DNA from: Marsupella aquatica
Taxonomy: Eukaryota; Plantae; Marchantiophyta
Reading direction: 5' to 3'
Assembly (NCBI GenBank): GCA_973895155.1
Contig: OZ316895.1
Span: forward strand, 18,485,880-18,549,879
DNA length: 64,000 nt
Shown here: piece after piece, positions 1 through 64,000 of the stretch
How the letters are laid out: the number at the start of each line of letters is the position of its first letter
Position numbering within the stretch: position 1 is the first letter of the stretch
Notes under the pieces: generated by a model
What the model saw: the letters and a program-made list of their open reading frames with translations, nothing else
What the model was told of the DNA's origin: nothing
The model's database searches: none
Program-made: the position numbers and the translations under genes

Positions 1-3000
1 GACCCTGAAGGTTTCCGCTTCTTCTTCGTTGGTGGCTCGGCAACTGGTCCCTTCCCCTTCCCACTTACTTCCGGCACTGGTGCAGTTGGCGCGGCTTGTC
101 CTTCGGCAATTACCACCCCTGGTAACTGGTTTGTCCCAACGGGAGATGGACCTGCTGCAGCTAAGCATTTAAATACTGCGGCTTGTTTCTTCAGCCGCTC
201 TGTTTGGTTGTCGGCCCGCCGCTGTAGGTTCTCCATCTTCCTCGTGATTTCCTCCAACTCCTCTTGGGTTTCATCCAGGTCCTTACGTGCCCCCTCCAGC
301 TCGTTTTTGGCCTCCTCCTGCTCCCTGTGGGCTTCCTCCAATTCCTTCTTCAAGGTAGCCCTCTCCTCCTGGGTTGCTCTTAGCTCCTTGTCGAGTTCTG
401 CAATGATGACAGACTCCATCTGGTTCATCTTGGCGTAAGTCTGTTCGAGCATCTCGTCCTTCTCCCTTAGGTCGGCCTTGAAGCTGGCCGTCAGGGACGC
501 AAGCTCCTGCTGCAGCGCCATAATCCCTTGATAGGATTTCCCTAACTCGACCTCCTTCTGCTCAAGGGCTCCGCGGATTTTCTCGAGCTCCCCTTTCAAC
601 GCCCATTCCTTTCTTTGGGTCTCCGCCATGGCCCGGCTGTTGGCTGTTATGTGGGCCTCCTCTGTATTCTTCAGCTCTTGCTTCCACTTCTCCCTCTCTT
701 TGATCGTGTCGGCCAACTCTCCCTGCGTCTGAGTTAGTTTATCCTTGATATTCTGATTATCAGCCTGCGCGGTGTCCAACTGCCCCTGCATGATGTTCAG
801 CTCATGTCGTTTAATCCGCAGTTCATCTTGGGCTTTCTTGGCCGCCCTTAGATCTTCAATCTCGGCTTCCATCCTCCTAAGCCGCCGAATGACCTCGTCC
901 TTCTTGCTTCTCTCTAAAGCCACCGCTTCTTCTAATTGGTGCTTCTCCAACTGCTCCCTATGGAAAAAGGGTCCTACCTCCAACTCCTCTCCAAAGATGC
1001 CGAGCGCAAGTTCCCCACACATCTCACCATACTCCATGGCTCTATTCTTAGCGTAGGTGGAGTAAGTAGAAGTGATCGGCATCGCCCATCGTGGCCTCTG
1101 CTCCCAAGCCGTCCTGCGGATCTCTTCAATCGTGGCTAGAGGTTTGCTTCCTTTTTCGGCTAGCCGCCTGATGTCCTCCGGCCAATCTCCTCCTGGTAAA
1201 TCCTTTTCCTTAGCCAGGGCGGCCTCTTCCTCCTGCTTGATTCGCTCCTGAAATTCCTGCACCGTCTGTTTTATGCTGTCGAAGCTCGGGGGAGCAACAT
1301 CTGGTGGGGGAGACTCAGGGCTACTCTGCTGGTTGGGGTCCCCTCGCACTACCCTTGGAAGTGTGGGGACAAACCGGCCACAGGTCCTTACTCCTGGAAC
1401 GTGATGGTCCGACCCATAGCCGGAATTATCATGGCTGCAGTCCTCCACTGCCTCCTCTACCTCTTGGACGTCCGGCTTCTCCCTCTCCTCTTCGTCGGTA
1501 GGAGCTTCAGGCAATTCTGCCTCAGATTCAGAGCTTGAGGTTCCCACGTACATTCGAACACCTAGCTTGGATTCCGGCCTGATTCTCTCCTTGTCTCCAG
1601 CAAAGGGGTTTTCTCTTGTGAGCCGGTGTAGGCCTACCTCTGTAGTAGTGTCCTGCATTGTTGCCGTTGCCGTTGTTGTTGCCGATGCCGATTTCTTTTC
1701 TTTCTCCAGTAGTTTCAGCAGACTCTGCATGCCTGGTTGCTGCATCGGCAAGTCTTCCTTCCTGGGCCTAAACACCTGCTCGATCGTAGGACTAACAGGT
1801 GGTTGAGGCTTCTCAGCCAACGGCCTCGGCGTTGGAGCTTCCTCGGGTGCCCTTACCTGCAGGGGAAGTACCGGGGCAAAAGTCTGACCTCTGGCATACC
1901 GGCACAACAGCGGCATGTGATAGCCAAGCTGCGACACGCTCCCCATGCCGATTACCTGCTGCTCCTCCTTTAAGATCTTCTTCAATTGGTTGAGGAGGTA
2001 CCCGTTGTAGTCCCGGCTTGGGTCTGGCCTTTCTGCCAGATAGACCTGTGCCTTGCCGATCTCTGCCCTCGGCAAGTTACAATGCATGGTCACCCGCAAG
2101 AAGTTGATCATCTCTCCTATGTGCGGGTTGGTGCAGGTGTTCCGGAAGAAGCCATTCTTCGTTGATGGCCCGGGGAACGACCGGAACTCCTTGTCAGGCA
2201 GGGTCTTCCTGGTATCAACTTTGGTCTTATTGCCTATCGGCAAGCCAAACACTTCGGCAATTACCTTGGGAGTAAGATAGAAATCCTTCCCATATATCCT
2301 CGTGCAATTGGTCTCGGGTTCCCATGACCCCACGAATTCTAATAGGTCTGACTCCGGTACCTCCGGCTTCAGCCATGGTAATCTTACAAAGGCCTCCAAG
2401 CCGGATCCGGCCATGAAGCCTTGGTACTTCTTGGTCTGCATGGCCGTAAAGCATGCATCCTCCTCCCGTGCAAAATGTAGTTGCACCTCCACCGGTAGGG
2501 TTGCCGCCCAGCCCTTCCAGGTGTCATCCCTGGTTGGAATGGCCTTGATGGGATCGACCTCCTCCTCTTCGGCTTCTCCCTGCCTCCTGCTCTGCTGCTC
2601 GGCTGGCCTCTTTGGTGCCGCCGACCTCGTTCTTTTTGCCGGGGTGGCTTCATCGTTGACGGCCCCCTTCCTCTTCATCTCTGCTGCCGTGGAGGTTTCT
2701 CCTAGCACCGTTGCCTGGGTCCACCTTTCCGTGCTACCCTTTAATTCCCAGTGTATGTCGTTGCGTTCTTGATGGCCTCTCGGATGCCGACGACGCTGTC
2801 TTTGCAAAACAGAAGATCGTCGAGTTGATTGGAAGTAGGCGTCCACAGGAACTCGTCCTTGATGAGTTCGCCTCCTAAGAAAGCCGTCTTCTGCAGCTCC
2901 CACAATCGAGCGAACTCCTGCCGTTCTCGAGCTGCCCTTTCTGACTCCTCGTCCTCGTAAGTCTTGATGTACTCAGTTGCCCGTTCGAACAGGCATCCCC

Positions 3001-3289
3001 AGAAATGTGCCGCTTGATTGACGTTGCTCATACCCTCCTTAGGTCGATCATCGGTATCTATTCTCTCCCCGAGTGCTTGCCTAAGCAGCTGACAGTAGTT
3101 GGCCTCCCGTAGTCGTCTGCCTAGTTCGTGCTCGCAAATGAGCCACCATCTCCTGCAAGCGCTCCTTACCCCTCTCCTCTGCCGGTCCTTCTTCCCGTTG
3201 ATCCTTCCTAGCCGCCGACGCTTAACGCGCCCTAACCCTAATCGGGTTTTCACCCTCAGCCTTACCTCCGGCCTCTGCCCGGGTTCCAT
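1..3289 (-). pseudogene. LTR-encoded large ORF (family X protein), frameshifted copy
   Basis: MEPGQRPEV... is near-identical to 28314-31955. A 1-nt deletion near 2765 (AAGAACGCAAC vs AAGAACGGCAAC) shifts the frame; the downstream frame appears open to the window edge. Confidence 0.85.
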
Positions 3290-3404
3290 GGTTGCCCCTA
3301 ATTGTTTATATTTTCCTTGTTTTGTCCCTATACTAAGGTGTTCCTAGGGTGCCTTCCTGCTTTACCCACTTAACCGGCCGAGTGATTCCTGTCTAGGCAT
3401 CACA
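1..3404 (-). mobile_element. 3' LTR (family X, copy 1) of a Ty3/gypsy element; runs off the left window edge
   Basis: On the minus strand it starts TGTGATGCCTAGACAGGAATC at 3404, identical to the start of the TSD-flanked unit at 28199, and is colinear with it. It lies directly after a polypurine tract and the integrase C-terminus. Confidence 0.88.
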
Positions 3405-4355
3405 TAGCTCCCCACTTAATTGTGAAGCGTCCTCGCGAACAACTTCATCTTCGTCCATATAATATTTCTTGAGGCGGTCATAATGGATGCGAACTGGATA
3501 TACCTCTCCCGTAATGTTGGCCAATTGTACGGAGCCATTGGGGAACATCATGGTTACTCTAAAGGGTCCTAACCAGCGAGTGTAAAGCTTTCCTGGAAAC
3601 CTACTATACCTACTGTCATAAAGTAGCACAAGATCACCGGTATGAATACTAACTACTTTTAACCTTTTATCATACTGCTGCTTCATGATATTCTGTCTAT
3701 ATTCTACTCTCTCGGCTGAAATCATTCTCGCTTCCTCTAAAGCTTCTAACCTATATTCTCGCTCCTTTAGGCTCTCCTCCGCTGAGGCTCTTTCCTCAAT
3801 TGTAACTTGAAATGTCGGTATCTCAAGTTGCATGGGTACCAGGGCTTCTTGTCCAAAGGTTAAGAAGAAGGGTGTATGACCGGTAGTGGATTTATAGGCA
3901 AGATTGTAAGCAAAAACAGCAGCAAACAATTTATCATCCCAATCGAGTTTGTTCTGAGCTACTGTCTTGTTCAATATCTTTCCTATGATTCCGTTTGCTC
4001 GTTCTGTCAACCCGTTTGCCTTTGGATGGTAGGGAGTAGTAGGCCTATGTTTAACTAAATACTGCTCATTTAAACGACTAATTATATCATTCAAAAAATG
4101 GGTTCCTCTATCACTAACTAATTCTAGGGGTGCTCCATACCTGGTGAAGATCTGCTCATACATGAATCTAGCCGTAGTAATTGCATCATCCTTCGTTGTT
4201 GGTCTGGCCTCTACCCATTTAGTTGCATAATCCGTAGCCAGGATTATGTACTTGTTCCGTCGAGGGTGGGTCAGTGGTTTCAGAGGTCCAATGTAATCAA
4301 TACCCCACTTCTCGAATGGTGCCAGAGGTAGAATAGGGTGCAGTGGATAAAACGT
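3393..4355 (-). CDS. Ty3/gypsy pol fragment: integrase core and GPY/F C-terminus (5'-truncated)
   Basis: PFEKWGIDYIGP...ATDYATKWVEA...VSDRGTHF...YHPKANGLTERAN (DDE) and WLGPFRV motifs. The stop codon lies a few nt inside the LTR. Confidence 0.95.
   Translation of the reverse strand, partial: TFYPLHPILPLAPFEKWGIDYIGPLKPLTHPRRNKYIILATDYATKWVEARPTTKDDAITTARFMYEQIFTRYGAPLELVSDRGTHFLNDIISRLNEQYLVKHRPTTPYHPKANGLTERANGIIGKILNKTVAQNKLDWDDKLFAAVFAYNLAYKSTTGHTPFFLTFGQEALVPMQLEIPTFQVTIEERASAEESLKEREYRLEALEEARMISAERVEYRQNIMKQQYDKRLKVVSIHTGDLVLLYDSRYSRFPGKLYTRWLGPFRVTMMFPNGSVQLANITGEVYPVRIHYDRLKKYYMDEDEVVREDASQLSGELCDA
3405..3417 (-). promoter_or_regulatory. Polypurine tract of the gypsy element
   Basis: Minus strand reads AAGTGGGGAGCTA immediately before the LTR TG start. 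Confidence 0.75.
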
Positions 4356-4356
4356 T

Positions 4357-6928
4357 CACAAAAACATCCTCCATCCCAAACATGCAGTGTACCTGAAGAC
4401 TCAGGGATTCGAGCACCTCGCCTCCCTCCCCTGGAACACTTGCAGGTACTACGGGGAGGACATGACGGAGTTTGTCAAGAATTATGACGACGCGCATCAA
4501 CATACTCCGCTGCGGGAAAGGAGTATGTCCCTCACGGAAGAATGGCTCAGGATGATCTTCGGGTTACCCGAAGGTGATCATCGAGTCAAATCACGGGCTC
4601 CCGGGGGCAAGGGAGCCAAGTACCAATCTTCAAGTTTTCCCTCAGAGGGAGCAGTGGACAACGGGTTCGTGATGAGGACCTGCCTCATCCCCGAGATAGC
4701 TGAGCGACTGGAGTTCCAGAGGTACACCCTCCACATGATGGAACCCCGGGGGGAGATCTCCGCCGCCCAGGTTATCCAGGTCGAGAACTATTGACCTAGG
4801 AAGTGGGCGTCGTACTTCGCTAAGAAATTCCATGAAGAGATAGAGCGGCGAAGGAAGACGCTGTACATTGGCGGGAAGGCGTATTTCGCTAGCCACATCG
4901 AGATCATTCTTGAGTGGTACGCCCGGTTTGATCGACGAACCCTTCCCCGTGTCAACGTTACAAAGCTGGTCCCTGCTACGTGGGTTTTCCCGGCCTTGGA
5001 GAGACGGCCCCAACCCGAGGCCCGGAGTCCAGCGGACACGCCAGCTTCACCCACCCCACCTCCACAAGTAGCTGTAGTCGTAACCGAGGAGGTACCGGAT
5101 GGGTCGGTTGTCGCAACCGTTGATGCGACCCAACAAGCCGGGCTAAGTACAGAAGTCGGTACGGCGGAGGTCTTACCCGAGCCCGGGTCTCCCAGAGACC
5201 CACCGGTGGCTATTCCGGAGAACCGGACATTGCTGCAGGAGGACACTCCAGCCCCTTCCAACGTTACGTCCCCAGGGCTGGACGTCACTGCCCCGGCCCC
5301 CGCGCGTGTTGACGTCTGCCCGTGCCCAACTCCGGACAGGCACAACTTGGACCACCCGAAACTCTTCGTACCGGGTACATTTCTGAACGGGCTTCTGGGA
5401 GATTTCTCTCATCAAATTTCCTGGGATACCGGAGAGTTCATGGCCCGGAAGGTAGCCTATTTCTTCAATCAGGAGTTGGTTGCCGCAGTAAAGGCAGGTC
5501 GGGCCCAGTCAGAGGCCCTTCAGAGGATAGAGCGGTACCGGGTGGAGTCCGTGTACCTAAAGAACGAAGTTGCGGCTCAAGAGGCTGAGCTTCTGCAACT
5601 ACGACCCAAGGTTGCAGCTGCCGATGAGTTGTTAGCAAAGGTGCACGGTCTTACCGCCCTAGCCGAACAGGCCAAAGTTGGGAACGAGGCCGAGATTACA
5701 CGACTCCGAAACCAGATTGACAGTTTGAAGAATCAAACTGTCACCTGGCAGAAAGACCTGGAGGAGGCCGAGGAACGGGCCCAGCGGGACACGGCGGAGA
5801 TAGCCACGCTGTAGGCCGAGGTGGCGCGGCTCCAAACCGAGGCCGAGAAGCAGGACCAGCTGGCGGGTAAACTGACGAGCGACACCCAGCAGTAGAGGAG
5901 ACGGACGTGGCGAGGCGAGAGAACAAATCTCTTCTGGACCAGGTCCAGCTCCTCAAGGCGGACAATGACAGGCTTCGAAGGCAACGGGATGGCCGCTCCC
6001 ATTCGGGCGGCTCTGGCAAGCGTGCCAGGCATTAGCAGCGGAGTAGGAATAGATTAGGATTAGGACTGGCTTAGTCAGGCTCTTGGGACAGGCACCTGCC
6101 TTAGGTATAGCAGCGCTGCCATGCTGTCCAGCCTGCGTAGATTAGGATCTTCTAATAAGACACAGCCGTTTTCTGGCCTGACTGTCAGCTTGGTTAGGAC
6201 CTTAGTCAGCGAATATTCGGCAAGAGGACACCCCGTCCCTCGGCCCTTAGTATCTAGTGCACCCCTCGATAGAGGTGAGGGGGGGTTTTTAGTTTCAGAG
6301 TTGGACGTCCGCGGTATATGCGGGGAGTCCCGACCTTTGGGAATGAAAGAGTACCAAGGGGGGGTAGGACTAAGCTTGCCGGGCGAGTGCAGAGCCGGGC
6401 TCCGTTGTAGTGTGCCCTCGGCCTTGAACCTATTCATTCCGGGGCTGTCGGGTCAACTAAGTGTACGCATATGTTCCCTTTGTAGTAAAATCCTTTCCCA
6501 TCATTTTCCTTTGTGTAAATCAAGATTGTATGCATGTGCGCGTGTATGTGTGTGGGTTTCTCGTATATGGGTGGCAGCGCCAGGCCGAACGCACTACCCG
6601 GGACGTGCATAGGGTGCAGCCTACGGGTAAGTGGTTGCGAGCATGGGTTGAGGACCTGTATCATCGAATCCGGATCGAAGGCGGACAGCACGAAGGCTTA
6701 GAAGCCCTTAAGCCGGGGTCGATCCTACTATCGACTAAGGTACGTTCCGGCGGCGGAACACAAACCATACCTAGGAGGTGTCCGTATTTAGCAGTATGCG
6801 CACTTAGCGCTAGTTTACGAGAATAAGGTGCATTACGTGCTTCCCTTCCTGCCCGAACCCTCAGATTTACAAGGGATGTGCCCGTCTAAGCTGAAGTCTG
6901 AGTTAAGGCCGAAGCCGACGACGTGACA
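4357..6928 (+). mobile_element. 5'-truncated probable LTR of a second, diverged coding-LTR family (family Z)
   Basis: Ends ...GACGTGACA at 6928, abutting the middle of an exon of another gene. Same layout as family X: homologous ORF, TTAGGATTAGGA shortly after the stop, then ~0.9 kb non-coding tail to CA. Left end and TSD are lost. Confidence 0.62.
4387..6035 (+). pseudogene. Family Z ORF, homologous to family X protein (conserved core, Pro-rich linker, coiled coil)
   Basis: In-frame stops at 4792 and 5812 and a frameshift near 5895-5915. NGFVMRTCLIPEIAERLEFQRYTLHMMEPRGEISAAQV aligns with NGFFRNTCTNSHIGEMIDFLRVTMHCNLPRAEIGKAQV of family X. Confidence 0.75.
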
Positions 6929-8164
6929 ATCACCCGCATGTGCAATGTACTATCTTCAAGGGTGAAAAGGGATCTTTGATTGAAATTGAGGTGGCTATAC
7001 ATACTGTGAACCAGTAAGTCTCTCTTTGAATTTCACCTATCCTTATCTTTTATAGTGTAGTTTTTACTAGCGCCTGGCGCTATTGACTGACAAATTCTTC
7101 TGTAGACTTGGATAGGCCGTGGTGGAACCTTCCTGGATACTTGATGCAGACCGAATTAAGAGGATTTTGTCCAACAATCTAGAATACTACAAATCAATCA
7201 TCGATGGAGAAGGAGAAGACCGGGGGGATTGAAGAGGGACTGAGAGCGCTGGCGGAGCTGAAAGGACTGAAGCACTCTGGTTTTGTCTCGTATGGGCCTT
7301 CGGATCGAGACTGCTGGTCGATCGTGTTGCTGTGAACTGTGTGCTTTTACCTCCGAAGTGGAGGTACTCACCGCTATCTTTCGAAACAAACTTGGTCTCT
7401 TTTGATAAGGTACCGCAGATGCATGAGCACATTAGCTGGGATTAGGGTCTCGACGTTCTTAGGTTAACATGATTACGGCTCTTTGAGGTTTATGTATTTT
7501 TAGTGGATGGGGGTTTAACACGAAGGGCGTGCGAGCATTTGGTGCAAGGCGAGAGAAAGGTGGTTTTGAGGTGAAGTGATATCAAGCTTTGTTGAGAGAC
7601 TATCTCTGCTTGCTCGGGTGGCATAGTCCTTGGCGATTGAGGCACCGGGACGGTCCTTGAAGTGAGTAACGTGCGGAAATGCCGCGTGAGGGAGAGATGG
7701 CATCGGCCATGTCGGGACTACAATTTTTCGCTTCTGGACTCTCGGAGTTAGAGAAGTTGTCTCTCTAAGGAGCGAGGATTATATCTTTGACCTCGGTGGT
7801 GCGGATTCCCACTCCAGACGTGGCTGCTATTTCTTCTTTTCAAATGGGTTAGCAGGATGACATCGCTCTTTTGCCTACACTGCGCTTGGTGAAGGTCTCT
7901 TCAGCCTCATAAGGAGAGCTTTTCAATGAATTTTGCTGCGGGCTCTCCTTTGGTTATGTTTATGCATAGGTGACCATGCATCGACGTTCTGCTTATCCTC
8001 TGCGATCAGGTGAGCTATCGATATATTAAGCATTTTTTACCCACTGGCCAGCATCGTTGGCTGGAAGGGTAAATGCTCGCTCTTCCTCCTTTTTGCTGAA
8101 TCTCGACCTGTCGATTCGACTCGTGGTGTTTCCCCCGTTGGGCTAGATTTCCTTTCTTTCAAAA

Positions 8165-10371
8165 ATGATGACTTCCAATCAGCGGAGGTTTGCTGGTCAG
8201 GGGGGATGCGGAGCTTTGATGTGGGGATCTGCTTCTTTTCGTGAGGGCCAAGCACAGCGGGATGCCGAGGGTGGTGCGGGGCACTGGGTGGACCCCTCTG
8301 CTCGGGACAGGACTGGACCCTTACGTTCTTATCAAGGGCAAGATTCTTTGAATGGTGCTCCACGTTATAAATCTTCCTTCTCCGGCCAGGATGCGCGCTC
8401 TGATGCTGCTAGGACGGGAGTGAATACTCCTATTTCTTTTGAGGATAATAGTGAGCCTACTGAACCAATGCAAAGTTGGTTTGGATTGAAACCTGCTGGG
8501 AATGATGCGGATGGCTTCACTCGCTGGGATCCCCCGCAGACACTTAATGCTGAACCGATGGACGATCTAGAGGGCCGTTTGGAATTACCATATGATGCGC
8601 ATTTTCGAGATGATGTGGGAGATCGGTTTGAAGGTGGGATACAGGACATGAGCATTGATGCTCCGACAGAATGCGATCTGAATAGCAGAGGGAGACCTAT
8701 GGGAACTCCTGTTATTGCTGATAAGCCATCCGGGGTACGAGGTAATCCCTCTATCTGTAACAGAGCAATGGAAGCAGAGTCTTGTCTCCCCATTCTTTGA
8801 CGAATTTCAGATTTATCAGTGCAGGATTGGCCATCCAAGTTACATACCACGATCAAATGGTCGCTGGAAGAGGCGGCGGCGACGGTAAAAGAGCTCTATA
8901 ATTGTACAATGCTGTGTTATTTCACGGATCGCGCTCCCATGCTACCCACTTTCAAATTCTGGGTTGAACAGACGTTTGTGAAGGAAATGAGATGGCCTGT
9001 GACGCAGGTGAAGTTCATAGGAAAGAACTTCTACTTGATCGCTTTCAAACACCCGGAACATCGTGATTCTGCTCTAGCGGATGCTCCTTGGTTCTTAGAA
9101 CGTAAATATGTGTTCACGTTCCCATGGGATCCATCCTTTGATATTAGAAATGAATCATACACTCTTCTGCCGGTATGGATTGAAATTCCGTTTAGAGCTC
9201 TGGTGCTTGAGCCCTGTCGTAGGAAATTGGCAGCATCTCTGGGCGACATCCTTCATTACATCCAAGGGGATGATCTTAGTTCTTATCCTCATGATCGGGC
9301 TTGTGTTCTATGGGACACTACGAGAGAGATACCTCAGAGTGTCGAGGTTCAAATTCAGGATGATTTGTCTATCTGGCAACCAGTTATTTTCAAAAATATA
9401 CCATTTCATTGCTTTCGGTGCAATAAGAAAGGCCATCTGGCGCGGGACTGCAGAACGCACGAGGATGCGGATGTTGATGCCAATCAACGTGATGTTGAAC
9501 GGCCTATGCCTGTGGTACCAACCGAGGTTCCTACTGTGGATATTAGCCAATCTAGGAGGGACCATTGTATTTCTGAGACTCCTGCACCGGTGCGTCGGCC
9601 TAACGAGGAGGCCTCTACACCTTTTTCCTTGGGACCCCCGATTAATGCGGAGGATACGGTGGCCCTCTTTGGCTGTCACCACGATCTGGCTGCGGATTCC
9701 AGGCCGGTGGTAGTTACTCAGGCGATTGATCCACTGAGGTTTTGGAGTTCAGATCAACTCCTTTGAGCATTATTCATGATAGGAGCACCGGCCCTCGCAT
9801 TATTCAAGATTTGCAGACTATGAACGGGTCGGAGGCACCCCTCTTGATCGCACAAGTAGATCCTGGTGGGTTAGGAGAGTTGGCTGCAGCCACGACTTTG
9901 GATTCTTCTCCGGTTGCTTCACTTGCGCAGCTTGTGCCGATGAAGGTGGTTTCTGATGAGATGGAGGACGGAAGGGATGATTTTTCTGCCTCGGAGATGC
10001 CTTCTGATATGGAATTATCGGAGTATGAAGGTTATATCTCACGGATGGCTCTCAAAAAAGACAGAGCTAGGAAATTGGCGAGAAGATCTCCCCCTGAGGA
10101 TAAGAAAAAAGAAAAGGATAAAAAGAAAGCTAAGAATCAGAAGTCCTTACAATTTTCTCCTGACTCTAAACTGCAGGACCCTGAAGGTTGGGTGACCTCG
10201 GGTCGGAAGCTGTCAAGGGAGCAAAAAAAGAGGATGGTTGAGCTCAATCATGGTACTGGGGAGCCTGAGATTGCCCCTCTTGTTGTTCCTATTGCTGTCG
10301 CACTGGGCGACCCTGGAACTGCACGGGCTTCAGAATTGGTTACTGCGGTCCGGGATGTTGAGACGCTCTAG
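8165..10371 (+). pseudogene. LINE-A ORF1 (DUF4283-like region plus CCHC zinc knuckle)
   Basis: APWFLERKYVFTFPWDPSF...PVWIEIP and CFRCNKKGHLARDC motifs. Stop at 8798 and frameshift near 9750. Confidence 0.88.
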
Positions 10372-10438
10372 TGAAGATGGGGCGGAGGCTATTTTTTTGT
10401 CTCTCTGAATCCACACGGCATTCTTAATCGGGTGCAGT

Positions 10439-13400
10439 ATGATTTTCACCTTTGCGTCTTGGAATGTCTGCGGGTTATGTAATCCGGACCGGAAAAATAT
10501 GGTTCTTAAATGGGTCTCTTCTTTACGACCTCCTCTGGATGCTCTTGCTTTACAAGAAGTTAAGGCCGATAGTTTTCGGCTAGATATTTCTCTTCGGACT
10601 ATCCTACCAAATTATCAGCTTTTTTACTCGCTTCCTGTGGAAGGTAAAGGGGGTACTGCCATTCTAATTCACCCTTCCTTTAAGGTGCGTGCTATTGGCT
10701 GTCTTGATGGAGGACGCGCTGTATGGACTCAATTGGAGCATCCTGATGGCAATTTTGGATTTATCAGTGTGTATGCGCCGAATCATGTGGGGGAAAGAAC
10801 GTTGATGTGGACTGATTTGAAGAATGTTTTACCACAGGATCAATGGATCCTCTGTGGTGACTTTAACATGACCGAAGTGAGGAGTGACTCCACTGGGCCT
10901 TCCCCTCTAGTATGGGGTAGAGAATTGGAGTTCTGGCACTTTTTCAAGGTACAGTTTGATCTACAGGATGCACTTTACATTCTCGGAGCGGTGAATGGAT
11001 CCAAGTACACTTGGCGTCGGGTACGAAATGGTGTCCTGGTGCAGTCTAGGTTGGATCGTTTTTATTTAAGTGGCAAAGGAAGATGGATGGAACAACTGAT
11101 TTCACTCAAACATGACGGAACGACCGCGCTATCTGATCATGATCCTGTGACTATTTCATTTCGCATTGCCCCGCTGCAATCGACGGATTCTGGACAGTGC
11201 AGAGGTACTTACTTTAAAGCTAATCCTGCGGTGATTAGGAATACAAGGAATTTGGAACTTTTGGAGACTGCTTGGAAGGGTCAGGACAGCCCTTCTTCGG
11301 ATCCACACATACGTTTCTCGCTAGCCCTATAGAGGCTGCGGCACTGCTACATGGCTTTGCAGACTGCCCCTTTACCTCAGGATGAGGAGATGGCACTTCT
11401 CAAGGAGAAACTACGATTACTAAAGGTGACAATCATGGAAGATTCCTCTGCTGACTGTGTCACGGATTTTGTAGATACAGAGGAAACTGTTAGGACAAGG
11501 GAATTGGACGAAGCTCATCACTGTCGAAGAATATCACGGATTAAATGGCTGGGTCAAGGTGATGAGCCCTCTCAATTCTATTTCGCGACTGTGAAAGCTA
11601 AGAGGCAGAGAGAAAAAATGGAATGCTTAATTGTGGAAGGAGGAAGAGAAATTTGTGATGAGCATCTCATTGTAAAAGAGGTACATAGGTTTTGTGCGGA
11701 TTTATTCTCGCCACCCGACATTGGGGAGGCGGCCCGCAGGGAGAGGGGGGCTGCACGCCGGGAGCTAACAAGTGCCACTCACTTTGCTCCATTAGCCGCT
11801 GAGATTCGTAGTCTAGAAAAACTGCCTTCTATTCAGGAATTACAGGAGACTCTACTTTTACTACCCAGCGACAAGGCCCCTGGAGTCGATGGTATGACTG
11901 CGGAAGTTTTTAGAGCTTGCTGGGAATTTATGAAAGAGGATCTACATGATATGATCTGTGATTTCTGGAGAACAGGCAAGCTTGCCTACTGTATTAAGGA
12001 TGGGGTCATTCGGTTTATCCCTAAGAAGACCGACAAGCGCCATCTGGGGGATTGGAGGGCACTCACTATGTTGACGATTACGTATAAATTGATTGCTAAA
12101 CTGCTGGCTTGCCGTCTCAAAATCTTACTGCCACGACTGATTAGTCAACAACAGACTAGCTTTATCCCTGGTCGTCATATTTTAGAGAACATCTCTCTCA
12201 CCTGGCTAGTGAATGATTGGATACAGTGCACAGAAACTCCAGCTCTATTCTTGTTGCTGGATTTCGATAAGGCTTTTGACAGAGTAGACCACTCGTACAT
12301 TTGGGAAACTATGCACATGTTAGGCTTAGGATCTCACTTCATTTTTCTTGTGAAATCTTTGATCAGTGAGGCTTGCTCCAAGGCCCTGGTGAATGGACTC
12401 TGGACGGAGGATATCAGGATGTGCCGGGGAGTGCGACAAGGCTGTCCACTTTCCCCGCTTTTATTTGCTCTTTCTACTCAGCCAATGATGGACTTTTTTA
12501 GTTTGGAAATCAGGAATGGCAAAATGCAGGGTTTACAGATTTCTCCTTCATTGAATATTTGTTATAGGTTGTTTGCGGATGACTTGGGTCTTTTCATTCC
12601 TGCCACATTGGTAGCTTTTGAACAGGCTCGCAGATCCATCAACTGCTATGAATGTGCCACTGGTGCTCGGCTTAATCTGCGAAAATTGGTGATAGTACAC
12701 TTAGCTTTGGATGAGGTCCCAGATTGGCTGAGGGACACGGGTTGCCAGAGCAGTGCGGAGGGAGAGATACAGAAGTATTTAGGGGCACCTTTTGGAGCTG
12801 GTCTATCTGAAGCCAGCCTGCACAACTTCTGTCTGGACCGAATTGGGGCCAGACTCTCATCTTGGTCTACTCGTCTGCTTTCCTTTACTGGACGAGTATT
12901 GTTGGTTAAACATGTGCTGCAGGCTATTCTAGTATACCATATGATGTTTCTTCGATCACCCACTTCGCTAGCTAAGAAACTGATAGCATTGAGTAGGGTT
13001 TTTCTTTGGGGTATGAACAAGCAGGGTGGCAAGAGGATCCCTCTTGTGGCTTGGGAGAAATTATCCAGACCTAAGGTGGAGGGCGGTTTGGGGCTGAAAG
13101 AGTTCAGAAGCCATTCTGATGCTCTTTTGAGTAAGTGGTTTACTGGAGCTATGGATCATCCGGAGTCGGAATGGGCTCTGATGTTTGCAGAGAATTTGGG
13201 GCTGACCAAGTGGAGAAATTACAGAACTGTCCGCAGGAACAACTATTCCATGAAGGACAAGCTGCTATTGTGCTCTCCTCGGTCCTTTGGCAAGCTTTTC
13301 TACACGGGACAGATCTGGGGTGCTTGGGATCTTGTTCGCAGGCACCTGATTTTCTGCCCTGGTACTGCTGTTATTCCTGGCCATTGGGGTATTGAAGATT

Positions 13401-14356
13401 TGTTGCGTTGCTTACATGGTTTTTATGGTCTACCAGAGGGTGACAGAGAGAAGATTGTGAAAGTGTGCGGAAAATTGGGGATTCGCAGTGTTGGAGATTT
13501 CTGGTGCACTGAAGAGGGAGAATGGATGGACTTGACAGTGAGGATGCAGCGCATTCGTGGACTTACGGCTAATGTCAGGGCGCTTTGCCTGGATTTCTTC
13601 TGTGCGATTCACTCCTCTACCTCCTGTTGCAGCCAACGGGAGGCACCTGCACGGCTGTGGCGTTGGCTGGACATTGATGCCCCTATTAAATCTTTTGGGC
13701 TTGCCAATCACCGGGTCTATGAGATGCTGCGGACTAAGGGATCGGATTCTCTCAGACTGAATAGGATTTGGAGTGAAACTCTTTCTGAGAGAGAATGGAA
13801 TGAGGTTTGGCAGGTTCTGTGGATATCTGATCTTTCCACTCGGGCCAAAACTTTTATTTGGCGGGTTTTGGCGTAAGGGCTTTTCTCTGGATCCCGAGCT
13901 CTCAAAATTGATAAGTCTGATGGGTCCTGCACCCTTTGCTCGGGAATAGTTGAAACTATCCCTCATCTTTTCTTTCAGTGCAGGTTTGCACGTTGCTGTT
14001 GGAGAATTACTTGGGGATGGATGAACGGGCAGATCATTGGCCCCGATTTGAGCCCACTCGAGTTAATACGGTCTTGCAAGGGGAAAAATCCCCTGAGTAC
14101 ATTACGTTTTGTTATGATTTATGAGGTTTTATGGAGCATCTAGCTAGCTAGGAATGGTCAGACTTTTGACTTGGCAAAGAAACGAATTTTTGATCAGGTC
14201 TCGATCTTCTCTACTGCACTTGACTTTCTGGCTGCTGGTGCGGCGGCTTCTAATTCCAGTAGAAAACACTTGCGGCTTGTCTGTGCAACTGCCCTGTTGG
14301 AAGGAGAACGGAGTAGGATATTGAGAAATGGCATTAGAGGCATAGTATCTCTCTGA
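10439..14356 (+). pseudogene. LINE-A ORF2 (APE endonuclease, reverse transcriptase, zf-RVT)
   Basis: SWNVCGL, GDFN and SDHDP endonuclease motifs; DFDKAFDRV, GVRQGCPLSP and LFADD RT motifs; C-terminal CxxC...HLFFQC. In-frame stops at 11330, 13874 and ~14141. Confidence 0.95.
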
Positions 14357-17300
14357 GAAGGAACCGGTTGCTGATTATATAGTAGGAACTAGTTGAGTCC
14401 CTACCTGTTGGACATCTTTTGGCTCCTTGAAAAATTGGGCCATTTTGTTTCCCCGTTACATCATACAGTGCCAAAGTTAGATTTAGGATACCAGAAGGTG
14501 CTTGATTGTGATCGAGGTCTTTAGACCTTGGTACTAAGTTTTGACTTGGTTGCCACGCCAAATGTTCTCTGTTTTGCCCTCTTGGGGCCTTTTTTTGTTT
14601 TTTGCCTTTGGGCCTGCTTGGTTCCCCCATCTATGGGGTTCACGCGGAATAAAGGAAATTAAAATTAAAAAAAAAATCATCAATGGGGAAAACTTCAAGA
14701 AGTTTGGGCAGGTGATGCAGAAGACTCGAAAAGGATCGTGGTATTCCAAGAAAATGCCTCAAGAAGCACTTCTGTATATCTTATGCGAGAATAAGATTAA
14801 ATCCTATTCTCGACAATTCAAGATGGACATGGAGTCGGCTACCGCTCAGGGAAATCCTTGGTCTCTGGAAGAGACATCCAAACAACATGCGGTCATGATG
14901 AAAGAAGCAACGAAGGATTGGGCGATCAAGGTCTCAAAGATCACTCCCTTGTTGAGTCCTGAGTTTGAAGACTTCATGACAACCTGTGCTGAGATGTATC
15001 CGATGACAGAGGTGAACAAACGCGAGAAGAAACCGGATGCGGTTGTCTGTACCATGGATCGTGCCAGGTTATTTACAGCAGTCTCCGCCCTCGACCCCAA
15101 ATTGAGGAGCACTTTGTTAGTAGCGCATTGCACGCCAGGGCTTAGGAAGCAGTTCTTTCATCCACAAAGCGTTAGCGATGACCCTGTGAAGCAGTGGTGC
15201 CACACTTGGCAAACTTGGAATAGCATGGAGGGAATTGCCATTGGTATGCTGCAGACTGCCCTCCAGCAAATCAGTGAAATAATTCCTTCCAATCGATTGG
15301 AGGAATGGAAGTGTGAGTCTTATGATTCACTCGTTGAAATAGTGTGCAATGATTTCAAAAAATTTGGGGATGCAATGAAAGGTAAGTTTTTCAATACGAT
15401 GTGGATGTCCAAGTACCCGGACAAGGAAGACTACACACTCAAGAATCAAAAGCGCGCGAAACGATATGTCTATCGTTTCGTCATGCACATGGAGATTGTG
15501 AAGCTTGACTATTTTTGGGCTTACCCAGTTGCTTTCCAGAATTGGGTCATCTGCACAGATGGAGACATTTTAGCCAAACTGTATTCGATGTATCCCGCTG
15601 AGGGTATACTTCCACCGAGGAAATTGTCCGAGTGGGAGAGAATTCTCTGCCCTTGGTACCTTGACACCGACAGATGGGATTCTCCTTTTGACGACACTGA
15701 GAAGGATGCTTTCCATAAACTGTCTAAATCCCAAGTTCCGAGACAATTTGTCTCCGACATGAAGCAAGGAATTGAGGGGGACGTCAACTCGTCGATGACT
15801 GAGTTGCAAAAAAAATGCGAAACCACAGTGGTTCATGTTGATCAAAGCCGTAAACCAAGAGCCAAAGCCAAGGCGGATGCCCCTGTGGCAAGTGCTAGTG
15901 CCAAGTCTGGGAAAAAACGTAAGCTACACCTCCTTCTTCCGACTTCCTTCTTTGTTAGCGCCTGGCGCTATCATGTGTCGTAAGTTTAATGTGTCTTATT
16001 TCCCAAAATTAATGTGGGTGTTTTGTCAGCGCCTGGCGCTAATACTCTTTCTGTGATTGACACCGTTTTTTGGTAGGTGGTCGAAAATCTGATGCCGCCA
16101 CGGATGACACAAAAGTCGATGCAACACCAGAAGTCTCTGAGACCAACACTGGTGCCAATCCAGACCCCATCACCCCCGTTGAGAAGGGGAAGGTTATAGT
16201 TCCTGTGGATGCTACAAGCACAAAGAAGAAGAAGAAGAAAAGGACCATCGATGTCTGGGAATCGTCGCGAGATAATGCTTCTGGGGCCGGTATCCAACGG
16301 GATGTGGGGACTTTCAAGACTAAACTCGGAAGACACTGTATGGTCGAATCAAGCTTGGCAGAATTCATTGATAGTGCATTTAGTAAGGAAGAGAAGCCAG
16401 ATTGGGTCTTAGACGCTGAGAAGTGGGGTAAGGATTTGATCAAGTCGGGGTGTAGAGATAAAGGAATCATTTGAGGTGGGAAGGAACGATCATTTGGGGT
16501 GAATGCGGGTTTCATCTATCTCCCAACTGGTTTGAAACCCACAATTGTTGACCGTCGGGTCCCGAAATGGAATGTCACAGACCACACAGCAGCCAAATCA
16601 TTCTTTCGGGCGATGGACCCTTTCCTTTCCGATGATGGCATGCTCGCTATCTTATACTCGGATGACCACGACCAGATTTTCCACGTCATTTTTGCATGTT
16701 AGCAATCCAAGAAGTTCATGTGCATCAATACGCACAATGTTTTCATGTCTGTCCCAATGTACAGATCCAAGACAGATGTCCAGGTAAATGTTCTCTATAC
16801 TAGCGCCCGACGCTACTCTTTCTTTCTTAGTAGGTCTTCTCTCATGAATAACAGATTTTTAAAATCCAATTGGTTTGTCAACTTTTGCAGGTCTTCACTC
16901 TTAGACTGGATATATTTTGTCGGGTTTCTTTTAAAGGAAAGGTCCCAAAGGATCCAAGATTCAAGCCGTTCTCTAGCGCTGAAGATCCTTCAATCTCAAA
17001 CCTTATTGGGCTACAATCTTTGAAGGAAGATCATTGTCCTGAACTCCATTTTACTGGGAATTCTCGACTACCGGTTGGTTTTATGCAAACTGTCCTTGAA
17101 CTCTTTACGATACCTAAGGATATTGTAATTGATTGGACCGTCGGCTCAGGTAGTACGTTCATTGCTAGGGATTACTCAGGCCGTTTTGTCATCGGGTTAG
17201 AAAATCGTCGGGAGTTTGTTGAGACCGCTTCGAGGATTTTTTTGGATCTCATTTCTCCCAAACCTTTGGAGACACAACCTCCCCCTCCTCAAATAACCGG

Positions 17301-17581
17301 ACAAAAAAAGAAAGATAGACTTAGATCTGTCCTCAATTTTGATTCGGACGAAGATGATGGGACGCCAGAAGATGATGTTCCTGAGGATGTCAATGACGGC
17401 GGGAAAGAGGAAACCTGACATGATGGGTCAACGGAGGACAGTGAAGAGTCTTCCGAGTAATTTTTGTCTCTCGTAAGCTCCTTTATCCTTTCAATTGTTG
17501 GCTAACCATCAATTCCACCGGTTCTATCTGTTAAGTACTTACTTCCTCTTTCTCTTCCAATTCTCTTTTGAGCAGATCAGA

Positions 17582-18390
17582 ATGGAACCAAAGAAAACGG
17601 TTTCAACTCCGGAGGAAAGTGGCTCAAAATGTAATCATCACTCCCGAGAAGCCGTTTGTGTTGCCATCATACGCTGAGAACGTCGCGAGGAAGGTAGAGA
17701 AATTTAGAACGCTCTGCTGGGAAACAAAAGAACTTAGGCTTCTTAGGGGAGTAGACAGGAAGTTCATGAGGAACCCCTACGTAGATGATGTTTCTAGAAG
17801 CAAGTATATTGATGATGAGGCAAAGTCGACCGACAGATCTCATAGCTCCGAGAATGAGAGCTTAGAATATGACACTGAAGGGTAGCAATTTTCTCCTCTA
17901 TCAGGTCAAACTTCCTCCCAACTGTACGAGTATGCCCTTGGTTTTTGTTAGCGCCGGGCGCTATTGAATTTATTAAATATGAATTGAGTTTGATGGAGGT
18001 TGCCCCTTCCATTCAATGGTTAATGTGGTCTTTAGTAACGTCCTTTGTGTGGGTTCCTCTCCTTGTTTAACTAGCACCCGACGCTCCCCAAAAAACACGT
18101 TTGAAGTTTCCGTTTGATATTTGTCATTTCCGCCATAGTGTCATTTGGCTTTCAGTCGGCGACTGGTACCGTCAAGAGGACCAATAACAGGAAATCCAAG
18201 CCCCTTGTAAACATACTATTGTTTCTTTCAAAGTCCATTGCTCTCGTTCTTCTCCTTCTCGATTCCATGGAAGGCCAGTGTATCGACGGCCCACGAGAGC
18301 ATATGTCAACTTCCGATTAGATGGTTTCCGCCATGATCCAGATCGTCAGGACGTTGGGATTGATGATGACTGTCACTCTTCGAGCTAGGG
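17582..18390 (+). pseudogene. Possible second decayed spliced ORF downstream of the methyltransferase-like gene
   Basis: ATG at 17582, frameshifted into ORF 17568-17885, then an intron-like T-rich stretch with two palindromes and a possible exon after the CAG at ~18155. No recognisable domain. Confidence 0.3.
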
Positions 18391-19379
18391 CATTGTACAA
18401 GGAAGCACCCACCGGGAGTATTAGCGCCTGGCGCTGGTTACAATTGCACTGGAAACTTTAGTGTTCCTATGTAGCAATATTTGTACATCAAGGACAATAT
18501 GTTTCACTTAAATAAAAAATCTCGGGTTTCTTTTCTTTCAATTTCCCGTTAGAAGTTATGACTCAGATACCTTGGTTAAGTCCTACTTCTGTGCTTTGAT
18601 ATTGAACTTAGACTATTAGTAATCTTTGGTTTCTACTTGGATCTCAGCCTGAACATCAATCCTACGTTCTCGTGATTTTCTCCACAAAGCATTAGAAGCG
18701 GCCGGCTCTAGTATTCGGCATGTTTGGGCGATTAATGTTTCATTATTTTGGGTTCGAACGCCCGGCGCTAGTATTCGTTATGATGCGTTTGTGATTGTTT
18801 TGCCTGTAGACTCCCGGCGCTAGTATTCGGCATCGCATAATTATCAGTATTTTAGGAACGGGTTTTTTTAATTTTGCCACAATACCAGGAGAAATGTGCT
18901 CCCAAAACAGGAAATTTGCTGTTACCAGTTCTTGTTATAGTTTTCTGTTTGTTGTTTACTGCCTTTTGTAAACACCTCGCCCTTAGCCCTAGGGAGACAC
19001 CACTCCCCTCATATATGCTTTTGGAGACCTGTCACCCCTGGACCAGCTTTGGTCCCGAAACATCTGGCCTCCAACCCGGATCCTATCGCGCATAACGGGC
19101 GTGCCACCAACTGGCAACGCCCATAACTCTCTCGTTAGGCATCCGCAAGCAGAGTGCCTTAGCCCATTGTGATTGGGCCGACCCAATGCTCATGCCTAGG
19201 CCCTCAGGTCTCATCGCTGCTCGGGGCCCCCGATCGGCCCAACCCGGATTGGGCCATAACTTGCGCCCCAAGCGTCCGTTGCCCATGACGTCAACTCCAT
19301 GGACCTTGGGCCCAAGAGGAGCTCACACTCAAGCCCTCAGAACTCAAAGTCCATCTGGAGGTCTGGACGGTCGTCCTTA

Positions 19380-20459
19380 AGCCCTGCCCATTTCCCCTTG
19401 ACCCGACCAGCTCCCAACCAGTCCAAGTCCTTAGTGTGTGTCACCAGCTTGGCTCCTTGCCTTTGCTAGCGCCATGTCTCGTCGCTCACAAGTCTCCCCA
19501 TGCTAAGTCCTCCCCGGATGGCCTATCTGGGCCTGGACCATAAGGGAGCTTGGCATCAGAGTCAGCGATGCCGGAGCTAAGTGATAAGGTAGTCGAGTTC
19601 CGCGACTCTCCCTGACCCGGGAGGCTTCTGTTTTTTGTCATTCCCCTCCCATGCAGCTAGTGCCTTCCCCTTGCCACTTACTTTCGGCAAAGGTGAGGGC
19701 ACCTCGGCTTGTTGTTTGGTCAGTACCACGCGTTGCAACCCTATTGTCGCCACCGAGGTCCACTTGTTGCGTCCAGCCAATTTAGCTCATCAGTCTGTTT
19801 CTTCAGCCGCTCAGTTTGGTTGTTTGCCCGCCTTTGCAGATTTTCCATTTTCTGGGCAGCGTCCTCCAACTCCTCTAGGTCTTGTCTAAATCCCCGCAAG
19901 TTTGCTCCAACTCCGCCATGTTCTCGTCCAACTCGTTTTGTAAGGCCTCCCTCTCCTCGTGGGTTGCTTTCAGCTCCGCGTTGAGCTCATGGACAACATC
20001 AAACTCAATCTTATTCATCTTCTTGTAGGTTTGATCAAGCATGTCACCCTTCTTACGTAGCTCGGCTTGAAAGTTGGCCGACAGGGTTTCAATGTCTTCC
20101 TTTAACTTGTCAATGCTCCTGTAGGCCTCATCAAGGTCGTCTTTTTTTTTATGGAGGGCCCTACGGCATTCTTCAATCTCATCCTTCAATGCCCACTCCT
20201 TCCTTTGGGCCTTGGCCATGGCTTTGTTGCAGACCGCTATGTGAGAAGCCTCTGTCTTCTTCAGCTCTTGCTTCCACTTCTCCTTCTCCTTGAGGGCCTC
20301 GGCCAAATTGTCCTGGGTCTGGGCTAGTTGCCCTTGCATGATGCTTATCTCATGCTTCCTAACCCGCAGCTCGTCCTGGGCCTGCTTGGCCGCTTTTAAA
20401 TCTCCAGCCTTGGCTTCCTTCTCTCTAAGCCGCCGGATGACTTCCTCCTTCTTCATCCT
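19380..20459 (-). mobile_element. Older, diverged family X LTR fragment (coiled-coil/C-terminal part); left end uncertain
   Basis: KKEEVIRRLREKEA...QRKEWALKDE...VSGKGK matches the family X protein; cut at 20459 by another X-like copy. Confidence 0.78.
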
Positions 20460-23183
20460 TGTGATGCCTAGCCAGGAATCCCTAGGCCAGTAAAGTGGTA
20501 AAACCGGGAGTGTACCCTGAAAACACATTAGTATAGTAACAAAACAAGGAAAATATAAACAATAAAGGGTGACTATGGAACCCAAGCCGAGGCCGGAAGT
20601 AAGGGTGCCACGACAAGGAGGGCGATTACGGTTAGGGTGCACTAATTACCAGCGGCTATGGGTAACCAACGGAAAGATCGACCAGGCAAGGGGGTAAGGA
20701 CCGTTCACAAGGAATGGCGGCTCATTTGCGAGCACTGACCAAGCAGAGGATTGCAAGAAGCCAACAACTGCCAGCTGCGGAGGAGAACACGGGAGGGGCA
20801 TAAGCAGCTACCAAGCAAGCCAGAGAATGGAATGAGCAACATCAATCAAGCAGCACATTTTTTGGGATGCCTGTTCGAACGGGCAAGTGAGTACGTTGGG
20901 ACTTACAAAGAGGAAGAATCAGAAAGAGCAGCCCGCGAGCGACAGGAACTTGCTTGACTGTGGGAACTGCAGAAGACAGCCTTCTTAGGAGGAGAATTCA
21001 TCAAGGCTGAATTCTTGTGGACACCTACTGGCGACGAGCTTGATGACCTTTTGTTCTGTGAGAACAAAATCATCGGCATCTAGGAAGCCATCAACCGCTG
21101 CAACGATAAACATTGGGACCTGAAAGGCAGCACGGAGGCATGGACAAAGGCAACCATGCTTGGAGAAACGTCCACAGCAGCCGCAATGAAGAGGAAGGGG
21201 CCCAACAACGAAGAGGCCACCCCCGCAAAGAGAACGAGGTCGGAGAATGGCTTCTTCCGGAACACCTGCACCAACCCGCACATTGGAGAGATGATTGATT
21301 TCTTGTGGGTAACCATGCACTGCAACCTGCCAAGGCTAGAGATCGGCAAGGCACAGGTCTACCTGGCCGAGAGGCCAGACCCAAGCCGGGACTACAACGG
21401 GTACCTCCTCACCCAACTGAAGAAGATCTTGAAGGAGGAACAACAAGTGATCGGCTAGGGAAGCGTGTTCCAGCTTGGCTATCACATGTCGTTGTTGTGC
21501 CGGTATGCCCGGAGTCAGATCTTTGCCCCAGTACTTCCCTTGCAGGCAAGGGCACCAAAGGAGGTGCTGAATAGAGGCCGTGTCACGCGATTGACATGGG
21601 TCTTAACACCAAAAACGTCACTATGGGTGCCAAAACCATCTCCTTGTACCTGAGGATCACGAAGGGATGTTGTGAAGGCCGGTAAACACCAATTTATGCC
21701 CTTAACACCAGACTATCATAGCAAGACTCTATCACACATCACCCAAGCTCAATCCCAAGGAACCAAGGTTGGGGATCAGATCTGCGCTCATGATAGTTCT
21801 GGTGAGAAGGGGTCTTCATATCGGGCCTGTACACACAGGGCCTAGCGCTACGGTGCGCATAGGTCTATACGTATGCTTACTGTCATAGGTATGTTTCTAT
21901 TCCGCCGCCGGAATGTACCCATAAACCAGTGACTCCTGACTGATTCCCGGCTTAGGGACTTCTAAGCCATTGCCCCACCACTCTGCCATTCCACTCTCAG
22001 CAATTAGAGCTATGACAGTCCTCACCCAGCCCGCTTCAATGCACCCTGTACACCTCTTAGTGGCGCTGCTAGTCCCATCATACACTCAGATTGCCTCACA
22101 CACACACACATCCATGAGAGAAATGAGGCCTAAGAGGAAAACTCAATTAGATTCAAAGATGTGCACAATAGTTCACTGAGAACACTTGATCCGAACACTA
22201 GGGCCGAATGTTTTCTCCTCCAGATTGTGACGTGCTTGCCCCGCAAGCCCCATGCTTGCCATGCAAGCTCAATCCTGAACCTGAGCCCGGCTCACTCCAG
22301 ATTGTGACGACAGATTGGACTCAAACCAATCCCGTACTTGCCTTGCAAACTCAATCCTGAACTCAACCTCCTTCACTGCACTTCATTCTTGGGGGCACAT
22401 ACAGATCTCACACCTCCAATTCAGAACGTCAAGTTACGCATGCATAGTTGACTCGACTTCAAAGCTGGTACCAGGCCTAACGACGATCTATCCCAGACTG
22501 CAATGAGGCCCGGCCTCACGCTTGCCCTGCAAGCTCAGCTCTGGCCATAAATCCCTTAGTGCTCTCTACCAGACAAAGGCCGGGACTCCCCATGGATCAC
22601 GTAGCCTTGCCAGACTGAACTGTAAATGCTCCTCCTGCTGCCCCTCAATCAGTGTCTCAGCCTCCCTAATGTGCTCACCACAAATCAAATTGACATCCTC
22701 CCCACAGTTTACAATCACCAATACATCACCTATCACCAAGGCTCTGTATCGGGGGAAAAGAACCCAGTTGTGTTGCCCACTAGAAAGAGCCACAATCCAG
22801 CTCGCAAACCTAGCAACCCATTGCTGTGAAGCTTGGCTGATTACTCCCTGAGTAATAGCACAACCAAGCTCTCCCCAACACACAGCGTCCAAGTCCAGCC
22901 TTGCTTGCACAGAGCTCCTCCCTGCTGCTCAGTCTAAGTGAGATCACACAACTGAAGTCCCCCCCTGCCTCTCCTTGGAATGGATTTTTTATAAATTTTA
23001 ATACCGTGAAACCCCACGGATAGGGGGGGACAACAAAGGCCAATGCAGCCAGAACCTAACAACACAGCAGGGGCAACAGTCCGGGGCCAACACACCCCAG
23101 CAGCCCCACACCCCCAACAGGGCCCCTGGGAGCCCAAGAAAACTAATGAGCAACTAACAATGACACTACCACGCCAAAAGACA

Positions 23184-26100
23184 TCACTCCACGCCACCAC
23201 CAAAGCGAAGCCGACCAGCCCGAAACCAATCCTGATGATGAAAAGCAAGCCATTTGCCGGCCCGGCTCACCCGGGCATGACGCTTGCCAAGCGGAAAATG
23301 GCAGCCCACAGCAAACAAGTGATCTGCCGTCTCAGTGAGCACCAAACCAAAATCGAATTTCCTACCAGCACCGGCCCGGAACATATGATCATTACGGGCC
23401 CTCCAAATCATCCACAACATTTGGTAAAGCATAAACAGCTTCACAGAATGAGTAACTTCCTTCCCCAGGGAATCATCCAACAGGGGCAGTAGACCAACAC
23501 CGAAAGGCACCCGCAGAGTCCCAAGCACATCCCTATACATCTGCCAGCACCTGATAGCAAACCTGCATTGAACAAACAGATGTGGCATCGACTCCAGCAG
23601 CCCACTGCAATACTTGCATTCGCCGTTACTAGCTTTAATTCTAAGAGCCCTCTCACCCGTGAACAGACCCCCAACAATCACCCTCCATATGAAGGTCTTG
23701 GCCCTGCAAGAGAGATCGGACCTCCACAGCTGACTCCATCTCTTATTCCACTCCATCTCAGTCCCATTCGATGACCAGATACAGTTCAGACGCTCATAGA
23801 ATGACACAGATGGTCTAAGAAACTCATACACCCTGCAATTTGCAATATCAAAGTTCTTCAGGGGCCCAACCTTATCAGCCCATCTCCACCTCCGAGCCCC
23901 AGGGTCCAGGTTCAGGGTACAGGAGCCAGACACCCAGATCTTCGCCAAAAATGCCTTAGTCAAACCGCGTTGCTCCTCAAAGAACCCCCTCATTTGATGC
24001 CACCGCAGGGGCATCTCCTTCCAACCAGCACTCTCCTTACACCATCCATCCCTAATACTTCTCAAGCCCAGCCTGCCACAAATGGCAGTGATCCCTAATA
24101 TATCCTCGTTTGGCAGCGAGTTAAACTCTGTAATGCATCTCAGGGTATCCTGAATGCTCCAGCGCCTTGGAATACCCCACATCCCAGGTTTGAACGAGAG
24201 ATGTGCTCTCACCTGCTCCCAGGCCTTCCACAGACCAGCGGTATATGAAAGACCACCTCCGGTGCGGGGAGAACACAACAAAAGCTTATCCTTGAGCGAA
24301 TACTAATTCCTGCGTATGACTTTGTAATTCAACCAGCCCATTAAGGAGAGGTTTGCAACAAGCATTCTAGCCCATTCCAGATCAGGGGAATTCAGAGCTT
24401 TAATGAACCACTGTGACAAAAGAGCATCTGAGTGGCTCTTAAATTCTTTAAAGCCCAGGCCACCTTTGACCTTTGGCAGAGACATCTTTGCCCAAGCAAC
24501 CAACGGAATTTTCCTCCCTCCAGCAGGATTATAACCCACAAGAAGTCGCGACTGAGAGCACTCAATTTCATTGCCAACTCGGCTGAAGCCTTGAAATGCA
24601 TGACGTGATAAATTGGGATTGCCTGCAACACATGTTTTACTAATAAGGTCCTCCCTGTAAATGAGAGCAGCTTGTTAGTCCAAGATGCTAGCCGACCGCT
24701 CACTTTATCCAGACAGAATTTGTGAAGTTGCTCCGTCCTCAAACCCACTCCAATGGGGGCCCCAAGGTACTTTTGTATCTCCCCTCTCTGGCAAACGTGA
24801 CATCCAACTTCCAGCAGCCACCGTGGGATGACATTAAGAGCCAGCGGGATCACCACAGATTTACGCAGGTTCAACCGGGCTCCAGAGGCCGTCTCATAGC
24901 ACGCCAACGCCACCGTGGCCTCCTTGAAAGCCAGCTTTGAGGCAGGAATAAACATACCCACATCATCCGCAAATAGACGATAACAGATAGTCAATGTTTC
25001 TGAAATTGCAATACCACTCATCCTACCCGCAGCCAACTCCGCATCTAGGAAGTCCATTAATGGTTGGGTTGAAATGACAAAAAGCAGTGGCGATAGAGGA
25101 CAGCCTTGACGCACACCCCTTAGCAATTCAATCGGCCCAGAGCAATAACCATTCACCAGAACCCTCGATGAAGCATGCGAGAGAAGAGCTTGTACAAGCT
25201 TAATGAAATGACTGCTTATGCCCAATACGTGCATAGTCTCCCATATATACTCATGGTTAACTCGATCAAACGCCTTTTCAAAGTCCAGCTTTAGAAAAAG
25301 TGATTCAGCCTTCTGCTTCTGCACCCAATCGCACGCCAACCATGCCAGTGAAATGTTCTCCAGGATATGACGACCTGGGATAAAACCAGTCTGCTGCGGG
25401 CTGATCATCTGGTTCAATAGAGGCTTCAGCCGCAAAGCCAAGATCTTGGCAATGATCTTGTATACCGTGTTGAGCATCGTGAGCGGTCGCCAGTCTTTAA
25501 GGAGTCGTTTATCAGGTTTTTTCGGAATCAGCTTGATGATCCCCTCCTTGATCCCCCTGTCCAGCTCCCCAGTAAGCCAGAATGCTTGAATCATCTCTAC
25601 CAGATCTTCTCCAATAAAGTCCCAACAAGCACGGTACACCTCTGCAGTCATCTCGTCCGGCCCAGGTGATTTGTCGCAAGGGAGCATCCATAATACATCT
25701 TTCACTTCCTTAGTTGTGGGCAAAGCATCCATTCTCCTCATTGCCCCATTCGAAAGTGCAAACCTCGTGTTCTGCAGAAGCCTTGACCGTTCCCTCCTTT
25801 GCGCCACTCCCTCGTCCCAGGTCATTTCAGGAGGAGAGTAGAGAGCCGAGCACATCCGCTGTACTTCCTTCAGTATAATCCGTGGTTCTATAATCTCCGT
25901 TCCATCGTCTCTTATCAGCAACTTCATTGCTTCCCGAGCTTGCTTCGCTCTGATAGTGGCAAAAAAGAATTTAGAAGATTCCTCTCCTTCTCCCAGCCAT
26001 TTAACTCTTGCAAGTCTACGGCCTCTGTTCGCCACTTCAAATTCTGTCGAATGCAAAGTATCCTCCATTAACACGTAATCCAGAATGTCTGTCTCAGTTT

Positions 26101-27109
26101 GTGAGTCCAAAATGGCATTTTTAAGAGCGCGCAATTTTGCCCTTAAGAACTCCAGTTCTTCCTCCGCCTCCTTTGGTCGTGCCTGCAACGCCTTATAAGT
26201 ACTTCTTAGTTGCATACTTGCCTTGGCAAACCGAAGGTGAGGAACCATGAATCCTCTCCTCCCCTCCTTCCAGGCCAACTCGAGCAGCTCCACGTCGGCC
26301 TGCCTCCTAAGTAAAGCCGGATTTGCCTTGAAAAACTTTGCTTTACCTCTCTCCCCATCAGTACAATTTCCTTGCAGCCGAACCCACAGCATAATCGGGT
26401 CATGATCCGATAATGCAGAACCCCCCTCATGTCGCAACTCCATAATTTTGCCTAGCCACCAGCCTTTGCCGCTAATATAAAAACGGTCCAGTCTGGACTG
26501 CGACCAAACTCCATTCCGGTTCCTTCTCCATGTGAACTTAGCTCCCACAGCACCACCTCTTAGTGTGTACACATCTTCCATGTCAAACCGAACTTTAAGA
26601 AATCTCCAGAACTCCGCCTCCCGGCCACCGATAAGAGATGAGCCACCAATTGAGTCCTGTTGCAACTCAGTCATGTTGAAGTCCCCACAGAGAATCCAAT
26701 TCTCCGCTGGTAGCCCCACCTTGAGGTCATACCACAGCACGGCCCTTTGTCGTGTTGAATTAGGCGCGTAAATTGATACTACTCCCGTCCTTTCTCCATC
26801 AATCTCCAGGATAATCCACACCGCCCGCCCCAGTTTTAACAGTCCCGATGCCACTACCTTCAGCTCCGGGTGAACTAGCAGAGCTGTGCCTCCTCTTCCC
26901 TCATCAGGAGCCGACGAGAAGAATTGATACGTAGGGAGGATAGCCCTCAAAGCCAAATCCAGGCGAAATTGTTCAGCTTTAACTTCTTGTAGAGCCAGGA
27001 TGCTGACAGGGGCCCGTAATGACTGCACCCAATTCTTTACTACATGCTTACGATTTGTCTCACATAAACCACACACATTCCACGATGCCAACAACAGCAA
27101 TTCGCCCAT
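23184..27109 (-). pseudogene. LINE-B ORF2 (endonuclease, RT, zf-RVT)
   Basis: SWNVCGL, GDFN, SDHDP, GVRQGCPLSP, LFADD and CKYC...HLFVQC motifs. Frameshift near 24535 and stop near 24303. Confidence 0.95.
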
Positions 27110-28198
27110 CTAGCCTAAATTGGAATCACCGAAGCAGCGGCCTCCATCTCTGTCTCCGAGTTGAGTTAAATTTGAGCGCGTCCCCCCGGAGACATCTCCA
27201 CATCCGAGCTAATTCTCAGGTTGCCTTAGACCGCAGCAAAAGGTATCAACTTAAGCCGGTTACCACCCCTGTTTACACCAGAGGACCCCTCTCCCACAAC
27301 CTTACCTATCTCCTCTCCATCGGATCGCTCGGTACCTGCCAGCCCTTTGTGTCCCCGTGAGGACCTGTCACCGCCACCTGCATCAGACAAGCATCCTCGT
27401 GAGAAGCTTAGGGAACGTTGTTTCTTGGAATCACCTTTCAGTTTGTCTTTGGTAACAGTGGGAGGAGTTCTCAGCTCCTGCTTCCGTGCTCTGGCCTTGA
27501 GTTTACTGTTTGAAATGTAAGTCTCATATTCAGACATCTCTGCGTCCGAATCGCCATGATACGAGAAAGCTTCTTTGCCAGAGTCCCCCCGATTAAAGTC
27601 AGAGGCCTGTAGCAGTCCAGAGTTCCCTTGCTCCGCAGGCAAAGGGGGCGGCTCAAAAATCAAAGCCTTGGCATCCAGCACAGTCTCCTTCCTTCCATAC
27701 TTGCTCCTGCATGCCAATGGGAGAACCACCTCCACCGGAGCTAACTCATTTCTAGCCACCACTGCCAAGGGCATCCCCGCATTCAGATGAACAGGCTCAC
27801 CTGTCATTAAGCCCGAACCCTCAGCCTGGTTTTTGAGCCTGCTACTCTCAGAGACCATCCTCTTGATCTGCTCCATATCTACCTCCATAGCCTTCCTCTG
27901 CTGGTTTTCCACCTGCAATGCCCTGGCCTCCCTGAATTCCGCCCTGGCCTTGGCATTATCCAAAGCCCGTTGAGCCTCATCCGCATCTGCTTCTGAATGG
28001 CGTTCATCATCCTTCTCATCTGGAATCTCTGCTTCAACCACCATAGGCGGCTCATATGCCCTTGATTCTCCGCAATTACGCGCCAGGTGACCCTTCTTAT
28101 TACATTTATAACAGTGATATGGAATGTTGCGAAATGTCACTGGTTGCCATATCACGATATCATCCCTAATTCAAATTCTAACACTAGCAGGGACCTCC

Positions 28199-31100
28199 TG
28201 TGATGCCTAGACAGGAATCACTCGGCCAGTTAAGGGGGTAGAGCAGGAAGGCACCCTAGAAACACCTTAGTATAGGGACAAAACAAGGAAAATATAAACA
28301 ATTAGGGGCGACCATGGAACCCGAGCCGAGGCCGGAGGTAAGGACGCTGGGGGTGAAAACTCGATTAGGGTTAGGGCGCGTTAAGCGTCGGCGGCTAGGA
28401 AGGATCAATGGGAGGAAGGACCGGAAGGCCGGAGGGGTAAGGAGCGCTTGCAGGAGATGGTGGCTCATTTGCGAGCACGAACTAGGCAGACGACTACGGG
28501 AGGCCAACTACTGTCAGCTGCTTAGGCAAGCACTCGGGGAGAGAGTAGATACCGACGAGCGACCTAAGGAGGGTATGAGCAACGTCAATCAAGCGACACA
28601 TTTCTGGGGATGCCTGTTCGAACGGGCAACTGAGTACATCAAGACTTACGAGGACGAGGAATCAGAAAGGGCAGCTCAAGAACGGCAGGAGCTCGCTCGA
28701 TTGTGGGAGCTGCAGAAGACGGCTTTCTTAGGAGGCGAACTCATCAAGGACGAGTTCTTGTGGACTCCTACTTCCAATCAGCTCGACGATCTTCTGTTTT
28801 GCAAAGATAGCGTCGTCGGCATCCGAGAGGCCATCAAGAACGGCAACGACATACACTGGGAATTGAAGGGTAGCACGGAAAGGTGGACCCAGGCAACGGT
28901 GCTAGGAGAAACCTCCACGGCAGCAGAGATGAAGAGGAAGGGAGCCGTCAACGATGAAGCCACCCCGGCAAAAAGAACGAGGTCGGCGGCACCAAAGAAG
29001 CCAGCCGAGCAGCAGAGCAGGAGGCAGGGAGAAGCCGAAGAGGAGGAGGTTGATCCCATCAAGGCCATTCCAACCAGGGATGACACTTGGAAGGGCTGGG
29101 CGGCAACCCTACCGGTGGAGGTGCAACTACATTTTGCACGGGAGGAGGATGCATGCTTTACGGCCATGCAGACCAAGAAGTACCAAGGCTTCATGGCCGG
29201 ATCCGGCTTAGAGGCCTTTGTAAGATTACCATGGCTGAAGCCGGAGGTACCGGAGTCAGACCTATTAGAATTCATGGGGTCATGGGAACCCGAGACCAAT
29301 TGCACGAGGATATATGGGAAGGATTTCTATCTTACTCCCAAAGTGATTGCTGAAGTGTTTGGCTTGCCGATAGGCAATAAGACCAAAGTTGATACCAGGA
29401 AGACCTTGCCTGACAAGGAGTTCCGGTCGTTCCCCGGGCCATCAACGAAGAATGGCTTCTTCCGGAACACCTGCACCAACTCGCACATAGGAGAGATGAT
29501 CGACTTCTTGAGGGTGACCATGCATTGTAACTTGCCGAGGGCAGAGATCGGCAAGGCACAGGTCTATCTGGCAGAGAGGCCAGACCTAAGCTGGGACTAC
29601 AACGGGTACCTCCTCAACCAATTGAAGAAGATCTTAAAGGAGGAGCAGTAGGTAATCGGCATGGGGAGCGTGTCGCGGCTTGGCTATCACATGCCGCTGT
29701 TGTGCCGGTATGCCAGAGGTCAGACTTTTGCCCTAGTACTTCCCCTGCAGGTAAGGGCACCCGAGGAAGCTCCAGCACCGAGGCCGGTAGCAGAGAAGCC
29801 TCAACCACCTGTTAGCCCTACGATCGAGCAGGTGTTTAGGCCAAGGAAGGAGGACTTGCCGATGCAGCAACCAGGCATGCAGAGTCTGCTGAAACTACTG
29901 GAGAAAGAAAAGAGATCGGCATCGGCAACGACAACGGCAATGGCAACAATGCAGGACACTACTCCAGAGGTAGGCCTACACCGGCTCACAAGAGAAAACC
30001 CCTTTGCTGGAGACAAGGAGAGAATCAGGCCAGAATCCAAGCCAGGTGTTCGAATGTATGTGGGAGTCTCAAGCTCTGAATCTGAGGCAGAATTGCCTGA
30101 AGCTCCTACCGACGAAGAGGAGAGGGAGAAGCCGGACGTCCAAGAAGTAGAGGAGGCAGTGGAGGACTTCAGCCATGATAACTCCGGCTATGGGTCGGAC
30201 CATCACGTTCCAGGAGTAAGGACCTGTGGCCGGTTTGTCCCCACACTTCCAAGGGTAGTACGAGGGGACCCCAACCAGCAGAGTAGCCCTGAGTCTCCCC
30301 CACCAGATGTTGCTCCCACGAGCTTCGACGGCATAAAACAGACGGCGCAGGAATTTCAGGAGCGAATCAGGCAGGAAGAGAAGGCAGCCCTGGCCAGGGA
30401 AAAGGATTTGCCAGGAGGAGATTGGCCGGAGGACATCAGGCGGCTAGCCGAAAAAGGAAGCAAACCTCTAGCCACGATTGAAGAGATCCGCAAGATGGCT
30501 TGGGAGCAGAGGCCGCGATGGGCGATGCCGATCACTTCTACTTACTCCACCTACGCTAAGAATAGAGCCATGGAGTATGGTGAGATGTGTGGGGAACTTG
30601 CGCTCGACATCTTTGGAGAGGAGTTGGAGGTAGGACCCTTTTTCCATAGGGAGCAGTTGGAGAAGCACCAATTAGAAGAAGCGGTGGCTTTAGAGAGAAG
30701 CAAGAAGGACGAGGTCATTCGACGGCTTAGGAGGATGGAAGCCGAGATTGAAGATCTAAGGGCGGCCAAGAAAGCCCAAGATGAACTACGGATTAAACGG
30801 CATGAGCTGAACATTATGCAGGGGCAGTTGGACACCGCGCAGGCTGATAATCAGAATATCAAGGATAAACTAACTCAGACGCAGGGAGAGTTGGCCGATA
30901 CGATCAAAGAGAGGGAGAAGTGGAAGCGAGAGCTGAGGAATGCAGAGGAGGCCCACATAACAGCCAACAGCCGGGCCATGGCGGAGACCCAAAGAAAGGA
31001 ATGGGCGTTGAAGGGGGAGCTCGAGAAAATCCGCGGAGCCCTTGAGCAGAAGGAGGCCGAGTTAGGAAAATCCAATCAAGGGATTATGGCGCTGCAGCAG

Positions 31101-32869
31101 GAGCTTGCGTCCCTGACGGCCAGCTTCAAGGCCGACCTAAGGGAGAAGGACAAGATGCTCGATCAGACTTACGCCAAGATGAACCAGATGGAGTCTGTCA
31201 TCATTGCAGAGCTCGACAAGGAGCTAAGAGCAACCCGGGAGGAGAGGGCTACCTTGAAGAAAGAACGGGAGGAAGCCCAGAAGGAACTAGAGGAGGCGCG
31301 CAAGGACCTGGATGAGACCCAGGAGGAGTTGGAGGAAATCACGAGGAAGATGGAGAACCTCCAGCGGCGGGCCGACAACCAAACAGAGCGGCTGAAGAAA
31401 CAAGCCGCAGTATTTAGGTGCTTGTCTTCATCAGGCCCAACTCCAATTGGGGCAACCAAGTTACCAGGAGTGGTACTGGCCGAAGAAAAAGCCGCGCCAC
31501 TTGCACCAGTGCCGGAAGTAAGTGGGAAGGGGAAGGGACCAGCTGCCAAACCAGAAAAGAAGAAGAAATGGAAACCTTCAGGGTCAAGGAGTAATCCGAC
31601 TCCACAGGCCGTGGTGACCAAGGAGGTAGACCCAGCACCAACCTCCGGCATGAACACGGCAATAGATCCCGCTATCATGAAAGGTGGGGATGGTGCGGCC
31701 CAAGCAGAACTACTCAGTAATGAGGCCGGTATCCCAGATCCGCCTCTTGAGCAGGCCGGGGAGACCGTAGCCGAGGCTGAGGCCGTAGCCGATTATGATT
31801 CCCGAGGCGATGCCGATGCCGATGGTGGACCCAGTCAGGCCGATGGAGAGTTGACTCAGTCAAGGGCAGGTAATCTGTCAGAAAACGAACCTACGGCAGT
31901 GGCTGAGGAGGAAGCATTGGGGGCGTCCATTGAGGATCCACCACCGGTGTCGTGACGGTGCAAGGGCGCCGTTCCTTTTAGGAAGGGCGGACGTGGAGGG
32001 AAGAGGCGTGAGTGGGCAGGGCGGGCGCTGATCTCCAAGTTTAGGATTAGGATCAGGACCAGGAGGCGGCCCTGACACTTAGCTTAGTGGGATTGCGGTT
32101 CCACTGGTAGGAGCAACACTTGTGCTCCTGCCTTGCTGTACATAGGTAGATCCGGGCAAGTAGATTACTGTTAGGTAGTTTAGGCTTACGCTGCAAGGAA
32201 TTAGGCGGATCCACTACCAGGATAAGTACCTGGGCAGCGGGGAGCTCAGGGCCTCTTCTTTAGCAAGTTTTTAGTTTGCACCAGCCGGGCTGGGATCAAG
32301 TAGTAAGAGAAGCTCTCGGTTAGTCATACAGTGACCCTTGTGTATATTCATGTTTCCTCATGCCTAAGAGCTGAATAGAGTTGGCCTCACGGCTTAGTTT
32401 GCAGAGCTTGTGTATGAGATGTATTGTTTGTATGGCAAGTGCATGGTATGACTCAGTCAGAAGGAGTCATTTTGCTATTTGTGTGTCGCATTAACTTGTG
32501 TGAAGAGTGCCCACATCAACTAAAAGGAAGGAAAGTAAGCAGGGGAGTGAGAGTTGGATGTGTCGAGCTGAGAGAGGTCTTAGCGGCTAACCAAGCCTAT
32601 TGGGGATCATTCCGGCGGCAGAATCCAAACATACCTAACAAGACGGAGGGGAAGACGAGGGAAGGCCTAGATTAGGCCGGCTACGTATCTCATGACCCGA
32701 TGAAGGATCTGTCCTGTATATGTGTGTAAAATGTTAATAGTAGTAGTGGAAGGTTAGCAGCGTCCCATGCCGCTAAGCCGCGGAAACGGCCTCGCCAAGC
32801 GCGAAACCTGCGGGAATCGGCTTGAGCTGGGGGGTTTCTTGGGTTTAGGGAGCCATGGGACGCACCACA
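28199..32869 (+). mobile_element. Complete 4,671-bp solo LTR of family X
   Basis: Termini TGTGATGC...GCACCACA (7/8 inverted), perfect 5-bp TSD CCTCC (28194-28198 and 32870-32874). No gag/pol and no internal terminal direct repeats noticed. Confidence 0.9.
28314..31955 (+). CDS. LTR-encoded ~1,213-aa protein (basic N-terminus, PMD/plant-transposon-like core, acidic/Pro linker, long coiled coil); one premature stop
   Basis: ORFs 28314-29651 and 29661-31955 share a frame; the TAG at 29649 is CAG in copy 1 and CAA in copy 3. Confidence 0.85.
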
Positions 32870-35009
32870 CCTCCCGATCCGTGTCCCAAAGAATGCACGC
32901 TCTATCATGGGGGAAGGAGCTAAACTGATCTCCCTGGATGTAGTAAAGCAGAGGGCCCAGTGAGCAAGCAATCTGCCTCCTGCATCCCTCCAATGCAAGA
33001 TCCCGAAAAGGAAGCTCTATCCATACCGGCAGCTTAGTGAATGTCTCATTTTTAATGTCAAAAGAGGGGTCCCATGGGAACGTGTATACAAATCTCCGAT
33101 CCATAAACCATGGGGCAGAGTTTAGCGCCATGTCCCGATGATCCGGATGCTCAAAGACAATCATATAAAACCCCTTCCCCACAAATTTTATCTGGAGGAC
33201 CGGCCAATTACCTTGGCTAGTCATCACCTCCTCCACCCACTCTCGAAACACCTGTAGCAGAGGTGGCTTGTCCGTGAAGAAGCACATAAGTGCACAATTA
33301 TACAGTTGTCTCACGTTGAGAGCAGCTTCCGCCATAGTCCAATCGAGAGTTGTGAAAAGCTTCTTATCAAGATTCCCTTTAGATCGAATCCCAATATTTT
33401 GTAGAATTCGCACACATTCCTCAGAAGCCTCCTCCTCAACAGGAATCCTCAGCTCCCCCAGTGTAGACTCCTGTCGGCCCACATCTCTCAGCGCATTTTC
33501 TGAGTCCCGCCATATATGCCCCCCTACTACAGGATCACCTCCAGGCATCTCGCTTTCCACGTCCATCAGATCTCCCCAGTCCAGACGCGCTTGTGAGTCT
33601 ACAATGCTTCTAATCCCGATAGCCGAGCTACTGCCACCTCTGACCGGCAGTAAACCCTGGCTCACCTCCGAATCTCGCCTGGCATCTTGAGCCGAGAATC
33701 GCTCCCGCAACCCCCCATTTTTGTCCCCTGAATGCTCCTTTCTTCCAGGGTCCTCTGCCTCGCCAGTGCCACCATACTGAAGCTCCACGGGCCCCCTCTC
33801 AAGCTGCCTCCCGAACTCACCCATCTCCCTACCGGTTGTAGGAATGCGTCCGCCTCTCACCCCTCTATCCCTCACCAAGGGTTCCACCTTTCCGTAGTAA
33901 TCCATTGTTGCCATAGTATCTTCCCTGCTTCCACAGTCGCAAGGTAACAGCAATGCAACCAAGCGAAAGGTAAGAAAACAAATTGGACGTACCTTCTCCC
34001 ACTTCAGAGCGGCTCCCAATCAGAATCCCCACATCTCCCAATCACTTACATACATATGATCTCTGGAGTCACGATGAGCTGCTCCACCACAATTTCAGAG
34101 TGACACCGCAATAGTGCTCCTCTGAGATCCTAGTGAAGAATCCCACAGTACAGCGCAAATGCCCACCTATCTTCTAGAGTCAGAATCCACCAGAACATTC
34201 CTCCCGTTTTGACTCCCGAAAAAGACGTGGTATAGCATCCTCCTGGTGCAGCGGCCCTGTGCCAATGTCACCCTTATACCCCACCAAATGCGCTCCACGG
34301 GGACCAACCTCAGCAAGAAAGTGTCCCCTCATCCACCGCCTTGAAGCGGCAGAGTCCACTGTTGCATAGTGACCTTACTGGCACAACCTAAATCTTGCTA
34401 CAGCCGCGATAACCCCCAGCCAAGATACCTGGGTCAAATCAACTCTCACTTGTCACCGCCTATCTAAACGCTTATGCCATCCTTCTGGGCAGCACAGCTC
34501 GAATCTCCGCATTCCAATCCGGATCCCTTCCTATCACTCGTTAAGTGTATACACAGCCCACACGTTAAGTGTATACACAGCCCGGCGCCGCCTGTGCGCC
34601 TTTTCAGTTCAGCTCAGTCTCCGACATATTCTCCATCAAATTTCTCCTCCCCCCCTGCCTCTATCGGGGGCTGCTCTATATACTCTCATACTGAGCCCAA
34701 ATGGGTGGATACTACGCTGCTGGAGCCCCATCCCAGCCCTAATAGAGCCGCCACTATCTCTAACTACTGAACCCTAACTCGCAATTTTATTTCTATCTCG
34801 AATTGGCTATGTACTTTGGATTCGGCCCTCCTCCATAGTTTTTGCGAGCTTGCGCCTCCTCTCCCGATTTCTCTATTCAACCATTTTCTGCGTGGATAGC
34901 GGCGTTGGAAGCGGCTTGAGCTCCTCTTTCCAACGAGGTCAATTATAGCCGATTTGGTCAAATACACAGAGAGTTATGCCCCCGCAACCGAGAGGGGTAC
35001 TCACTGCTG

Positions 35010-35330
35010 CGCTAACCCAAGTTACATAGCTAACCCGAGTTTGGCTAACCTAGATATCCTATCTAACCCGAGTAGAGCTAACCCGTGGTCTCGGGTTAGG
35101 CCGCTACCCGCTATCCGCTATCCGCTAACCTAGCCTAAGCTGAGCCCAAACCCGAGCTTACCTATGCTAAGCTGAAGCCGTGCTGACCTGAGCTAAGCTG
35201 AAGCCGTGCTGACCTGAGCTAAGTTGAAGCCGTGCTTACTTGAGCTAAGCTGAAGCCGTCCTGACCTGAGCTAAGCTGAAGCCGTGCTCACATAAGCTAA
35301 GCCATGGTCGAGCTTGGGTTAACCCGAAAC
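35010..35330. repeat. Tandem 26-bp repeats and TAACCC-rich motifs inside LTR Y
   Basis: GCTAAGCTGAAGCCGTGCTGACCTGA about five times (35166-35300), preceded by repeated CTAACC(C). Confidence 0.85.
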
Positions 35331-36956
35331 TAAAGCCGAATTCGCTAATTCCGGCCACAAGTTAACCCATCACACTAATCAGGTCGTATCTTTCTTAATA
35401 CACCTCCGTTTCTCGAGTGTTTTATATCGATTTTACTCGCCTTGACCAGATATTTCCAATGCTCTTTACAGATCCGGATTTGGTGACATATTGAAAGAGA
35501 TATGGTCATCGACCACCCGCGACATAGCTTTTATTTCCCTACTCTTAACGCCATGATTGCCCTTATTCTTGCCATCTTGCTAATTGTTATACAATATCAA
35601 TAGCTACTCCTTGCATACAACAACCTACTTAATCAGATTACAAAATAAGGACCATGTCATTGGCGTCACAGGCCGGCAGCAGAGAAACCCAACCAGCCCG
35701 ACAACCCTACAATCGAGCAAGTGTTTAGGCCAAGGACAGAAAACTTGCCAATGCAGCAACCAGGCATGCAGAGTCTTCTGAAATTGCTGGAGAAGGAAAA
35801 GAAGGTTGTTGCGGCAACTGCACTGGTACAGGACACTGCTCAAGAAGCAGGCCTAAAACGACTCACAAGGGAAAACCCCTTTACCGGAACCAAGGAAAGA
35901 GGGAGGCCGGAACACGAGCCGGGGGTACGGATGCATGTGGGAGCCGCGAGTCCAAAAACCAATGGAGAGCAGCCCAAAGCTCTTGGTCGCGATGAAGAGA
36001 AGGAGAGGAGAGCCTGGGAGCCAGAGGAGGAACCAGGACGCGTGAGCCGTGTTTGGCAGGAGGCCGCGTTTGAAGCAGGACTAGGAGAGGAGCAAAAGGA
36101 GCCGGTAGTCCAAGCCGGGAGGGAGGTGGTGGAGGACTATGACGATGACAACTTTGGCTATGGGTTGGACCATCCTGTCCCAGGAGTGAGGACATGTGGC
36201 CGCTTCATCCCCACGCTTCCTAGAGTAGTTCGAGGGGACCCCAACCAGCAGAGCAGCCCCGAGTCTCCCCCACCAGATGTCTCTCCCCCGAGATTCGACA
36301 GGATGAAATAGATGGCATAGGAGTTGTAGGAGCAACTCAAGGAACAAGAGGAGGCAACCCTGGCCAAGGAGAAGGATTTACCCGGGGGAGAATGGCCAGA
36401 GGACATCTGGCGGCTTGCAGAAAAACAAAGCAGCCCTCCACCCGCGTTAGAAGAGATCTGGAAGGCGGCTTGGGAACAAAAACCGCGGTGGGTGATGACG
36501 ATGACTACTACTCACTCCACATATGCGCAAGACAGAGCCATGGAGTACAGGAAGATGTGTGGGGAACTTGCGCTCAGCATCTTTGGGGAGGAGTTGGAGT
36601 AGGGACCTTTTTCCAGAGGGAGATGTTGGATAAAAGCCAATTGGAGGAAACGGTGGCTTTGGAGAGGATGAAGAAGGACGAGGTCATCCATTGGCTTAGG
36701 GAAAAGGAAGCCGAGGCAGAAGGACTCGGACCCAAAGGAAATTGGCCGACACGGTCAAGGAAAAGGAGAAATGGAAGCGGGAGCTGAAGGACGCAGAGGA
36801 GACCTACATAACAACCAGCAATCGGGCCATGGCGGAAATGCAGAGGAAGGAGAGGACACTGAAGGGGGAACTCGAGGATCTCCGCGGAGCCTTTGAGCAG
36901 AAGGAGGCCGAGTTAGGGAAATCCTATCAAAGGATTATTGTGTTGCAATAGGAGAT

Positions 36957-38091
36957 ATGTTGTCGCGGAAATTCTTCCCAACATTGTCTTGCCTTGTAAG
37001 CAAGCTTCGCAGAGGCTCGGGTGGGGCACCAAAAGGAGGCAATTTCACCTTGCCATTCGCACAACATGCACTAAAAAGGGGATTGTTTTTGGTGCCCTTT
37101 TTGCATTCCTGAAGCCAATGAAGTGCCCCACATGTGTGGCAAACCACGTCCATACGCCCCAAACCATGTCGGGCCAAGTGAGGATCCAACGGCCTTCGCG
37201 CCTTTGGAAGACGAGTGATTAGTTGTGCCCTCCATCTTCTTCGCGCCTTTGGAAGACGACTGATTAGTTGTGCCCTCCATCTTCTTCGCTCTGCAATGCA
37301 AGTGTGATTGGTGCAACTGCCAAACTCTCCTGGACTTCAAACATAATATCCGGCCCTACATCCGGTTCCCTTTCTCCACTTGACAGCTCCAAGGTCCCCT
37401 CCACAAAAGTGTCAAATTCACCATCCCCATCGTTGACATAATCTTCCTCAGCGTCATATAATTCCCCCACCGCATGTTGATCAAACCCGCCATCCATTGC
37501 CCCATTGATGAGCCACTCCTCATCAAACAAATGAGTTTCAGTGTGAGCGTGCATTGGTTCCTCCGGCGAACAATCAATCCCCCCATCATCCAACGCCTCA
37601 TTGAAAAGCCACTCCTCATCATAGAGGCAAGGTTTCGGCTGAACATGTGGTGCTGCCTCATAGGACGCGTTGGAGGCTAACTCCAATGGAGGATGGTGAA
37701 TTTGACTTTCATCCAAAGCACCTTGAATGAGCCATCCTTCATCAAATACATGTGGGTCACAGGGAACCATGGGTTGGCGGACCGATGTGCTCGGATCACC
37801 AACACTAATATTGGAAATGGCATGGGGCCTTTCCAATGCTTGCCCTTGGCCTCGAGCCTCACCACAAAGCTGCCTCCCACTGTTCATACGCGCAACCAAG
37901 TTTGGTTGAGGGCTCGCTTCTGCCCGAACCCCATCAGTTGGAGCCCTTGCAGCCCCTCCATTATTTCCAACCACCCCATTTTGTTGTTGTCGACGCTGCG
38001 CTCGCCTCGCCCTCTGCCTTTCATTAATGGCGTCTTTGTTTTTGGCGTACCTCTCACGCCGAGCCGCCAATACCTGGTCGGGAGGAGGCAT
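36957..38091 (-). pseudogene. Helitron Rep/helicase N-terminal fragment (zinc-binding region)
   Basis: LGRMDVVCHTCGALHW..E.......FSACCANGKVKLPP...PPEPLRSLL.......NFRDNI is the typical Helitron N-terminal CxxC/CC motif; truncated against X copy 3. A 43-bp duplication lies at 37193-37288. Confidence 0.8.
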
Positions 38092-38424
38092 GTTGGCAAC
38101 GGTACCCTCATCATAAGAAAGCCCTAATTACTCCATGCTCCCGCCCATAGTCCGTTGTCTACATCCAACGCACATATTTTGTTAGTCATTCTAATTTAAA
38201 TGAGTCATTCAAATTAACATGCCCCATTCCAAACTTGACAAACCCTAAGTAAGTTGAACGCCGGTTAGAGGACACCATCGCAAGAGACATGGGATATTAG
38301 AAGGAGCCCAATATCCATCAAGGATACATCCTATAAGGGCCCCCTCATCCCGCCCACCCACCCAACCTTGGTGACGTTCCTCCTGCTTCTAGGAGTTGTG
38401 CCTCTTGCCCCTAAGTTAGCCCAT

Positions 38425-39050
38425 GTTTGCTTACTTGGATTTGGCCGCCCCTATGCCGAGACCCCTTGGGGCAACGGCACAGCTTGGCCAACTTTTCAAC
38501 TAAACATTTTGCCACTCCTTGCATGATCCCCAAACCCCATTGGTAACCCCAAAGTTTTTGTGACTTAAAGTTGTTTAACTGAAAGTCGCTGTAGCCGCTT
38601 ACTTGGGTTTGGCCACCCCAATGCCGAGACCCCTTGGGGCAACTGCACGGCTTGGCTGACTTTTCAACATGCCTTTTTCCTAACCCTTGCATCCCCAAAC
38701 CCCATTGGTAACCCCAAAGTTTTGGTGACTTAAAGTTGATTAACTGAAAGTCGCCGCTGCCGCGGCCGCTTACTTGGCTTTGGCCGCCTCAATGCCGAGA
38801 CCCCTTGGGGCAACGGCACGGCTTTGCCAACTTTTCAACACTCAGGCCTTTTTTCCTAACCCTTGCATCCCCCAACCCCATTGGTAACCCCAGATTTTTG
38901 TTACTTAATAGTCTAACTTAAAGTCGCCGCGACCGCTTACTTGGCTTTGGCTGCCCCAATGCCGAGACCCCTTGGGGCAACGGCACGGCTTGGCCAACTT
39001 TTCAGCGGCACAAATTTCCTACCCCTTGCATGGAATCCCATTGGTAACCT
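38425..39050. repeat. Four ~170-bp tandem repeats upstream of the Helitron ORF
   Basis: GCTTACTTGG...ATGCCGAGACCCCTTGGGGCAAC...CCCATTGGTAACC recurs at ~38430, 38597, 38767 and 38935. Confidence 0.88.
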
Positions 39051-39339
39051 CATCCATGTTTACTCGGCTCCTTACTCGCCAACGCCATTCCCCCTTGGGG
39101 TGGTGGTGTGGTTTGTGTCACCTTCCAACTTGGATGCTTGAGAGGAGGTGGTCCCCTCATATGTACTTCTGGGGACCTGCCACCCCCGGACCACATTTGG
39201 TCCCCATATTTTGGTCCCCAACCCAAGCATTTTTCTGTTATAAACGGACTTGCAAGAGTGGCCTCTGGTGTCGTCGTCATCGCCACACCCTCTTATCACC
39301 GCTCCCTCTTGTTGTTCTCCGTTCTCCTCGTCGCTCCCT

Positions 39340-40070
39340 CTCATTTGTTAATCCCTCTCCCTCGGGCATTGGGTCGCGGCAGCGAGGGCATCGCGGCGAC
39401 GTAAGGCGTCGCAACCAGGTCCAGTCCAACTGCTAGGCAGGGGAGGGCAGCGAGGCAGCATCGCGGTAGGGGAGGGCATCGTTGCAGCGATATCAAGTCC
39501 AGGCGCGGACTCAAACGGAGGGGGTCGCGGCAGGGAGGGCGTCGTAGCGGCGGCGACGGCAGCAGGGTCCAGTCCAGGCCCAGGGTCGACCGGCCAGCCT
39601 CAGCCTCGTGGGGAGCGCGGCCAGCCTCAGGGGCACGGCAGTAAGGCAGGAGAGCAGGAGGGTGTCGCCGCCTCGACGCCGTCAAGTCCAGGCACCCTCG
39701 ACCGGTTCAGGTCGCGGCCAGCCTCGGGGGGCACGGCACGGCAGTGGGAGGCGGGAGGCGAGAGCTTGGGGGGGGCACGACAGTGTGGGAGGCGGGAGGC
39801 AGGAGGCGGGGTCCGACGGAAGGAGCGCGAGGGAGGGAGTGTCGCGAGGGAGGAGGAGGGAGTGTCACGAGGGAGGGAGGAGGGAGTGTCACGAGGGAGC
39901 GGGGAGGAAGTGTCACGAGGGAGGGAGTGTCGCAAGGGAGTGCAAGGGAGCGCAAGGGAGGAGGGAGCGGGGTCGCGGCAAGGGGGAGTATACACCGCGA
40001 CGGGAGGGAGGGAGCGCCGGCTGAGTCGCCACGATGCGGGTTCACAGGGGCTGTCACCACTATACGGCAT
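39340..40070. repeat. GC-rich low-complexity region with GGAGTGTCACGAGGGAG-type repeats
   Basis: Purine-rich ~20-bp units at 39830-39960; probably the 5' region of the Helitron. Confidence 0.6.
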
Positions 40071-40923
40071 TTAGCACCGCATTGCATTCGCGGCGGCACT
40101 GCATTTTGTCCTATTGCTTTCCTTTTTGGGTGGTTTTGATTTTTCTCACTGAAAACGACACGGTAAATTCAAATGATGACCACGGCAAAAATGGATGCAA
40201 CGTTGTATTATAGTTCTTGATTTACAAGTAAAATAGTCAAACAATCATCAAGTGTGGTAAGATCTGAGGAAATCACCTAATCAAGACTCATCCTAAAGGA
40301 TCAAACAAATAAAAGGAACCCAATCATACCTGGACACTCATGCTAGTAAGACAAGTCCGAGTAACAAAAGTCATGCATACTTTATAACTCACTAGAACCC
40401 CCACCACTCAACCAATATAAATGAGAGAAAAGGATAAATGACTCCAAAAGTCTCACAACTTACAAAGTGAGATCTAAGTTCCACTACAATTAAAAACGAC
40501 ACTATATTTTATTTTTCTAATTTACCTGATTCAATGTGGAGGTAATATGAAACTCATGCTTAATTGAGAATTGTAAGTACGATTTCAATACAACTGCACA
40601 AAGACGACACTACCCTCCAAAACAAATGATCAACACCAAAGTCGAATTCCTTGTTGAACAATGTATTGTCCAAAACCATGGCAACAAACGGCTTGATGGT
40701 TACTGGATCTTCAATCTCAATAACATTAGTAGAGAAACCATAAAATTCAGTAGATAATGATTATCACCATTTCAGATTTTAAAAATTTAAAAACAGAGTT
40801 TCCAAACAGAAATCATGCAACAAAATTTAGTTCACGCCCTGCCTTCCCTGAAATTCACTAAGAAAAGGACCAGGAGAGATGCATTGAACCATATGTTTTG
40901 GTCTTCGGTATTCCTCAGCTAGA

Positions 40924-43900
40924 TTAGCTTCCTGAGTACCTCCCGACTCTGAATGTGTGCAAATCGAGGCAGACTGTCCGGTTACGATGAGTGAATTTGC
41001 ACTTTTTCAGCTTAAAAATGGAAATTGTGGACTTCGTCAGGTTTTCGATCTGCATTCATAAAAATCCAAGTAACACCTCATGCTGTCGTCAAACTCATCA
41101 TTTTCCCATCTAGAATCTCCATCAGTTCTACGGGGTTGCAGTTTCATGAATACATTGCATAAGGTGGATTGTGACAAGACCAACATAGTATGTAGTTCTT
41201 GTGATTTCTCCATCGAGTAGTACTACATTGCCAAAGAGACGAGGTCACACTTGCAGTTTCCTACACACCTTGTTACATAAGAGTCATCTGTGGTGTCCAC
41301 GACTACGACATCACCAGCATTTACAAATGTGGGTCCCTGCAGATGTGATGCAGAAATACATCAAATTTGAGAAAACCTCAACTGAGGCCAAAATTAGGGC
41401 GACTGCATTTCACAGACTGAGAAAACAAGTAGACAATGATACAATTCAAGAGATTAGTTTGTTCAAGTTGGGATCAATTCAACTGGCTATGGGATTCAAT
41501 CCGGCCGCAAAGCTCAGCAATATACCATAATTTGCTGTCCATTGTCTAGAACGACCCTCTTGTACCTGCAACCAGAAGTATACCGTTCCACTATAATGAG
41601 GTCAGAGAAAACCGCTCATATTTGCAACCCAAGTACTAAACTACAAAGGCTTCAAAAAACTTCAGTCAGTATGAAATGGAACTAGCTACAGTAGTGCTAA
41701 TGTGATTTAGTCCCTACGATGGAGTTGCCGTCTGTCCCTTGAAGTAAGGTTCTGCCTCAGCCACAGTGCAGGTGACACGGGGTGGTACTGATGCTGAGAG
41801 GGGCTTTCCATCGAAGTACTGTAACGTAACATCCATGCCATCTGTTTGCAAGGTATTTAACCATCAGTGGCACGAGACTGAGTACAAGTACATAAAGTGA
41901 GGGAAGAGGACTGAACGAGCAAGATTCTTTCTTGCTAAGATAATAATGTCCTACATGAGAGAACGAGCAGACTAGTCACCATGATGAGAAAAGTACCCGT
42001 AAGGTAAACAGCCCCAGTCCCAAAATAGGTAATTGGCACTTCCATCTGTTCAAATGTTTCCGGGCTACAAAACCAACATAAACCAAAATTTCTTAGGTAA
42101 CGAAAGACAAAACTGACACCCCCTCTCACCTGTTAACACTTATGACTAAAGCGTTTTCCATAATCCTGGGGCAACTAAAACTACATCGACCAAACAAAGG
42201 TAAAGAGCCCGTTTATCCTTTAGCAGAAAGCGGGATCACACAGCTCCTAAAGATGCAAGTTCAAATAAAACAACTTACTCCATCAAGTATACAGTCTCAT
42301 CTTCTTTGTACAGGAAAGTGTAATGTTTCTCGTCGACGAAAACTTCTGCAGGCGAAGACAAAACCCGCAATGGAAACAACTTAAGCTGGGTTTGTTTAAC
42401 TTTTTTGGCGTAATGAACACTACACAGATTGAAATTAAACTTCCCACACAGGACATTAGTCCAATTGCTTCCCAACCTACTTTCAATAGCCTCTGAGGTA
42501 CGAAGTCTTGCGCTTGATTTCAGGCCCGTTTGCACATCACGGAGCTCAACCTGATTGAGGATCATAACCACGATCATCCACCGACGACAACCAACACCAC
42601 AAGACCACTTCGAGCCAAAAGAAATCATTAGCGTGTGCAACACATGATACTAGACTACTTTCGGCAACAACACCTGTACCATCAGAACAGGCTGCCAGCT
42701 ACAACCATCAGAACAGGCTACAACTATGGCTCAGGAATTTATGAAAGAACTCACTGATTCACAAGCTTATCGAAAGATTGAGTGAATCTGGCAGAGTAAG
42801 AAGACTTCCATTTCTCTCAAACAATCGACTAATTCAAGTTGAGACAAAACTATGCACTTCTTTGGATTGGAACCAGTTACCTGGATAAGTGCTCCTCCCC
42901 GGCCCTGCGTAGTATGCTGCGTCTTCAACACCTACAATAGTCAAGAAAAGAAAGACTTTGAGGATTACTTACACAAAATGAGGCAAAAAATTGAGCGCAA
43001 GTCACGGCATGACATTCATTATAGTGTGTTGAATGCATTTAAAGTCGCTTAAGACAGTCGCTTCAATCCAACTGTGTCCACATCAATCGCAGCAACTTTT
43101 GCATCACTTCTACATGTACATACAAAGGCCTTACCTTTTCTATGCGCCCTGCCTTGCAATTTAGAAGTATCCAGATGTGACAAGGTCCAGCACCGTGTAC
43201 GCTATCAGTAAGATTGCAGTAACATAGAAATACGTGGTAACCCATCGCTTGGGAAATATCTACAGTAACTGCGATTTGAAGGACGTGTAGAAAGCATGCG
43301 ACAGGTTTACTGCATCATGTTTCTACGCAGCAGTTCATAAAGTGGCGGTGGATAAGATATTGACCTTTCCGCTCTATGACGAAACCAACCTTCACCTGAA
43401 AGGAACATCACACCCACCGAAAGAATTCGTTTAGACGACTTCCTCACAAGAAAGCAGAAGGGATGTAAAAGAATGAAATAGGGCCACATGTCCAGAATAT
43501 CTCTCATCGGCCAGCGACAACCTCACCGAACCGGATTTCCAGCATCTATTAAATACACAGCCAGAGAACTGTCGTAACGCGGAATATTCTAAACATGATG
43601 GTCTGCGTCACACATAAAGATGTAGCCTCCAGGGTTTTCCATTCCCCCATTCGTAATTTCTCTTAATGTGATTCCAAGGTTCAATTTACGATTGGTCCAC
43701 CGACACTTCACTAAATTCATATCTATTTACGCAACGAGGATTGTCGTGTGAAATTTGTCTAACGAATAGGCTGATTCAAGAGAATCGTTGTGGACAAGCT
43801 CAGTATAAATCCCCCATGCCACAAACACAAAAACCTGCTTGGAAGGCGTTACATGCCATCTACGATCAAGAGAAACCGATCGGCTCTCTTGGAGTATGCA

Positions 43901-44227
43901 ATACTGAGGGGGGACCCCAAGATAAATGGAGAGTCACACCTCCGAGCCACTGATTTTCGCTCCTCGTAATTGTTGCATTGCCAGTCTGGTCGCAAAGGTC
44001 TCAGGGGATCCAAAACTGTGCCGGAGGCCTCCTCGTGACAGAACGCACGGGCCATTGAAAGGACCAGCTGGCAGTTCATTGACTGTGAATACCGGCTTAA
44101 CTTGGCAAGCTGAGAAAGAGGGCAACGACAAAGATGAAGCATTGCCTCTGCGTCCGTCGTGCAACAACGATAATGCTGCTCTCAGCGATCGCTTCAGATG
44201 CTGCGCAGCTCGTCGAGTGCTCACCAT
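40924..44227 (-). CDS. efp: Elongation factor P family protein, organellar (probably mitochondrial), ~11 exons
   Basis: Exons read AKISGSE / VKVGFVIERK / GRIEK / VLKTQHTTQGRGGALIQ / VELRDVQTGLKSSARLRTSEAIE / VFVDEKHYTFLYKEDETVYLME / PETFEQMEVPITYFGTGAVYLT / GMDVTLQYFDGKPLSASVPPRVTCTVAEAEPYFKGQTATP / YKRVVLDNGQQIM / GPTFVNAGDVVVVDTTDDSYVTR, with GT-AG junctions and an Arg/Ser-rich presequence. Confidence 0.92.
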
Positions 44228-44466
44228 ATTTCTCACTGCCCTCGTCCCGAATCTCTTTAATTGAAAACTTATCGTGTCTCTCTTCCCAAAATCTGCTTTA
44301 CTTGTAGATCGTTCCCTTTGTGTTCTTGCTCACATCAACCCTCGCACTACCCTCCGCACACTGCACCCTTTGCCCCAACTTTAAATCCATACCTTAATGT
44401 CACTCATGAACAGAAATGGTGTTATCCAAGTACATCAATCAGTACATCAATCAAAAATTAATAAGG

Positions 44467-44965
44467 GCAATTTTACTTATAAAGTGCAAACTACAAGTTA
44501 GAGTTGGGGGCTAGGCTAATTTATACCGGCAATCTTACTTATAAAGTGTCAACTACAGGTTAGAGTTGGAGGCTAGGCTTCTAGAGTGAAGATTGTCAAC
44601 TACAAGTTAGAGTTGGAGGCTAGGCTTCTAGAGTGAAGATTGTCAACTACAAGTTAGAGTTGGGGCGGGCAATCTTACTTATAAAGTGTCAACTACAGGT
44701 TAGAGTTGGAGGCTAGGCTTCTAGAGTGAAGATTGTCAACTACAAGTTAGAGTTTGGGGCTACGCTTCTAGAGTGAAGATTCTAGACCATAACTCCATGG
44801 CCCACCATGCCAATGGGAAACCTTATGACTATGATGTATGTCAAATCTTACTTATAAAACACCAACTACAAACTAGAGTTGGGGGCTAGGTTTCTAGAGT
44901 GAAACCTCTAAACAGTAACTCCATTGCACACCATGTGAATGAGATTATGACTATGATATATGTCA
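44467..44965. repeat. Tandem ~47-58-bp repeats upstream of the EF-P gene
   Basis: AACTACAAGTTAGAGTTGG(A/G)GGCTAGGCTTCTAGAGTGAAGATTGTC about seven times, some with TTACTTATAAAGTG variants. Confidence 0.88.
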
Positions 44966-45719
44966 AATGATAATTATTATGCATGCTTTTGTTATGATTT
45001 CTATTTACATTCAAAAAAAGTACTCTATGGCCCCACCAGAACATATGTGCATAGAAGACAAAATGTATATAGAGAGGAGAATGGTATGTTATGTATGATT
45101 ATTAAAATGATGACATGCATGATGATTTTTTATCATTTCATTAACATTCAAAGAATGTGAATAGGAAATATATTTTGGTGACATTTTTATTGTCTTCTCC
45201 GCCATTCATGTTCAAAGAACGGGTAGTCAGGACTAGTTTCAATTAAGTCCATGACCAAAAATGATTGGTCACCAAGAGTCAACCAAGATTCTCCCTCTTT
45301 CTTGACCTGCGTCAGGGCTATTTTCAACACACCAAGGAGTGCATATGGATCAAGAGTACTCAGTAGGGACAGGAGATGGCGAGTTGGCAAGAGCCAATGA
45401 CAGCAGGCTAGGAGTGAGTGCAAAGTGAGGGAGTGAGGGTTTACTCTCGCCCCTTGTTTTGGTGCTTCCCACTCCCTGCCTCTAAATGACCAATTGCACC
45501 TTGTCATCAAGGGTTTGATGGACTGTTTGCAAACAAAGAGTTGCAAGTTCAAGTTTGAGTTGTGAGGTGAAGTTGTCATTCAAGTCTCAAGTTTTGTTAG
45601 AGCTCAATACTCAATACTCAATTGACTATAGACCCATTTTGTTGAGTATTGTTTGAGACAAACCAAAACACAATTAAAATCCCTTGTGAGAGAGTGATGC
45701 ATGGCTTACCTATACCATC

Positions 45720-45994
45720 TTGGACATCCACCCCGATTGGGTAGTTATACAGGTGGATGTAGCAAATGCATTCAACTTTGTCTTTTGTTGTGTCATGTTT
45801 GAGGAGCTTTGGGATGTTGTTTGGAAATTGCATCTCTCACCCCCTTTGCCCGCACCTTTTATGGGACCTCAGCCCCTTTGGTTTACCCTTACCATCTTGG
45901 TTCTAGGTCCTACTTGACCATTTCATCCAAGGCTAGCACTCGAAAGGGTGACTTGGAGGGGTGTTGTTTGGTATGGCTCATGTTGGAGGGTTGA
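45720..45994 (+). pseudogene. Highly decayed non-LTR reverse transcriptase relic (CRE-like)
   Basis: VIQVDVANAFN, then in another frame PFARTFYG...TISS..STRKGD.EG, resembling RT motifs DxxNAFN and GxxQGDPLG. Confidence 0.55.
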
Positions 45995-46114
45995 CTATTT
46001 CATCAATTATTAGTTGTTGATATCAGTTATCAGTCTTTTAATCCTCCAATTTTATGAACCTCAGTTGAGTAGCTGAGATGAGGTATCTACAAGAGATAGG
46101 AAACAATAAATAGT

Positions 46115-47322
46115 TGTCACGCGATTGACATGGGTCTTAACACCAAAAATGTCACTATTGGGTGCCAAAATCATCTCCTTGTCCCTGAGGATCACGAAGG
46201 GATGCTGTGAAGGTTGGTAGCAAGACTCTGTCACACATCACCCAAGCTCAATCCCAAGGAACCAAGGTTGCAAATCAGATCGTGCGCTCATGATAGTTCT
46301 GGTGAGAAAGGGTCTCCATATCGGGCCCGCACACACAGGGCCTAGTGCTATGGTGCACATATGTCTATACGTATGTTTACTGCCATAGGTATGTTTCTAT
46401 TCTGCCGCTAAAATGTACCCATAAACCAGTGACTCCTGAGTGACTGATTCCTGACTTAGGGACTTCTAAGCCATTGCCCCACTCCTCTGCCATCCCACTC
46501 CCAACAATCAAAGCTAGAGCAGTCTCCACCCAACCCACTTCAATGCGCATGGTACACCTCTCAGTGGCGTTGTTGGTCCCATCATACACTCAGATTGCCT
46601 CACACACACTCAGAGTCTCGCTATATGGATGCCTTCCCATCACCTACAACAATTTTAGGCCTTGGACCCCCTAAAATGTAGAAAAAATTGTTTTTTAACC
46701 CCTCTAAATTTGGAATATTCTTGGAATATTCCAAAAAATTGGTTATAAGGACCCTAATGTTTTTATAAGTCTCAAAATTTGATTTAAAAGACTCTAATTT
46801 CTTAGAAAATTCTGAAGTCTTCCCTTTGAACCAATAAAATGACCCTATACTTCATCGCACGTGATGTGTCATTATTGTGGAAGTGAAACTCCCGAGCACA
46901 CACACACATATATGAGAGAAAAGAGACCTGAGAGGAAAACTCAATTAGATTGAAAGATGTACACAATAGTTCACTGAGAAGACTTGATCGGAACAACAGG
47001 CCCGAAGGCTGTCTACTCTAGATTGCGATGTGCTTGCCATGCAAGCTCAATCCTGAACCTAAGCCTGACTCACTCCAAATTGCGACGGCAGATTGGACTT
47101 GAACCAATCCCGTACTTGCCTTGCAAACTCAATCTTGAACTCAACCTCCTTCACTTCACTTCATTCTTGGGGGGCACATATAGATCTCACACCTCCATTT
47201 CATAATGTCAAGTTATACATGCACAATTGACTCAACTTCAAAGCTGGTCAGTACCAGGCCTAACGACGACCTACCCCAAACTACAATGAGGCCCAACCTC
47301 ATGCTTGCCCTACAAGCTCAGC
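46115..47322. mobile_element. Partial second copy of LTR Y with a ~285-bp insertion (46611-46896)
   Basis: Colinear with 21581-22540 from TGTCACGCGATTGACATGGG to AAGCTCAGCT; no TSD found. Confidence 0.85.
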
Positions 47323-48034
47323 TTACATAATTTCATGTGCTATATTGAACAATGTCTCCGCATTGACAACACTTTTCACATGAAATGGGCAAGAAAGAAT
47401 TATGGAAAATCCAATATTTTAGTTTGATCCACCTAAAAACCCCAGCTTTTAATCAACAGTTCTTTACCTTACCTCAATGTATCTATGCAATGCGTTGGCA
47501 TCGGGCTTGGCAACAACATGGCCACAAGACCAGCATAGCCACAACACCCTCATGGCCATAGTGACTGCATCGTCATAATGACAAGATGGTCGCAACAACA
47601 TATGAGATGTCTAAACAACTTTCTTGCCTCGCTTACATTAATTTGCATTATCTACATTTCTTTGGCTCACTTGCATCTTTTTGCATTTCTTTACGGACCC
47701 CCATTAGGGGTCTCTTGCAAATTCTCTGCCATGAGGTTACGCCACATCCCCACAACCAGCCACAAACAGGAATGATCCTACTTTTAGCAATAACAAACGT
47801 GCACATTCCTGTTTGTGGCAAAAGCAATGTAATTTTTGGGGCGCCGTGCCATAAATATTAAACGTAAAAAAAACCAAAATACAAAGGAAGAGATGTCATT
47901 TAGTAAAACAAAGTTACCATTTTGATGTTTGTCAAAGATATATCAGTGTTTTATATCAAAATGCTTGTATTTTTTAATTGTAAATATACATAGTTAAAAT
48001 CCCTTTGGCTTCACATTGTAAAACTAAATAATAA

Positions 48035-48520
48035 ATCTCCTTAGTACTTGATAAAATCTGAAAATGTTTGATTCATTGGAAAATTCAAGATCAAGATTTA
48101 GAAACTCATGATCTCTTTAGTAATGTCGTGATAAAATCTCTCAATGTCACACTCATTAGAAAGTTAGAGCAAAATTAAAAACTCATCATCTCCTTAGTAC
48201 TTGACAAAATCTATCAATGTTAGGTTCATTGGAAAGCTAGAGAAATTTAGATACTCATGATCTCTCTATTTCTTGACAAATAATCTCAATGTCACACATT
48301 AGAAAGCTAAAGAGATTGAAAATCTCCTGATCTCTTGAGTACCGTGACAAAATCTGACATGAATTTGTCAATGTCGGACTCAATGTTAGAAAGCTAAAAG
48401 AATTCATGAACTCATGATCAAAATTTATTATACTCACACTCATTGGAAAGGCAAAGAAATTCAAAAAATCATATGGAACTTGACAAAATTTGTCAATTTG
48501 AGGCTCATTGGAAACCCTTT
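48035..48520. repeat. Degenerate AT-rich tandem repeats (~70/140 bp)
   Basis: Recurring CATT(A/G)GAAAG, CTCATGATCTCT and TGACAAAATCT..AATGT motifs. Confidence 0.55.
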
Positions 48521-49194
48521 CTTGATTAAGAGATATCACAATCTCGTCACCGTCACAAACTTAGCCGCTACAAATTGATTTCTTTGATTACGTCGTCATC
48601 GCTGGTCCACAATGCTTGCTTCCCGGCTTGAATTGTTCGCATCTCTTAGATAGTCTTCAACTGAAAACACAGGTTGACACCAAATGCAGCCTCTATGTCA
48701 AAGAAACAATTGTTGGTCTTCCCTTCACACCGTAGCTTTCTTAAAAATAACTACAAATCCTTTGTTTGAAATGATGGCTCGTTCGTTTTGTGTGTTCTTC
48801 CCACCAAATCGACAAGCGCTCTTTTGCCAACAGCTGAGTGTTGTGCTCCAGTCTGTCTTGTGGCGGTAATGCTCAATGTAACTCACAAACAATCAATCAA
48901 CAAATGGTTGAAAGATGATTTCTCCAATGTGTAAGCAAAACCTATAAGAAAACTGAATTCCTCCACATTCAACCTTTCGTTTGATAAATCTCTATCTTTT
49001 GAGCATTTGTTTTTGTACGAGCACACACCAACACCATCGGGAGACTCAAAATCGTTAGTTACCGCCTTGATGAAAATTGATTTCACTTAATCACACGCAC
49101 ATTCCTTGGATGAACATGGGGGTCCACGGATTAATTGCCTCGAGTCAAAATGTTCACATCACCCCAAATCTTTGCCTCAATGCAATGTACATTT

Positions 49195-50386
49195 AAACAT
49201 GCCTTGACATTTTTGTCTTCTTTTGCCTTGACAACTTTGCCTTGCCTAAACATCTTTTGCTTATCTCAAAATGTTTTTATCTCTTTCACTCACGTTAACA
49301 TCTTTTCTCTCCTCAATTTTTTTTCTCTTCTCACCATCTTTTTCTCTCTTTGACATATTTTCTCACCTCAACATTTTTTGCTCACCATGGAATCTTTTGT
49401 TCACCTTGGCATATTTTTCTCTCCTTGAAATCTTTTTCTCATCTCAACATCTATTTCTCTCTTCAACATCTTTTGCTTACCGTGACATCTTTTGCTCACC
49501 TTGAAAGCTTTTCTCTCGGACTCAACCTTTTTTATCATCTGGACATTGTTTGCTCACTTGGACATCTTTTCTCTCCTTTACATGTTTTATCACCTTGACA
49601 TGGTTTGCTCACCTTGAATCTTTTATCACCTTGACATATTTTTTCTCTCTTGACATCTTTTGTCACCTTGACATCTTTCATGCAACGCAAGGGCATTGAG
49701 TTCTTGCAGGAAAATATGTAGGGACCCTTACATTTATCACCTTGACATCTTTTGCTTACCTTGATAGTTTTCTCTCCTCGACATCTTTTGTTCACTTTGA
49801 CATCATTTATCTCCTTGATATCTTTTGTCACCTTGACATCTTTCATGCAATGCACGGGCATTGAGTTCTTGTAGGAAAACATGCAGGGACCCTTACATTT
49901 ATGCCACGGATTCCGTTGACATATGACGAATCACTTCCTTTTTTATTATGTAGGGTCCAATTTCCATTCAAGTGGCATATGCAATGATCATAAACAAAAC
50001 TCAAGGTCAGACTTTAGAACATGTAGGGTTACAGCTTTTAAAGCCTGTATTTAGTCATGGACAGTTGTATGCAGCATTTTCAAGGGCAATATCTCCTACA
50101 ACTATCAAGGTTTTACTTTCAAATTCCAAGGAGGGTCGAGCAAGGTTGACAAAAAAATTGTATATGACGAGGTTCTTTATTGAACGGGTGAATAAAGATT
50201 GTATCACTTTAATTTGTATTAATCTGTTTGACTTTTTGCCTGAACTACATGTTTGCAATGCACAACCATGTTTGTCTCCCTCAAAATCTTACCCTCGCCT
50301 CAAAATCGTACCCTCACCTTGACATCTTGCCCTCTCCTCGACCTCTTGCCCACACTCAAAGTCTTTTGTGCAATGCATGGGGCTAG
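49195..50386 (+). mobile_element. Helitron 3' portion: ~20-bp minisatellite, Pif1 helicase C-terminal fragment and CTAG terminus
   Basis: CTCACCTTGACATCTTTT-like array. 49900-50165 reads PRIPL...QFPFKVAYAMIINKTQGQTL..VGL.L..PVFSHGQLYAAFSR. Ends GTGCAATGCATGGGGCTAG|T. Confidence 0.82.
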
Positions 50387-52002
50387 TTAACCTATAAATA
50401 AACTCTTATACCCTAAATTTGTCTATCATTTAGTGAGGGTGAAGATGCATGTATGAAATTAAACTGCATTCACTGGTTTAATTGCATGTATGAAATTAAA
50501 CTACAAAGAAAATTGCTATAATATTGAGGACTACATGGCCCTTCTGCACTTGACCATGGATGCAGTTATCAAATTAAGGTGCACTAGGCACAGTCAATAG
50601 TACTCCTTGTCCATCAATAACAAGTCTCCAGGTTTCTAGTTTGTGGTACTACTTATCAAAGTTGGAATTGGAACTGGTTGACACGTAAACTTACGATAGT
50701 GGCAGCTATACGGAGGTAGGAGGTTTAGAAGGCAACGTCATAGAGGGGACGTAGTGACAGTGCTTTTTCTGAAGTGTCTACTAAGCTGCAACAAAAAATA
50801 AAGAAAAATCAAGTATATACCTTGTAAAGGGGCATTTATAGGGAAAGGAAAGAAGAGTGTATATGGGGAGAGGGGAGTATATGCACATAGAAGGGAGAAA
50901 TGTGTACGGGGAAAAATATATGTGTCTGAGGTCAAGAAAACAATCTGGCCTGGCGCAAGGAATCGAATGAAAATCAGTAACCCAGATTAATTTAGGTAAC
51001 AACAATGACATTGTATAAAATCTTGATTGTCTAAATTCATTCACATTGATGTGTAGAAACTCATTAATTCCATCTCTTAGGCTAGCATTGAAACTATGAA
51101 CTAAATGTTGAACATAGATGACATTCACAATGGCAAGCCCATGATTATTATCCAATGCACAAGTAGTCAACATAGAGAGATACGTGGTTCACCTCAGTTG
51201 AGGCCACATCCACGGGGAACACATTCAAGAGCTTTACTGCACTCTAGGCCCGTCGGCCATACTGAGTCTCTGCAATACAAGATTTCCCTATCTCTCAACT
51301 GGCTCCATAATAATGAGCCCGAGTTTCTTTTATCAAAGTAAACACCGCTTTGGATATAGTGTGCAACATGACTAACCTAACCAAGTTTGCAACTAAGGTC
51401 AACCCTAACTACGGTTACAGCCATGTAACCCTAGACCAAAGAGCAAATGCCAACAATAAAATGCAACACAATCATGCCCTTTGTGCAAACTTTAGCAAAT
51501 TCAAGCAAATAATGGATTTAATAAAATTTTAAAAATAAGCAAAGTGGGGACTAACAAGATTAGGGTCTTCAAAGACAAATTTAAAGTTCAGCGTAAACTT
51601 CTTCAAAGTAAGTTAAGGGCTCTTTAACATAATGGAGGCCCCTTGCCATATTTGTCTTCCTGGAGTCCTTAACGTGAGTGGTTCAGTCACGAATCATCAT
51701 CCTATCAACATGTAAAAAATGACTCAGTCACCTATTGTCTTTCTCAGGCCTAAAACCATCAGTGTCCAACATCAAACATGGATCCACCAAGGTTCACCTT
51801 TAATAGTAATTTTTCCTTGAAATCACGGATTAATTTTTTATGGGGTCATTGTAACGTGCAAGGAAACACTAAAAGAAATCCTTGCACAAGCAAATTATTG
51901 TCCAACGTCATCATACCTCCATCCACCAAAGTAATTTATTCTGAAATCATGGAGGAGGGCACATCCAAGGGAGTGAGTGAAATGAGGTAAAAAGGGAAGT
52001 CT

Positions 52003-55000
52003 TGTTATAACCCATAGGTTAATCTCCTAACCCATAGGTTAATCTCCTCACCCATAGATTAATCCCTAGGTGATTACTCTATAGGCGGTTACACCCACCA
52101 CCTGGATGAACCACCAGACATATGTATATATACCTTGAAGGAATGAGAGATGGTTAATGTTGTGGTGTATTTAACACGTTATCAGCACGAGAGAACTCAA
52201 AATGTTTTTTAGAACACAACACCATCGAGCCCTCCTGTCCCGCGTCCCCCCAATCCTTTAAGCAACGGGAATTCAACCCCAAATAGTCTCCCAACCACGT
52301 TGCACCCAAAAACAAGAAACGGTGGAGCAATTTTCCTCCCTCTCAAAAATCGGGGAAAGCCGACCCAAGATGCGCATGGCGACCCCACACAAAACAAAAA
52401 ATACGATCACCCACAATTGAGAATCCACATCTATCAAACACAAAATTGCCCATACATCTTGACCACGGAGAGACGAAGCCTCGGGCAGAGAACCCCAGAC
52501 CAACGTTAAAGAACACCACCAACAGCTGAGCACCGGACGAGAGAGGAGAACGCACCAACAAACCACGGAGCATTCAAACAAGAGCAGACTCGACGTGCCA
52601 CGAGATTTGCAATTCTCAATCCCATCAATTACTCTGCAATTTTCATTTCAAATCCGAGATCTGATAACCCGAACCAGGATTTATTAAGAGCAAGCAAAAC
52701 TGCAAAGAGAGCCCGCACGCGAGCACCCCTGAATTCAATTCAATATGACAACTAACACTATAGAGAAACTAAACTTCCAGGCCCGCTTCCAGGCCTTGAG
52801 CATCGATGGATCTAATTGTCTCTCCTGGTCACTGGATGCTGAAGCGCACTTAGCCGCTAAGAATCTACAGGACACCATCCTAACGGATGTCGGCCCCTCC
52901 CTGCAAGATAAGGCAAAGGCCCTTATCCTTATCCGTCACCACTTGAGCGACTCTCTGAAACGTCAATATCTAAATGAGTACAATCCCAGAATCCTCTGGG
53001 ACGAACTCCACTCCAGATTTGACCACACCCGAACTATCTTCCTCCCTGCTGCCCGCCACGACTGGGTGAACCTCCGAGTGCAAGACCACAAGTCCATAGC
53101 CGAATACAATAGCGAGCTCTTCCGGATAGTGGCCCAGTTGGCCATCTGTGGACAACCTATAACAGACAAAGAACAAATTGAGAAAACACTTTCCACCCTC
53201 CACTCCACCAACTTAGTATTATCAACCCAGTATAGAAACATGCAATTTACCAAATACTCCAAACTCATAGCACACATGCTATTGGCAGAAAAACACCAAC
53301 TATTACTACTCCAAAACACCCAACAGAGACCCCCGGGCACCATACAACCCCGCCCAAACACAAAATCATATTATAATACAAGAAAAACTTGAGAGAACAC
53401 CTACCAACGGGGCAACAAACGATTCAGGGGGAGAGGCTCCTTCAGAGGTCGTAGGGGGAGCTTCCCCCAATGAAATAGCCGAGAGCCCACATTCAGGGCA
53501 GAGGTCGAGACAAACCTCGCTTTGGAACCTCCAGAGGCAGCTGGAGAAGGGGAATCAACAACTGATCAGCACCTAGAACCCAAAACTATGGAAATCAAAG
53601 AGATAGAAGTGAGTACTCACCCGCATGTTATAGATGTGGAACGAAGGGCCACATACAAAAGAATTGCAGGGCCCCCACACACCTGGTAGACCTGTACAAG
53701 AAAAGCCTCCATCCACCACAATCGGAAGCCTATGGAGCTTTCCTGGACGCCCCCGTGGACGCCCCAGAGATCCTACCAGAGGCACACATGCTCGACCAAA
53801 GAGCCACCTACCCAACCTTAGACGACCCCAACACATGCATTGTGGACAGTGGAACAACCCACTCCATCCTGAAAAAGAGAGAATATTTCCAACATATAAC
53901 CCCATAACACCGCCAAGTCACCACAATTATGGGCCAAACCAAATCGAGGAGGGACACGGACCTGCCACTATAATCCTCCCAAGAGGTACTATGATAAAAA
54001 TGACATCAGCCATTTTCGCTCCCAAAGCCACACGCAACCTCCTTAGCTTCAGAGATAATTATAAGAGCTAACAATCTCCACATTCACACGAACATTAGTA
54101 AAACAGGCGAGGTACTGCACATCACGGCCGACACACCCAATGGCACATAGATAAGGGAAACAATGGAAGCTTACCCATTGGGCTTCTACATAACCAAAGC
54201 ATACAGCTACCACATAGAAGTGACGGGGCACACAATAACGGAAATATGGCACAGAAGGCTAGGCCATCCAGGCACCAGTATGTTCCAGAAAATACTGAGA
54301 GATACAGAGGGGATACCACCATCACTGTACCCACCAGATTCAAAGGCCCCTGTTTAGCCTGCTCCCAAGGAAAATTGATCACGAGACCTTCACCTGCAAC
54401 AATAGCAACGAAGATCCCCAACTTCTTAGAAAGGCTACACGCTGATGTCTGTGGACCGAATGACCCACAGAGTGGACCCTTTCAAGTTTTCCTGGCCGTC
54501 ATAGACGCCTCGTCCAAATGGTCTCAAGTCTCACTCCTGTCCACACAAAATTTAGTATTCCCATGAATTTTAGCACATATAATGAAGTTAAAGGCCCAAT
54601 TCCCCGAGAGCCCAATCAAAATATTGAGAGTAGACAACGCAGGGGAATTTATCTCAAAAACCTTTGATGATTTTTGCCTATATGCAGGCATTGATGTGCA
54701 ATATCCAGTGGCTTATGTCCACTTTCATAATGGAATTGCCGAATCGTTTATCAAGCGTTTGCAGACGATAGCCCGCCCCCCTACTAATGCAATCAAAATT
54801 ACCAACTTCCGCATGGGGCCATGGTTTCCTCCACGTAGCAGCACTACTAAACTATGCCCATCCGCATTTAATTCCAGCAACCCACACCATCTAGCACTTG
54901 GCACAACTCCTAACATCTCACACCTCCGCACCTTTGGCTGTCAAGTGCTAGTACCTATCATGGGCCCAAAGAGAACTAAGATGGCCCCCAGAGAAAGAAA

Positions 55001-58000
55001 GGGATATATGTAGGCTTTGACTCTACAGCGATCATCAGGTACTTAGAACCGACAACCACTGACGTATTCAAAGCCAGATTTGCTGATTGCCACTTTTACA
55101 AAGAAATCTTCCCCACAACAGGCTCACAACAGGCTCACAACAGGCTCACAACAAGCAAAAGACAACCAGACAATGAAAGAATTACAATGGCAACTCCAAT
55201 CACAATTCTGGAATGACCCCCGGACGGGCCAAGCAAACACCGAGGTCCAACGGATCATACACCTCACAAGAATGATGGAACAGCTCCCGGATTTGTTTGC
55301 TGATGCAGCAAGAGTGACTTGATCACACGTACCTGCTGCCAACGCACCATCAAGAATAGAAACAACGGACGAACAGTCCCAAGAGCAAGCACCAAGAGCA
55401 AAGAGAGGCCGACCAGTTGGATCCACGGACAGACAACCCAGGCAAAGAAGGTCTGCAACATCTACCAACCCCTCCAACAATCTGGTAAGACCCACAACCG
55501 AAACACAAATAGCAGAGGAAAGAGAAGAGATCTCTATCAACTACAATAATACGAGGCACATCTGGGATAGACAATCAACAGGACCAGATGAACATTTTGC
55601 TTTACATATTTCACAAGAAATCAGAGAACTAGAAGATCCTAAAACGATCAAAGAAGCACAAAATCAACCAGACTGGCCACAAAGGGAGATGGCAATCAAT
55701 TCTGAGTTAGACTCCTTAATATCCAGACAGGTTTTCGGACCAATAACACCTTCCCCACCAGGCACACACCTCACCGGATACAAATAGACATTTGTGAAAA
55801 AACGGAACACCAAAGGGGAAGTAGTCAGGCATAAAGCCAAACTAGTGGCAAAAGGTTTTACTCAAATACCAGGGAGAGACTACGATCTCACCTATTCACC
55901 CGTCACGGACGTAATCACATGCAGATACCTCATCGCATTCGCACTTCACCACAAACCCTCAATGCACCAACTGGATATAGTGACAGCATACCTGTATGGC
56001 TACCTGGACACAACCATACACATGGAGGCCCCACCTGAACTCATACAGAGAGCTGCACACCACAGCAAGAGCACACAAATACAGAGAAATGCAGATCCAC
56101 GAACGGAAGGTCCTTTTGGCCACACAAACAAGACAGTCCTACAGACTACATCAAAAGCAATTGCACTAAAAGAAGACAGCACAAATACCACAAAGCAGCG
56201 AATACAATTTGCAGTGCAAGTACTTCGCTCACTATATGGGCTGAAGCAGAGTGGTCGAACCTGGTATGAGAGGTTCAAGGCAGAAATGATAGCATTTAAA
56301 TTCCACAATTCGGAAATTGCACCATGCCTATTCATAAAAAGAGAAGGCACTGAACTGATAATCATTGCTATTTATGTGGACGACCTCAATTTATTTGGCA
56401 CAAGCAAGATAATGCTAGAAACCATAGCCATGCTCAAAAGGATTTTCAAGATGAGAGATCTCGGACAGACTACATTCTGTCTTGGCCTGCAATTTGAGCC
56501 TTGCCACAAGGGATTTTACTCCATCAGACCACATATACAAGAAAATTGTTGAAGCAATTCAACATGGACAAAGCTCAACCAGTAAAATCTCCCATGGACA
56601 TAAGATCCCTCGACAGGGACAAAGACATATTCAGAAAGCAAAAAGACAATGAGCAAATACTGGGATCAGAGAGGCCATACCTATCTGCAATAGGGGCCCT
56701 AATGTTCCTCGCAAACCAAACTCGCTCGGATATTGCTTTCACTATGAATCTCTTAGCACGCCATAGTGCACAGCCAACAATCCGACATTGGAATGGCATT
56801 AAGCGGATATTCCGATACCTCTGTGGAACAACAGACCTGGGACTCCTTTATCCTGCACAAACTACTAACACAATGACAGGATACACAGATACAGGATATA
56901 TATTGGATACCGATGATGCCAAGTCCCAAACAAGATACATATTCTTGATGGGCACAATTGCAATCTCATGGAAAAGTTCCATGCAGACGTTAACAACAAC
57001 GTCATCCAACCATTCAGAAATCATTGCCTTATACAAGGCAAGTCGAGATTGCCTCTGGCTAAGGAATGTAATTAACCACATCCATGAACACACAGGTACG
57101 CCCACCCTAACCTTACCTACTACGATCTACGAGGATAACCAACTGTGCATAGATCAAATTCAAGCTGGATTCATTAAGGGCGACAGAACCAAACACATCG
57201 CACCGAAGTTCTTTTTCGCACATGAGCAGCACGGAGAAAGCATCAACATACAGTGGATAGCGAGCCACGAAATCATGGCCGACTTGTTCACCAAATCCTT
57301 ACCACTGGCAACACACAAAGCACACACTGACTCGATTGGAATGCGCAGTCTATCCAACCTTATGCAGGACTGAAAACAATCAACCGCAACAATACTCAGG
57401 GGGAGAAGCATACCTCAACAAGATGAATCAAGAAGTGAAGACACGGAATCACCAACCGGGAAAGAAGCAGTACACCAACACCAACGACGCGAAGACCAAC
57501 AACCGAGCCAAGCGATAATCGAAATGCTCCCAAGAAAACATTTCCGACGATAAACATCGACCATTCCATGCACAACAGCGCATCGACAACGCAAATCGCC
57601 ATACGCACACTGTTCACTACGTGAACTACGACAATACAGCGCCCCAACACTACACACATACTAAAGCTTGCATTGTATTACCATTAGAACAATACACAAT
57701 GCCAACCCTTATTACATTGCCAATAACACTCGAAAATATAGAATCATATGCTAAGACAATGAAAATGGATGGTAACACTCTTTCCTCCCATAAAGACAAG
57801 TAGGGGAGGTTTTAAGGAGGTTACATCCCCCCCCCCCCCAAAAATTACCTTTGAACTCCAGGACAAAATAGACATACATAAAATAGATTAACCATTAAGA
57901 GACTTAATATGGGTGTACCATTCCCCAAAATGACACAAGGGGGAGTGTTAACCAAAGAGTTAAGTCTCCTAACCCATAGGTTAATCTCCTAACCCATAGA

Positions 58001-58126
58001 TTAATCCCCTAATCCCTAGGTGATTACCCTATAGGCGGTTACACCAACCACCTGCATGAACCACCAGACATATGTATATATACCTTGAAGGAATGAGAGA
58101 TGGTTAATGTTGTGGTGTATTTAACA
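52003..58126 (+). mobile_element. Complete decayed Ty1/copia element, Bianca-like
   Basis: LTRs 52003-52176 and 57946-58126 (TG...CA), TSD AGTCT, PBS CGTTATCAGCACGA at 52177, PPT AAGGGGGAG before 57946. Confidence 0.95.
52745..57373 (+). pseudogene. Copia gag-pol (gag, protease, integrase, RT, RNase H) with several stops and frameshifts
   Basis: Gag KAKALILIRHHL; protease CIVDSGTTH; WHRRLGHPG; LHADVCGP; RVDNAGEF; SLYGLKQSGR; YVDD; IYEDN; TKHI; ADLFTK. Confidence 0.95.
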
Positions 58127-60160
58127 AGTCTGACACATTTCCCCTTATAAATGGCCGATGGTGGTTTAGCAAGACAGTTCTTTAACAACTTCTTCAGACC
58201 TCGTCGTCGTCAACTCCTTCCACTATTTCATGGATACTTTTGCAGCATCTCCCCCAGAGCAAAAGACTGATTTTGAGAGCAGGATGGACTCTCGACCTTG
58301 GCGGATGATGTAGGATTCTGTTCTTTGGGTTGTCTGGACTGACCAAAAAGGATTGCAGCCATGAAAAAAACTCACTGACAAGCAAAACCATTGTTTGCAC
58401 AGGTAACACAGTATTTAGCTTCGGCATCTTTACAATCATGGAACCCTTGACGACTCCCATGATATGGTTGGCAAAATGGCATTCCCGAAGACAGACATTA
58501 CTGTCAGTTCAAGTCCTACTTTCTACTTCTCAGATTAATGGCCAAAATTTAAGTCTAATATACAGAGTTGGACATAATGTGCTCTAGTACTTAAAGCACA
58601 AATAATGATGTAATCTACCAAAGAATATGTATCCAAGTTCTCCACCGAGAAAATTGACTGTCAAGTGGTGAATCACTAGTGGACAGGTCTCCATTTATAC
58701 ACCTGCGACCATCCTGAACCAAAAAGCCAGACAATACCATTAGTTCCATAAACCGAGGAATAGAAAAACTAAGTGGCTCTTCAGTTTCCTGACACTGGGG
58801 CTTGCTTTGCCACTGTTTACCTGGGCGCCAATTGAAGGTGAAAAAATTACTCATTCCTAGCAGCAGAGCCGATCATGCTTTTTACGTTGGTCTGGAATGG
58901 AAAGCGAAGCCATCTGTCCAAATGAGAGTGAGGTCCCGTATTTGAAGACAACTACATGACACATAGACGTTGTCCGGGTCAACAGCCCTGTGAGCTCCAG
59001 CCAGTTACAATCGAATCAGACTAACTATCTTGGTGTCATTTTGAACCTTAAGATAAAGCACGCATGAAGTCCAAATTGGATTTTCAGAATCCCGCCAGGA
59101 CACCAGTTTCTAAAGACTGAGTTGAAAATTATTATGCAGTGTTTTCACTTTAGAATCGATGTATGATCAGCGTTAGTAACAGCAAGATTTGTGGGAAATT
59201 TCCACGGGGCTATCACGTCTGGAAATCACATCATTAGAATGATCTTCTCCCGACCATCAAGAAGAAGATGATACAGCACCCAATGACCCACAAAAGATTA
59301 TTGGGTGCTTTATTATCCTGCCGCACAAACAGAATGCAAAATTGTCTCGAATGTTGTCGTAAGATTAAGAACATTTAAGATGCCACTACTCCAGATAGAA
59401 ACGTAAAGCAGGAACCACAGACATTGCTGGAACGAACTACGAAGCTTATCCTTCGTTGGGTACAAAATCCTTCTGTTGTTGTATGAGTTTCATGAATACG
59501 GCGACTTCTCTGCAAGGATACAGATTTCCACAAGTTTGCTCGACGGTTTTTGTCAGAGTGCTTTAATTCACCACTGAGTTCTTGCAGCTGAAAACAAGAC
59601 GATTTCGATCGCCCATGAGCCGGTGTAGCTGGCTTGGTACTAATGGAACTCACAAACCGTAGAAGTCGGGAGCACTTTCTAGTTTCTAATTACGGTGATG
59701 AGGTTCACAAATTCAGCGGTCAGTTTTTGCAGTTATTCAATATAGAGATCTTTGAATTTCCCTTTTCCGGATACTTCTTCTGTAAGGACTGCAATGCTCC
59801 ATTTGAAAGCCCTGTAACCTGACCATAAACTCCTACAGGGTTAAATAGTTTGGGTTGCAATAGTCGGCGTAACAATTGAAAATTGGTTCTCAGTTCCCTG
59901 CTCGGTGGTGTGTTATTAAAGGCCGGAACATTTTCTAGCCACTGCCGATTCGTGAATATTGCTAAGCCTGCTAAACTCGAATAATTACAGATCACCCCGT
60001 TGGAGATGCACTTGTCAAATTATGACCCCTTTGACCTCTCATATCAGTCCAGGAAAATCATTTAACTGTCAAAAAGTCCCTTTTTGGAGGTGGTTGATTA
60101 TAAAGTATCACTGTGGTCACGAAATACCTCAAATGTCCAAATAAGAAAAGTAGATTCTCA

Positions 60161-61955
60161 TCACTTACACTGAGGCTCATTGAGATAGCGGATGGAGGAA
60201 GGACAAGTCAATGATGTGCACAGTCCGAGGCCCTGCACAAAGACATGGCAGTTGATTGTTGAATGGGCGACTAACATCAATGAAGGACGAGAGAATCGAA
60301 GAAGTATGAAGAAGGATTTGCCAATCCAAAAGGAGATCACGTGACGCGTACCCTTTGGACAATAGTGGATTTCTTGGGCTTTCCTGTGTACTTGTGACCT
60401 GTTATTTTAACCCAATCTTCTTGTATCTCCTTCCGGGTAAGAACAAGGTGGAGTTTTGGCAACTTAAGCGGTGGTGGAGGAGGTTCTTCGTTGGCCAGTC
60501 TTTGAGCTACACGCTTTGACCTTTTAGTGCCCTTTCCTGCCGGTACTGACGGAGCTGTTGGGGGAGTCTCACCACCACGCGTCCTGCAATGTCTGAGACC
60601 GTTAGCAATTCAAAGAAGCCTCTTAGATTTGCTTCTCTCCTGCTAACCTTCATTACAGTACTTCCAGCGACAACTAAAAATTCAAAAGACACTACGACAT
60701 GCAGTGCAAAATGCCTGCATCATATTGGAGAAGTTGAAACGATCGGTACTGTCTGGTATCCAGATCATCCGATAGACCTCTAAACTCTAACTCAAAGTCT
60801 CCGGACACGCCAAATTGTTAAAACCTTACAAACAAAGTTAGTAAAATGATTTGACATCAGACCTTGTCAAAGACCTCAAAACCCTTTCAATATCTTTCGC
60901 CTCTTTTGGAGGACTAGTGGATTGAGGCGCTCGTCGCTGTCTTCGCCTGCTGATTGGTTGGTTCAAACTTCCCTCTGGTTGCTGTTGAACTGGAGTCACA
61001 GGCTGGGCATGACGCTTTGGATTAGAGGCTTGAAAAGGTGGACCAATCTGCTGCTTACACCTTCGCATCCTCCCTGCATCTCCTTCAGTTGGAGTGGGAG
61101 ACTTCTCCTTACTCTGTCCGGGAGGAATTCTCCGTTGATCAACCTCATGTTCCTTCCGGAACTTCTTTACATCTGACCTTTGCCGTTGATGCAGTTGCTT
61201 CTGTCGTTTTATTCTATGACTTGCTCCGTTTCCTTCTCCAACGTTCGAATCTGCAGCTTGTTCTTCACCTTCTGCTTCTCTTTCGTCAGACTCCTGTTCA
61301 CCTTGAAGCTTTGCCGTATCTTCTTCACTGACATCGTCCAAACAAACCCAACTTAAAGTTTTATTCCAGAACTGACAAGTAATGAGGAGTAGCATCCGCT
61401 GTCTACAAAGCTCAGAACGTGGCCTCAACTTCACAATCAAGTAGGACGTAAAAAAATTAATTTCTTATTGTCTCCATCCGATTACGAATATAGCACGAGT
61501 TGCGTATTCGAAGGAAAGCTTTCAACCCTAGACGGAGACCCCTACCCCATTCGTGGACAATGCATATTAACGAGGAAAGAATAGCACCTTTTAAGGCCTC
61601 TCATGCATATCCAATAATCGGCAACTTATGTACACCAAAAAAATCTCACTACTAAGTTTTCTACAAGCAAACGAGTCTAACATTAAAGCTAGGATACCTA
61701 CTGTAAAAGCCCGGCAACTCTAAACCCCAATATGCAAATACGAGACCAGATCTGGATCATAAAATCAAGTGTTTTCATGTCCCAAAACGATGTCAGAGCA
61801 ATCATTTAATTCAACTCTAGATCACTCCAGGTATACAAGTCAAACAAATTCCTGCTACACAGAATAGAATTGGGAAATTGCAGAAGCCCTCAGGCAAGTT
61901 TCCATAACGACCAACCTTTTCAAACAAGTTTTCTTCATGCCGTTAACGGCTTCCA
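60161..61955 (-). CDS. DUF1639-like protein, multi-exon; 5' end uncertain (may extend to ~62637)
   Basis: Phase-compatible exons ~61955-61916, ~61352-60863, 60583-60352 and 60232-60161. LPKLHLVLTRKEIQEDWVKITGHKYTGKPKK resembles the DUF1639 signature (L.rkEIeeDf..mtG..p..rPKK). Confidence 0.65.
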
Positions 61956-63536
61956 TATCAGAGTCCTCATGCCGTTTCCGTCCACCGTGCACTGCTCGGG
62001 AACTGTACTCAATTGATCAAATAGCCACATTGTCAATTCAGATGCAGCCGAGATGATCGACAATATCTTTCAAGAAATTGCTAATCAGCATTCCTTTTCC
62101 AAGTACGTACATCCAGGAAGGCGCGGCCTTAAAACCGACAAACGACACTATTGAATACCTGCTAAGTTCCCGTTGCCATTCCATGAATCTCTCACTTTTC
62201 ACCACAGCCCTACGCGTTCCTGTTGACTGCACAAGTGTCGAAGGCTCATCAGGAGGACATGTCAAAGAGCCGTGCACAACGACGACTTCGAAAACATCTG
62301 GAAACGAAACAAAAGATGGCTGCTTTTCAACTACGCTGATGAACATTTGTCCTGGGTTGTACAACGCTACGAAGCCTGCCCGAAGCATGGGGTCAGAAAG
62401 CGCTTGGTCTCTTCCAGGCAAAATGGGTTCGACCCGTTTGTTACTCGATACAGGTGAGAGTGGCGGAGGAGGTTATGAAGGTGTGAGAATATCATTACGC
62501 AGCGCTCACCAAGGCTAGGTGACAGGCGAGGCATGAAAGCACGCTGAAGAAAGAAAGAAAGAAAAATCAAGATCCCTAAGTCACAATGACGCAGGACCGA
62601 CCATACCTCTCCTACTGCTGCAGTCGCTGTAGCCATGCCAGGAGCTCGTCCGAGCCTGCAGACCAGAGAAAGAAGCCAATCACCAAAGAAAATGATGAAA
62701 GAACTTGCCAACTCTTCTTATTTTCTGATGCGTCGTCAGGTGCACCAGCGCCCACACTCTGCAGAAATGGTAACCGCAGCATCCGGAATTACCAAGCCAC
62801 AATTCTTCAGTGCTCAGGTACACCGAATCCCGCTAGTCACTACTCGCTCGTCTTTGAGGAGACTTGGAGCACATTTTTCTGTCCGGCGAGCTTATCGGGA
62901 AAACAAGGAGTAGTAGGAGTAGTAACAACAGTTCCAAATGGAGATTCTAACAACGATGTATCGACAGGCAGCACCCCTCACCTGCAAATTTACGAGGAAA
63001 GCGATATGAGAAAGAAACAGAGAAGTAGGCAAGGCAAGGGAGGGGGACCAAGCGAGGAGTAGACGAAATTCATATTGCTCTCAAATCCTGTAGAAGAGCA
63101 ATGGCTGACAAGGACTCGTGAAATATCTCAGTCGACCCTTAAGTGTGTAAAGTCAATGTCTGACCTGACTCGCTTCTTAGTCGCAGTTGGTTATGAGCTT
63201 CACGGTTGCTCTCGAAATTTTCAAATTCGACAAACTACAACCGGAAGGTAGGGAATGGAGGTGATCTTACCAAACACAGGCAGGCCCAGTCACGCGGATG
63301 CTACCCAGCAATCGAGCAAGCAGGAAGATAAATTGAAACAAAGAACAGTGAAGGCGGTAGAAATTGTTCAATCTAAAGGTAAGGGAAGCGTGCACGTGGT
63401 ATTTGGGTGTGAAGTCTGGACTTGATGACGAAGCTTTCGGAAGTACTAAGAGAAAAACTAGTGGGAGCAAACTCCCATCACAGCAACAAGATCGCGGGGC
63501 ATATCTAATTGGGGAGCAAATAGGACTCGAGAAGGA

Positions 63537-63953
63537 CTACATCACTTTACATCCAAATCCGCTGCCAATTCCAAAAAGGGCAGAAACGATGGATAGATGA
63601 TGGATGGATGGCTGATGGATATAATGATAAGTCGAACATTGAGCCGAGCGTCTACTCGGGGTCAGCTTAGTTGATCCGGTACAAGAAGCCCTGGGGCGCA
63701 CAAGTACGGGTACAACAAAACTTATCGCAACCAGGAGAATGGCATATATAAAAGGTAGCAATCCCCACGACCAGAGTCCTCCCTTCTTTCCACTCTTTGT
63801 ACTGGTAGGAGAGTATCCAGAATAATCCTCCCCAACCCCAGCGAAGAAAGAAAGAAATAATAAACCCGCCTCTTTACCTCCGTCGTAATCTCCTTCCTGC
63901 TTCCTGTGAATAGATACGAATGGATAAATGACAGGAGGACCGTCTAAACACAA
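63537..63953 (-). other. Possible terminal exon with a hydrophobic segment; unassigned
   Basis: GLWSWGLLPFIYAILLVAISFVVPV is transmembrane-like; no family recognised and it is at the window edge. Confidence 0.2.
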
Positions 63954-64000
63954 CTTTCACAATACACACCCAAGCACTTTCGCTTTTCCCCAGTTATGCG

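Follow-up and report, generated by a model that had tools for sequence, protein, structure and literature searches.

Within the 64,000-nucleotide stretch of the Marsupella aquatica genome analysed here (the 64-kb window), a unit designated copy A, with TG...CA ends, carries a long reading frame in the pol sense; related copies (B, C and D), a second and distantly homologous element (G), and a gypsy integrase lie elsewhere in the window. The coordinates of all features are collected in Table 1.

Table 1. Features of copy A, its related copies and the neighbouring elements in the 64-kb window (strand + or -; aa, amino acids of the copy A frame)
Feature	Coordinates	Strand	Remarks
Copy A, solo LTR	28199..32869	+	4,671 bp; TG...CA; 7/8 inverted termini; no terminal direct repeats
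Left target-site duplication CCTCC	28194..28198	+	LINE ORF1 continuity
Right target-site duplication CCTCC	32870..32874	+	LINE ORF1 continuity
TATAAA, candidate promoter	28293..28298	+	Sole TATA[AT]A of the unit; in a 25-nt run identical between A and C
1,213-codon reading frame	28314..31955	+	Pol sense; in-frame stop at codon 446; codons 1-87 unconstrained
GTAAG, putative splice-donor-like site	28338..28342	+	Kept in 3/3 copies
Likely true coding region from Met88	28575..31955	+	1,126 codons; purifying selection over codons 88-1040
Conserved N-terminal domain, aa 88-200	28575..28913	+	Homologs P0006/P0007/P0009
KRK-x10-KRTR, aa 207-223	28932..28982	+	NLS-like, from sequence; KRTR at 220
Core domain, aa ~250-472	29061..29729	+	Homologous to liverwort proteins and element G
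Predicted coiled coil, about 245 aa	30681..31418	+	Charged, heptad-like; from sequence
Non-coding tail	31956..32869	+	914 nt, T-richer; 7 TGTA motifs in 32099-32869
28-nt motif	32610..32637	+	Common to 3' ends of LTR-like units G, E, E2
Copy B, 3' LTR	1..3404	-	95.1% identical to copy A; 1-bp frameshift; runs off window end
PPT-like tract AAGTGGGGAGCTA	3405..3417	-	Immediately before copy B
Gypsy integrase (rve), 5'-truncated	3393..4355	-	No Pfam chromodomain match; stop codon = LTR nt 10-12
Copy C, first part	20460..21580	+	Same 5' edge; internal deletion; about 75-85% identical
Copy C, continuation	35671..36954	+	Beyond nested solo LTR E (TSD GGCCG)
Copy D, diverged fragment	19608..20453	-	64%; over coiled coil
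Element G	4356..6928	+	Distantly homologous ORF, then ~1-kb tail with GTGACA at its end; lacks its left end

Copy A is inserted within a LINE ORF1, which it interrupts in frame, and its termini (TGTGATGC...GCACCACA) match each other in inverted orientation at 7/8 positions. Alignment to a paralogous LINE ORF1 proceeds up to the right edge of copy A (WDTDRE) and resumes at its left edge (EVPASVRI), and the ORF1 is in phase across the site after copy A and one copy of the duplication are subtracted. This continuity provides an independent check of the target site and confirms the ends and the perfect CCTCC duplication described in the initial annotation. A 7/8 match to the right end is found at the left edge and at only 2 of the 258 TG sites inside copy A. 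The right end of the unit is visible in one copy only in the window. Self-BLAST of the unit reveals no terminal direct repeats, so that a TRIM/LARD non-autonomous element was rejected, and no terminal inverted repeat extends beyond 8 bp. Additionally, Pfam returns no gag or pol match in either piece of the ORF, only sub-cutoff matches of coiled-coil type, as expected from the initial annotation. LTRs of retrotransposons normally encode nothing.

The frame of copy A begins 115 nt from the LTR edge and its 1,213 codons occupy 78% of the unit, in agreement with the initial annotation, which had however taken the frame as open: an in-frame TAG interrupts codon 446 (29649-29651), copy B is frameshifted by 1 bp close to A-position 28843, and no intact copy of the ORF is present within the 64-kb window. 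Copy A is a dead copy, a pseudogene, and the proposal that each solo LTR leaves a whole gene behind therefore does not hold here. The comparison between copies suggested at that stage yields dN/dS values of 0.31 (CI 0.23-0.44) for A versus B, 0.27 (0.21-0.34) for A versus C and 0.27 (0.17-0.38) for A versus D, against 0.43-1.95 in shifted-frame controls (at least 0.68 in 10 of 12, and for the most part 0.7-1.3). These values, about 0.3, show that the ORF has been under purifying selection between copies over codons 88-1040 and reject a chance ORF. Codons 1-87 are unconstrained (pN/pS 0.92 against copy B and 0.82 against copy C), which rejects a start at Met1 and places the start of the protein probably at Met88 (28575); the frame spans the 1,213 codons first described, whereas the protein probably comprises 1,126 residues, or 72% of the unit.

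The connection to a retrotransposon is provided by copy B, which aligns to copy A with 95.1% identity across 3,408 alignment columns, shares its first base, and directly follows the PPT-like tract AAGTGGGGAGCTA and an integrase (rve, E 2e-10 in Pfam), bearing out the junction at 3404 noted initially. The integrase frame reads through the PPT-like tract and takes its stop codon from inside copy B, leaving no internal space for the ORF. Its tail into the LTR is short and lacks a Chromo match, a non-chromovirus trait, while RT/RH are missing and the order assumes that the integrase comes last. Moreover, the 5' edge is identical in all three copies that reach it (A, B and C), with flanks that differ in every case, and neither copy A nor copy C, which begin at exactly the same base, has a PPT directly before it. 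The target-site duplication, the PPT junction, the pol stop within the unit, the shared 5' edge and the dN/dS values together support the view of copy A as a solo LTR holding a real, selected gene.

It is highly improbable that the unit is instead an independent mobile element with its own gene, whether non-autonomous and integrase-mobilised or DNA transposon-like, of which copy B landed by chance behind an unrelated gypsy integrase. Two observations would fit such an element, namely that a link to pol is seen for a single copy and that the nearest named family of the protein is labelled 'putative plant transposon protein'; yet the terminal inverted repeat does not exceed 8 bp, the integrase frame depends on the unit for its stop codon, and the unit shares a 3' motif with other LTR-like units. 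A PPT-like tract directly upstream is also rare, the 10-of-11-purine/GGGG pattern preceding 38 of 9,005 TG sites in the window (0.4%), with the true junction itself at 9/11 purines. Within the 64-kb window, no copy of the unit is seen in a 5' position with a PBS and gag after it; since no 5' LTR with a PBS is present there, we infer, rather than observe, that a full element contains two copies of the gene. Among metagenome contigs, 0 exact matches to the 3' end of the LTR were found, and neither viral contigs (queried with P0025 and the integrase) nor metagenome contigs (queried with P0025) provided usable locus context.

The left edge of the unit contains a conserved TATA[AT]A motif positioned 21 nt upstream of the first ATG, and a second GTAAG occurs at 28437 in addition to the conserved one. 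Judged from sequence, the position of the TATA motif would be compatible with a dedicated promoter at the edge of U3 as well as with an R of great length, and since the unit's sole TATA box precedes the ORF, the initial placement of the ORF in U3 is unproven. At the opposite end, the TGTA motifs of the 914-nt tail resemble plant polyadenylation signals, from which we infer that transcripts may end there. Each LTR may be a self-contained gene. The score of the 28-nt motif was reached by 0, 0 and 1 of 500 shuffles for E, E2 and G, respectively; the whole tail aligned to E, G, D and F falls mostly within the shuffle range, the short motif alone being held in common, and the 5' ends of A, B and C bear a weak likeness to that of E (26-136 of 2,000 shuffles). 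Element G repeats the layout of copy A, an ORF followed by a tail and CA, with no convincing internal LTR start, and its ORF is 24.7% identical to that of copy A at the amino acid level (E 1e-11).

The tail also bears on a reading in which the 3' LTR is of ordinary short length (about 0.3-0.9 kb, beginning at one of the purine tracts that follow the ORF) and the ORF is an Athila-type gene of the internal region. The tract behind the integrase would then be a central PPT, and the 4.67-kb unit a sub-genomic product or a non-autonomous derivative integrating alone. Purine tracts followed by TG do occur in the tail at 31994-32029 and 32548, equalling the true junction in purine content, but the TGs there agree with the right end at just 2-4/8 positions, compared with 7/8 for the left edge. 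The norm in Athila of sense eORFs 3' of pol and the absence of a visible 5' LTR from the window are compatible with a short LTR; set against it are the PPT-less identical starting base of A and C, the verified duplication flanking A and the lack of any free-standing short-tail copy in the window. We know of no mechanism that repeatedly yields integration-ready ends at a central PPT, which also counts against it. Central PPTs, which are reported from a plant copia element (PMC7197481), would speak for it; overall we regard this reading as improbable.

The protein encoded by the unit combines a conserved N-terminal domain, a basic motif, a core domain and a long predicted coiled coil. The N-terminal domain shows no significant likeness to Calypogeia proteins (z 1.3-1.6; hhalign probability 3%), and the KRK-x10-KRTR motif presumably matches a bipartite NLS pattern, making it a candidate nuclear signal. 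The core domain exhibits weak language-model likeness to Transposase_32/ATHILA ORF-1, which are the nearest named clusters in the ESM Atlas for two queries ~27% identical to each other, with named-family scores of 0.89 and 0.81-0.82, below the tool's 'lead only' line of 0.9; a family tie to these proteins thus appears weak. No Pfam HMM match to PF20167, PF03078 or PF10536 was obtained in any query or homolog scanned, and a sub-cutoff ATG16 match covers aa 843-939. AlphaFold models of the core and N-terminal domain (pLDDT 46 and 53) are too poor to interpret; Foldseek against PDB and viral structures gave no match at E<=0.001, and a PDB sequence search returned nothing below E 0.02. In word-index protein searches, the X-read-through protein matched 0 of 7,994 candidates and alignment A1 matched 2 of 7,997 proteins, while A1 against longer proteins gave 0 of 5,848, their range of 1,379-3,935 aa being too long to be useful. 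One of 17 matches, P0016, was dropped as a chance match to a repetitive, bacterial adhesin-like sequence. The maximum 19-aa hydropathy is 0.91, indicating that the protein is not Env-like, and an Env-like protein was rejected for want of a transmembrane segment.

The NLS-like motif, the Athila-ORF1/PMD-like core, the long coiled coil and the absence of a transmembrane segment suggest an oligomeric factor that binds chromatin or DNA and is predicted to act in trans. A role as transactivator or anti-silencing factor is the leading candidate among the functions considered, at somewhat less than an even chance. It is rather unlikely that, within a true gene-bearing LTR, the protein acts instead in the particle or pre-integration complex through its coiled coil, in nuclear import, integration tethering to chromatin or RNA export. 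The integrase lacks a chromodomain, a long coiled coil with basic patches would suit a tether, and such roles have been proposed for plant aORFs (PMC7264820); for the related accessory domains TRP28 and PMD-C, binding to DNA motifs and effects on expression have nevertheless been predicted or demonstrated, although this evidence is not direct.

We consider it quite probable that copy A is a 4.67-kb solo LTR of a non-chromovirus Ty3/gypsy element, containing a selected accessory gene of ~1,126 codons with a likely left-edge promoter and encoding a predicted nuclear regulator that aids replication. The gene is likely an Athila-type accessory gene relocated into the LTR. Specifically, a sense ORF behind pol would have been absorbed when plus-strand priming shifted to the purine tract at the integrase end, and relics of the older LTR edge may survive in the purine tracts that closely follow the stop of the ORF (31994-32029). 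Transcription would begin at the TATA motif at LTR nt 95, producing a ~250-nt leader with splice-donor-like sites, followed by translation from Met88 and polyadenylation in the tail. Genomic RNA could start from the same promoter, placing the ORF in a giant R (exceeding 4 kb), or from a second promoter near the 3' end, placing it in U3, with about even chances. Recombination between the long LTRs would then generate solo copies such as copy A, which subsequently decay. More tentatively, a gypsy lineage of non-seed plants, with at least two families only ~25% alike in protein, may use its LTR as a gene cassette in which a left-edge promoter and a polyadenylation tail enclose the gene for an Athila-ORF1/PMD-type nuclear protein of more than 1,100 aa. 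Were this the case, each full element would carry two copies and solo LTRs would remain expression-competent, and the usually disarming recombination would spread an anti-silencing gene that acts in trans across the genome.

A selected gene of 3.4 kb inside a plant LTR alters the view of solo LTRs, which could be transcription units able to act in trans. Such an LTR tests the length of U3 or R that reverse transcription can copy, and its ORF offers a compact way into the Athila-ORF1-like proteins, which still lack an explanation. Annotation is likely to overlook elements with two 4.7-kb coding LTRs or to record them wrongly as orphan host genes. It is customary, including in the Retand/Ogre-related literature, to treat plant LTRs as non-coding, and plant accessory ORFs are regarded as internal. 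No published plant case of a gene inside an LTR was found, in a search outside which lies the main survey of gypsy extra ORFs, Steinbauerova 2011, which could describe some.

Among known systems, the unit resembles Athila in its non-chromovirus gypsy affiliation, the sense ORF downstream of pol and the 5-bp duplication; ATHILA ORF-1 is sense and 3' of pol in 166 of 167 REXdb elements, and PF20167 is described as PF03078-related (PMC11728184). Published Athila ORFs, however, sit between pol and the 3' LTR, the internal position expected of the Athila/Tat lineage (OTA), and are described as expressed from spliced subgenomic RNA, whereas the ORF of copy A is found beyond the PPT-like tract and the TG edge, inside the repeat. 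Unlike Athila ORFs, including the 'env-like' ORF2, it is preceded by a pol that stops inside the LTR, and its product has neither a Pfam HMM match nor a transmembrane segment. The Retand/Ogre extra ORFs (TRP28, plant mobile domain, Smc-like coiled coils) likewise encode long accessory proteins with a conserved domain and a coiled coil, and Ogre LTRs measure 1.9-6.5 kb, but in Retand, where the LTRs span 315-1,194 bp, the ORFs run antisense within the internal region, in contrast to the sense ORF within the LTR of copy A. MMTV sag and primate lentiviral nef are sense ORFs inside or overlapping the LTR (PMC2664473); these belong to vertebrate retroviruses, no homology to the copy A ORF was found, and the MMTV LTR, given there as 1,300 nt, limits its ORF to at most about one third of that of copy A. 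Finally, rice Retrosat2 possesses a very long plant gypsy LTR (>3.2 kb) with a TATA near its left edge and a long R; its extra ORF0 is located upstream of gag-pol and its paper states that replication enzymes are not encoded by LTRs, while its annotated U3 (1-244) and R (245-2266) offer a precedent for a giant R.

The unit under study (copy A) is probably a solo LTR of a non-chromovirus gypsy family that has absorbed an Athila-type sense accessory gene. It lies within ORF1 of a LINE, and comparison with a paralogous LINE ORF1 gives an alignment that reaches residue 177 on one side and, on the opposite side, resumes at about residue 177, with the flanks WDTDRE and EVPASVRI of the unit standing against WDTTREIPQSVEV of the paralog. 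Subtraction of the unit together with one CCTCC restores the reading phase of the LINE, a continuity that agrees with the 4,671-bp borders and CCTCC TSD drawn in the initial annotation. In self-BLAST the unit lacks terminal direct repeats, and inverted repeats do not extend beyond the 8-bp ends. Only two of its 258 TG sites, the left edge among them, reach a 7/8 match to the right end.

Positions of the unit, its relatives and other features of the window
Feature	Position	Strand	Description
Unit (copy A)	28199-32869	+	4,671 bp; start TGTGATGC, end GCACCACA; CCTCC on both flanks
Copy B	3404 to window start	-	95.1% identical to copy A
Copy C	start 20460		first 12 bases same as unit; flank unrelated, non-PPT
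Copy D	20453-19608		fragment, 64%
Element G	4356-6928	+	second LTR-like family; left end lost
LTR family E	21581-22972, 34663-35670 and 46115-47323	-	ORF-less; longest frame 120 aa
Paralogous LINE ORF1	8801-9763
Upstream ATG	28457-28525	+	out of frame; 22-codon frame in copy A
Decayed gene	14538-17420	+	intron-containing; flanked by LINE and LTR fragments
Intron-rich gene, presumably of the host	~41280-43000	-	exons resemble, by eye, organellar elongation factor P
Ty1/copia element	~52005-58129	+	decayed, full-length; LTRs ~170 bp, 92% identical
Tandem arrays	38429-39052, 44465-44977, 48020-48355, 49303-49902		diverged; ~170-bp period at 38.4-39.0 kb

The frame at 28314-31955 spans the 1,213 codons initially annotated and is broken in copy A by a TAG at codon 446; copy B has no stop there, but carries a 1-bp frameshift. 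Despite these interrupted copies, the ORF is a real gene at the family level. Specifically, Nei-Gojobori dN/dS is 0.31 for A versus B (bootstrap 0.23-0.44; 1,085 codons), 0.27 for A versus C (0.21-0.34; 712 codons) and 0.27 for A versus D (0.17-0.38; 279 codons), against 12 values of 0.43-1.95 in the two shifted frames, 10 of them at least 0.68. Copy A itself is a pseudogene, contrary to the initial proposal that a solo LTR leaves a whole gene behind. By region, pN/pS is 0.13-0.40 in codons 88-1040, 0.92 and 0.82 in codons 1-87, and 1.08 and 0.82 in codons 1041-1095. Because codons 1-87 are unconstrained, copy C has indels there too, and the start of P0006, an independent homolog from the database search, coincides with Met88, the protein likely begins at 28575 (Met88) and comprises 1,126 aa (72% of the unit) rather than the ~1,213 aa first assigned.

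The only TATA[AT]A of the unit, at 28293, falls within a 25-nt run identical in copies A and C, in a leader that is 72% identical overall; such a run is reached in 353 of 20,000 shuffles. Transcription in plants typically starts 25-35 nt after the TATA box, and a start at this spacing would fall just past the first ATG, in keeping with the lack of constraint on codons 1-87. The leader has two GTAAG sites that all three copies retain; because it is poor in T, splicing at them is a guess. The upstream ATG, likewise kept in 3/3 copies, has two splice-donor-like sites on one side and a conserved CAG on the other, and could be a uORF or part of a leader intron. The 914-nt tail is T-richer, with seven TGTA motifs and a 28-nt motif common to the 3' ends of the LTR-like units E, E2 and G; the score of this motif is reached by 0, 0 and 1 of 500 shuffles, respectively. 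Judged from sequence, this looks like a promoter, ORF and 3' UTR within one LTR. The initial placement of the ORF in U3 needs correction, as the layout does not show it: in the rice element Retrosat2, the annotated U3 measures 244 nt and the R 2 kb (PMC3485330).

Counting against the proposed reading, the tail contains purine tracts with a TG behind them at 31994-32029 and 32548, although these TGs reach only a 2-4/8 end match. The tracts could be remnants of a former LTR edge, or could favour an ordinary short 3' LTR that starts in the tail and leaves the ORF internal. Copy B is preceded by the PPT-like tract AAGTGGGGAGCTA and by an integrase truncated at its 5' end (rve in Pfam, E 2e-10, with no chromodomain match), the frame of which reads across the tract to a stop codon at nt 10-12 of the unit, so that no internal space is left for an extra ORF. 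Within the window, the right end of the unit is present in copy A only, and no copy has a PBS behind it. Copy C is interrupted by the 2.4-kb solo LTR E (21581-35670, TSD GGCCG), and 20460-36954 is nested to four levels, copy C enclosing solo LTR E, then a LINE (15-bp TSD), then copy A.

Element G encodes a 24.7% identical homolog of the core domain of the copy A protein (E 1e-11); behind it come a coiled-coil-like part and then a tail of ~1 kb with a GTGACA end, and no convincing internal PPT/TG edge was found in the element. Its protein resembles copy A less closely than it does the Calypogeia-type proteins (31%, E 8e-20). Because the left end is lost, element G is a putative LTR, and it is joined head-to-head to the truncated integrase without a TSD. 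Oppositely oriented retroelement fragments meet head-to-head without TSDs at 20453/20460 and 4355/4356, suggesting local inversions or deletions. Family E has the 3' motif in common with the coding LTRs, as well as a TATAAC-AAT close to the left edge, and may be a relative in which the gene was lost or never present. In the decayed gene, a 481-aa orphan frame is followed by pieces, at the end of which an N6/N4 DNA methylase domain scores above cut-off (PF01555, E 1.9e-8); the gene may have encoded a methyltransferase of bacterial type carried by a transposon.

A phmmer search of 1.84 billion representatives gave 17 matches to the ORF protein at E<=0.001, 16 of which were retained; the 10 looked up are eight Logan-only entries, one Calypogeia fissa protein and one NCBI/ENA/JGI cluster, and a profile search added a second C. 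fissa protein. These homologs suggest that the host is a liverwort or another non-seed plant. The ORF protein has no Pfam domain above cut-off and no transmembrane segment; structure prediction and Foldseek searches were uninformative. In the ESM Atlas, ATHILA ORF-1 and Transposase_32 are nearest to the window domain (0.89) and to the C. fissa domain (0.81-0.82, PMD 0.79), as leads only. Additionally, the protein carries an NLS-like KRK-x10-KRTR, an acidic linker and ~245 aa of predicted coiled coil. In the proposed mechanism, plus-strand priming would have shifted to the end of pol, absorbing the gene into the LTR, and each LTR would express it from a left-edge promoter to yield a predicted nuclear oligomer acting in trans. 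By analogy with TRP28, for which DNA binding is predicted (PMC11963269), and PMD-C proteins, which bind to DNA motifs and act against Polycomb silencing (bioRxiv 10.1101/2024.09.27.615353), the product would most likely be a transactivator or anti-silencing factor, action in the particle or in integration being the main functional rival; PMDs encoded by gypsy elements have been described (PMC5418596).

The gene, which is under selection, exceeds 1,100 codons and lies in what is most likely a 4.67-kb plant gypsy LTR, is real and unusual. In the open-access literature searched, no LTR-encoded ORF of a plant retrotransposon came up. REXdb sorts eORFs by their position before or after pol, notes LTRs of up to ~5 kb and has ATHILA ORF-1 in 3' sense position in 166 of 167 elements (PMC6317226), and the aORFs described by Vicient and Casacuberta are located in the internal region (PMC7264820). 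Ogre LTRs reach 6.5 kb (PMC6431247), while MMTV, with a 1,300-nt LTR, and nef provide documented LTR ORFs (PMC2664473).
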